Source: Leptolyngbya sp. O-77
GTDB taxonomy: Bacteria; Cyanobacteriota; Cyanobacteriia; Elainellales; Elainellaceae
NCBI RefSeq assembly: GCF_001548395.1
Contig: NZ_AP017367.1
Span: 4,859,775 to 4,891,774 of the forward strand
Length of the DNA stretch: 32,000 bases
Direction of reading: 5' to 3'
The translations under genes and the position numbers were made by a program. The number at the start of each line of letters is the position of its first letter. Within the stretch, counting starts at the first letter, position 1. Positions 1 through 32,000 of this stretch are shown here, one piece after another. The notes under the pieces were generated by a model that saw only the letters and a program-made list of their open reading frames with translations, did no database searches and was not told the origin of the DNA.

Positions 1-1299
1 CGGATAAACTACGGCTTCACGCTCTGGTTTTTCCCGCTGGTGATTGCGGTGCTGTGGCTGGGGCCGCAGACGCGCGATCGCAACTTTGCGCTGAATTTCT
101 TCTGGGCCTGGTGGTGGCCGCTGGTGCTAGTCGGCTTCCCGTTTGTGGGGCGGCTGTGGTGCGCCGTGTGCCCGTTTATGATCTACGGCGAAATTTCGCA
201 AAAAGTCTCAACTAGCGTGTTGGGACGCACGCTGCTGCCCTGGTCGCGCCCAGAGGCGGAAAAATGGGGCGGCTGGTTTCTGTTTGGGCTATTTGCGCTG
301 ATTTTGCTCTGGGAAGAACTGTGGCATCTGGAGAACACAGCCTATCTCTCTGCCTGCCTGCTGCTGTTGATTACCGCTGGAGCCATGATTTTTTCGTTCC
401 TGTTTGAGCGGCGCTTCTGGTGTCGCTATCTCTGCCCCATTGGCGGCATGAACGGCCTGTTTGCCAAGCTGTCGATGATTGAACTGCGGGCGCAGCAGGG
501 CATCTGCTCTGCCACCTGCACCACCTACCAGTGCTATAAGGGTGGGCCGCAAAAGGGCGAAGGGCAAGAAACGGGCGGCTGTCCGATTTATTCCCACCCG
601 GCACAACTTCAGGACAATCGCGACTGTGTGCTGTGTATGACCTGCCTAAAGGCGTGTCCGCACCGCTCTGTTGAGCTAAACTTGCGTCCCCCCGGTATCG
701 AACTCTGGACGACCCACAAGCCGACGCTGCCGGAGGTGTGCCTGCTGTTTTTGCTGACGGGGGCGGTGGTGCTGCATCGGCTGCCGACGATTTTGACGCT
801 GCTGGGGTTTGGCGACCGTGATTTGCTAGCAACGCTGCTGCAATACGATGCGGCTCCGCTGGGCCCCTTTGCCCTCCATGCGGGACTGGCTGGGCTGGCG
901 CTGGCGCTACCGGGGGCGATCGCCCTCTTCTGCCACAGCCTGCTAAAACTCTTCAACCCCAAGTCCAAACCCTTCGTCGAACTGGCCTACGGCTATCTGC
1001 CGCTGACCCTCGGCTGCAACCTGGCGCACTATCTGCATCTGGGATTGACCGAAGCCGGCCGCATCGTGCCCGTTACCCTCGCCACCTTTGGACTGAGCGG
1101 CGCAGGGCTGCCCGTCGTCGTCGCCCATCCCGCCGTGATTGCGTTTTTGCAGGGCGTGACGCTGCTCAGCACCCTTGCCCTCAGCGTTTTTCTGACGCAG
1201 AAAATTGCCCGCCAGCGGCTGCAAAACCTGCTGCCGCAGCACGTTGGACTGGGGGCGATCGCCCTTTTGGTCTGGTGGAGTGTGGTTGGACAAGACTAA
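1..1299 (+). CDS. 4Fe-4S ferredoxin-type polytopic membrane protein (NapH/MauN-like), 5' end outside the window
   Basis: The frame is open from base 1. It has the FWCRYLCPIGG motif, the CxxCxxCxxxCP cluster CVLCMTCLKACP, and several hydrophobic segments. Confidence 0.7.
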   Translation, partial: RINYGFTLWFFPLVIAVLWLGPQTRDRNFALNFFWAWWWPLVLVGFPFVGRLWCAVCPFMIYGEISQKVSTSVLGRTLLPWSRPEAEKWGGWFLFGLFALILLWEELWHLENTAYLSACLLLLITAGAMIFSFLFERRFWCRYLCPIGGMNGLFAKLSMIELRAQQGICSATCTTYQCYKGGPQKGEGQETGGCPIYSHPAQLQDNRDCVLCMTCLKACPHRSVELNLRPPGIELWTTHKPTLPEVCLLFLLTGAVVLHRLPTILTLLGFGDRDLLATLLQYDAAPLGPFALHAGLAGLALALPGAIALFCHSLLKLFNPKSKPFVELAYGYLPLTLGCNLAHYLHLGLTEAGRIVPVTLATFGLSGAGLPVVVAHPAVIAFLQGVTLLSTLALSVFLTQKIARQRLQNLLPQHVGLGAIALLVWWSVVGQD

Positions 1300-1315
1300 G
1301 CCAAAGCTGGAACCT

Positions 1316-1386
1316 GAGTCGCAAAGCATGAGTTGCAAAGCATGAGCCGCAAAGCATGAGTCGCAAAGCATAGCCGACAAGCAAAG
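1316..1386. repeat. 14-bp tandem repeat GAGTCGCAAAGCAT, 4 copies plus a degenerate one
   Basis: Read directly: gagtcgcaaagcat / gagttgcaaagcat / gagccgcaaagcat / gagtcgcaaagcat. Confidence 0.85.
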
Positions 1387-1593
1387 ATTCGATGCGCCGT
1401 CACACGCTTGACACATCTCCGTCAGATCGGAAATTCGCAATTTTGGCTACAATTTGCCGTTGTTGGGCGTTGAGGAATTCAGAGGCAAGGGATGTTGTTT
1501 CGCAGCGCTTTCAATCCTGCTGCAAGCCTCCTGCGACACAGGAACTGCTGAATCCTCCTTGTTTCCTCACTCCAACATCCCCAAACCCTTGAT

Positions 1594-1677
1594 CCCTTAA
1601 TCTAAATCCCTGAGGCTAATTCCTGAATCTAAATCCCTGAATCTAAATCCCTGAATCTAAATCCCTTAATACTGATA
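1594..1677. repeat. 14-bp tandem repeat CCTGAATCTAAATC, about 6 copies, ending 8 nt before the ABC ATPase start
   Basis: Three exact consecutive copies at 1622-1663, flanked by degenerate copies. Confidence 0.85.
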
Positions 1678-1684
1678 GCCCCTC

Positions 1685-2698
1685 ATGATTACCGTCGAAC
1701 ACCTCAGCAAAATCTACGGCTCTACCCCTGCAATTACGGACGTGACGTTCTCAGTAGAGCCGGGGGAGATTCTGGGCTTTTTGGGGCCAAACGGGGCAGG
1801 CAAAACGACGACAATGCGGATTTTGACGGGCTACCTGCCCGCCACTAGCGGCACAGCTACCGTAGCCGGGTTCGACGTGCATGAAGACTCGATGGCAGTG
1901 CGGCAGCGGATTGGCTATCTGCCCGAAACACCGCCGCTGTACCCAGACATGACGGTGGAAGGGTTTCTGCATTTCGTGGCGCGGCTAAAGGGCGTGGCAG
2001 CGGGCGATCGCCCCCAGCGCGTACAGTCTTCGCTAGAACGCTGCAACCTGCTGGAACGGCGCGACACCCTGATTCGCAAACTGTCTAAGGGCTTTCGGCA
2101 GCGGGTCGGCATTGCCCAGGCAATCGTTCACGACCCGCCCGTCATCGTGTTGGATGAGCCGACGGTCGGCCTCGACCCGCGCCAAATCATCGACGTGCGG
2201 AACCTGATTAAAAGTCTGGCCGGCGACCACACCATCATTCTTTCGACCCACATTCTGCCGGAAGTCAGCATGACCTGTAGCCGTGTCGCTATTATCAACC
2301 GCGGCCGAATTGTGGCAACTAATACGCCCGATCGCCTGATGGAAGAACTGTCGGGCGGCGCGGGCTATGAGCTAGAAGTGGAGGGCGAACTGTTGGTGGC
2401 TCAGGAGCGGCTGCAATACCTCGCAGGCGTAAAGTCCGTCACCGCACTAACTGTCGAAGGGCTGCCGCCCCACCGCTACAAACTGCGCGTCATCTCCAAT
2501 CCAGGAACCGACCCTGGCCGCGACATTGCCGCCACCGTCATCAACGCAGGGGTGGGGCTATACGAAATGCGGCGGGTGCAGGCCAACCTAGAGCAGGTGT
2601 TTCTGGAACTCACCATGGCCGACGCACCCGCCGACCCCGACCCCAGTCTTTCCAATGAACCCCAAAACCAGTCCCCATCCCAGGAGGAAGCAGCCTAG
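1685..2698 (+). CDS. ABC transporter ATP-binding protein (ABC-2 / GldA-like)
   Basis: Walker A GPNGAGKTT, signature LSKGFRQR, Walker B VIVLDEPT. It is followed by a permease whose ATG directly abuts the stop (TAGATG). Confidence 0.9.
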   Translation: MITVEHLSKIYGSTPAITDVTFSVEPGEILGFLGPNGAGKTTTMRILTGYLPATSGTATVAGFDVHEDSMAVRQRIGYLPETPPLYPDMTVEGFLHFVARLKGVAAGDRPQRVQSSLERCNLLERRDTLIRKLSKGFRQRVGIAQAIVHDPPVIVLDEPTVGLDPRQIIDVRNLIKSLAGDHTIILSTHILPEVSMTCSRVAIINRGRIVATNTPDRLMEELSGGAGYELEVEGELLVAQERLQYLAGVKSVTALTVEGLPPHRYKLRVISNPGTDPGRDIAATVINAGVGLYEMRRVQANLEQVFLELTMADAPADPDPSLSNEPQNQSPSQEEAA

Positions 2699-3499
2699 AT
2701 GCGCGTCATTTTGAGCAATATTCTGGCGATTTATCGGCGAGAACTCCAGAGCTACTTTGCCTCGCCCTTTGCCTATGCGATCGCCGCTGTGTTCTGGCTG
2801 CTAAGCGGCTTTTTCTTCGTAGTGATTCTATTTGGCCCAGAGGGGCTGCTGGCCGCCGTCGCCCAGCGCGACCAGGCCGGCATCACCGACCCGCCCGTAG
2901 ACGTGCCCTACCAATTTCTGAATGTGTTTTTGGGGTTGCTCGGCTCTCTAGCATTATTCCTGCTGCCGATGCTGTCGATGGGACTCTATTCCGAAGAGCG
3001 CAAGCGCGGCACGCTGGAACTGCTGGCCACCTCGCCCATTACCAACTGGGCCGTCGCTGTCGGCAAGCTGCTGGGCGTGTTGACCTTCTTCATCACCATG
3101 CTGCTGCCCATTCTGCTGTATGAAAGCAGCCTGTTTATTGCATCCAACCCCGCCGCCAATCTGAACGTGCTGTTTATGGGGCATCTGGGTCTGATTCTGA
3201 TGGCCGCCGCCGTGCTGTCCCTGGGTATGTTCATCTCCTCCCTCACCGACAGCACTATCCTCGCCGCCGTGTTGACCTTTGGGCTGATGCTGCTGCTCTG
3301 GGTCACCGACCTAATCGCCAACGGGGTCGGCGGTTCCACCGGAGAGGCGATCGCCCACCTCTCGCTAATCAAGCACTACAACGACCTCAGCCGAGGCATC
3401 TTCAACACCAGCAGCCTCGTCCTCTACCTCAGCTACATCCTGCTGGGCATCTTCCTCACCGCCCAATCCATCGAAGCCCTCCGATTCCAGCGTTCCTAA
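2699..3499 (+). CDS. ABC-2 type transporter permease
   Basis: Polytopic hydrophobic 266-aa ORF, directly abutting the ATPase stop (tightly linked, likely co-translated). Confidence 0.8.
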   Translation: MRVILSNILAIYRRELQSYFASPFAYAIAAVFWLLSGFFFVVILFGPEGLLAAVAQRDQAGITDPPVDVPYQFLNVFLGLLGSLALFLLPMLSMGLYSEERKRGTLELLATSPITNWAVAVGKLLGVLTFFITMLLPILLYESSLFIASNPAANLNVLFMGHLGLILMAAAVLSLGMFISSLTDSTILAAVLTFGLMLLLWVTDLIANGVGGSTGEAIAHLSLIKHYNDLSRGIFNTSSLVLYLSYILLGIFLTAQSIEALRFQRS

Positions 3500-3536
3500 G
3501 CAACCAGAGCCAATACCCCAAGGCGAATCCTAGACA

Positions 3537-3759
3537 GGGAAAAAAGCAGAAAGAAGAACGAAGAACGAAAAACGAAAAAAAACACCTATTTCTTCGTTCT
3601 TCCCTCTTCGTCCTTCTCTCTTCGTCCTTCCCTCTTCGTCCTTCCCTCTTCGTTCTTCCCTCTTCGTTCTTCGTCCTTCCCTCTTCGTTCTTCCCTCTTC
3701 GTTCTTCCCTCTTCCCTCTTCGTTCTTCCCTCTTCCCTCTTCGTTTTTCATTTTTTCTC
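3537..3759. repeat. Heptad polypurine/polypyrimidine array: a short GA arm (3537-3582), then about 24 heptads of TCTTCCC/TCTTCGT/CCTTCCC running to the GldG-like ATG
   Basis: The plus strand is almost pure C/T from 3589 to 3759. gaagaacgaagaa in the GA arm is the exact reverse complement of ttcttcgttcttc at the start of the CT arm. Confidence 0.9.
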
Positions 3760-5351
3760 ATGAAACTCCTCCGTCCCTACCTCAAACTCAAACACCTGAT
3801 CTGGCCTGGCCTGTTTCTCATTCTCATGGGGCTAACGGCAGGTCTGGTGGCAGGAACTTGGGGCCCCGTACCCGTCGGGCTATTGAGCGCGGGCATTGGG
3901 CTATTGGTGGTGTGGCTGGGGTCGCAGGCCAGCGGGTTTCAGGGGCTATGGGGTAAACGCTCGACCCAGGCAGGTACGAATGCGGTGCTGGCAACGCTGG
4001 CAGTGCTGGCCATTTTCCTGCTGACGAACTTTTTGGCATCGCGCTACAACACACGGCTAGACCTGACGGAAAATCGCCTATTTACTCTCGCGCCCCAGTC
4101 GCAGGAGGTGGTGCAGTCGCTCGAAGATCCGGTCAAGGTGTGGATTTTTGACCTGGCTCCAAATCCCGCCGATCGGGATCTGTTGGAAAACTATCGCCGC
4201 CAAAATCCCGACGGGTTTGCCTACGAATATGTCGATCCACAGGTGCAGCCCGGACTTGCCGAGCGCTTTGGCGTGCAGAACTTTGGCGAAGTGTATGTAG
4301 AGAAGGGCGATTCGCGAAGCGATCCCGCTGGGAATCGCCGTCAGTTGGTGCAGACCATCAGCCCATCCCAACGCCTCTCCGAGCGACGGCTGACCACTGC
4401 GCTGGTGAAGATCACGAGCGATCGCCAGACCAAGGTCTACTTTTTGCAAGGGCACGGCGAGCGGCAGCTAGACCCCGGTCAGGGCGGGCTGGGGCAAGCC
4501 GTCACCAGCCTAACAGACGAAACCTTTCAGGCAGAGCCGCTAAACCTGGCAAACACTGCCGAAATTCCCGCCGATGCTGCGGTGATTGTGGTGGCTGGGC
4601 CGCAGCGGCCGCTTTTGGCAGAAGAAATCTCTCGCCTCAAGGACTTTCAGACCCGCAAGGGCGGGCTGCTGCTGCTGGTCGATCCGCAGACCAATCCCGA
4701 ACTAGATGGCTTGCTGGAAGGCTGGGGCGTTGCCTTTAGCGATCGCGTCTTAGTAGACCCGGCCGCCGGACGCGATGGCGCAGTCACCATCATCACGGAA
4801 TACGGCCCCCACCCGATTACCGACGGACTCAACAACGGCATCACCTTCTTTCCCCTGGCGCGACCGCTGGAACTGGGCGAAGTCGAAGGCGTAGAGATCA
4901 CCCCACTGCTGTTTACCAACGTTCGCACCCAGGCGCAGCAGATTGGCGAAGACGGCCAACTCCAGCTTGACCCCGAAGCGCCAGAGGGCAATCTTGTTCT
5001 GGGCGCTGCCTTTAGCCGTCGCCTGTCAAACGCGCCCGCCCCCAACCCCCTCGCCCGATGCAGAGGAGCCCGCCTGTTCAGGACGAAGCGCGAATGGTGG
5101 CGATCGGCAACTCCACGTTTGCCACCAATGGACTAATTGATCAGCAGCTCAACCGCGACCTCTTCCTCAACGCTATTGGCTGGCTCAGCCAGGAAGCCGA
5201 CCCAACCTTCTCCGTCCGCGCCGCCGAACCCACCAATCGCCGCGTGCTGTTCTCGCCTTCCCAGCAAATTGCGCTGATTCTTGCCTCGCTGGTCTTTTTG
5301 CCGCTGGCGGGGCTGGCGCTAGCGGTGGGGGTGTGGTGGCGACGGCGCTAA
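3760..5351 (+). pseudogene. GldG-like ABC-transporter auxiliary protein with an apparent frameshift at about 5012-5090
   Basis: The 3760-5136 ORF has an N-terminal TM and GldG-like body. The 5058-5351 ORF carries the family C-terminus (MVAIGNSTFATNG...LFLNAIGWL plus a C-terminal TM) in another frame. The junction lies in C-rich runs. Confidence 0.6.
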
Positions 5352-5462
5352 TCAGGGTTCGGCGGATACCTGAGAAACCTGCACCAGAAACCTGCACCGG
5401 AAACTTGCGCCGATTCCCCAACCCTCTAGCCCTCCAATCCCTCGTCACTGTTACCCTGCGCT

Positions 5463-6026
5463 ATGAAACTCAAGCCCGCTACTTTCTGGCTCCTCTTTGC
5501 CGCGCTGATCTTGGGCAGCGTCAGCCTGTGGTCGTTGCAGCAGCCTCCACGCACCGAAGAGGCAGGACAAACCACTCCGCAAAAGCTGTTTGCAATAGAG
5601 GAGAGCCAGATCCAGTCGCTGACGGTGAAAAAGCCGGATCAAACGCTGGTGTTTGAAAAAGACGAAAATGGCGTGTGGCAAATGAAGCAGCCCCAGCAAG
5701 GCGTGGCCAACGATGCCGCCGTTGCGTTTTTGGCGAACTTGCTGGCGACTGGGACGAGCGATCGCACTTTCTCGGTTCCCCCCGCTGACCTTGCCACCTA
5801 CGGACTCGACCAGCCCACCACCACCCTTGAATTCACCACCGCCGACGGCAAACCCCACACCCTCGCCCTCGGCAGCAAAAACTTTAACCAGAGCGCGATC
5901 TACGCCCTGATTGACGCACCGGAAAATCCGCAGAACCTCACCGTTTCTCTCGTCTCGCTCGATTTTGAAACCGCTACGGGGCGATCGCCCGATAGCTGGC
6001 TCCAGCCAGAAGCGGCAGGGGAGTGA
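5463..6026 (+). CDS. DUF4340-like protein (usual partner downstream of GldG-like genes)
   Basis: N-terminal signal-anchor, beta-rich body, and position directly after the GldG-like gene. Family assignment is from memory. Confidence 0.6.
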   Translation: MKLKPATFWLLFAALILGSVSLWSLQQPPRTEEAGQTTPQKLFAIEESQIQSLTVKKPDQTLVFEKDENGVWQMKQPQQGVANDAAVAFLANLLATGTSDRTFSVPPADLATYGLDQPTTTLEFTTADGKPHTLALGSKNFNQSAIYALIDAPENPQNLTVSLVSLDFETATGRSPDSWLQPEAAGE

Positions 6027-6150
6027 GGGAAGAGGGAAGAGAGAAGAGAGAAGAGAGAAGAGGGAAGAACGAAGAGGGAAGAACGAAGAGAGAACAGGTT
6101 TGGGAGATGCGTAAGAATTTTCGTTTTTCGTTCTTCGTTCTTCTTTTTTC
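6026..6150. repeat. Inverted copy of the heptad array: about 10 GA heptads (GGGAAGA/GAGAAGA/ACGAAGA), then a CT arm (6117-6150)
   Basis: Read directly. It lies between the convergent DUF4340 and yidD genes. The GA and CT arms can pair (gaagaacgaa / ttcgttcttc). Confidence 0.9.
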
Positions 6151-6156
6151 CATTTG

Positions 6157-6378
6157 TCACTTTTCTTCCGTCGGCACGGGGTCATAGCCGCCTTCGCTCC
6201 ACGGATGGCAGCGGGCGATGCGCTTGGCCGTCAGCCAGCCGCCTTTGATGGAGCCGTAGCGGGCGATCGCCTCCAGTCCGTATTGCGAGCAGGTGGGGTG
6301 AAAGCGGCAGGTCGGCGGGAATAGCGGCGAGATCAGGATGCGGTAGGAGTGGATGAGTCCGAGAAGGAGGACTTTCAT
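6157..6378 (-). CDS. yidD: Membrane protein insertion efficiency factor YidD
   Basis: The 73-aa ORF contains [22 protein letters not shown]...RCHPW, the hallmark YidD motif. Confidence 0.9.
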
Positions 6379-6393
6379 AGCGGTTGGGAACGT

Positions 6394-7053
6394 TCAAGCG
6401 GTAGGTTCGATGCCTATGGCCCGGAGCTGATCTGCCAGCAGGTCGGCGCGGTGCTGGGCTTGCAGGGCGACTTCTTCGGGCGTGGGCACGCGCTGCCCGT
6501 CGGGCTGAAAGTAGCGCAGGTTTCCGTCTTCTACGCCCAGATACAGGCTCAGGCTGTCGCTCCACAGCCACCCTGCCTCATTCGCGGCGATCGCCTCATA
6601 CACCTGGTTGACCAGCCGGAAGCCTTCTAGCTCCAGCGTGTCGGGCGAAAACCAAAAATATTCATGCGTCCGAAAGCGGTCTTGATATAGCTCCTTTTTC
6701 AGCGTCTGATCGACCTCAGCCGTGGACTCCGACAGCAGCTCGATAATCAGGTCGGGATATTTGCCGTCCTCTTCCCACACCACCCACGATTTGCGCGGGT
6801 GCTTCTGCGTCTTTTTGACCAGGAAAAAGTCGGGCCCGCGAAAGTCTCGATGCTTAAGCTGCTGACGGCTAAAGTAAATCGTCAAATTCGCGCCGATAAA
6901 GAAATCGGTGCGATCGCGCCACAGCCACTCCAAACACGCCACCAGCAGCGCCAACTGGGCATAGTGCAGCGAACTTTCCATTTCTGGCTCGTCGCTCTCG
7001 ATTTGGGTGGCATCTGGCATGAGGTCTGCCAACTGCTGCGCGGTGATGACCAT
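6394..7053 (-). CDS. Uma2 (DUF820) family putative endonuclease
   Basis: Motifs PDFFLV and PDLIIELLSEST fit the PD-(D/E)xK-like Uma2 core. I chose the start at MVITAQQ (ATG at 7053). Confidence 0.8.
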   Translation of the reverse strand: MVITAQQLADLMPDATQIESDEPEMESSLHYAQLALLVACLEWLWRDRTDFFIGANLTIYFSRQQLKHRDFRGPDFFLVKKTQKHPRKSWVVWEEDGKYPDLIIELLSESTAEVDQTLKKELYQDRFRTHEYFWFSPDTLELEGFRLVNQVYEAIAANEAGWLWSDSLSLYLGVEDGNLRYFQPDGQRVPTPEEVALQAQHRADLLADQLRAIGIEPTA

Positions 7054-7170
7054 CGGCGTGTGTCCAGATAGAACTGAAGGGGCGATTCGCGAAGCGTTCG
7101 CGCAAGCGGTGCGGCGCACTTTCCCTGCGAGAATCGCCCGCCTGTTTCCATCTTAGAGATTGGACGGGCG

Positions 7171-7200
7171 GTTTTGGATTTGGGGTTTTGGATTTTGGAC
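7171..7200. repeat. TTTTGGA-type heptamer repeats
   Basis: Sequence gttttggatttggggttttggattttggac. The reverse-complement family occurs at 13895-13943. Confidence 0.6.
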
Positions 7201-7274
7201 TGGTGTTGGCGTAGGTCTGGAGGGCAACGTTGCGCTGTCGTCTACGCTAGGGTATCTCAGAGATCGGATACAGA

Positions 7275-7760
7275 ATGCTAAGCAGCGGCAACTCGAATTT
7301 GAAGACTTACGATAGCTTACTGACGGCGATCGAATTTAGTGAAGGGCAACTGAGTCTTTTGCTGGCGGTGTGTGATGATCGGCAACGTCGAGCTGCTCTA
7401 ATTGCCAGCTGTGAACGCGACCTTGCGCCCCAGATTCGAGCCTATCGGCTGTCTCTAGACTGCTATGAACCGAGTTTGAAGGGTGCGATTTATCAAGTCT
7501 GGAAGCAAGATGATTACTTGCAACAGGGCGGACGTGCAGTGCTGACGCTGGAGATCACAGAACCGCTTTTAGAACAGAATCAGGAACAGGATGACACTGG
7601 GCGAGATAGGTTCTTTGGCTATTTGCAATGGACAAGAGAAGGGCTGCGAGAATTCCGTTTCCCGATTGTGATTTGGATGCCCTCGCTGTTTCTAGAAGTG
7701 CTGAGCCGTAGAGCGCCAGACTTTTGGAGCTGGCGTAAGGGTGTATTTCGATTTCTCTAA
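7275..7760 (+). CDS. Hypothetical 161-aa protein upstream of the NLR pair
   Basis: Clean ORF with an ATG start. Alternating hydrophobic strand-like segments (LLLAVCDD, AVLTLEI, FPIVIWMP). No catalytic motif recognised. Confidence 0.6.
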   Translation: MLSSGNSNLKTYDSLLTAIEFSEGQLSLLLAVCDDRQRRAALIASCERDLAPQIRAYRLSLDCYEPSLKGAIYQVWKQDDYLQQGGRAVLTLEITEPLLEQNQEQDDTGRDRFFGYLQWTREGLREFRFPIVIWMPSLFLEVLSRRAPDFWSWRKGVFRFL

Positions 7761-7829
7761 AAGAAATGCTCGAATCTCCGAAACTTTTGGGTTATAACGG
7801 AGCTAGCGCATTCAGGCTGGATAGAAAAA

Positions 7830-8285
7830 ATGGTTGACCCGGCAACGCTGACCGCAGGCGCGATCGCCACTCTTGCCTTCCAAAAGTTTATGGAAACGAG
7901 CGCGGGGAAACTGGCGGAAAAGTTTTCGGAAATGGCGATCGCCCGCATGGATGATCTCTTAAAGCGCATCTGGGCCAAGCTGCGCGGACGGCCGCGTGTG
8001 GAGGAGATCAAAGCCGCCGTCGAAAAGACCCACAAAATCACGGCAGAGCAGGTGAATCAAATCGCGGCCTATCTCCAGGTGGCGATGGACGAAGACCCGC
8101 AGTTTGCCAACGAGATTCGGCTTTTGGCCCAGGAAATCAACGCAGGCAAGCTGATCGACCAGAGCCACATGACGCAAAACATCATTGGCGACCATGCCAA
8201 AGGCTGGCAAACCAAAGTCGAAGGTGGCACGGCCTACATTGGCGACATCACCATTCACCAAACCCAACCGCCCGCAAGCTCCTGA
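7830..8285 (+). CDS. Small all-helical protein with a hydrophobic N-terminal helix and a C-terminal BASS-like motif (Bell/HeLo-like effector candidate)
   Basis: 151 aa. The N-terminus is MVDPATLTAGAIATLAFQKF. The C-terminal 29 aa (nt 8187-8273) match the N-terminus of the next gene. Confidence 0.7.
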   Translation: MVDPATLTAGAIATLAFQKFMETSAGKLAEKFSEMAIARMDDLLKRIWAKLRGRPRVEEIKAAVEKTHKITAEQVNQIAAYLQVAMDEDPQFANEIRLLAQEINAGKLIDQSHMTQNIIGDHAKGWQTKVEGGTAYIGDITIHQTQPPASS

Positions 8286-8298
8286 CGCAATCCTCCCC

Positions 8299-9738
8299 AT
8301 GAGCGACCAGCACATTCACGACCAGGGCAAGGGCTATCAGGTTGAAGTGAAAGGCGGCACAGCCTACATCGGCGACAACAAAATCTATCAACCGCTGCCA
8401 CCGCCCTCGCCTACCGGAATTCCTAGCAATCTGCCGCAGTATCCCAGTAAAACCTTTCGGGGGCGCGAGGACGACTGGGCCAAGCTGCACGACGCCTTGC
8501 AGCAGACGGAGCGAGTTGCGATCACTGCGCTGCACGGGATGGGCGGCGTGGGCAAAACGGAGCTGGCGCTGCAATATGCCACGGCAAAGCTGCGGGAGGG
8601 CGCGTATCCCGGTGGCGTGTGCTGGCTGGGGGCGCGAGAGCAAGAGATCGGCACGCAGATTACGCAATACTTTCAGGCGCAACTGGGATTGCAACTGCCG
8701 GAAGAGCTGGATGACCTGGCCGCGCAGGTGGGCTATTGCTGGCGGCACTGGCGCGAGGGCGAGGTGCTGGTGGTGGTGGACGACGTGGCCTATCAGCGGG
8801 TGGCGGAATACGAGAAAACGATCAAGCCCTACCTGCCCACCGACCCGCGCTTTCGGGTGGTGGTGACGACGCGCCAAGACCTGGGAGCCAGCTTTCGTCG
8901 GGTGCCGCTGGGCGTGCTGGCGGAAGGCGCGGCGCTGGACGTGCTGCGAGATTTGGCGGGAGCCAGCCGCATCGATAGCCAGATCGCTGACGCAAAGCGG
9001 CTCTGTGAATGGCTGGGCTATTTGCCGCTGGGGCTGGAGCTGGTGGGGCGATATTTGGCAAACAAGCCAGATTTGGCGCTGGCGGAACTGTTGCAGCGGC
9101 TGGATCGCCAAAAGCTGGCGGCGCGGGCGCTGAACAGACCAGAAGAGGTGATGACCGCCACCCACGAGAGCGTAGCCGCCGCCTTTGAACTAAGCTGGAA
9201 CGACCTGACGGCAGCGCAGCGGCAACTGGGAGAACGGCTGAGCCTGTTTGCGCTGGCCCCGATTCCCTGGGCACTGGTGGAAGCGATGCAGTCCGAAGCG
9301 GAGACCGAAGACCTGGAAGATGATTGCAGCACGCTGGTAAACCGCAACCTGCTGAACCGCGTGGGCGAGGGCAGCTACCAACTGCACAGCCTGATTCGCG
9401 AGTTTTTTGCGGCAAAGCGAGAGCAAGATGCTGATGCCAACACGCTGAAGCAAGCTCATTGCGCGGTGCTTGTGCAAATTGCCAAAGCGATTCCCTGGAC
9501 AGCCCCACAGGCAACCTATTTGGACGTTGCTCCGGTTGTGCCGCATCTGGTGGAAGTGGTGAATCACCACATGCAGGCGGTCAGCGATGAGGCGGTGCTT
9601 TCCCCTGCCAACGGGTTGGCAATGTTCTACTACGGACAGGGCTTGTATGCCGAAGGCGTGCGCTGGGCGGAGCAATGCAAGGAACAGGTGGAAAGCACGC
9701 CTGGGGCGCAGACCATCCCGACACGGCGAGTAGTTTGA
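8299..9738 (+). CDS. NB-ARC (STAND) NTPase module of an NLR-like protein; the reading frame breaks at about 9700 before the TPR array
   Basis: Walker A GMGGVGKT (8536-8559), Walker B VLVVVDDV, RVVVTTR, and the GLPLA-like LGYLPLGLELVG. The ATG at 8299 places the shared motif at aa 7-35. Confidence 0.85.
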   Translation: MSDQHIHDQGKGYQVEVKGGTAYIGDNKIYQPLPPPSPTGIPSNLPQYPSKTFRGREDDWAKLHDALQQTERVAITALHGMGGVGKTELALQYATAKLREGAYPGGVCWLGAREQEIGTQITQYFQAQLGLQLPEELDDLAAQVGYCWRHWREGEVLVVVDDVAYQRVAEYEKTIKPYLPTDPRFRVVVTTRQDLGASFRRVPLGVLAEGAALDVLRDLAGASRIDSQIADAKRLCEWLGYLPLGLELVGRYLANKPDLALAELLQRLDRQKLAARALNRPEEVMTATHESVAAAFELSWNDLTAAQRQLGERLSLFALAPIPWALVEAMQSEAETEDLEDDCSTLVNRNLLNRVGEGSYQLHSLIREFFAAKREQDADANTLKQAHCAVLVQIAKAIPWTAPQATYLDVAPVVPHLVEVVNHHMQAVSDEAVLSPANGLAMFYYGQGLYAEGVRWAEQCKEQVESTPGAQTIPTRRVV

Positions 9739-11624
9739 ACAATTTGGCGGGGTTGTATCACTCAATGGGACGCTACAGTGAGGCGGAACCGTTGTATCGG
9801 CGATCGCTCGCCATCCGCGAAGCGCAGCTCGGCGCAGACCATCCCGCCACGGCGAGTAGTTTGAACGCTTTGGCGGGGTTGTATTGCTCAATGGGTCGCT
9901 ACAGTGAGGCGGAACCGTTGTATCGGCGATCGCTCGCCATCTACGAAGCGCAGCTCGGCGCAGACCATCCCGCCACGGCGAGTAGTTTGAACAATTTGGC
10001 GGGGTTGTATTACTCAATGGGTCGCTACAGTGAGGCGGAACCGTTGTATCGGCGATCGCTCGCCATCCGCGAAGCGCAGCTCGGCGCAGACCATCCCGAC
10101 ACGGCGAGTAGTTTGAACAATTTGGCGGGGTTGTATCGCTCAATGGGACGCTACAGTGAGGCGGAACCGTTGTATGGGCGATCGCTCGCCATCCACGAAG
10201 CGCAGCTCGGCGCAGACCATCCCGACACGGCGATGAGTTTGCACAATTTGGCGGGGTTGTATTACTCAATGGGACGCTACAGTGAGGCGGAACCGTTGTT
10301 GGTGCGATCGCTCGCCATCCGCGAAGCGCAGCTCGGCGCAGACCATCCCGCCACGGCGAGTAGTTTGCACAATTTGGCGGGGTTGTATTACTCAATGGGA
10401 CGCTACAGTGAGGCGGAACCGTTGTTGGTGCGATCGCTCGCCATCCACGAAGCGCAGCTCGGCGCAGACCATCCCGCCACGGCGAGTAGTTTGAACAATT
10501 TGGCGGCGTTGTATGACTCAATGGGACGCTACGGTGAGGCGGAACCGTTGTTTCGGCGATCGCTCGCCATCCGCGAAGCGCAGCTCGGCGCAGACCATCC
10601 CGACACGGCGACGAGTTTGCACAATTTGGCGGCGTTGTATGAATCAATGGGACGCTACAGTGAGGCGGAACCGTTGTATCGGCGATCGCTCGCCATCCGC
10701 GAAGCGCAGCTCGGCGCAGACCATCCCGACACGGCGAGGAGTTTGAACAATTTGGCGGGGTTGTATGAATCAATGGGACGCTACAGTGAGGCGGAACCGT
10801 TGTATGGGCGATCGCTCGCCATCTGCGAAGCGCAGCTCGGCGCAGACCATCCCGACACGGCGAGGAGTTTGAACAATTTGGCGGGGTTGTATGAATCAAT
10901 GGGACGCTACAGTGAGGCGGAACCGTTGTATGGGCGATCGCTCGCCATCCGCGAAGCGCAGCTCGGCGCAGACCATCCCGACACGGCGAGTAGTTTGAAC
11001 AATTTGGCGGGGTTGTATCGCTCAATGGGACGCTACAGTGAGGCGGAACCGTTGTATGGGCGATCGCTCGCCATCCGCGAAGCGCAGCTCGGCGCAGACC
11101 ATCCCGACACGGCGAGTAGTTTGAACAATTTGGCGGCGTTGTATCGCTCAATGGGTCGCTACAGTGAGGCGGAACCGTTGTATGGGCGATCGCTCGCCAT
11201 CCACGAAGCGCAGCTCGGCGCAGACCATCCCGCCACGGCGAGTAGTTTGAACAATTTGGCGGGGTTGTATGAATCAATGGGTCGCTACAGTGAGGCGGAA
11301 CCGTTGTATGGGCGATCGCTCGCCATCTGCGAAGCGCAGCTCGGCGCAGACCATCCCGACACGGCGAGTAGTTTGAACAATTTGGCTCTGTTGTATTACT
11401 CAATGGGACGCTACAGTGAGGCGGAACCGTTGTATTTGAGGGCGCTGCCGATTTTATTCAGCCGCCTGGGGCAAGACCATCCCACCGCTCAAACGGTAAG
11501 GAAAAACTTTGAGGAGCTTGTAAAGTTAGCAGTGCAGGCGAGGCGGGCGGGCGAGTTGTCTGACCATCCGCTGACGCAGGCGCTGATTCAGCAGATTCCA
11601 GGCGGAGAAGAAATAGAGCGGTAG
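9675..11624 (+). CDS. TPR (TPR_10/12, kinesin-light-chain-like) sensor array. It is almost certainly the C-terminal continuation of 8299-9738 in another frame.
   Basis: 14 units of a 42-aa repeat (GADHPDTASSLNNLAGLYxSMGRYSEAEPLYxRSLAIxEAQL) plus a degenerate cap. Confidence 0.85.
   Translation: MQGTGGKHAWGADHPDTASSLNNLAGLYHSMGRYSEAEPLYRRSLAIREAQLGADHPATASSLNALAGLYCSMGRYSEAEPLYRRSLAIYEAQLGADHPATASSLNNLAGLYYSMGRYSEAEPLYRRSLAIREAQLGADHPDTASSLNNLAGLYRSMGRYSEAEPLYGRSLAIHEAQLGADHPDTAMSLHNLAGLYYSMGRYSEAEPLLVRSLAIREAQLGADHPATASSLHNLAGLYYSMGRYSEAEPLLVRSLAIHEAQLGADHPATASSLNNLAALYDSMGRYGEAEPLFRRSLAIREAQLGADHPDTATSLHNLAALYESMGRYSEAEPLYRRSLAIREAQLGADHPDTARSLNNLAGLYESMGRYSEAEPLYGRSLAICEAQLGADHPDTARSLNNLAGLYESMGRYSEAEPLYGRSLAIREAQLGADHPDTASSLNNLAGLYRSMGRYSEAEPLYGRSLAIREAQLGADHPDTASSLNNLAALYRSMGRYSEAEPLYGRSLAIHEAQLGADHPATASSLNNLAGLYESMGRYSEAEPLYGRSLAICEAQLGADHPDTASSLNNLALLYYSMGRYSEAEPLYLRALPILFSRLGQDHPTAQTVRKNFEELVKLAVQARRAGELSDHPLTQALIQQIPGGEEIER
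9705..11468 (+). repeat. 14 tandem 126-bp units (intragenic), near-identical at the nucleotide level
   Basis: Units start at 9705 + 126n. The units at 10083 and 10965 differ by 1 nt in the stretch I compared. Each unit contains a HIP1 site. Confidence 0.95.
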
Positions 11625-11639
11625 GGCGCAATTTTCCTG

Positions 11640-12011
11640 TTAGGCTTCTGAAGTCAACCCAGCCAGCACTCGATATTCCGGCGGGATAAGTCCTTGCACA
11701 ATATCCTGCTGCGGAATGCCCAACGTGATTAATTCCGCTTCAATTTCAACCTCAGTTTGATTGCGCTGAATCCAGACCTTTCCCTCGCGGATGTCCAGAT
11801 GCATCAACACCCAATACACCCGCTCTTGCCCGCGCCATCCCTGACTGAGGATTAAATAGCGATCGCGCTTCGGGTCAAAAATAGGCTGACTCTCAATCCC
11901 GCTGCCATCATCTTCGCTGCTTTGACTCAACAAAAACTGCATCACAATCTGACGATAGCGCTCAATCCCTGACAACCCATCTTGGGAAATATTCACCAGT
12001 TCTACAGCCAT
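11640..12011 (-). CDS. xisI: XisI family protein
   Basis: Has the XisI-like core YLILSQGWRGQERVY...GKVWIQRNQTEVEI. It overlaps the xisH stop by 10 nt. Confidence 0.85.
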   Translation of the reverse strand: MAVELVNISQDGLSGIERYRQIVMQFLLSQSSEDDGSGIESQPIFDPKRDRYLILSQGWRGQERVYWVLMHLDIREGKVWIQRNQTEVEIEAELITLGIPQQDIVQGLIPPEYRVLAGLTSEA

Positions 12012-12424
12012 TGCAAAACCTCCTGACGAATGGGGTCGTATACCATTAACGACAAACCATTTTCCTGAACGAGACGTTTTGGAAACGGACGTTGAAAAAA
12101 GTCAGCATACGCGGCAAGCGGAATCGCTAGGTAGAGCTGGCGATCGGGTTCCAACTCTGACAGCGCTAAACGATAGGCAATAAACTGTCCCAACGCAGCA
12201 TGGAGTTCATTGGTTGGCGAAGATGAAATAAAACTCTTCACTTCAACCGCAATTTTCTCCGTATCCCGCTCGGCAGCCAAAACTCCGTCAGCTAAGGCTT
12301 CAGCCCCAAAATCAACTTCTAGCTTCACGCCCCCGATTTCCAGCTTGAGCGGGTCATGGGTTATCTTCCAGCCTGCCTTGATCAAAGCAGCTTTGACTTG
12401 CGAGTAGAAGCGATCTCTAGCCAT
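12002..12424 (-). CDS. xisH: XisH family protein
   Basis: MARDRFYSQVKAALIKAGWKITHDP...KIAVEVKSF...ALGQFIAYR matches the XisH pattern. Start taken at 12424. Confidence 0.85.
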   Translation of the reverse strand: MARDRFYSQVKAALIKAGWKITHDPLKLEIGGVKLEVDFGAEALADGVLAAERDTEKIAVEVKSFISSSPTNELHAALGQFIAYRLALSELEPDRQLYLAIPLAAYADFFQRPFPKRLVQENGLSLMVYDPIRQEVLQWL

Positions 12425-12495
12425 GCCTCTGCGAGCTGATGCCACCCTTTCATCATAATTCTATGAGACAGGGGTATTACACGGTCGCGGTTAGG

Positions 12496-12732
12496 CTAGC
12501 GCCACAGCCATTTGGTCAACACGCTCATCCACTGGCGCGTGGCGGGTTCCACTTGCAGCTTGCTCCATTCGCCCGCCTGCGCGAACCCCAGCCGATGCAG
12601 CGTGTGGATGATCAGCAGCACCGCCCAGCGCGAGCCAACGACCATAATTTTCACAGGTTCCCGCTCAGGGTTCACCGGGGGCGCAGCGGGAGCTTGGGAC
12701 TCAGCCCCGTTTGAGAAAAATTCTTTAGCCAT
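12496..12732 (-). CDS. Small conserved hypothetical protein (78 aa) with the motif IIHTLHRLGFAQAGEWS
   Basis: Clean ORF divergent from an HTH gene. A frameshifted paralogue lies at 25713-25944. Confidence 0.6.
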   Translation of the reverse strand: MAKEFFSNGAESQAPAAPPVNPEREPVKIMVVGSRWAVLLIIHTLHRLGFAQAGEWSKLQVEPATRQWMSVLTKWLWR

Positions 12733-12749
12733 TGTTTTCGCTTAATGTG

Positions 12750-12801
12750 GTCTAGAAAGACAACATTAAATTTATCAGATGTAGTCTACATAGACAACAT
12801 T
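12750..12801. promoter_or_regulatory. Two direct copies of an 18-bp site (GTCTAGAAAGACAACATT / GTCTACATAGACAACATT) in a divergent promoter region
   Basis: Read directly. The second copy contains the perfect palindrome GTCTA-CA-TAGAC. The copies start 34 bp apart. Confidence 0.45.
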
Positions 12802-12834
12802 TACGACTCACCCATCCTCTGACAGGATTGGGGC

Positions 12835-13083
12835 ATGGGACGGGCAAACCAAGCACTAAAGCAAGTTCTAGAAACCTATCGCATCAGCCAAAATCGACTT
12901 GCCGTGATGCTGGGAATCGATCGCTCTGCGGTGTTTAAGTGGGTGCGCGACCAGCGAGAACCCAGCTCCGAGACCATTGCTGAAATTACCAAAGCGCTGA
13001 AGCAGTTGAATCCCGACGCAGCGCGGGACTTTGTGCAGCTTTACTTGGGCGACATTTTGGAGGACGATGCGGGCGAGGAATGA
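12835..13083 (+). CDS. XRE-like helix-turn-helix transcriptional regulator (82 aa)
   Basis: ISQNRLAVMLGIDRSAVFKWVRDQREPS is a typical HTH_3-type segment. Confidence 0.7.
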   Translation: MGRANQALKQVLETYRISQNRLAVMLGIDRSAVFKWVRDQREPSSETIAEITKALKQLNPDAARDFVQLYLGDILEDDAGEE

Positions 13084-13303
13084 GGAATAACCGTCAATCA
13101 ATTTGCGTAAATGTCCGACAAAGCAGCGCGATCGCTATTTCTAGCTAATTACATTTCTAGCTAATTACATTTCATCAAAATAGAATCAAAGTTCAGATCT
13201 GCAAGGCTAACGCCAACGCCCCTGCGCCAAATTCCCTCATCTAGCGATCGCCTATACTGAAGGCACTGCTTTGGATGCGAACTCGTGACGGGGAGGGGGT
13301 TTG

Positions 13304-13891
13304 ATGGCGATCGCAACGCAAAAACTGACCTTTGAGGAGTACCTGACCTACAGCGATGGCACTGATACCCGCTATGAACTGGTCGATGGAGAACTGGTGC
13401 CCATGAGTCTGGGAACTGGCAAACATGGGGCAATCATCCGGTTTATTGTGCAGCAATTTGAAGGCGCACTGGCGCAATCCGGACAGCCCTGGGTGGCGTT
13501 GCCTGCTCTGGTGGGGGTTCGTTCTCCACGAGGGCGCAACTGGGACACGTCTCGCATTCCCGATGTCACAGTTTTAACGCTGGCTCAGTGGGAAGCGATG
13601 GGCGACCGCGAAGCGGTGATTAACCTAAATGAATCGCCTCCCCTTTTGGTGGTTGAGGTTGTCAGTCCCTCTACCAAAATGGATGACTACCGCTCGAAAC
13701 GGGCTGAGTATGGATTGCTAGACATCCCTGAATATTGGATCGTAGACCCGCTAGATGAAAAAGTTACGATCTGTCTTCTGGAGCATCATTTCTACGACGC
13801 GGCGGAATACCAAGGAAATGATTTGATTCAATCGCCTACCTTTCCAGAGCTTCGCCTCACTGCCGCTCAAATCCTTGCAGGCAAGCGGTAG
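13304..13891 (+). CDS. Uma2 (DUF820) family putative endonuclease
   Basis: YELVDGELVPM, IPDVTVL and LLVVEVVSPST are Uma2 motifs. The ATG at 13304 is preceded by GGAGGGGG. Confidence 0.8.
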   Translation: MAIATQKLTFEEYLTYSDGTDTRYELVDGELVPMSLGTGKHGAIIRFIVQQFEGALAQSGQPWVALPALVGVRSPRGRNWDTSRIPDVTVLTLAQWEAMGDREAVINLNESPPLLVVEVVSPSTKMDDYRSKRAEYGLLDIPEYWIVDPLDEKVTICLLEHHFYDAAEYQGNDLIQSPTFPELRLTAAQILAGKR

Positions 13892-13894
13892 GCT

Positions 13895-13943
13895 CCAAAG
13901 TCCACAATCCAAAGTCCCCAATCCAAAATCCAAAATCGCCAAC
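13895..13943. repeat. Heptamer (STRR-like) repeats CCAAAGT/CCACAAT/CCCCAAT/CCAAAAT
   Basis: Seven consecutive heptads between the convergent genes. They are the complement of the 7171-7200 family. Confidence 0.7.
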
Positions 13944-13944
13944 T

Positions 13945-14364
13945 CTACCGCTCTCCTTGCTCTGCCAAATACCGCTCGCCCCACTCGTGCATGACTGCCA
14001 GGATCGGCTCCAGGCTTTGACCCAGGGGCGTTAGGGAATATTCCACCCTGGGCGGCACCTGCTGATAGACCTCGCGATGCACGATGCCGTCGTCTTCCAT
14101 CTCGCGCAGTTGCTGCGTCAGCATCTTTTGGGTAATGCCCGTGAGCGACCGATGCAGTTCGTTAAACCGCTTCACGCCGCCGAGCAGTTCCCGCAAGATC
14201 AGCACCTTCCAGCGGCCGCCGATGATGGCGATGGTGGTTTCTACCGCGCAGCTTGGGCGCTCCAAAACGGTGGGCGATGGGGCAGGTTGAAGGGTTTTGG
14301 GGTCAGCGTTGTGGAGTGACATTGCCTGACTAGGTTCCAATGTAGGGATATCTTTTATAGTCAT
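13945..14364 (-). CDS. HxlR family winged-helix transcriptional regulator
   Basis: [24 protein letters not shown]...[24 protein letters not shown]...VEYSLTPLG is the HxlR signature. Confidence 0.85.
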
Positions 14365-14391
14365 ACCTTCAGCCTCTGACAGTTTCCTTTT

Positions 14392-14424
14392 GGGAAGTAC
14401 CTTACCAAAAAGTGCATACTTCCC
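14392..14424. promoter_or_regulatory. Inverted repeat GGGAAGTA-N17-TACTTCCC in the hxlR/CDGSH divergent region (candidate operator)
   Basis: Perfect 8-bp arms read directly. The function is inferred from position only. Confidence 0.35.
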
Positions 14425-14588
14425 AAACTCATTGTATCTACTATAAACTCAAAGTAGTTCCGAGTACGACTTTGATTTAAACCACTCAACACTTTGATTC
14501 AAGTCTGCTCGAACGTTTCGCAAGCACTTTGAGAACACGCGAGCGCTGACTGGCACGCCAGTTGACTCGTACACAGAGGAGAACACCA

Positions 14589-14828
14589 ATGAGCGAACCC
14601 GTGATTGCAGATACGAAACCCGTGGTGATGGAGCTAGAACCGGGCACCTACTACTGGTGTCGCTGTGGGCGATCGCAAGGGCAGCCGTTTTGCGACGGTT
14701 CCTATGAGGGCACAGACTTTACGCCCCTCGCCTTTGAAGTGACCGAAACCCAGAAAGTGGCCCTCTGCCTCTGCAAGCATACGGGCAGCGAACCCTTCTG
14801 TGACGGGTCGCACACCAAGCTCAAGTGA
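14589..14828 (+). CDS. CDGSH iron-sulfur domain protein
   Basis: Two CDGSH-type motifs (CRCGRSQGQPFCDGSY, CLCKHTGSEPFCDGSH). GAGGAG lies upstream of the ATG at 14589. Confidence 0.85.
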   Translation: MSEPVIADTKPVVMELEPGTYYWCRCGRSQGQPFCDGSYEGTDFTPLAFEVTETQKVALCLCKHTGSEPFCDGSHTKLK

Positions 14829-14910
14829 TGGCTTGATGGCGTGATGGCGTGACGGGATTTTGGAGCAACTTCATCCCATCCCCCCATCCCCCTTACTCAT
14901 TCATCCCTGA

Positions 14911-14944
14911 TCCTTCCTTCTTCGTTCTTCGTTCTTCTTTCTTC
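14911..14944. repeat. Third copy of the CT heptad repeat family, immediately upstream of the pirin start
   Basis: Sequence tccttccttcttcgttcttcgttcttctttcttc. Confidence 0.7.
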
Positions 14945-14957
14945 AAGGAGCCTCTCC

Positions 14958-15656
14958 ATGATTACTGTCCGTCCGTCTGAAGAACGCGGTCACGCTAACC
15001 ACGGCTGGCTGGATAGCTACCATACGTTTTCCTTTGCCAACTACTATGATCCTGACCACATGGGCTTTCGCGCCCTGCGCGTGATCAACGAAGACCGGGT
15101 TGCGCCGGGTCGCGGCTTTGGCACGCATCCGCACCGCGACATGGAAATTATTTCCTACGTGCTGTCGGGGTCGCTAGCGCACAAAGACAGCATGGGCAAC
15201 GCCGCCACGATTGGCGCGGGCGAAGTGCAAAAAATTACGGCGGGTACGGGCATTGCCCACAGCGAGTTTAACCCGTCGCAAACGGAAGGCGTGCATTTTC
15301 TGCAAATCTGGATTTTGCCAGAGGAAGCAGGATTAACGCCCAATTACGAAGAGAAGGTGTTTCCTCCTGAGGCCAAGCGGGGGCAGTGGCGACGCATTGC
15401 CAGCCGCACGGGGGCCGATGGCGCGGTGCAAATTCATCAGGATGTGGAACTGTATGCAACGGTGCTGAAGGCCGGTGAAGGGCGATCGCTCGAATTGCGT
15501 CTTGGCCGATATGCCTGGGTGCAGGTGGCGCAGGGCAAAATCAGCCTCAACGGAGTGTCGCTGGAAGCGGGCGACGGCGCAGCCATCAGCGACGAAACGC
15601 TGCTGGAGGTGCAAGCTGTCAGCGATGCGGAAGTGCTGCTGTTTGACCTGGCGTAG
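14958..15656 (+). CDS. Pirin family protein (YhhW-like cupin)
   Basis: The N-terminal RGHANHGWLDSYHTFSF and the metal site GFGTHPHRDMEIISYVLSG. Confidence 0.9.
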   Translation: MITVRPSEERGHANHGWLDSYHTFSFANYYDPDHMGFRALRVINEDRVAPGRGFGTHPHRDMEIISYVLSGSLAHKDSMGNAATIGAGEVQKITAGTGIAHSEFNPSQTEGVHFLQIWILPEEAGLTPNYEEKVFPPEAKRGQWRRIASRTGADGAVQIHQDVELYATVLKAGEGRSLELRLGRYAWVQVAQGKISLNGVSLEAGDGAAISDETLLEVQAVSDAEVLLFDLA

Positions 15657-15786
15657 GTTTAGGGGAGTGGGAGATCGCATCGACTCGATCTCCCGCCTGT
15701 CTCTTCCCTGCTGCTGCCGATCTGCGAAATTGCCCTTGACCCAGCAGATTGGCCAGGTGAACCGTGATTTCTGGGAAACGAGCGTC

Positions 15787-15821
15787 GGGCGATCGCCATC
15801 CATTAAGGCGATCGCCCTTTT
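15787..15821 (+). terminator. HIP1-based hairpin GGGCGATCGCC-N9-GGCGATCGCCC followed by TTTT
   Basis: 11-bp perfect stem with a T run, about 130 nt downstream of the pirin stop. Confidence 0.4.
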
Positions 15822-16002
15822 CTGCAAGCACCCGCACCTGGGCGATCGCCCTTTGCCCCATTTGATCACGCTCTCACTGTTACACTTGGGGCAGCCAACA
15901 CCCGATTTTCAGCGCATCTAGCGCACCGTCTCGTACCATTTGGCATTGTCTATCAGATGCTTCCGGTAACTAACCATTTCAAATCTTGGAGGTAAGCCTG
16001 TC

Positions 16003-16584
16003 ATGATGGCTCAAACTGAGACAAAACGCTATACCGCTGAAGAATATTTGGAACTTGAAGTTGCGTCGGAAACCCGCAACGAATATCGCGATGGAGAAAT
16101 TGTTCCTATGACGGGCGGCACCCCAAACCACAATGACATCGCAGGAAACTTATATATTCTGCTTAAATCTGCCCTTAAAGGAAAAGACCATCGGATCTTC
16201 TATGCTGATCAGCGGCTCTGGATTCCCGGCGCAAGTCTCTATACATATCCTGATGTGATGGTTTTGCCAAAGCCGCTAGAGTTGCAAGCTGGGCGAAAAG
16301 ACACGGTGATGAATCCCTGTTTTATTGCTGAGGTGTTGTCCAAATCAACCCGTAGCTATGACCGGAGTGATAAATTTGCAGCTTATCGCACCATCTCTAG
16401 CTTTCAGGAATACCTGCTCATTGATCAGGATAAAATCCACGTTGAGCATCATGTAAAAGTTGCGGAAAATCAATGGCTTTTTTCTGAATATAACGATCCA
16501 GAATTTAACCTTTCACTTCGCACATTAGATTTGCAAGTTCAGATTGCAGATCTCTACGAAAATATTGAGTTTTCTGAAAGTTAA
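16003..16584 (+). CDS. Uma2 (DUF820) family putative endonuclease (third paralogue; lower GC)
   Basis: YTAEEYLELE, EYRDGEIVPM, YPDVMVL and CFIAEVLSKST motifs. Confidence 0.8.
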   Translation: MMAQTETKRYTAEEYLELEVASETRNEYRDGEIVPMTGGTPNHNDIAGNLYILLKSALKGKDHRIFYADQRLWIPGASLYTYPDVMVLPKPLELQAGRKDTVMNPCFIAEVLSKSTRSYDRSDKFAAYRTISSFQEYLLIDQDKIHVEHHVKVAENQWLFSEYNDPEFNLSLRTLDLQVQIADLYENIEFSES

Positions 16585-16609
16585 ATAGAGGCTAAATGTT
16601 CGCTGGTTT

Positions 16610-18901
16610 CTAGCTATCTTGGCGATTGGCATGTCGCCATTTGGCACGGACGAGGCGAATCGAGTTGTAATCAATCGTTTCGCCCAGCGTGTTTTGGAGG
16701 TGTTCGTAAAGCGCCTTGAGCGATGCAGTGCCCACCGCTTCGATCGCCCCTTCGATTTTTGCCTGGCGATCGCCCGCCACTAGCTTACCTAAATCCACCG
16801 CCTGCCCCGCCTCCAGTAACTTATCCAGGTGGTTGTAAATCGTGTGGATGCCGCAGCCGCGTTTTTCGGCAATCTCTGCGGGTGATAAACCTTGCTGATG
16901 CAACTCCAGCGTATAAAACACCGTGCGAGACACAGATTTGAGACGCATCGCTGAACGCGACTCGGAGCGATCGCGCGGCGGTTTTGCATAGGCAAGTACA
17001 GGGTCAAACGAATCTTCCTCAGAATCACTAGGGATTGTGCCGATGCTGGGCGATCGCAGCGGGATGTCATGCTCTGTGCAAAAGTCGCGGATTTCGGTGA
17101 CGAACGCTTCGCCGTATTGACTCAGCTTGCGGCTGCCCACGCCAGAGATCCGCGCAAACTCACGCAGCGTGTGCGGCTGTTTCTCCGCCATTTGCCGCAG
17201 GCTGACATCCGAAAAGACCACGTAGGGCGGAACGTTTTGCGCGTCGGCGAGGCGCTTTCGCAACTGGCGCAGGCGCTCAAACAGGCTGTCGGCTTTGGGC
17301 CCGGTTTGTTTCAAGAAGCGATCGCCCACGGGGGCAGGTTCGTCGAGCGATCGCGCAGGCAGGGAAATCATCACCGTCCGCTGACCGCGCATCACTTCCC
17401 AACTCTGGGCGTTTAGCTTGGGGATAGAATAGCCGTCGGTGGTTTCATCCATCAAGCCCTGGTGTAAGAGCGATCGCCCCAGGTGTTTCCAGGCTTCGAT
17501 GCTGCGGTGTTTGCCAATGCCATAGGTGGAAAGCTTGTCATGCCCATATTGCAGCACTTTTTGGCTGCGAGAGCCGCGCAGCACGTCGATTAGGTGGTTC
17601 ATGCCAAAGCGCTCTTTGCACCGCGCTACGCAGGAGAGAAACTTTTGCGCGTCGATTGTCCAATCTTCCACCGGCCGCGGGTGCAGGCAGTTGTCGCAGT
17701 TCTGGCAATTGCCTACAAAGCTTTCGCCAAAGTACGCTAGCTGAATCTTGCGGCGGCAATCTGTCCCTTCGGCATAGTCCACCACGCGGCGGAGCTGCTG
17801 ACGGGCGATGCGCTGCTCGTCTTCGAGGGGCGCTCCGGTAATCGGATCGACCTTCTGAGAAATCATAAAATCGACTGTGTTCAAATCGCCATAGCCAAAG
17901 AACAGCGTGCATTTCGCCGGATCGCCATCGCGCCCCGCCCGGCCCGCTTCCTGATAATAATTTTCCAGGCTGCGCGGCAGGTCGTAGTGAATCACAAACC
18001 GCACGTCGGGCTTGTTGATGCCCATGCCAAAGGCGACCGTGGCCACCATCACGCGCACGTCATCGCGGATAAAGCGGGTTTGATTCGTAGTGCGGGTTTC
18101 ATCCTCCAGTCCGGCGTGATATGGCAGCGCCTCAATGCCGTCCTGCTGGAGCCGGAAGGTAAGTTCGTCTACCTTTTTGCGGCTGAGGCAATAGACGATT
18201 CCAGCGCCGGGGGTTTGGCGAATCAGTTGCAGCAGGTCGCGATACACATCGCGCCGCTTAGGGCGCACTTCGTAATACAGGTTCGTGCGGTTGAAGCTGG
18301 CGACGTGGATGCGTGGGTTCCGCAGGGTGAGTTGAGCAACGATATCTTCCTGGACGCGCTGGGTGGCGGTGGCCGTCAGCGCTGTCATGGGCACGGCGGG
18401 ATAGCGCTGGCGCAGGGTTTTAAGCTGGCGATATTCCGGGCGAAAGTCGTGACCCCATTCTGACAAACAGTGGGCTTCGTCGATGGCAAAGGCGGCAATG
18501 CCCACTTCGGCATTGATGCGCTCCAAAAACGGCAAGAAGCGATCGCCCATCAATCGCTCTGGCGCGACATACAGCAGCTTGATTTTGCCCGCCAGCACCG
18601 CCTGTTCCGTCGATCGCAGTTCCGCCAGCCCCAGGCTGCTATTCAAAAACGCCGCGCCAATGCCGTTGTCTTGCAACGCCTGCACCTGATCCTGCATCAG
18701 CGCAATCAGCGGCGACACCACAATCGTCACGCCGTCCATCAGCAGCGCCGGAAGCTGGTAGCAAATCGACTTGCCGCCGCCCGTTGGCATGATTACAAGC
18801 TGGTCGCGTCGGGCGATCGCCGTGTCGATGATCTCGCGCTGTCCGGGGCGAAAGGCATCATAGCCGAAGTAGAATTTGAGGGCTTCTTCGGGAGTGGGCA
18901 T
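16610..18901 (-). CDS. recQ: ATP-dependent DNA helicase RecQ with a C-terminal HTH extension
   Basis: FGYDAFRPGQREII, MPTGGGKS, DEAH, the Zn-binding CxxCDNC, an HRDC-like region, then an HTH-like tail. Start taken at MPTPEE (18901). Confidence 0.9.
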   Translation of the reverse strand: MPTPEEALKFYFGYDAFRPGQREIIDTAIARRDQLVIMPTGGGKSICYQLPALLMDGVTIVVSPLIALMQDQVQALQDNGIGAAFLNSSLGLAELRSTEQAVLAGKIKLLYVAPERLMGDRFLPFLERINAEVGIAAFAIDEAHCLSEWGHDFRPEYRQLKTLRQRYPAVPMTALTATATQRVQEDIVAQLTLRNPRIHVASFNRTNLYYEVRPKRRDVYRDLLQLIRQTPGAGIVYCLSRKKVDELTFRLQQDGIEALPYHAGLEDETRTTNQTRFIRDDVRVMVATVAFGMGINKPDVRFVIHYDLPRSLENYYQEAGRAGRDGDPAKCTLFFGYGDLNTVDFMISQKVDPITGAPLEDEQRIARQQLRRVVDYAEGTDCRRKIQLAYFGESFVGNCQNCDNCLHPRPVEDWTIDAQKFLSCVARCKERFGMNHLIDVLRGSRSQKVLQYGHDKLSTYGIGKHRSIEAWKHLGRSLLHQGLMDETTDGYSIPKLNAQSWEVMRGQRTVMISLPARSLDEPAPVGDRFLKQTGPKADSLFERLRQLRKRLADAQNVPPYVVFSDVSLRQMAEKQPHTLREFARISGVGSRKLSQYGEAFVTEIRDFCTEHDIPLRSPSIGTIPSDSEEDSFDPVLAYAKPPRDRSESRSAMRLKSVSRTVFYTLELHQQGLSPAEIAEKRGCGIHTIYNHLDKLLEAGQAVDLGKLVAGDRQAKIEGAIEAVGTASLKALYEHLQNTLGETIDYNSIRLVRAKWRHANRQDS

Positions 18902-19030
18902 GAGAATGGATAAAGAGGGAGTGAGAGTGAGAGATGCTGGGGTGAGGAATCGTCCCCAATTTTTGCAGCACTGATTCAAGCTTACCCAAGCTGGCTAGTT
19001 ATCTTTGATGGTCTACCTAGTGCAAGGTCG

Positions 19031-19329
19031 TTCGGAGTGGCGACTCGTTCGTAGTGGCGACTTCAGTCGCCCGATTCAAGGCTTCGGAGTGGCGACTTCA
19101 GTCGCCCGATTCAAGGCTTCGTAGTGGCGACTTCAGTCGCCCGATTCAAGGCTTCGGAGTGGCGACTTCAGTCGCCCGATTCAAGGCTTCGGAGTGGCGA
19201 CTTCAGTCGCCCGATTCAAGGCTTCGGAGTGGCGACTTCAGTCGCCCGATTCAAGGCTTCGTAGTGGCGACTTCAGTCGCCCGATTCAAGGCTTTTCGGA
19301 GGCAGACTAAAGTCTGCACTACAAACTAG
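19031..19329. repeat. 35-bp tandem array (7 full units plus a degenerate leader). Each unit holds the hairpin GGCGAC-TTCA-GTCGCC. The array ends with a related hairpin, GCAGACT-AA-AGTCTGC.
   Basis: Hairpins start at 19056, 19091, 19126, 19161, 19196, 19231 and 19266, an exact 35-bp period. The only variation is G/T in cgGagt versus cgTagt. Confidence 0.95.
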
Positions 19330-19462
19330 GGGCAAAACTTCTGCCTCAGAGTATCTTGAGGAGCTACCGGCCCTTGATTTCAGCCTAATTTCACACTGCC
19401 ATCTGGAATCTGCCTGGCGCATAGTGGAAACAAGGTATAGGAAAGTTTTGGAGCATTGACAG

Positions 19463-20395
19463 ATGATGAAATCTGCACCGACCAATACAGCCTGGGGCTT
19501 GCTGGCGGCGGGGGCGATCACCCTCTTTTTGGCATTCAATTCCTTCGTGGTGATTAATCCCGGCCAGGCCGGCGTGCTGAGCATTCTCGGCAAGGCCCAG
19601 GACGGCACGCTGCTGGAGGGCATCCACCTGAAGCCGCCGTTCGTCTCTAAAGTGGATATTTACGATGTCACGGTGCAAAAGTTTGAAGTGCCCGCCCAGA
19701 GTTCTACCAAGGATTTGCAGTATCTTTCCGCCAGTTTTGCGATTAACTTCCGGCTTGACCCCATGCGAATTGTGGAAATTCGCCGCAAACAGGGCACATT
19801 AGCCAACATTGTCACCAAAGTCATTGCACCCCAGACCCAAGAAGCCTTCAAAATTGCCGCCGCCCGCCGCACGGCCGAAGAGTCCATTACCCAGCGAGAG
19901 GAGTTGAGGCAGGATTTTGACATTGCCCTTAGCCAGCGGCTAGAGAAATATGGCATTTTGCTGCTGGATACCAGCGTGGTGGATGTCAAATTTTCAGATG
20001 AATTTGCCCATGCGGTGGAAGATAAGCAAATTGCCGAACAGCAGGCACAGCGAGCGGTCTACATCGCGCAACAGGCTCAGCAAGAGGCCCAGGCAGAAAT
20101 CAACCGCGCCAAGGGCAAGGCAGAAGCGCAACGGCTTTTGGCAGAAACGCTGAAAAGTGCAGGCGGGCAACTGGTGCTGCAAAAGGAGGCGATCGAGGCA
20201 TGGCGAGAGGGGGGTGCCCAGATGCCTCGCGTGCTGGTGATGGGCAAGGATGCCGGGAGTGTGCCGTTTTTGTTCAATCTGGGAGATCCAGGAGATCCAG
20301 ACGAGGAGCTAGTCGCACAAACCGTGGATTCAAACGGCGATCGCCCCCGCCCCAACAGCAAATCGGGCAGTAAAGTCAGCAGCAAGGATCTATAG
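19463..20395 (+). CDS. SPFH/band-7 (prohibitin-like) membrane protein
   Basis: N-terminal TM, an SPFH core, and a coiled-coil AEQQAQRA...AQQEAQAEINRAKGKAEAQR segment. Confidence 0.85.
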   Translation: MMKSAPTNTAWGLLAAGAITLFLAFNSFVVINPGQAGVLSILGKAQDGTLLEGIHLKPPFVSKVDIYDVTVQKFEVPAQSSTKDLQYLSASFAINFRLDPMRIVEIRRKQGTLANIVTKVIAPQTQEAFKIAAARRTAEESITQREELRQDFDIALSQRLEKYGILLLDTSVVDVKFSDEFAHAVEDKQIAEQQAQRAVYIAQQAQQEAQAEINRAKGKAEAQRLLAETLKSAGGQLVLQKEAIEAWREGGAQMPRVLVMGKDAGSVPFLFNLGDPGDPDEELVAQTVDSNGDRPRPNSKSGSKVSSKDL

Positions 20396-20499
20396 AAATC
20401 TGTAAAAGACCTATGATGCTTCCTGGTTGCTTCTCATCAAGCAGCCTCGATCCAGCAACCTGTGCTAGGGCGATCGCCCCTCTCTCCTTCTGCAAACCC

Positions 20500-20916
20500 A
20501 TGCTGCAAAATCTCGCGTTCCGAACCCCAATGGCGATCGCCCTAGGAGCCATCCTCGGTGCCCTCAGCCGCTACTTTCTCAGCAGTTGGATTTCCCACTG
20601 GGGCGGGTCTGACTTGCCCTTGGGTACGCTGCTGGTCAACCTGACGGGCTGTTTTGGTATGGGGCTATTGGCGACGCTGTTTAGCCAGCGGGTGCTGGGT
20701 CATGCGCCCGAACTCCAGCTCATGCTGACGACCGGGTTTCTCGGCTCCTACACCACCTTCTCCAGCTATGAGCTAGACCTGGCGCGGCTGGCCTATCGGC
20801 GAGAACTGTTGGCCGACGGGCTATATTGGGGCGCGAGTACCCTGCTGGGGTTCGGGAGCCTGCTGCTGGGGGTGTGGGTCGCTAGGGCGATCGCCCCGCC
20901 TGTCACCCTAGATTGA
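20500..20916 (+). CDS. crcB: Fluoride ion channel CrcB (copy 1)
   Basis: GALSRY..., GTLLVNLTGCF and GFLGSYTTFSSY motifs. The start is uncertain (20413, 20500 or 20529). Confidence 0.8.
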   Translation: MLQNLAFRTPMAIALGAILGALSRYFLSSWISHWGGSDLPLGTLLVNLTGCFGMGLLATLFSQRVLGHAPELQLMLTTGFLGSYTTFSSYELDLARLAYRRELLADGLYWGASTLLGFGSLLLGVWVARAIAPPVTLD

Positions 20917-20950
20917 CCCAAAGCTTGATCCAAACTACCCCTCCCTCATC

Positions 20951-21364
20951 ATGTCTGCTGGATCAGATTCGCTACCGCTAACCGTGCTGCTCATTTCCCT
21001 GGGCGCGGTGCTGGGCGCATGGAGCCGCTACTATGTCACCCGATTTTGCACCCGGCGGTTTGGGCTGGACTTTCCTGTGGGGACGCTGCTGGTGAACCTG
21101 TCTGGGTCGCTGCTGATGGGCGTGGCGGCGGGGCTGTTTCGCATTCGCTTTGCGCTGCCCAATCTCGATCACCTGTTTATGGTTGGGTTTTTCGGCTCCT
21201 ACACGACCTTTTCCACCTACGCGCTGGATGTCCATGCCCTGTTTCGACGAAAGGCGATCGCCCCAGCACTGCTCTTTTGGCTGGGCAGTCCGCTGGCGGG
21301 GTTTCTGTGTGTAGAACTGGGCATCTTGCTGGCGCTCTGGCTAACGGGGGGAATTTCCTCCTGA
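20951..21364 (+). CDS. crcB: Fluoride ion channel CrcB (copy 2)
   Basis: GAWSRYY, GTLLVNLSGSL and GFFGSYTTFSTY motifs. A tandem crcB pair suggests a heterodimer. Confidence 0.85.
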   Translation: MSAGSDSLPLTVLLISLGAVLGAWSRYYVTRFCTRRFGLDFPVGTLLVNLSGSLLMGVAAGLFRIRFALPNLDHLFMVGFFGSYTTFSTYALDVHALFRRKAIAPALLFWLGSPLAGFLCVELGILLALWLTGGISS

Positions 21365-21398
21365 GAGGAGGGTGAAGAATTCCAACAGGCAGACTAGG

Positions 21399-23492
21399 AT
21401 GAGGCTGACACATTTGCACATCCAAGGGTTGCCTGTGGTTCTTCAACCTGCCCTCGTGGCGTTCATTTTCCGGCCGATTACCGACCCGGTGGCAGTGTTT
21501 TTGGTGATTATCGCCATCATGCTGGTGTCGCCGCTGGTGTTTGAGCGGATTCGGCTACCGGGAATTGTAGGGCTGATTTTGGCTGGGCTAATTGTGGGGC
21601 CCTACGGGCTGAACATTTTGGAGCGCGACAGCACGATCGTTCTGCTGGGAACCGTAGGGCTGCTGTTTCTAATGTTTATGGCGGGGCTGGAAACCAGCCT
21701 GGATGACCTGAAAACGAACGCCAAGGGAGCCATTTCCTTTGGGCTGGCCACATTCTTGATTCCCATGATTATGGGCACGGTGGCGATGCTGCTGCTGGGC
21801 TATTCGTTTTTGGCGGCAATCCTGGTTGCGTCCTGTTTTGCGTCACATACGCTGCTGTCTCTGCCCATTGCCAGCAAGCTGGGCATCATGCGGACGCAAA
21901 CCGTCACGATTACGCTGGGTGGCACACTGATTACCAACGTGCTGGCGCTGCTGGTGCTGGCGGTGGTGGTGAAGGCGCACCAGGGCGACCTAACGCTCAG
22001 CTTTTGGCTATTTCTGATTCCGTCGCTGGCAATCTATACCTTTGCGACGCTGTGGGGCGTGCCGCGCATCGGGCGCTGGTTTTTTCAGCGGTTTGGACAC
22101 GACGAAGGGGCCGAATTTACCTTTGTGGTGGCGGCGCTGTTTCTGGTGTCCTACGTGGCGCGGCTAATCGAGATTGAGCCAATTATTGGCGCGTTTTTGG
22201 CGGGCGTGGCGATCGCCCCCCTGATCCCCCAGTTCAGCCCGCTAATGAACCGGATTCAGTTCATCGGCAACAGCCTATTTGTGCCGTTTTTTCTGATTTC
22301 GGTGGGAATGTTGGTCAACCCGCTGATTCTGCTTCAGGAACCCAAGTCGATTGCGGTGGCGGCGGTGATGGTGGGCGTGGCAATTGTGGCGAAGTATCTG
22401 CCCGCCTGGATGACAGCCAAGTGGTTTCGCCTCAGCCCCCCCAGCATGATGGTCATGTTTGGGCTGTCGGTGGCGCAGGCGGCTTCCACCCTGGCGGCAA
22501 TCACCGTTGCCTACAATATCGAACTCGTGGGATCAGCGACCGTGAATGGCACGATCATGATGATTCTGGTGACCTGCATCGCGTCGCCGTGGATTACCTC
22601 GCGCTGGGGCGATCGCATCCCCGTTGCCTCCGACATGGCAGCCGAACCCGCCTCAACGCTGGTCGCCGATTCGCAAAAAGAACTGAAAACCGTACCGCTG
22701 CGGGTGCTGGTGCCCGTCGCCAACCCCGACACCGAAGCCAACCTGCTGCAACTGGCGCTGATTTTGGTGCGCTCTACCGAGGGGACGCTGCTGCCGCTGC
22801 ACGTCCTGCCCGATTCACAAGACTGGGTGACAGCGGCCGACAAAAGTCAGCAAATGATGCTGCTGGGTGCGGCAGAAACTCTCGCCAACGCGGCTGTGGC
22901 CGATGTGGAACCCATCGGACGCATCGACGACGCTATCGACCGGGGCATTTTGCGGACGGCGCAGGAGCGGGATGCGAACCTGATCGTCTGCGGCTGGAAG
23001 GGGTTTTCTACTTACCGGGATCACCTGTTTGGCAGCGTCATCGACAATGTGGTGCGGCGGGCAGGCATTCCCGTTTTGGTGACGCGGCTGATGCAGCCGA
23101 TGAACACGGTAGAGCGGGTGCTGCTGGTGGTGACGGCGGAAGACTTTGCCTCGCCGCAGTTTGCCGATGCGCTGGCGCTGGTGAAGGGGCTGGCGACGGG
23201 GCTAAAGGCGACCTTTGTGCTGGGGCTGGCCATGTCAGACGAGGCGATCGCCACCAATCACCTCGACTCGCTCAAAAGCGAACTAAAAGATTCGGTCTAT
23301 CCGCTGCACGGCGACATCGTTCGCAGCCTGTCGTACATTCTCGACCCAAACGATCTGCTGGTGGTGCTGCATGAAACGCGGCCCTATGCCCCCTATGCCT
23401 TTGGCCAGCCGACGCTGGGCGTGACTCCAGAGGCGATCGCCCGCCAATATCGCGCTGTGTCGATGGCGATCGTCAACTTGCCAGGTGGCTGA
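21399..23492 (+). CDS. Cation:proton antiporter (CPA2/Kef-like) with C-terminal universal-stress-protein-like domains
   Basis: About 400 aa of polytopic membrane domain (RLPGIVGLILAGLIVGP), then two alpha/beta USP-like modules. The start is uncertain (GTG 21372 or ATG 21399). Confidence 0.8.
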   Translation: MRLTHLHIQGLPVVLQPALVAFIFRPITDPVAVFLVIIAIMLVSPLVFERIRLPGIVGLILAGLIVGPYGLNILERDSTIVLLGTVGLLFLMFMAGLETSLDDLKTNAKGAISFGLATFLIPMIMGTVAMLLLGYSFLAAILVASCFASHTLLSLPIASKLGIMRTQTVTITLGGTLITNVLALLVLAVVVKAHQGDLTLSFWLFLIPSLAIYTFATLWGVPRIGRWFFQRFGHDEGAEFTFVVAALFLVSYVARLIEIEPIIGAFLAGVAIAPLIPQFSPLMNRIQFIGNSLFVPFFLISVGMLVNPLILLQEPKSIAVAAVMVGVAIVAKYLPAWMTAKWFRLSPPSMMVMFGLSVAQAASTLAAITVAYNIELVGSATVNGTIMMILVTCIASPWITSRWGDRIPVASDMAAEPASTLVADSQKELKTVPLRVLVPVANPDTEANLLQLALILVRSTEGTLLPLHVLPDSQDWVTAADKSQQMMLLGAAETLANAAVADVEPIGRIDDAIDRGILRTAQERDANLIVCGWKGFSTYRDHLFGSVIDNVVRRAGIPVLVTRLMQPMNTVERVLLVVTAEDFASPQFADALALVKGLATGLKATFVLGLAMSDEAIATNHLDSLKSELKDSVYPLHGDIVRSLSYILDPNDLLVVLHETRPYAPYAFGQPTLGVTPEAIARQYRAVSMAIVNLPGG

Positions 23493-23539
23493 GCCTGCCC
23501 ATCTCCCGCCCATCTCCCGCCAATCCTCGAAGGAAAAAT

Positions 23540-23581
23540 CCGCAGCATATCTTTCGCAGCATATCTTCCGCAGCATATCTG
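23540..23581. repeat. 14-bp tandem repeat CGCAGCATATCTT, 3 copies
   Basis: ccgcagcatatctt / tcgcagcatatctt / ccgcagcatatctg. Preceded by two copies of gcccatctccc. Confidence 0.85.
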
Positions 23582-23653
23582 GAGACCCGGCTGGTTAGCT
23601 GGCTTAGGCGTGTTTGAAATTCGCTTAAACAGGGAATTTTTAAATCAGCACTG

Positions 23654-25648
23654 ATGCTGATTTTAATTGCTGAATTAATATTCTCTGTGTGTATGCCCAA
23701 CCAATCCTGCCAGTCGGAATGGGAAACCTTGCAGCAGCGCAACCAGCAGCTTGAGCAAGAATTGCAAACCCTCACCCAGACCAATCTTGCGCTGACACAC
23801 GAGATCGAACAGCTCAGACAAGCAGAAACCCAACATCAGCACACCGAAGCTGCACTAAAGCAATACGCCGACGAGATCGCCGATCTCTACAACAACGCAC
23901 CCTGTGGCTACCATTCTCTCGACCCCAACGGCATCATTGTGCAAATCAATGACACCGAACTGGGCTGGCTGGGCTACGCCAGAGAAGAAGTCCTTGGCAA
24001 AATGCACATCACAGAACTGCTCACGCCAGAGGGCGGGGCGGCGTTTCGTGCTGGGTTTGCTCAGTTCAAACAAGAGGGTGAGTCCAGGGATCTAGAATTC
24101 GATTTGGTTTGCAAGGATGGTTCGACCTTTCCGGTGTTGCTAACCAGCAGCGTTATCTACGACGCAGATGGCAACTATGTCATGAGTCGGTCTACGGTGT
24201 TTGATATTCGAGAGCGCAAACGCGCAGAACAGTCCTTGCGACAGGCCAAAGAGGCGCTGGAGTCGGTGGTGAAGGAACGCACGCTAGAACTCCAGGCAAT
24301 CGTATATCAGCTCCGCCAGGAGCAAGAATTTACTCAGGTGGTGGTGGAAAATGTGTCGGATGGCGTGGTGGCCTGCGATGCCGAGGGGCGGCTAAAGTTG
24401 TTTAACCGGGCGGCCCGCGAGTGGCATGGCTGCGACCCGCGAGAGGTGCCGCCAGAATTGTGGGCAACGCTATATGACCTCTACGAAGCAGATGGCGTAA
24501 CGCCGCTGGCGACCGAACGGATTCCGCTGCTGCGGGCATTTCAGGGTGAGTCGGTGCGGCAGGCGGGCATGGCGATCGCCGCTCAGGGCCAGGAAACGCG
24601 CTACATTCTGGCCAGCGGTGACCCCCTGTTTGACGCAAGCGGGCACAAGATTGGCGCAGTGGTGGCGATGCACGATATCACCGAGCGGCGAAAATCGGAA
24701 GCGGCGCTGCGCCAGTCAGAAGCTCAACTGCGACAGCGAACCCAGGAGCTAGAAGAAGCACTGCGAGAGCTACAGCGCACCCAATCGCAACTGGTGCAGA
24801 GCGAAAAAATGTCATCCTTGGGGCAATTGGTGGCCGGTGTGGCGCATGAAATTAACAATCCCGTGAATTTTATCTACGGGAACCTGGCCCACGCCAACGC
24901 CTACACACAGGATTTGCTGAACTTGGTTCGGCTGTATCAGCAGCACTATCCCAACCCAGTGCCTGCGGTTCAGCAAGAGATTCAGCAGGTTGATTTGGAT
25001 TTCTTACTTGCAGACTTGCCCAGACTGCTGTCGTCGATGCGGGTAGGGGCCGAGCGGATTCAGAAGATTGTGGCTTCGCTGCGGACGTTTTCTCGCATGG
25101 ACGAGGCGGAGTGCAAGGCAGTGGATATTCACGAGGGCATCGACAGCACGCTGATGATTTTGCAAAATCGCCTGAAGGCCAAGGGCGATCGCCCAGAAAT
25201 TCAGGTCATCAAGCACTATGGCATCTTACCTTTGGTGGAATGCTACGCCGGCCAACTGAATCAGGTGTTTATGAACATTCTGGCAAATGCCATCGATGCG
25301 CTGGAGGAATCCTACGCGCTCGGCCGCTGGAACCCAAACATGCTGCCCAACTTGGGCGATCGCCCCATAGACTCTCCCAGTGGGCCGATGATCACGATCC
25401 AGACCGAACAGGTTAGCCCCAGTTCGATTGCAATTCGCATTGCCGACAACGGCATCGGCATGTCTGCTGCCGTCCAACAGCGCCTCTTCGATCCGTTCTT
25501 TACGACCAAACCCGTCGGCAAGGGGACGGGCATGGGCCTCTCGATCAGCTACCAAATTATTACCGAGCGGCATCAGGGTACGCTGCGCTGCTGCTCAGAA
25601 GTGGGCCAGGGCACTGAGTTTATGATTCAGATTCCGGTGCGTCAGTAA
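23654..25648 (+). CDS. Soluble sensor histidine kinase (coiled coil, two PAS-like domains, HisKA, HATPase_c)
   Basis: H-box VAGVAHEINNPVNF, N-box NILANAIDA, G1 DNGIGM, G2 GKGTGMGLS. No TM segments. The alternative start is 23693. Confidence 0.85.
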   Translation: MLILIAELIFSVCMPNQSCQSEWETLQQRNQQLEQELQTLTQTNLALTHEIEQLRQAETQHQHTEAALKQYADEIADLYNNAPCGYHSLDPNGIIVQINDTELGWLGYAREEVLGKMHITELLTPEGGAAFRAGFAQFKQEGESRDLEFDLVCKDGSTFPVLLTSSVIYDADGNYVMSRSTVFDIRERKRAEQSLRQAKEALESVVKERTLELQAIVYQLRQEQEFTQVVVENVSDGVVACDAEGRLKLFNRAAREWHGCDPREVPPELWATLYDLYEADGVTPLATERIPLLRAFQGESVRQAGMAIAAQGQETRYILASGDPLFDASGHKIGAVVAMHDITERRKSEAALRQSEAQLRQRTQELEEALRELQRTQSQLVQSEKMSSLGQLVAGVAHEINNPVNFIYGNLAHANAYTQDLLNLVRLYQQHYPNPVPAVQQEIQQVDLDFLLADLPRLLSSMRVGAERIQKIVASLRTFSRMDEAECKAVDIHEGIDSTLMILQNRLKAKGDRPEIQVIKHYGILPLVECYAGQLNQVFMNILANAIDALEESYALGRWNPNMLPNLGDRPIDSPSGPMITIQTEQVSPSSIAIRIADNGIGMSAAVQQRLFDPFFTTKPVGKGTGMGLSISYQIITERHQGTLRCCSEVGQGTEFMIQIPVRQ

Positions 25649-25668
25649 GGGCGATTGCCACCTGGACT

Positions 25669-25703
25669 CGCCCCTCGCCTTTGCTGAAAGAGACAGAGGG
25701 GCG
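25669..25703. terminator. Hairpin CGCCCCTC-N19-GAGGGGCG between convergent genes
   Basis: 8-bp GC-rich stem read directly. There is no clear U tract. Confidence 0.3.
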
Positions 25704-25712
25704 GGAAATGCA

Positions 25713-25944
25713 TCAGTCTGCGCTCCGCCAATAGCGCACCAAAATGCGAATGACTTCACCCTGCACCGGCGAGGGCAGCGGCGGCGACCACTCACCCGCT
25801 TCGGCAAAGCGGCGGACATGAAGCTGATGAACGATATGATTCACTCCTGGACACGCCGCAGAGCAAGATGCGGACGGGCTGCTGATCGGGCGCAATCGGA
25901 ACGGGCACCCGCAGTAAATCGGGTACGGACTTTGGGGTTATCAT
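25713..25944 (-). pseudogene. Frameshifted paralogue of the 12496-12732 small protein
   Basis: Frame A reads MITPKSVPDLLRVPVPIAPDQQPVRILLCGVS. Frame B reads GVNHIVHQLHVRRFAEAGEWSPPLP...VRYWRS. Skipping one base near 25855 gives a 77-aa protein collinear with the paralogue. Confidence 0.55.
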
Positions 25945-26059
25945 GGTGTCACCTGTAATAAGGTACAGCGATCGCACTTCTAGCCTCGAAAACTTGAGTG
26001 CGATCGCTTTTTGATTAACGACCATTAAAGGATGCAATTGCAGACTTGTCAATACAGGA

Positions 26060-26272
26060 ATGGGGCTAATTCGGCTGCGGATTAAGGAGTTTGCCGAGGA
26101 GCGAGGCTGGACTCTCAAAGAAGTAGCCGATCGCTCTGACGTAAATTACAAAACGATTGTGAGCTATGTTCGGCGAGATCGCATGGCAATGATCGACTAT
26201 ACTGCCGTTCTCAAAATTGCCCGCGCTTTTGAAATTCCGATCGAAGATTTAGTGGAAGTATTGGAAGAATAG
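26060..26272 (+). CDS. XRE-like helix-turn-helix transcriptional regulator (70 aa)
   Basis: WTLKEVADRSDVNYKTIVSYVRRDR is an HTH_3-like segment. It is divergent from the small-protein pseudogene. Confidence 0.7.
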   Translation: MGLIRLRIKEFAEERGWTLKEVADRSDVNYKTIVSYVRRDRMAMIDYTAVLKIARAFEIPIEDLVEVLEE

Positions 26273-26340
26273 GGCGATCGCAACTAAACCCTATGTCCTG
26301 ACTTAAATCACTGAAGAGTCCATTCTAGGACGGAGAAAAA

Positions 26341-26553
26341 CTAACCTTTCCAGTTTTGTTTAGCTCTAGAAAAAATCTCGTCTAATTGCTGTTCTTCATA
26401 GATCTGACGAGAAATTTTTACATAGTCAGTCGAGTTTTGATTGATCAATGCTAAAAAGCGCAGAGTAGCCGCCATGCCGAGTTCCTGTTTGAGGGTGGCA
26501 AGAGCTTTGACTCGAAGTTGAGAGTCATTCAGAGTTGGCGTGGAATCTGTCAT
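26341..26553 (-). CDS. Small hypothetical protein (70 aa), translationally coupled to the upstream PIN-like gene
   Basis: ATGA start/stop overlap with the PIN-like gene at 26550-26553. Helical and charged, so antitoxin-like. Confidence 0.55.
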   Translation of the reverse strand: MTDSTPTLNDSQLRVKALATLKQELGMAATLRFLALINQNSTDYVKISRQIYEEQQLDEIFSRAKQNWKG

Positions 26554-26991
26554 AGGGTTTTTCTCCGAATATAATCAACTGGGTTCATGACTTCACAGGT
26601 TAAGGTAAGCTTCTTGGCTTGACGCATTAGGGCATCATCACAGGTGAGGAAAAAGTTTGCCTGAGCATGACTAGCACACGCCACATGCAAAATGTCCTTT
26701 GCCGAAAACTTGCCCTTATGGATGAGTTCTTGAGCAAGAATATAGATAGCGTCTTCTGGGGCAATTCTAATTTGGCAAGGCTGGAAAGTTCAGGGCAAAC
26801 TCTTGTCGTTCTGGAAAAGGGCAGAGTAACGTTTCGTCTTCATGCATGAATGACCAGATCAACTGAACTGTTTTAGCTTCTGCCTGATTGAAGATTTCCT
26901 GGCAGGCTAATGCTTCAATTTGAATGCGAATCTGGTTGGGGTCATCAAATCTTTGCTGAAAGCAGTTGTAGTCCAGGTAAATCAAGTCCAT
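26550..26991 (-). pseudogene. PIN-like nuclease domain gene with a frameshift near 26770
   Basis: The N-terminal part is MDLIYLDYNCF...WSFMHEDE...CPFPER. The C-terminal part, in another frame, is RIAPEDAIYILAQELIHKGKFSAKDILHVACASHAQANFFLTCDDALMRQAKK. The conserved acidic positions fit PIN. Confidence 0.55.
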
Positions 26992-27412
26992 CAGCCTGAT
27001 CCTCCCTGGCTCTCCATCTTCTGCAACCGCTCCTGTGCCCATTCTCGTAGTTGTTCATCGGGGTCATTGAGGGCGCGATCGCGCAGCAGCGCCGGAACTT
27101 TAGGATTGTTAGGATAATAAGTGGAGAGAGCCTGTAAAGCTAGTTGACGTGGGCTATCTACAGCACAACCTACTAAACTTCCCGCCGCATCCATAGAGTA
27201 AAAATTGTTTTCTACTGCAACTTCGCTCAGTGATGCAATTAAGCTTGGATGATCTTTCCAATTATCCACTAGTCCGAGTATCGCAGCCAAACACATTTCT
27301 TGTAGGACTGCCTCTTTTGCTGTATTCACAAGCCAATGATAAACCATTGTATCGCCTCGTCCTACATCAGCAATAAGGCGGACTATCTTAATACATTCCT
27401 TAACAAGGAATA

Positions 27413-28647
27413 CTTACATCTTGCACCAGTACAGATGAACGGCTTTTCGGCGGGTGCAATCAATGAGAGAAAAGGGCGTGAAGTCACAAACAACAAGAAC
27501 AGTGGAAACCATTCTTGGCACGCCCAAGCGTTAGTCTACACCCTGCTCAGCCTGATGCCGAGTGCCTACCAAAGAGACAGCCTGCAAGCGATGCTGGGGT
27601 TGTTCCTAGAAGCTCAAGGGCAACCCTCGCCGCAACACAGTTTGATTAAGTCGGGTAGTGCGTTGAGCCGATTTCTCAACGAGTATGCCTGGCCCACCCG
27701 CCAAGTCGTGCGCGTGGTGCGACGGCAGATCGTGCAGCAACTGTTGCAGTCTGCTCCAAAGGTCGCCGTCCCTGGTTGCAGGTGGTGGTGGATCTGACGA
27801 CGTTGGAGAAATGCGGCAAGTTCAAAGCGTTTGCATCGCTGATTCGTGTGCTGCAAGGCAAGCGAGGATTGCATCTGGTGGTGCTGTATCTGGTGGTTGG
27901 AGAGTGTCGAGTGCCCTGGAGTTTTCGGTCTGGCGTGGCAAACATCAGCGGACTGCGGTGCAGTTGGCGATTCGCTTAATAGGTAGCTTGCCCCCTGCGT
28001 TAACGAGCGCCTTCCGGGTGGTCATTCTGGCAGACACCGCCTTTGGCAGCGTGGCCTTCCTCAAAGCGATGCGAAAGCGCCGTTACTCGGTAATTGTCGG
28101 GGTGCGGTGTGACCGCAAACTGGCTGATGGTCGCTGTGTGAGCAAACTGGTGAAAAAAGGGCAACAGGTGGCTTAGAGGGACTGAACTTCCCGGTGACGA
28201 TTTCTTGGCTTTACCTCAAACGCGACGGCCAGTTGGAGAAACGCTTTGTCCTCTCGACTCGTCCCCTCAAAGGCAGCACCATCACTTGGTGGGGGCGCGT
28301 AGACGATGGAGCATTGAGGGATTTTTCAAAACCATCAAACATCGCTTTGGGTTGCATCGCTTTGCTCAGCAGACGCTCAAGGGCGTATATCGCTGGTTGA
28401 TGTTGTGTTTCCTCAGCTTTGTGCTGGTTCATTGGGTTACCGCGCAACTCACGCCAAAGCGACCCCTGATTGGAAAGTCGCTGCAACTGCTGCATTAGAC
28501 GCCTTGTTCCCGGAAGTCGCAGCTTGTTTAGCGCTGCTTCAAGTTGAGCGAGCGCGATCCCTGCTCGATTCACTCGGTATTGCGGTGCACTTTGTCCACC
28601 TCGCTGAGCTAAAAACGTAGGCTAAATGTACTGGTGCAAGATGTAAG
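27413..28647 (+). mobile_element. Degenerate IS4/IS701-like insertion sequence (1235 bp) with 21-bp perfect terminal inverted repeats and a 4-bp AATA target duplication
   Basis: The left end cttacatcttgcaccagtaca is the exact reverse complement of the right end tgtactggtgcaagatgtaag. AATA occurs at 27409-27412 and 28648-28651. The DDE-like pieces (VVVDLTTLEK, VVILADTAFGS, RWSIEGFFKTIK) lie in different frames. Confidence 0.8.
27435..28620 (+). pseudogene. DDE transposase remnant, at least 4 frame breaks or stops
   Basis: ORFs 27336-27797, 27776-27979, 27685-28176, 28205-28498 and 28405-28620 together tile one transposase. Confidence 0.7.
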
Positions 28648-31077
28648 AATATCAATTCAGGTTCACTAAGACCCAAAAGGCTCATCGCCAACAGAGATGA
28701 AAGAAATATTTCAAGCTTACTGATTAATAGCAGCGCGATGTGTCTAATTTCTTGATAACTGTCAACCTCTTGGAGAAATGTAGAAGTTAGACAAATATCA
28801 CCTCCTACGGATTTAAGAATGTGGTTATATAAAGTCAAAAGTCATCATCTTTATTCTTTAAATTATTGAATTCTACTTCATCTCCTAAAGATATATCCAT
28901 CAAAAATTCAACTAATTGACCTACAAATTTAGGAGAAATCATTCCACAAATCAATCTCAAAACTTCATGCCAGGTTTCATCTTGCCAGTGTTGCCCAAAT
29001 ACCTCATCTCGCAGTTGTTCAAAAGTGAGGGTATATTGTTTCTCAAAGCGATGAACAATTTCGACAGCACAGAAATATTCTAAAAAAGTACGATGTACAA
29101 AACCGTAGGTATCGGAACCGTAGTGGCAAATTGCAGAATCTCGTCTGTAAAGCTGATCAATCAGGAGCTTTGCAATACTTGGCGCATTTAGTGCTTCCAA
29201 AGTCAGTTTTTCAAAGTAGAGCTTTAAACAATTCTCCAAGTCCTCTCTTGAAATCAAATTTCCATTTAATCCGCTGCTACTTGCTTGCATGAAATAGGCA
29301 ACTTGCCGAAGCATCGCTTGCTTATCTCGATAATCAATTTCAACTGGATACTTCTCCCCAGCGAGGATCTTTTAGATCATGCTTTGCTTCATAATCCCCA
29401 CTTGTGCAACAGAAGTTTAGAAGCCCTCGTTGTAAGGTCAATCTTTATTTTGAGGTAAACCTTCTTCTTTCTCTTTATTCAGAGTTACCATCATTGTTAG
29501 CAACAGTGGATTGTCTGCTAAGTTGGCGATAGCTTTTGATTGGCGATCGCATCCTTCAATCGCTGTTTCAGTCGCGCTTTATCGGGGATCGCTGCTCATC
29601 GAGAGGTCATACCAGCGATCGATAAATTTGTGGATTTCGTTAGTATCAAGTGATTGAATGGTGAAGTGTCGGAACCCCGCTGTGCTGGAGGCGCTCGGGG
29701 ATTGTAACCAAATGATGCGAGACGTGACCAAAACCTGGGCTTTGGGATATTGCTGCGAAAAGCGAATGATGTCGTCGATGACGGTCGATTGAGTGGCGCG
29801 ATCGAATACCTCGTCCAGACCCGTCGAACATCACTAATGTGGGGAAATTCTAGCAAGTGCTGATGAAGCTGTTGCTGATCAAACTGCCAATCTACACCTC
29901 GACCGCGATGGAGAAATTCGAGAGAAAGTTTGCAGATGGATTGACAGCAAATTCTCTTAACTCAATTAGTAACGGAAGTTTCTCGTTTTTGCCCTCAACC
30001 CATTCCAGTGCCAGATATTGCAACAGACTTGACTTACCCGATCCCGGATCACCTAAAATCACCGCCCGCTGAGAGTCTGCTACTGCTTCTAGAATCTTTC
30101 GCGCAGGTTGCTGAAAGTATTCATGACGATAATGCTCCAGGGCTTTAGGCGATAAATTGGCTTCAAGTTGTCCTGCGGCTTGCAGTTGTCGTTTCAAATC
30201 CAAAGGTAGGTCATAGCGCGTTGGGGGCAAGGCTTCTCGTACCGTTTGCTCAATGAACATTGCCCAGAGCTTGATGGCATCAGCGCGATCGGTGCTGTCG
30301 AGGGTGTATAGCTTCAGAGAGCCATAGCTAGACTGCAAACTGTGACGATATTTTTCAACATCAAATCCAGGTGAAAGTTGTGCGGTATTACGAGCAATGT
30401 CTCCGAGTAGGTCAGAGTTCAAAATTTCCCGCAATTCTGCATTCGCCTTGATAATCCCTTTAACTTCATAGATATATTCTTTGCAGACACCGCGCCAATC
30501 AAATTCTTCTGTAGGAAATTGCCATCCGGAGACTTGATGCTGCTCTGTCCAAATTTTCTCTAGCTGTGCGTAGTCAATTTGTTTGCAATCCTTATCAAAG
30601 GCTTTTCCCAAAAGTGGGCGCACCGCCTCATCCTGCACAAACTTTTTGATCGCTGCGTGATAGTGATGCTGAATGCTAGTTTCGGGAACGTCGTTAATCT
30701 GAAGCTCTTTAATAAAGCGCTTAATAAAGTAGCCAACTGCTTCTGCCATTAGCGTTTTCAGTGCTGCGGCATTGAGGCGGCTGATTCCGCTACTCAGGCA
30801 ATCCTTAAAAAAATCTTGAACATATCCCTCTAGAACAGGCTTACTCAAATCGAGAACCTGTTCTAGCACTAGCTTTCCTAGCTCTATTCCTGTTGTAGCT
30901 GCCAACCAATCCAGCATACGGGGATTTCAGGGGTGACTAAGTAATACCTCTAATATTGCACTCATATTTGAGGAGGAACCAGAGATTACGAACTCAAACT
31001 ACAGCAGGCAATCTTGCATCACACCCTGAGCGCACTGAATAGGTTTTGTGTCTAAAATCGGCCATTCAAACCACCCA

Positions 31078-32000
31078 TTAGAACCGATAGTCTACGGAAA
31101 AGTAGAACCCGCGATCCTGGGCGTTTTCGCCTGCGCCATCAAACTCGGTGATGGGAATGGCGAAGTCGAGTCGTAGATTGAGCCGGGGCAGTGCTTCCCA
31201 CAGCAGCCCCACACCCGCCCCGATGAGAAACGGGCTGTCGTCGTCTTCGCCATTTAGCCAGACGGCTCCCGCATCCACAAACGGCGCAACCTGAAACACC
31301 GACTCGCCCGCCTCATTGCGTCCCAGCGTAATGCGGTCTTCGATCGAGACGCGAAAGCCGCTGTCGCCCAGCAGCGCATTTTGCCGATAGCCCCGCAGCG
31401 ACTGCCCGCCGCCGATCGCCAACTGCTGGGAAGACGGGAGGCGATCGCCCGACACCTGCACATCCGCCTGCAAAATCAGCAAGTTTCCCGGCTGCAAAAT
31501 CTGCACCCGCTGTACTCGCCCCAGCCAGTAGACAAACAAACTGTCGCGATCGCCCCCCACATCTGCATCCAGCAGCCCCACGCCCACATTCAGCGTCGAT
31601 TGCAGCGCCCAGGCCCCCGACGCATCCCGCCGCACAAAATCCTGCCCAAAGGCAATCAGGCTGGTAGATTCACTCTTCAGCAAAAAATCCTCAAAAAAGC
31701 GATTGTCACTAAAAAACGAGCTGCCATCCCGGTGCAGCAGACTCAGCGACAGGGCAAATTCTTCGCGGGGCGTTTTGAACAAGGGCTGGCGAAAGCTGAG
31801 TTCATATTCATCGGCGCTGCCGCTGAGGTCAAGGTCTACAAATTCCGGGTCAGTAATGCGATATTCGCTGGGGGCGTAGCGGACCTGCACGGTGCCATCC
31901 ATCGGGTTGAGCGACAGGCGATAGGCAAAGTCGAAGCTGCTCGACCCGCCCGTAGTGCTGCGATAGTACGTTCCCGAAAGCTCGTCGCCCCAGCCCGTCA
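31078..32000 (-). CDS. ShlB/FhaC/HecB-type (TpsB) outer-membrane transporter, N-terminus outside the window
   Basis: Beta-barrel with the C-terminal ...FYFSVDYRF and the QSLRGY motif. The frame stays open to base 32000. Confidence 0.8.
   Translation of the reverse strand, partial: TGWGDELSGTYYRSTTGGSSSFDFAYRLSLNPMDGTVQVRYAPSEYRITDPEFVDLDLSGSADEYELSFRQPLFKTPREEFALSLSLLHRDGSSFFSDNRFFEDFLLKSESTSLIAFGQDFVRRDASGAWALQSTLNVGVGLLDADVGGDRDSLFVYWLGRVQRVQILQPGNLLILQADVQVSGDRLPSSQQLAIGGGQSLRGYRQNALLGDSGFRVSIEDRITLGRNEAGESVFQVAPFVDAGAVWLNGEDDDSPFLIGAGVGLLWEALPRLNLRLDFAIPITEFDGAGENAQDRGFYFSVDYRF

Follow-up and report, generated by a model that had tools for sequence, protein, structure and literature searches.

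In fungi, a motif at the N terminus of an NLR receptor templates the matching motif on a HeLo or HeLo-like effector, which targets membranes. The bacterial study closest to our locus, that of Dyrka et al., reportedly exists in a J Mol Biol version. As described in its preprint (Dyrka et al. 2020, bioRxiv 10.1101/2020.01.06.895854), the bacterial Bell proteins are ~120-140 aa long and have a ~100-aa helical domain, a hydrophobic N-terminal helix, and an acidic second or third residue, and amyloid formation and templating were shown by experiment for the BASS1 and BASS3 motifs. For BASS11, amyloid signaling was shown by experiment in the Bab/Agp pair, together with membrane relocalization and antiphage activity (Ibarlosa et al. 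2024, bioRxiv 10.1101/2024.11.07.622273). By their authors' own account, Bell/Bab-type domains have very low structural conservation. In the grammar study, no BASS family is modelled less well than BASS9 (average precision, 0.42-0.63).

Here, we describe two adjacent genes (Table 1) in a 32,000-nucleotide stretch of the genome of Leptolyngbya (Thermoleptolyngbya) sp. O-77; this whole stretch is referred to below as the window. Their products match BAU44503.1 and BAU44504.1 exactly, with the same residue numbers as in Table S2 of Dyrka et al., which gives Leptolyngbya sp. O-77 as the organism for both and lists, under bass_09 (profile nlr_20), 'QNIIGDHAKGWQTKVEGGTAYI' at residues 116-137 of the former and 'DQHIHDQGKGYQVEVKGGTAYI' at residues 3-24 of the latter (Dyrka et al. 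2020, bioRxiv 10.1101/2020.01.06.895854). Sister bass_09 entries from Pseudanabaena, Calothrix, and Microcystis carry AKGWQTKVEGGTAYI (bioRxiv 10.1101/2020.01.06.895854). The BASS9 assignment is based on these exact strings, and the window pair is an already known, catalogued BASS9 Bell/NLR pair. An initial reading of the letters, made without tools (the sequence-only reading), had recovered this published pair, that is, a Bell protein and an NLR linked by a BASS-type motif; its suggestion that the motif might be a new variant did not hold, and its value for the window is confirmatory. What we add to the published entry is the conserved pairing, the co-variation of motif subtypes, the selection acting on the head of the NLR, and the frame break in the NLR gene as assembled. 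In total, we consider it probable that the locus is a two-gene Bell/BASS9-NLR module for regulated cell death of the type described by Dyrka, Saupe, and colleagues. Counting against this view are the poor modelling of BASS9 and, as set out below, the Foldseek and PADLOC results and the break in the NLR frame.

Table 1. Coordinates of the features of the pair within the window
Feature	Position	Strand	Basis or remark
Bell-domain effector gene, 151 aa	7830..8285	+	ORF; identical to BAU44503.1 ('hypothetical protein', Leptolyngbya sp. O-77)
Bell helical domain, residues 1-110	7830..8159	+	N terminus M-V-D3-P-A-T-, hydrophobic helix LTAGAIATLAFQKF; AF2
Effector-side BASS9 motif, residues 114-148, MTQNIIGDHAKGWQTKVEGGTAYIGDITIHQTQPP	8169..8273	+	alignment; Table S2 lists 116-137
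Intergenic spacer, 13 nt, Bell stop TGA to NLR ATG	8286..8298	+	NLR in +1 frame; no hairpin
NB-ARC ORF as assembled, 479 aa, BAU44504.1	8299..9738	+	exact match; Pfam NB-ARC
NLR-side BASS9 motif, residues 1-35, MSDQHIHDQGKGYQVEVKGGTAYIGDNKIYQPLPP	8299..8403	+	alignment; Table S2 lists 3-24
Frame-change site, one extra A (run 9692-9694) and one extra G (run 9703-9706)	9692..9706	+	blastn vs L001, L002 (orthologous loci); three-frame translation
TPR sensor region, 649-aa ORF, in another frame than NB-ARC	9675..11624	+	Pfam TPR_12 E=2e-253, TPR_10 E=1.8e-196
Tandem array, 13.7 x 126 nt, 95% identity	9705-11435	+	Tandem Repeats Finder

The smaller of the two proteins belongs to the Bell set of Table S2, which its authors built with HMMER and psi-blast, and it has the features that they describe: it is short, with a helical domain of ~100 aa, a hydrophobic first helix, and an Asp at position 3, the acidic residue expected of Bell domains, followed by a tail that is predicted to be disordered. 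In the AF2 model, seven helices lie in the stretch from residue 9 to residue 105 (9-16, 18-21, 25-31, 34-50, 55-67, 72-88, and 90-105), in line with the earlier description of an otherwise helical protein with a hydrophobic N-terminal helix; its pLDDT is ~78-87 across residues 31-100 and falls to ~40 over the motif, which is predicted to be disordered in the monomer. The protein ends in ...MTQNIIGDHAKGWQTKVEGGTAYIGDITIHQTQPPASS. Its homologues of ~147 aa number 454, are found in filamentous cyanobacteria, and share the N-terminal consensus MxDPVTLTASAIATLAFQKF.

The sequence-only reading had likened this protein to HeLo/Bell-type execution domains, and of this the assignment to the Bell family stands. 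As for a HeLo/Bab-type bundle, in which other helices cup helix 1, a Foldseek comparison of the AF2 model (core pLDDT ~80) with the PDB gave no similar solved structure and a best E of 0.9; it therefore provides neither a rival fold nor structural confirmation of a HeLo/Bab-like or pore-former fold. Pfam, which contains no Bell model, and a PDB sequence search likewise gave no confident non-effector fold, an outcome that would have told against an effector. The Pfam matches to PF11836 (GTA-gp10; 22.8 bits, the cut-off being 27.8) and to T6_Ig_like were sub-threshold and judged compositional, and the repeated weak ubiquitin matches obtained from the PDB with the family profile (per-domain E ~700) were dismissed. 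In PADLOC-DB v2, no defence model matches the Bell or the NB-ARC protein, the one match being to a generic TPR model. An ORF upstream of the pair (7275-7760, BAU44502.1) was considered as a third component and rejected; it is kept only in the nearest relative, L002.

The receptor gene and the frame break in its assembled sequence

The ATG of the NB-ARC gene lies where the sequence-only reading had placed it relative to the TGA of the Bell gene, and the Pfam NB-ARC domain (E=9e-14) covers residues 57-300, or nt 8467-9198. A true start downstream of nt 8403 would leave the NLR-side motif untranslated. Against this, the first 45 codons differ from those of L001, an 85%-identical orthologue, by 13 synonymous-only and 4 non-synonymous differences, and on this codon pattern the head of the NLR is translated and is under purifying selection at the protein level. 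No start codon lies upstream of the NLR start in L001. The TTG at 8185 returned by the ORF finder was rejected as a start: it lies within the Bell gene, out of frame with it, and L001 lacks it.

The larger protein had been described as an NB-ARC/TPR NTPase. Both parts of this NOD-plus-repeat architecture are indeed present, the TPR part with its 13.7 repeats, but they lie in separate frames in the O-77 assembly, and the NB-ARC ORF ends at 9738 because of the frame change. Two orthologues, L001 and L002, read through the break site uninterrupted (...QVEARLGPDHPDT...). NB-ARC and TPR region would form one polypeptide only if the extra bases at 9692-9706 are errors. Every other contig that encodes the exact Bell protein measures 1.3-1.5 kb and ends before the frame-change site. 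The O-77 reference splits the NLR between its two domains, and cloning from this reference needs a sequence check.

Is the locus decayed in strain O-77? That is, has a true frameshift left a sensor-less NB-ARC protein, a TPR fragment, and a motif pair that is a relic? The two bases in excess of both close orthologues and the resulting stop are consistent with this idea, as are the GenBank annotation of BAU44504.1 as 479 aa, the fragmented state of another NLR-like gene of the window (NNH2-NACHT, 30917-29892), and the truncated partners at three related loci (L003, L021, and L034). However, both insertions fall in homopolymer runs (AAA and GGGG) lying 11 nt from each other, a pattern typical of errors in sequencing or assembly. 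Downstream, the TPR frame stays open for 649 codons, and its repeats are 95% identical; neither the Bell gene nor the NLR head is disrupted, and both are conserved. We regard decay as unlikely, if the least so of the alternatives that we weighed, and it concerns the activity of the locus in O-77 only, so that it is compatible with a cell-death module as the explanation for the family. Should the two inserted bases prove genuine, O-77 may lack a working module.

The shared motif across relatives

The sequence-only reading had reported a shared motif of 29 residues, at nt 8187-8273 in the Bell gene and at nt 8317-8403 in the NLR gene, with 17 of the 29 positions identical, GGTAYIGD included; the count and the coordinates are both correct. 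The alignment in fact runs to 35 residues, starting at M114 of the Bell protein and M1 of the NLR, and an extension of the form IGD-I-x-I-x(4)-PP is common to both partners in the clade of the window. The arrangement is that expected of a BASS gene pair, the two genes lying on the same strand with a 13-nt gap and the C-terminal motif of the effector recurring at the N terminus of the NB-ARC protein.

This arrangement is kept in orthologous loci, as the sequence-only reading would require: all 28 of the scanned downstream partners of homologous Bell genes are STAND NTPases (23 NB-ARC and 5 NACHT), and 16 of them have TPRs in the same ORF. Leptolyngbya sp. O-77 is filamentous, as are relatives in Thermoleptolyngbya, Leptodesmis, Nodosilinea, Nostoc, and others, in keeping with the expected occurrence of BASS systems in multicellular or filamentous prokaryotes. 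A proposed check for co-variation within homologous pairs also came out positive. Among 24 dereplicated pairs, tail/head scores are 67 for cognate and 48 for non-cognate combinations (permutation p=5e-5), and motif subtypes are matched between partners, with ...GGKQWIAEKQYF on one answered by ...GGKQWIAQEQHF on the other and, similarly, GGTNYQTKTG..NTNFF answered by GGTNYQIQTG..NTNVF.

Could the shared peptide instead be a non-amyloid docking or regulatory segment, such as a beta-strand tether or an autoinhibitory tail, which binds stoichiometrically and does not polymerize by templating? The copy on the effector side, with its almost invariant core AKGWQTKVEGGTAYIG across Bell homologues, is far more conserved than the copy on the NLR side, as would be expected if it had an added intramolecular role. 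The motif also lies internally, between Bell and NB-ARC, in single-polypeptide Bell-BASS9-NB-ARC-TPR proteins (P0161 and P0169), an arrangement that templating in trans does not require and that speaks against a templating role, and it precedes other domains in P0143 and P0177. Moreover, the literature that we searched gave no BASS9 experiment and, specifically, no test of fibril or prion formation. On the other hand, the length, the G/N/Q-rich composition, the position, and the gene arrangement of the motif are those of the prion-forming BASS motifs, and the ArchCandy scores of BASS families are, according to their authors, comparable to those of validated fungal motifs. We find a docking role improbable and favor a signaling motif that would act by templating.

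Accidental matches can occur between short G-rich peptides of low complexity, but chance or a trivial local duplication without function is already refuted and merits virtually no credence, given that shuffling of the termini in 5000 rounds gave at most 11 identities in the best ungapped 29-mer, that the pair recurs in >30 loci of different genera, and that 9 of the 17 identical residues are encoded by different codons, so that the likeness is not a recent DNA duplication and is maintained at the level of protein and not of DNA.

A stop codon and pseudoknot cassette in related loci

Outside the window, at 23 loci in GTDB genomes and in 28 metagenome matches (26 distinct), the place of the NLR-side motif copy is taken by a cassette, which we view as a by-product of the analysis that is more consequential than the window pair itself. 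The cassette consists of an in-frame stop codon, mostly UGA-C, that ends the Bell-motif ORF, a spacer of exactly 8 nt, and a covarying H-type pseudoknot; in the latter, the 5-bp stem covaries, a loop (GGGA/GGGG/CCGG/CGGC) forms pairs with a downstream segment (UCCC/CCCC/CCGG/GCCG), and the linker is A-rich. Among the loci that carry it are L059 of Fischerella PCC 9431 and L064 of Xenococcus PCC 7305. Past the cassette, the frame continues for hundreds of codons into NB-ARC-TPR, or into a kinase or another P-loop domain, with neither a start codon nor a motif copy of its own. The window has no match to the covariance model of the pseudoknot (best 6.6 bits, E=4.5), Rfam holds no family for the window or for the pseudoknot loci, and in the literature searched we found no description of such a cassette.

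From the sequences of these loci, we posit that the cassette could be a site of programmed stop codon readthrough, by which one gene would yield the Bell-motif effector in abundance and a Bell-motif-NLR fusion in small amounts, the pair of the window type being an interchangeable alternative; in our judgment, this proposal is evenly poised between right and wrong. The occurrence of TGA, TAG, and TAA alike led us to reject selenocysteine or pyrrolysine as the source of the in-frame stops. A pseudogene or an assembly error was likewise rejected, given that the arrangement recurs across the same genome loci and metagenome matches, isolates included, with conserved spacing. The closest likeness is to the gammaretroviral gag-pol junction (MoMLV), where an in-frame stop is likewise followed, after an 8-nt spacer, by a compact H-type pseudoknot whose third loop is A-rich, and, as in MoMLV gag-pol and UGA readthrough of the phage Q-beta coat gene, two products with a common N terminus would result. 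Unlike these viral cases, the putative recoding cassette is found in cyanobacterial cells and makes use of all three stops. If readthrough is indeed at work, it would represent a rare instance of stop codon recoding stimulated by structured RNA in a cellular bacterial gene and a new wiring of an immune receptor to its executioner, and the BASS9 two-gene pair and readthrough would be interchangeable ways to place one amyloid motif on receptor and effector.

Proposed mechanism and comparison with known systems

The proposed mechanism of the cell-death module starts from the receptor, which would detect a cue via its TPR array and oligomerize via its NB-ARC domain. Oligomerization would bring the N-terminal BASS9 segments together, allowing them to adopt a cross-beta fold, and this fold would template the same motif at the C terminus of the abundant Bell protein. 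We speculate that the converted Bell protein would then release its N-terminal hydrophobic helix, which would attack the membrane and kill the cell, with abortive infection or altruistic death within the filament as the proposed biological role. In this model, amyloid formation and templating by BASS9 are predicted by analogy with BASS1, BASS3, and BASS11, membrane targeting by the Bell protein by analogy with Bab, and a role of the pair in defence by analogy with Bab/Agp. For a test of BASS9 signaling amyloids in a cyanobacterium, the window locus would be a sensible choice.

How does the pair compare with known systems? Like Bab/Agp of E. coli ECOR25, it has an effector of the Bell type, small and helical, with a hydrophobic N-terminal helix (the conserved 'MEPIS' region in Bab) and an effector C-terminal motif that is also found at the N terminus of the adjacent sensor. 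It differs in that the Bab/Agp motif is of the BASS11 family and the Bab domain is shorter, ~80 aa; between the window Bell protein and Bab, no sequence or Foldseek similarity was detectable. The pair likewise resembles the fungal HET-S/NWD2 and HELLP/PNT1 systems (HRAM and PP motifs) and mammalian RHIM in its adjacent genes and in the placement of the motif at the N terminus of the NLR and the C terminus of the effector. Those systems are eukaryotic, however, and their motif sequences are unrelated to BASS9; HET-s, moreover, has two pseudorepeats, compared with the single copy of the window effector. With respect to the published BASS9 family, the pair is the same object, with nothing different in kind. 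Relative to the published entry, the motif is longer in the clade of the window, reaching 35 residues, and the NLR is frame-broken in the O-77 assembly; in most relatives the NLR copy of the motif sits behind a leader of ~50 aa, whereas in the window it stands at the extreme N terminus.

A catalogued BASS9 pair

The C-terminal end of the Bell protein, a putative effector, and the N-terminal end of the NB-ARC protein (the NLR) encoded just downstream align without gaps over 35 residues (MTQNIIGDHAKGWQTKVEGGTAYIGDITIHQTQPP in Bell and MSDQHIHDQGKGYQVEVKGGTAYIGDNKIYQPLPP in the NLR). A sequence-only reading of this DNA had claimed a shared terminal motif, and our data confirm it: 17 residues are identical, GGTAYIGD among them, across the two 29-mers that it named, versus 11 for the best ungapped 29-mer in 5000 shuffles of both termini. 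The codons differ at 9 of these 17 residues, which argues that the identity is held at the protein level and does not reflect a fresh duplication. Is the NLR copy (the head) translated? Its first 45 codons show 13 synonymous-only and 4 nonsynonymous differences from those of the close orthologous locus L001, which has no upstream start codon for the NLR; by this codon comparison, the head is evidently translated, as the reading required.

An exact-sequence look-up identified three of the window's proteins as BAU44502.1, BAU44503.1, and BAU44504.1 of the 5.48-Mb Leptolyngbya sp. O-77 chromosome. Table S2 of Dyrka et al. 2020 (bioRxiv 10.1101/2020.01.06.895854) lists, under bass_09 with profile nlr_20, residues 116-137 of BAU44503.1 ('QNIIGDHAKGWQTKVEGGTAYI') and, as the collinear partner from Leptolyngbya sp. 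O-77, residues 3-24 of BAU44504.1 ('DQHIHDQGKGYQVEVKGGTAYI'); the BASS9 rows of Pseudanabaena, Calothrix, and Microcystis carry AKGWQTKVEGGTAYI. The residue numbers and strings in the window are those of the table, and the finding is thus a rediscovery. The proposal that a BASS-type motif joins the Bell effector to the NLR is thereby supported, since both accessions are listed as a BASS9 pair, and the suggestion of a new motif variant falls because this exact pair was already catalogued.

Features of the window and of related loci
Feature	Location	Strand	Detail
BAU44502.1, 161-aa ORF	7275-7760	+	70 nt 5' of Bell gene
Bell ORF (BAU44503.1), 151 aa	7830-8285	+	stop TGA
NB-ARC ORF (BAU44504.1)	8299-9738	+	ATG at 8299, 13 nt 3' of Bell TGA
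NB-ARC domain	NLR residues 57-300	+	Pfam E=9e-14
TPR sensor tandem array	9705-11435	+	13.7 copies of 126-nt unit, 95% nucleotide identity, no indels
XisI/XisH and Uma2-family genes	11640-12445 (-), 6394-7119 (-), 13301-13891 (+), 16003-16584 (+)		
Stop-codon element, example loci	L064:5436-5487, L049:5403-5454, L059:5409-5460, L038:5412-5463, L042:5445-5496		
Stop-codon element, metagenome loci	L074-L108		

Receptor, effector, and surroundings

Both parts of the predicted NB-ARC/TPR NTPase are present, but in this assembly the NLR ORF ends at 9738 and the TPR repeats lie in another frame (9675-11624). Compared with L001 and L002, a second close orthologous locus, the A run at 9692-9694 and the G run at 9703-9706 are each one base longer in the window. 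These single-base insertions in the homopolymer runs AAA and GGGG shift the TPR repeats out of the NB-ARC reading frame, whereas both orthologues read straight through the break site (...QVEARLGPDHPDT...). The frame break at 9692-9706 reflects either a sequencing error in these homopolymers or a genuine inactivation of the NLR in strain O-77; the other contigs that encode the exact Bell protein are 1.3-1.5 kb long and end short of the break. Rapidly diversifying NLR sensors show internal repeat conservation as high as that of the TPR array.

The effector has 454 homologues at 65-95% identity, nearly all of them ~147 aa long and from filamentous cyanobacteria; the family consensus starts with MxDPVTLTASAIATLAFQKF and ends with AKGWQTKVEGGTAYIGEIHI. 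The third residue of the window effector is acidic, a feature of described Bell domains, and its N terminus also agrees with the 'MEPIS' region, whose conservation across Bab, Bell, Hell, and several antiphage NLRs was reported by Ibarlosa et al. 2024 (bioRxiv 10.1101/2024.11.07.622273). AlphaFold2 predicts seven helices within residues 9-105 (pLDDT ~80), followed from residue 110 by a disordered tail. No relative was found by a PDB sequence search or by Foldseek of the model against the PDB; these searches yield no rival fold and no structural match for the putative pore-former fold. No Pfam or PADLOC model matched. The upstream BAU44502.1 has no Pfam or PADLOC match either and is conserved in the closest relative, L002, only, which makes it an unlikely component of the module.

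A XisI/XisH pair and three members of the Uma2 family, which are putative restriction endonucleases, flank the Bell and NLR genes; the surroundings are rich in accessory genes, with no recognised defence island. A second NLR-like gene (28835-30917, minus strand), accompanied by 27336-28498 (plus strand) and comprising Pfam NNH2 and the beginning of NACHT, appears fragmented: it ends at 29892, just past the P-loop, another ORF (29314-28835) encodes the remainder of NACHT, and transposase-like ORFs adjoin the gene. A tandem array at 19048-19294, located between recQ-like and Band 7 genes, comprises 7.1 head-to-tail copies (98% identity) of a 35-nt unit containing the palindrome GGCGACTTCAGTCGCC; it has no spacers and is therefore not a CRISPR array. 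Intergenic pyrimidine-rich and purine-rich short tandem repeats (3591-3749 and 6025-6098; 14/21-nt TCTTCGTTCTTCCC and GAGGGAA x 10.6) give long spurious ORFs on both strands.

Pairing across loci and a proposed mechanism

Scanning one genome per GTDB species yielded 72 loci encoding Bell relatives, and the Bell tail (the C-terminal motif copy) of each was searched against all six frames of its own flanks. The matched pair is retained in orthologous loci: at 32 loci the best match was no farther than 300 nt downstream, on the same strand as Bell, and inspection added L003, L020, L027, L033, L043, L053, L068, and L069. All 28 partners scanned (the window NLR and 27 from these loci) are STAND NTPases, 23 with NB-ARC and 5 with NACHT, and 16 have TPRs within the same ORF. 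Across 24 dereplicated pairs, cognate tails and heads score 67 versus 48 for noncognate ones (permutation p=5e-5). Matching subtypes in the two partners (...NVQAKAEQGGKQWIAEKQYF with ...VNAQANDGGKQWIAQEQHF; YGGTNYQTKTGVDNTNFF with YGGTNYQIQTGENNTNVF) supply the bulk of this signal, and a clade-specific extension (IGDITIHQTQPP/IGDITINEPLPP) also contributes; within the main AKGWQTKVEGGTAYIG class, the best-scoring partner is often not the cognate one. The NLR-side copy is at the extreme N terminus in the window's clade and behind a ~50-aa leader in most relatives, an arrangement that Table S2 also shows for Microcystis (residues 51-73; Dyrka et al. 2020). At L004-L017, L039-L041, L056, L057, and others, the NLR ORF begins just past the Bell stop, and the leader preceding the motif is helical (e.g., MSDPIAQLCQIIVETLRDNP...).

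The best-supported explanation is the published account of amyloid signaling, whose sequence-level steps are observed here. We posit that NLR oligomerization would nucleate a cross-beta fold in the N-terminal motif, that this fold would template the Bell tail, and that conversion of the tail would release the membrane-targeting helix. We infer these biochemical steps from other families: BASS1 and BASS3 have prion behavior in Podospora, fibrils, and ssNMR data, and BASS11 Bab/Agp has fibrils, foci, and abortive infection against T5 (Ibarlosa et al. 2024). Could BASS9 differ? The literature searched contains no experimental test of BASS9, the least regular BASS family in the grammar study, and its motif may have a nonamyloid docking role. 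In P0161 and P0169 (~960 aa), Bell, BASS9, NB-ARC, and TPR form one uninterrupted polypeptide, so the motif is not confined to trans-acting pairs. Bell-BASS9 is also joined to other C-terminal modules (P0143, with a TIR-like end, and P0177); given these single polypeptides and fusions, a group that also takes in locus L036, the motif also serves as an internal linker.

A stop-codon element in sister loci

At 23 related loci the second motif copy is missing (tail-scan scores of 25-44 in the 19 scanned), except at L032, where the next gene carries a motif, and at L004, where the element described here comes after another Bell-like ORF, at 9168. The frame of the Bell stop (19 TGA, 3 TAG, 1 TAA; next base C in 19/23) continues as a long ORF, which spans at least 100 codons or reaches the contig edge in 21/23 and leads straight to FVGR...GMGGxGKTE. 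The downstream domain is NB-ARC in 13 of 18 scanned and AAA_16 in 3, and in Fischerella PCC 9431 it is a protein kinase; these NB-ARC, kinase, or other P-loop ORFs have neither a start codon nor a motif copy of their own.

Exactly 8 nt past the stop lies a 5-bp stem whose sequence varies in a compensatory manner (GTCCG/CGGAC, GCCTG/CAGGC, GCCCG/CGGGC, GTCAG/CTGAC, and GTCGG/CCGAC). Its 8-9-nt loop (GGGA, GGGG, CCGG, CGGC, or GCGA) is complementary to a segment (TCCC, CCCC, CCGG, GCCG, or TCGC) 9-11 nt downstream, after an A-rich AAAGTTAAA. From these pairings, the element is predicted to be an H-type pseudoknot, matching no Rfam family. In a 20-sequence alignment, 86.7% of cells pair versus 75.9% in shuffles, 16 cells have two-sided changes (each value reached in 0/500 shuffles), and sliding the partners lowers pairing to at most 48%.

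As an independent test, metagenome contigs were searched with a stem-loop-only pattern that included neither stop nor spacer. Of 36 matches, 28 (26 distinct) are preceded by a stop codon at a distance of exactly 8 nt, the other 8 being unrelated GC-rich sequence, and in 26/28 the frame is open from the stop into NB-ARC. The interval from stop to NB-ARC has no ATG, GTG, or TTG in 17 of the 26 distinct matches. The complete upstream ORFs (133-177 aa) mostly begin MEPLT, MEPVT, MEPFT, or MEPLS and represent at least two Bell subfamilies with differing C-terminal tails. Trained on 44 examples, a covariance model located 23 sites across the 72 GTDB loci; every one is on the Bell strand, at a Bell stop codon. 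The model has no match in the window (best, 6.6 bits).

Programmed stop-codon readthrough is our candidate explanation, by which one gene would give both Bell-motif and Bell-motif-NLR. The main rival, termination-reinitiation, would yield an NLR with neither motif nor effector, a poorer fit to the biology. No paper in the literature searched ties readthrough to Bell or NLR genes. The putative recoding cassette of the sister loci merits separate follow-up as a lead, not as a feature of the window. UGA-CUA is a classical leaky stop context, and the MoMLV gag-pol readthrough signal, consisting of a stop, an 8-nt spacer, and a compact pseudoknot whose third loop is rich in A, has the same geometry as the cyanobacterial element.

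What the first reader, a model, noticed from the sequence alone, without database searches (positions are those of the whole stretch)
9705..11468. Fourteen near-identical 126-bp TPR units whose differences fall in a handful of codons
The units repeat with an exact 126-bp period. Non-adjacent units are almost identical: the units at 10083 and 10965 differ at one nucleotide in the stretch I compared.

Nearly all differences are non-synonymous and recur at the same repeat positions:
- position 6: D/A
- position 9: S/M/T/R
- position 12: N/H
- position 13: N/A
- position 16: G/A/L
- position 19: H/C/Y/R/D/E
- positions 31-32: YR/YG/LV/FR/YL
- position 38: R/Y/H/C

I saw only one recurrent synonymous difference (GGA/GGT Gly). 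High inter-repeat identity from unequal recombination or conversion, combined with hypervariable surface positions, is the signature described for fast-evolving NLR sensor domains. It suggests a diversifying ligand-recognition surface. Every unit also carries a HIP1 (GCGATCGC) site.
Basis: seen in the sequence. Interest (0 to 1): 0.7.

Follow-up and report, generated by a model that had tools for sequence, protein, structure and literature searches.

The report
Hypervariable TPR sensor of cyanobacterial NLR
The repeat array is real: it is the sensor end of an immune-receptor-like (NLR-type) gene in a hot-spring cyanobacterium, kept almost identical from unit to unit while a few likely ligand-contact residues vary, a pattern already described for fungal and bacterial NLRs; in this genome the gene is also broken by a frameshift.

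Summary
At 9705-11468 there are 13 units of exactly 126 bp (94.5% nt, 88.8% aa identity) and a 14th that diverges after about nt 93. Differences fall in 11 of 42 codons. At least 21 of 22 inferred changes are non-synonymous. All 13 units carry a different combination of variable residues.

The window is from Thermoleptolyngbya (Leptolyngbya) sp. O-77. The array is the C-terminal 42-residue (kinesin-light-chain-type) TPR domain of an NB-ARC STAND/NLR-like gene. A small helical gene lies 13 bp upstream, and its C-terminal motif matches the NLR N-terminus. This is the Bell/BASS amyloid-signalling layout.

Six variable positions form one stripe on helix A, at canonical TPR ligand-binding positions 2, 5, 6, 9 and 12 plus a likely equivalent of 33. 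Four lie on helix B and are unresolved. The same positions are the most variable in 12 distant relatives.

Synonymous divergence is 1.2% within the array, 3-11% between orthologous arrays and 15-19% in flanking DNA, which indicates concerted evolution. Unit number is 14, 13, 5 or 2 among strains.

New here: NB-ARC and TPR are in different frames (+2 nt against five orthologues), so this is a pseudogene or a local assembly error.

Verdict: a clean new member of a known kind (high-internal-conservation NLR repeats). Moderate interest.

The parts
7275..7760 (+). Conserved 161-aa ORF of unknown function directly upstream of the Bell-like gene. Whether it belongs to the system is uncertain.
   Evidence: No hit in Pfam, NCBIfam or PADLOC. 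The same ORF sits upstream of the Bell-like gene in L031 at 89% nt identity, and it is on the Logan contig L027. It is absent at this place in L029 and L030.
7830..8285 (+). Bell-like putative effector gene (151 aa): an N-terminal all-helical domain of about 100 aa and a C-terminal BASS-like motif (about 8169-8261).
   Evidence: The family has 454 proteins at E<=1e-5. The 120 best listed are about 121-161 aa, and every one that carries an organism name is cyanobacterial. The C-terminal motif KGWQTKVEGGTAYIG is highly conserved. The AF2 model with an MSA gives helices at residues 9-105 (pLDDT about 70-84) and a low-confidence tail at 109-151 with short strands. The C-terminus aligns to the NLR N-terminus at 54% identity over 37 aa, E 5e-13. 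This layout is the one defined by Dyrka/Daskalov et al. (bioRxiv 10.1101/2020.01.06.895854).
8299..8391 (+). N-terminal BASS-like motif of the NLR (MSDQHIHDQGKGYQVEVKGGTAYIGDNKIYQ).
   Evidence: It matches the C-terminus of the upstream gene. The start at 8299, 13 bp after the upstream stop, is the start called on Logan contig L027 and in the NCBI protein BAU44504.1.
8299..9738 (+). NB-ARC NTPase ORF (479 aa, frame 1). P-loop GMGGVGKT is at 8536-8559 and Walker B LVVVDD at 8767-8784. The ORF ends at a TGA inside TPR unit 1 because of the frameshift.
   Evidence: Pfam NB-ARC E 1.1e-13, covering residues 95-338 of ORF 8185-9738. The product is 100% identical to the Leptolyngbya sp. O-77 protein BAU44504.1 / WP_172799734.1. 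The motifs were read from the translation.
9692..9705 (+). Frameshift site. There are two extra bases relative to all five orthologues (GAAGC to GAAAGC, and GGG to GGGG), which moves the TPR domain into frame 3.
   Evidence: Nucleotide alignments to L029 and L030, and junction translations of L001 and L002. The orthologues read ...CKEQVEARLGPDHP... in one frame, and the intact orthologue P0121 is 1064 aa.
9705..11342 (+). Thirteen high-internal-conservation 42-residue TPR units (126 bp each). This is the hypervariable sensor array.
   Evidence: Pfam TPR_12 2e-253 and TPR_10 1.8e-196. AF2 pLDDT 89, with helix A at unit positions 5-20 and helix B at 24-42. The closest solved structures are kinesin light chain TPR domains and the 42PR proteins 4Y6C and 4Y6W.
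11343..11468 (+). Unit 14, a cap-type unit. Its first 93 nt resemble the array and the rest diverges (YLRALPILFSRL). It has no HIP1 site.
   Evidence: The same cap unit ends the arrays of L029, L030 and L031.
11469..11624 (+). Non-repetitive C-terminal helices and the stop codon of the TPR ORF.
   Evidence: Logan short-read contig L028 is 100% identical from 18011 back to 11406 and stops there, which is where a k=31 assembly is expected to break at the array.

Best explanation
The array encodes the ligand-sensing domain of an NLR-like STAND protein of Thermoleptolyngbya sp. O-77. The protein has an N-terminal BASS-like motif, an NB-ARC NTPase and a 14-unit 42-residue TPR superhelix.

It is a high-internal-conservation (HIC) repeat domain. 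Frequent unequal recombination or gene conversion between units keeps the scaffold nearly identical at the nucleotide level, and it also changes unit number and order. Amino-acid diversity is retained at a few positions, chiefly one exposed stripe of helix A that lines the concave TPR groove. Each unit therefore offers a different contact surface, and reshuffling units produces new binding specificities.

Inferred mechanism, not shown here:
1. A ligand binds in the groove.
2. This relieves autoinhibition of NB-ARC, which oligomerises.
3. The clustered N-terminal motifs template the matching C-terminal motif of the adjacent 151-aa Bell-like protein.
4. That protein then acts as a cell-death or membrane effector.

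In the deposited O-77 genome a +2-nt change at 9692-9705 separates NB-ARC from TPR. This copy is therefore either a recently inactivated pseudogene or carries a local consensus error. The array's pattern reflects selection that acted while the gene was intact.
For: **Shown**
- The array is exact and far from random.
- NB-ARC lies directly upstream, and it is fused in frame to the TPR domain in the orthologues.
- The fold is a 42-residue TPR of kinesin-light-chain type.
- From the Pfam TPR_1, TPR_2 and TPR_8 alignments, canonical TPR position = unit position minus 7.
- Variable positions 9, 12, 13, 16 and 19 are therefore canonical 2, 5, 6, 9 and 12. Position 6 I equate with canonical 33 by its place before helix A (an inference). 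Positions 2, 5, 6, 9 and 12 contact ligand in HOP, and 2, 5, 9, 12 and 33 are among the most variable concave-face positions of TPRs (PMC1261162).
- They form a helical stripe (resultant 0.66, P = 0.02) that points 160 degrees away from the hydrophobic stripe L11/L14/A15/Y18.
- In 12 distant arrays the six most variable positions (19, 16, 9, 38, 6, 31) are all variable here too (Mann-Whitney P = 5e-4).
- 21 of 22 minimal changes are non-synonymous, and nt identity (94.5%) exceeds aa identity (88.8%).
- Synonymous differences are 0.012 within the array, 0.03-0.11 between orthologous arrays and 0.15-0.19 in the flanks.
- The four-gamete test shows a mosaic in 50 of 91 site pairs, and all 13 unit signatures are distinct.
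- Unit number is 14, 13, 5 or 2 at syntenic loci.
- The upstream gene's C-terminus matches the NLR N-terminus, and the upstream protein is helical with a beta-prone tail.

**From the literature**
- HIC TPR, WD and ANK repeats with positive selection on the binding face and repeat-number polymorphism characterise fungal NLRs (PMC4986451).
- They are reported to be enriched in NLRs of Cyanobacteria and Actinobacteria (bioRxiv 10.1101/2020.01.06.895854; PMC13449251).
Against: - NB-ARC and TPR are not in one frame in this assembly. The orthologue in strain PKUAC-SCTB121 has an independent 5-nt deletion in NB-ARC. The receptor may therefore be non-functional in these cultured strains.
- Four variable positions (25, 31, 32, 38) lie on helix B, which as a rule lines the convex face (PMC5642895). 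Positions 31 and 38 fall on the same helical stripe as the buried residues.
- The excess of non-synonymous change is only moderately significant when counted as events (P = 0.018). No recombination-aware codon model was run.
- No ligand, no activity and no defence phenotype is known. PADLOC finds no known defence family apart from a generic TPR model.
- The short-read correction (iCORN2) used for this genome can misplace variants among near-identical units (PMC5745016).
Confidence: 0.75

Rival explanations
1. A very recent tandem amplification is now decaying neutrally. The gene is a pseudogene, and the differences between units are unselected mutations accumulating at tolerant surface positions.
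For: There is a frameshift at 9692-9705. The orthologue in SCTB121 is also frameshifted, and a metagenome contig holds only a TPR remnant. The scaffold identity is very high.
Against: - Neutral decay should give about 24% synonymous changes and hit codons at random. Observed: 1 of 22 synonymous, and 11 codons hit against 17 expected.
- Several codons differ at 2-3 nucleotides (GAA/TAC/CGC/TGC; AAT/GCT) while 31 codons are invariant.
- The same positions vary in intact orthologues (L031, 1064 aa) and in 12 distant arrays.
Confidence: 0.1
2. The protein is not an immune-type receptor. It is a regulatory or scaffold NB-ARC-TPR protein, for example of the FxSxx-COOH system TPR family or an AfsR-like regulator, and the repeat variation tunes binding to an endogenous partner.
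For: The intact orthologue P0121 scores 457 bits on NCBIfam NF040586 FxSxx_TPR (cut-off 300), with weaker matches to AfsR. No PADLOC defence model matches the NB-ARC part.
Against: - No Fxs-type genes (radical SAM or an FxSxx-COOH peptide) were found among the window's ORFs.
- There is no DNA-binding domain.
- The paired motif with a small upstream helical protein is the Bell/BASS layout.
- Endogenous partners do not predict hypervariable groove residues, different arrays in every strain, or frequent pseudogenisation.
Confidence: 0.1
3. Assembly artefact: the array length, or the placement of variants among units, results from mis-assembly or mis-polishing of a shorter or different repeat.
For: Short-read assemblies break at or collapse this array (L001, L002 and L028 end in it). 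The genome was polished with short reads (iCORN2), which map ambiguously in repeats. The frameshift sits at the array edge, in two homopolymers.
Against: - The genome was assembled from PacBio RSII reads of a 17-kb library, 598 Mb of reads for a 5.48-Mb genome, so single reads span the 1.76-kb array.
- An independent 4.94-Mb contig (L031) carries a 13-unit orthologous array, and the complete SCTB121 genome carries a 5-unit one.
- The period is exact and has no indels.
Confidence: 0.04
4. Targeted hypermutation, by a diversity-generating retroelement or a similar system, writes the variable codons.
For: DGRs do diversify putative sensors of conflict systems in multicellular bacteria (PMC10907252, listed).
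Against: - None of the window ORFs scanned against Pfam has a reverse-transcriptase domain.
- The tandem-repeat scan of the window found no copy of the unit outside the array that could serve as a template repeat.
- The variable columns are not adenine-specific: the consensus bases include G, C and T.
- DGR targets are C-type lectin or Ig-like folds rather than TPR arrays (my own knowledge).
Confidence: 0.01

Closest known systems
High-internal-conservation (HIC) TPR, WD40 and ANK repeat domains of fungal NLRs (Podospora NB-ARC/TPR genes such as Pa_2_10340; the het-e/het-d NWD family)
   Same: - Repeats are 42-residue TPRs (Pfam TPR_10) attached to NB-ARC.
- Units are at least 85% identical.
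- A handful of hypervariable positions sit in the helices of the concave face.
- Repeat number differs between strains.
- Evolution is concerted and mosaic, and pseudogenes are frequent (PMC4986451; PMC13449251).
   Different: - This is a bacterial gene, arranged with its effector gene like an operon.
- Diversity was shown here within one array and between 5 strains, not in a population sample.
- No allorecognition or defence phenotype is known.
Bell/BASS-NLR gene pairs of filamentous bacteria (Dyrka, Daskalov, Saupe et al. 2020)
   Same: - A small helical protein of about 100 aa carries a C-terminal motif that is repeated at the N-terminus of an adjacent, collinear NB-ARC-TPR gene. The gap here is 13 bp.
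- The host is a filamentous cyanobacterium.
- The paper itself notes HIC TPR and WD repeats in such bacterial NLRs.
   Different: - I could not assign the motif (KGWQTKVEGGTAYIGD) to one of BASS1-10, because the logos are figures.
- The Bell domain was inferred from size, helicity and context, not from a profile match.
- Amyloid formation was not tested.
Kinesin light chain TPR domain and the 42PR class (PDB 3NF1, 7AI4, 3ZFW; 4Y6C and 4Y6W of Marold et al. 2015)
   Same: - The repeat is 42 residues with helix A, helix B and a GxxHP loop.
- Sequence identity is 36-46%, with E down to 4e-50.
- 4Y6C and 4Y6W derive from a natural repeat protein with high internal identity.
   Different: KLC has six diverged repeats and binds cargo peptides in eukaryotes. 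It has no NTPase, no unit-to-unit near-identity and no repeat-number variation.
Bacterial antiviral STAND proteins (Avs) and bNACHT
   Same: A STAND NTPase with a C-terminal TPR-like sensor that recognises a ligand and triggers an N-terminal effector (my own knowledge; cited in PMC13449251).
   Different: - No PADLOC Avs or bNACHT model matches.
- Avs sensors are not HIC arrays.
- The effector here is a separate protein, recruited through a shared short motif.

Membership tests
NLR-like STAND NTPase (NB-ARC + TPR) | NB-ARC/AP-ATPase domain with a P-loop and Walker B | tested here: met
   Pfam NB-ARC E 1.1e-13. GMGGVGKT is at 8536-8559 and LVVVDD at 8767-8784. TTR and LPLGL motifs were read from the translation.
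NLR-like STAND NTPase (NB-ARC + TPR) | NTPase and repeat sensor on one polypeptide | tested here: not met
   In this assembly NB-ARC (frame 1, stop at 9738) and TPR (frame 3) are separated by a +2-nt shift at 9692-9705. The feature is met in the orthologues P0121 (1064 aa) and P0003 (603 aa).
HIC repeat domain (Dyrka et al. 2014 criterion) | Repeats at least 85% identical over at least 100 aa | tested here: met
   Thirteen units (546 aa) have mean pairwise aa identity of 88.8% (range 81-98%) and nt identity of 94.5%.
HIC repeat domain (Dyrka et al. 2014 criterion) | Variation concentrated at a few positions, with an excess of non-synonymous change | tested here: met
   11 of 42 codons vary (P about 1e-4). 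21 of 22 changes are non-synonymous (P = 0.018). pN/pS is 3.1. No recombination-aware site model was run.
HIC repeat domain (Dyrka et al. 2014 criterion) | Hypervariable positions lie on the ligand-binding (concave) face | tested here: inconclusive
   Helix-A positions 9, 12, 13, 16 and 19 map to canonical 2, 5, 6, 9 and 12, and position 6 probably to 33. They lie on one exposed stripe.
HIC repeat domain (Dyrka et al. 2014 criterion) | Repeat-number polymorphism and concerted evolution between strains | tested here: met
   Syntenic loci have 14 (O-77), 13 (L031), 5 (SCTB121) and 2 (C42 MAG, possibly collapsed) units. Synonymous divergence is 0.012 within the array, 0.03-0.11 between arrays and 0.15-0.19 in the flanks.
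Bell/BASS amyloid-signalling gene pair | Adjacent collinear effector and NLR genes that share a short motif, at the C-terminus of one and the N-terminus of the other | tested here: met
   The gap is 13 bp. The motifs are 54% identical over 37 aa, E 5e-13.
Bell/BASS amyloid-signalling gene pair | Effector has a Bell domain of about 100 aa, all helical | tested here: inconclusive
   AF2 gives helices at residues 9-105 at moderate confidence. No Bell profile exists in Pfam, NCBIfam or PADLOC to test homology.
Bell/BASS amyloid-signalling gene pair | The motif forms amyloid and the NLR side templates the effector side | not testable with these tools
   This needs fibril or prion assays of the kind reported in bioRxiv 10.1101/2020.01.06.895854.
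42-residue (KLC-type) TPR, Pfam TPR_10/TPR_12 | Profile match and a helix-turn-helix repeat of 42 residues | tested here: met
   TPR_12 2e-253 and TPR_10 1.8e-196, with 14 stretches. AF2 pLDDT 89 with two helices per 42 residues. KLC1 E 4e-50.
FxSxx-COOH system TPR protein (NCBIfam NF040586) | Score above the curated cut-off | tested here: inconclusive
   The intact orthologue P0121 scores 457 bits (cut-off 300). The split O-77 NB-ARC ORF scores 98 bits.
FxSxx-COOH system TPR protein (NCBIfam NF040586) | Genomic association with the other Fxs genes | tested here: not met
   No radical-SAM or Fxs-type genes were found among the ORFs of the 32-kb window or in the gene tables of L029, L030 and L031.
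Diversity-generating retroelement target | Nearby reverse transcriptase and template repeat, with adenine-specific variation | tested here: not met
   No RT domain in the window. No unit copy outside the array in the tandem-repeat scan. Variable columns are not restricted to A.
Avs / bNACHT defence systems | Match to PADLOC models | tested here: not met
   Only a generic TPR model (PDLC01169) matches.

The most novel reading that the evidence does not exclude
TPR units may be exchanged between strains or between paralogous NLR genes as a shared pool of modules. Array units of O-77 and SCTB121 differ at 2.8% of synonymous codons, while the NB-ARC DNA immediately upstream differs at 15%. For three other strains the figures are about 10% against 18%. 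Homogenisation within a genome cannot produce this. If real, cyanobacterial NLR sensors would diversify by horizontal shuffling of recognition modules, as was recently proposed for fungal HIC TPR NLRs. A further possibility is that repeated inactivation of the locus (two independent frameshifts and one deletion) reflects a cost of autoimmunity.
Probability: 0.15. Interest if true: 0.6.

Novelty: new member of a known kind. Interest (0 to 1): 0.38.

Why it matters
This is an unusually clean bacterial example of the mode of evolution proposed to let fungal NLRs generate new recognition specificities: an identical scaffold with a variable contact stripe.

- All 13 units are different, and nucleotide identity is about 95%.
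- An adjacent Bell/BASS-type effector gene is present.
- Syntenic alleles from five other genomes or contigs show intact, frameshifted and truncated states.

The organism is a culturable thermophile with a complete genome. The locus could therefore serve to test experimentally whether HIC TPR arrays in bacterial NLRs are real ligand sensors, and whether repeat shuffling changes specificity.

It does not reveal a new kind of system. The phenomenon has been described for fungi and explicitly noted for Cyanobacteria.

Tried and rejected
- **DGR-type hypermutation.** Rejected: no RT domain, no unit copy outside the array to act as a template repeat, and the variation is not adenine-specific.
- **Programmed -1 frameshift at the NB-ARC/TPR junction.** Rejected as unlikely. 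Reading 9670-9738 by eye, I found no X XXY YYZ slippery heptamer, and all five orthologues are in frame.
- **HIP1 as a special feature of the unit.** Rejected. HIP1 is about 76-fold over-represented across the whole window and is absent from unit 14.
- **The 737-aa antisense ORF 9190-11403.** Treated as a by-product of a stop-free repeat unit.
- **Rfam gathering search of the window.** No match.
- **PADLOC.** No defence family beyond a generic TPR model.
- **Independent check of the frameshift.** I tried to find an independent short-read contig across the frameshift.
- **Metagenome scan with a unit pattern.** One contig only (L032), so no population sample could be built.
- **Marold et al. 2015 (42PR paper).** It could not be read.
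- **BASS class.** It could not be assigned, because the motif logos are figures.

Full report

Tandem Repeats Finder reports one array at 9705-11435 with period 126, 13.7 copies, 95% matches and no indels. Cutting the sequence every 126 bp from 9705 gives 13 units that differ pairwise at 1-14 of 126 nucleotides. Mean identity is 94.5% nt and 88.8% aa.

Unit 14 (11343-11468) matches the others over its first 93 nt (93%) and then diverges into a cap-like end. The units at 10083 and 10965 differ at exactly one base.

The statistics are as follows:
- The 18 variable nucleotide columns fall in 11 of 42 codons. Random placement of 22 changes would hit 17.3 codons (P about 1e-4).
- A minimum of 22 nucleotide changes is needed, and at most one is synonymous. 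Random mutation of this unit would give 24% synonymous (binomial P = 0.018).
- Pooled Nei-Gojobori pN/pS is 3.1.

One correction concerns HIP1 (GCGATCGC). It occurs in units 1-13 but not in unit 14. It is about 76-fold over-represented throughout the window: 51 sites outside the array against 0.7 expected. Its presence in the unit is unremarkable.

**2. What is the array part of?**

The array lies in ORF 9675-11624 (frame 3). This ORF matches Pfam TPR_12 (2e-253) and TPR_10 (1.8e-196). Directly upstream, ORF 8185-9738 (frame 1) is an NB-ARC NTPase (1.1e-13).

The NB-ARC product from the ATG at 8299 is 100% identical to BAU44504.1 / WP_172799734.1 of Leptolyngbya (Thermoleptolyngbya) sp. O-77, on a 5,480,261-bp record. 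XisH/XisI and the high HIP1 density fit a cyanobacterium.

The five orthologues I could read across the junction have NB-ARC and TPR in a single frame:
- L001 and L002: ...WAE(R/Q)CKEQ(V/A)EARLGPDHP...
- P0003: 603 aa
- P0121: 1064 aa, with 13 units
- L029: in frame at this junction

The O-77 sequence has two extra bases against all five: GAAGC becomes GAAAGC at about 9693, and GGG becomes GGGG at about 9705. As deposited, the gene is therefore split.

The genome was assembled from PacBio RSII reads (17-kb library, HGAP3, about 109x) and then corrected with short reads using iCORN2 (PMC5745016).
- Long reads easily span 1.76 kb, so I trust the array length.
- Both extra bases extend homopolymers at the edge of a repeat, where short reads map ambiguously. 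I cannot tell a real 2-nt frameshift from a residual consensus error.
- Other large genes in the window are intact: RecQ 789 aa, a Na+/H+ exchanger 706 aa and a histidine kinase 664 aa. The assembly is therefore not generally indel-ridden.

**3. The neighbouring effector gene**

The preceding gene (7830-8285, 151 aa) ends 13 bp before the NLR start. Its C-terminus (NIIGDHAKGWQTKVEGGTAYIGDITIHQ) aligns with the NLR N-terminus (MSDQHIHDQGKGYQVEVKGGTAYIGDNKIYQ) at 54% identity over 37 residues, E 5e-13.

The protein belongs to a well-conserved family of about 150-aa proteins. Every listed member that carries an organism name is cyanobacterial, and the motif KGWQTKVEGGTAYIG is nearly invariant. 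An AF2 model with that alignment gives helices over residues 9-105 and a low-confidence tail with short strands.

This is the layout defined for Bell-domain/BASS amyloid-signalling pairs in filamentous bacteria. A small helical effector carries a C-terminal motif that is repeated at the N-terminus of an adjacent, collinear NB-ARC/TPR gene (bioRxiv 10.1101/2020.01.06.895854). Two limits apply: I could not assign the motif to a numbered BASS class, and there is no Bell profile in the available libraries.

**4. Where do the variable residues sit?**

AF2 on the TPR ORF (pLDDT 89, pTM 0.83) gives helix A at unit positions 5-20 and helix B at 24-42. Foldseek and sequence searches place it with kinesin light chain TPR domains (36-46% identity) and the 42PR proteins 4Y6C and 4Y6W.

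The Pfam TPR_1, TPR_2 and TPR_8 alignments fix the register: canonical TPR position = unit position minus 7.

Helix A:
- Unit positions 9, 12, 13, 16 and 19 are canonical 2, 5, 6, 9 and 12.
- Position 6 corresponds, by my inference from its place two residues before helix A, to canonical 33.
- Magliery and Regan identified 2, 5, 9, 12, 13, 33 and 34 as the most variable TPR positions, all on the concave face. Positions 2, 5, 6, 9, 12 and 13 contact ligand in HOP (PMC1261162).
- The six positions form a stripe (resultant 0.66, P = 0.02) pointing 160 degrees away from the hydrophobic stripe L11/L14/A15/Y18.
- Helix A lines the groove in KLC-type TPRs (PMC5642895).

Helix B:
- Positions 25, 31, 32 and 38 are on helix B.
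- Position 31 is the canonical core position F24, and it varies only among Y, F and L.
- Positions 31 and 38 share a stripe with the buried residues.
- Without model coordinates I could not decide whether these are interface, edge-of-groove or convex residues.

**5. Comparison with relatives**

In 12 NB-ARC-TPR relatives at about 50% identity (Nostoc, Brasilonema, Komarekiella and others), arrays are 58-88% identical at the nucleotide level. The O-77 array, at about 95%, is at the extreme. The six positions with the highest within-array entropy in these relatives (19, 16, 9, 38, 6, 31) are all variable here (Mann-Whitney P = 5e-4).

Syntenic orthologous loci were recovered from four other Thermoleptolyngbya-like genomes.

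| Genome or locus | Units | State of the NLR gene |
|---|---|---|
| O-77 (window) | 14 | +2-nt frameshift at the NB-ARC/TPR junction |
| L031 (4.94-Mb contig) | 13 | Intact, 1064 aa |
| PKUAC-SCTB121 (complete genome) | 5 | 5-nt deletion in NB-ARC |
| C42_A2020_037 (short-read MAG, possibly collapsed) | 2 | Intact, 603 aa |
| YM_bin7 (L001) | at least 5 | Contig ends inside the array |

- No unit signature is shared between strains, and all 13 O-77 units have distinct signatures.
- Synonymous-codon differences are 0.012 within the O-77 array, 0.03-0.11 between orthologous arrays, and 0.15-0.19 in the adjacent NB-ARC DNA. This is the pattern of concerted evolution.
- 50 of 91 informative site pairs within a 126-bp unit show all four gametes. 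This indicates recombination or recurrent change at the variable sites.

**6. The locus decays often**

- The SCTB121 orthologue has an independent 5-nt deletion in NB-ARC. It is not in a homopolymer, so it is probably real.
- A metagenome contig (L032) keeps only a three-unit TPR remnant next to yidD, with no Bell or NB-ARC gene.
- Short-read assemblies end in the array. Logan contigs are 100% identical to the window and stop at 11406, where a k=31 graph is expected to branch.

**7. Mechanism**

The following points are shown:
- an NLR-like architecture;
- a HIC TPR array;
- variation concentrated on an exposed helix-A stripe;
- homogenisation within genomes;
- differences in repeat number and content between genomes;
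- a motif-sharing upstream gene.

The following steps are inferred from the families involved:
1. A ligand binds in the TPR groove.
2. NB-ARC oligomerises.
3. The N-terminal motif templates the Bell-like protein.
4. That protein causes cell death or membrane damage.

Unequal recombination both maintains unit identity and generates new combinations of units.

**8. Comparison with what is known**

This is the high-internal-conservation (HIC) NLR repeat phenomenon.
- It was described for WD40 repeats in Podospora and extended to TPR and ANK repeats. Positive selection and polymorphic sites were mapped to the concave face on a KLC2 template, and repeat number varied from 2 to more than 14 (PMC4986451).
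- The bacterial BASS paper states that fungal and bacterial NLRs share HIC WD and TPR repeats.
- A 2026 study reports that HIC is enriched in NLRs of Cyanobacteria and Actinobacteria, and that HIC TPR NLRs exchange repeats between genes (PMC13449251).

The finding is therefore a new, unusually clean member of a known kind, not a new kind.

**9. Alternatives**

- **Neutral decay after recent amplification.** This does not fit the near-absence of synonymous change, the multi-nucleotide codon differences, or the same hot positions in intact orthologues.
- **DGR-type hypermutation.** Excluded by the absence of an RT and of any unit copy outside the array, and by the mutation spectrum.
- **Assembly artefact for the array.** Unlikely, given spanning long reads and independent long arrays in orthologues.
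- **Non-immune role, for example the NCBIfam FxSxx_TPR family.** The intact orthologue passes that cut-off. This cannot be excluded by sequence alone, but no Fxs genes are linked and the Bell/BASS layout argues otherwise.

**10. One unexplained point**

Arrays are 2- to 6-fold less diverged between strains at synonymous sites than the flanking NB-ARC DNA. Homogenisation within a genome does not predict this. Exchange of units between strains or paralogues is one possible cause. I could not test it, because the full genomes were not searchable.

Noticed in passing
window 9692-9705; L029 about 4919-4923; L032 1-900: The NLR locus is damaged in a different way in several genomes. O-77 has +2 nt at the NB-ARC/TPR junction. 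PKUAC-SCTB121 has a 5-nt deletion inside NB-ARC. A metagenome contig keeps only a 3-unit TPR remnant next to yidD.
   Followed up: yes
window 7830-8285 and 8299-8391: The 151-aa upstream protein and the NLR share a motif of about 30 residues (KGWQTKVEGGTAYIGD / KGYQVEVKGGTAYIGD), at the C-terminus of one and the N-terminus of the other. This is a Bell/BASS-type amyloid-signalling layout.
   Followed up: yes
window 9705-11342 compared with L029, L030, L031 and L001: Array units are 2-6 times less diverged between strains at synonymous sites (0.03-0.11) than the adjacent NB-ARC coding DNA (0.15-0.19). Within-genome homogenisation does not explain this.
   Followed up: partly
window 7275-7760 (+): A conserved 161-aa ORF lies directly upstream of the Bell-like gene. 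It is also there in L031 (89% nt identity). It has no hit in Pfam, NCBIfam or PADLOC.
   Followed up: partly
window 19048-19294: A 35-bp tandem repeat with 7.1 copies at 98% identity. Each unit holds the hairpin GGCGAC-TTCA-GTCGCC. It is intergenic, between recQ (-) and a Band_7/SPFH gene (+). There is no Rfam match and no spacers, so it is not a CRISPR array.
   Followed up: partly
window 29892-30917 (-) and 27336-28498 (+): A second STAND gene has an NNH2 domain (PF22734, 3e-55) but only the first 45 or so positions of NACHT, so it appears truncated. It lies close to DDE transposase fragments spread over three reading frames.
   Followed up: partly
window 11640-12445 (-): A XisH/XisI gene pair lies immediately downstream of the NLR. 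It is absent from the corresponding place in the syntenic loci L029, L030 and L031.
   Followed up: partly
window 6394-7119 (-), 13301-13891 (+), 16003-16584 (+): Three Uma2-family (PF05685, putative restriction endonuclease) genes are scattered around the NLR locus. The orthologous loci also carry Uma2 genes, at varying places.
   Followed up: no
window 20413-21364 (+): Two tandem crcB (fluoride channel) genes, with no fluoride riboswitch found at Rfam gathering thresholds.
   Followed up: no
window 9190-11403 (-): A 737-aa antisense ORF runs through the whole array. It is most simply a by-product of a repeat unit that has no stop codon in that frame.
   Followed up: partly
window 3591-3749, 6025-6098, 13894-13942: Short intergenic heptamer-type tandem repeats (for example GAGGGAA x10.6 and TCTTCGTTCTTCCC x12).
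   Followed up: no
P0121 (L031 4001-7195): The intact orthologue passes the NCBIfam cut-off for 'FxSxx-COOH system tetratricopeptide repeat protein' (457 against 300 bits), although no Fxs genes are nearby. Automatic naming of such cyanobacterial NLRs may therefore be misleading.
   Followed up: partly
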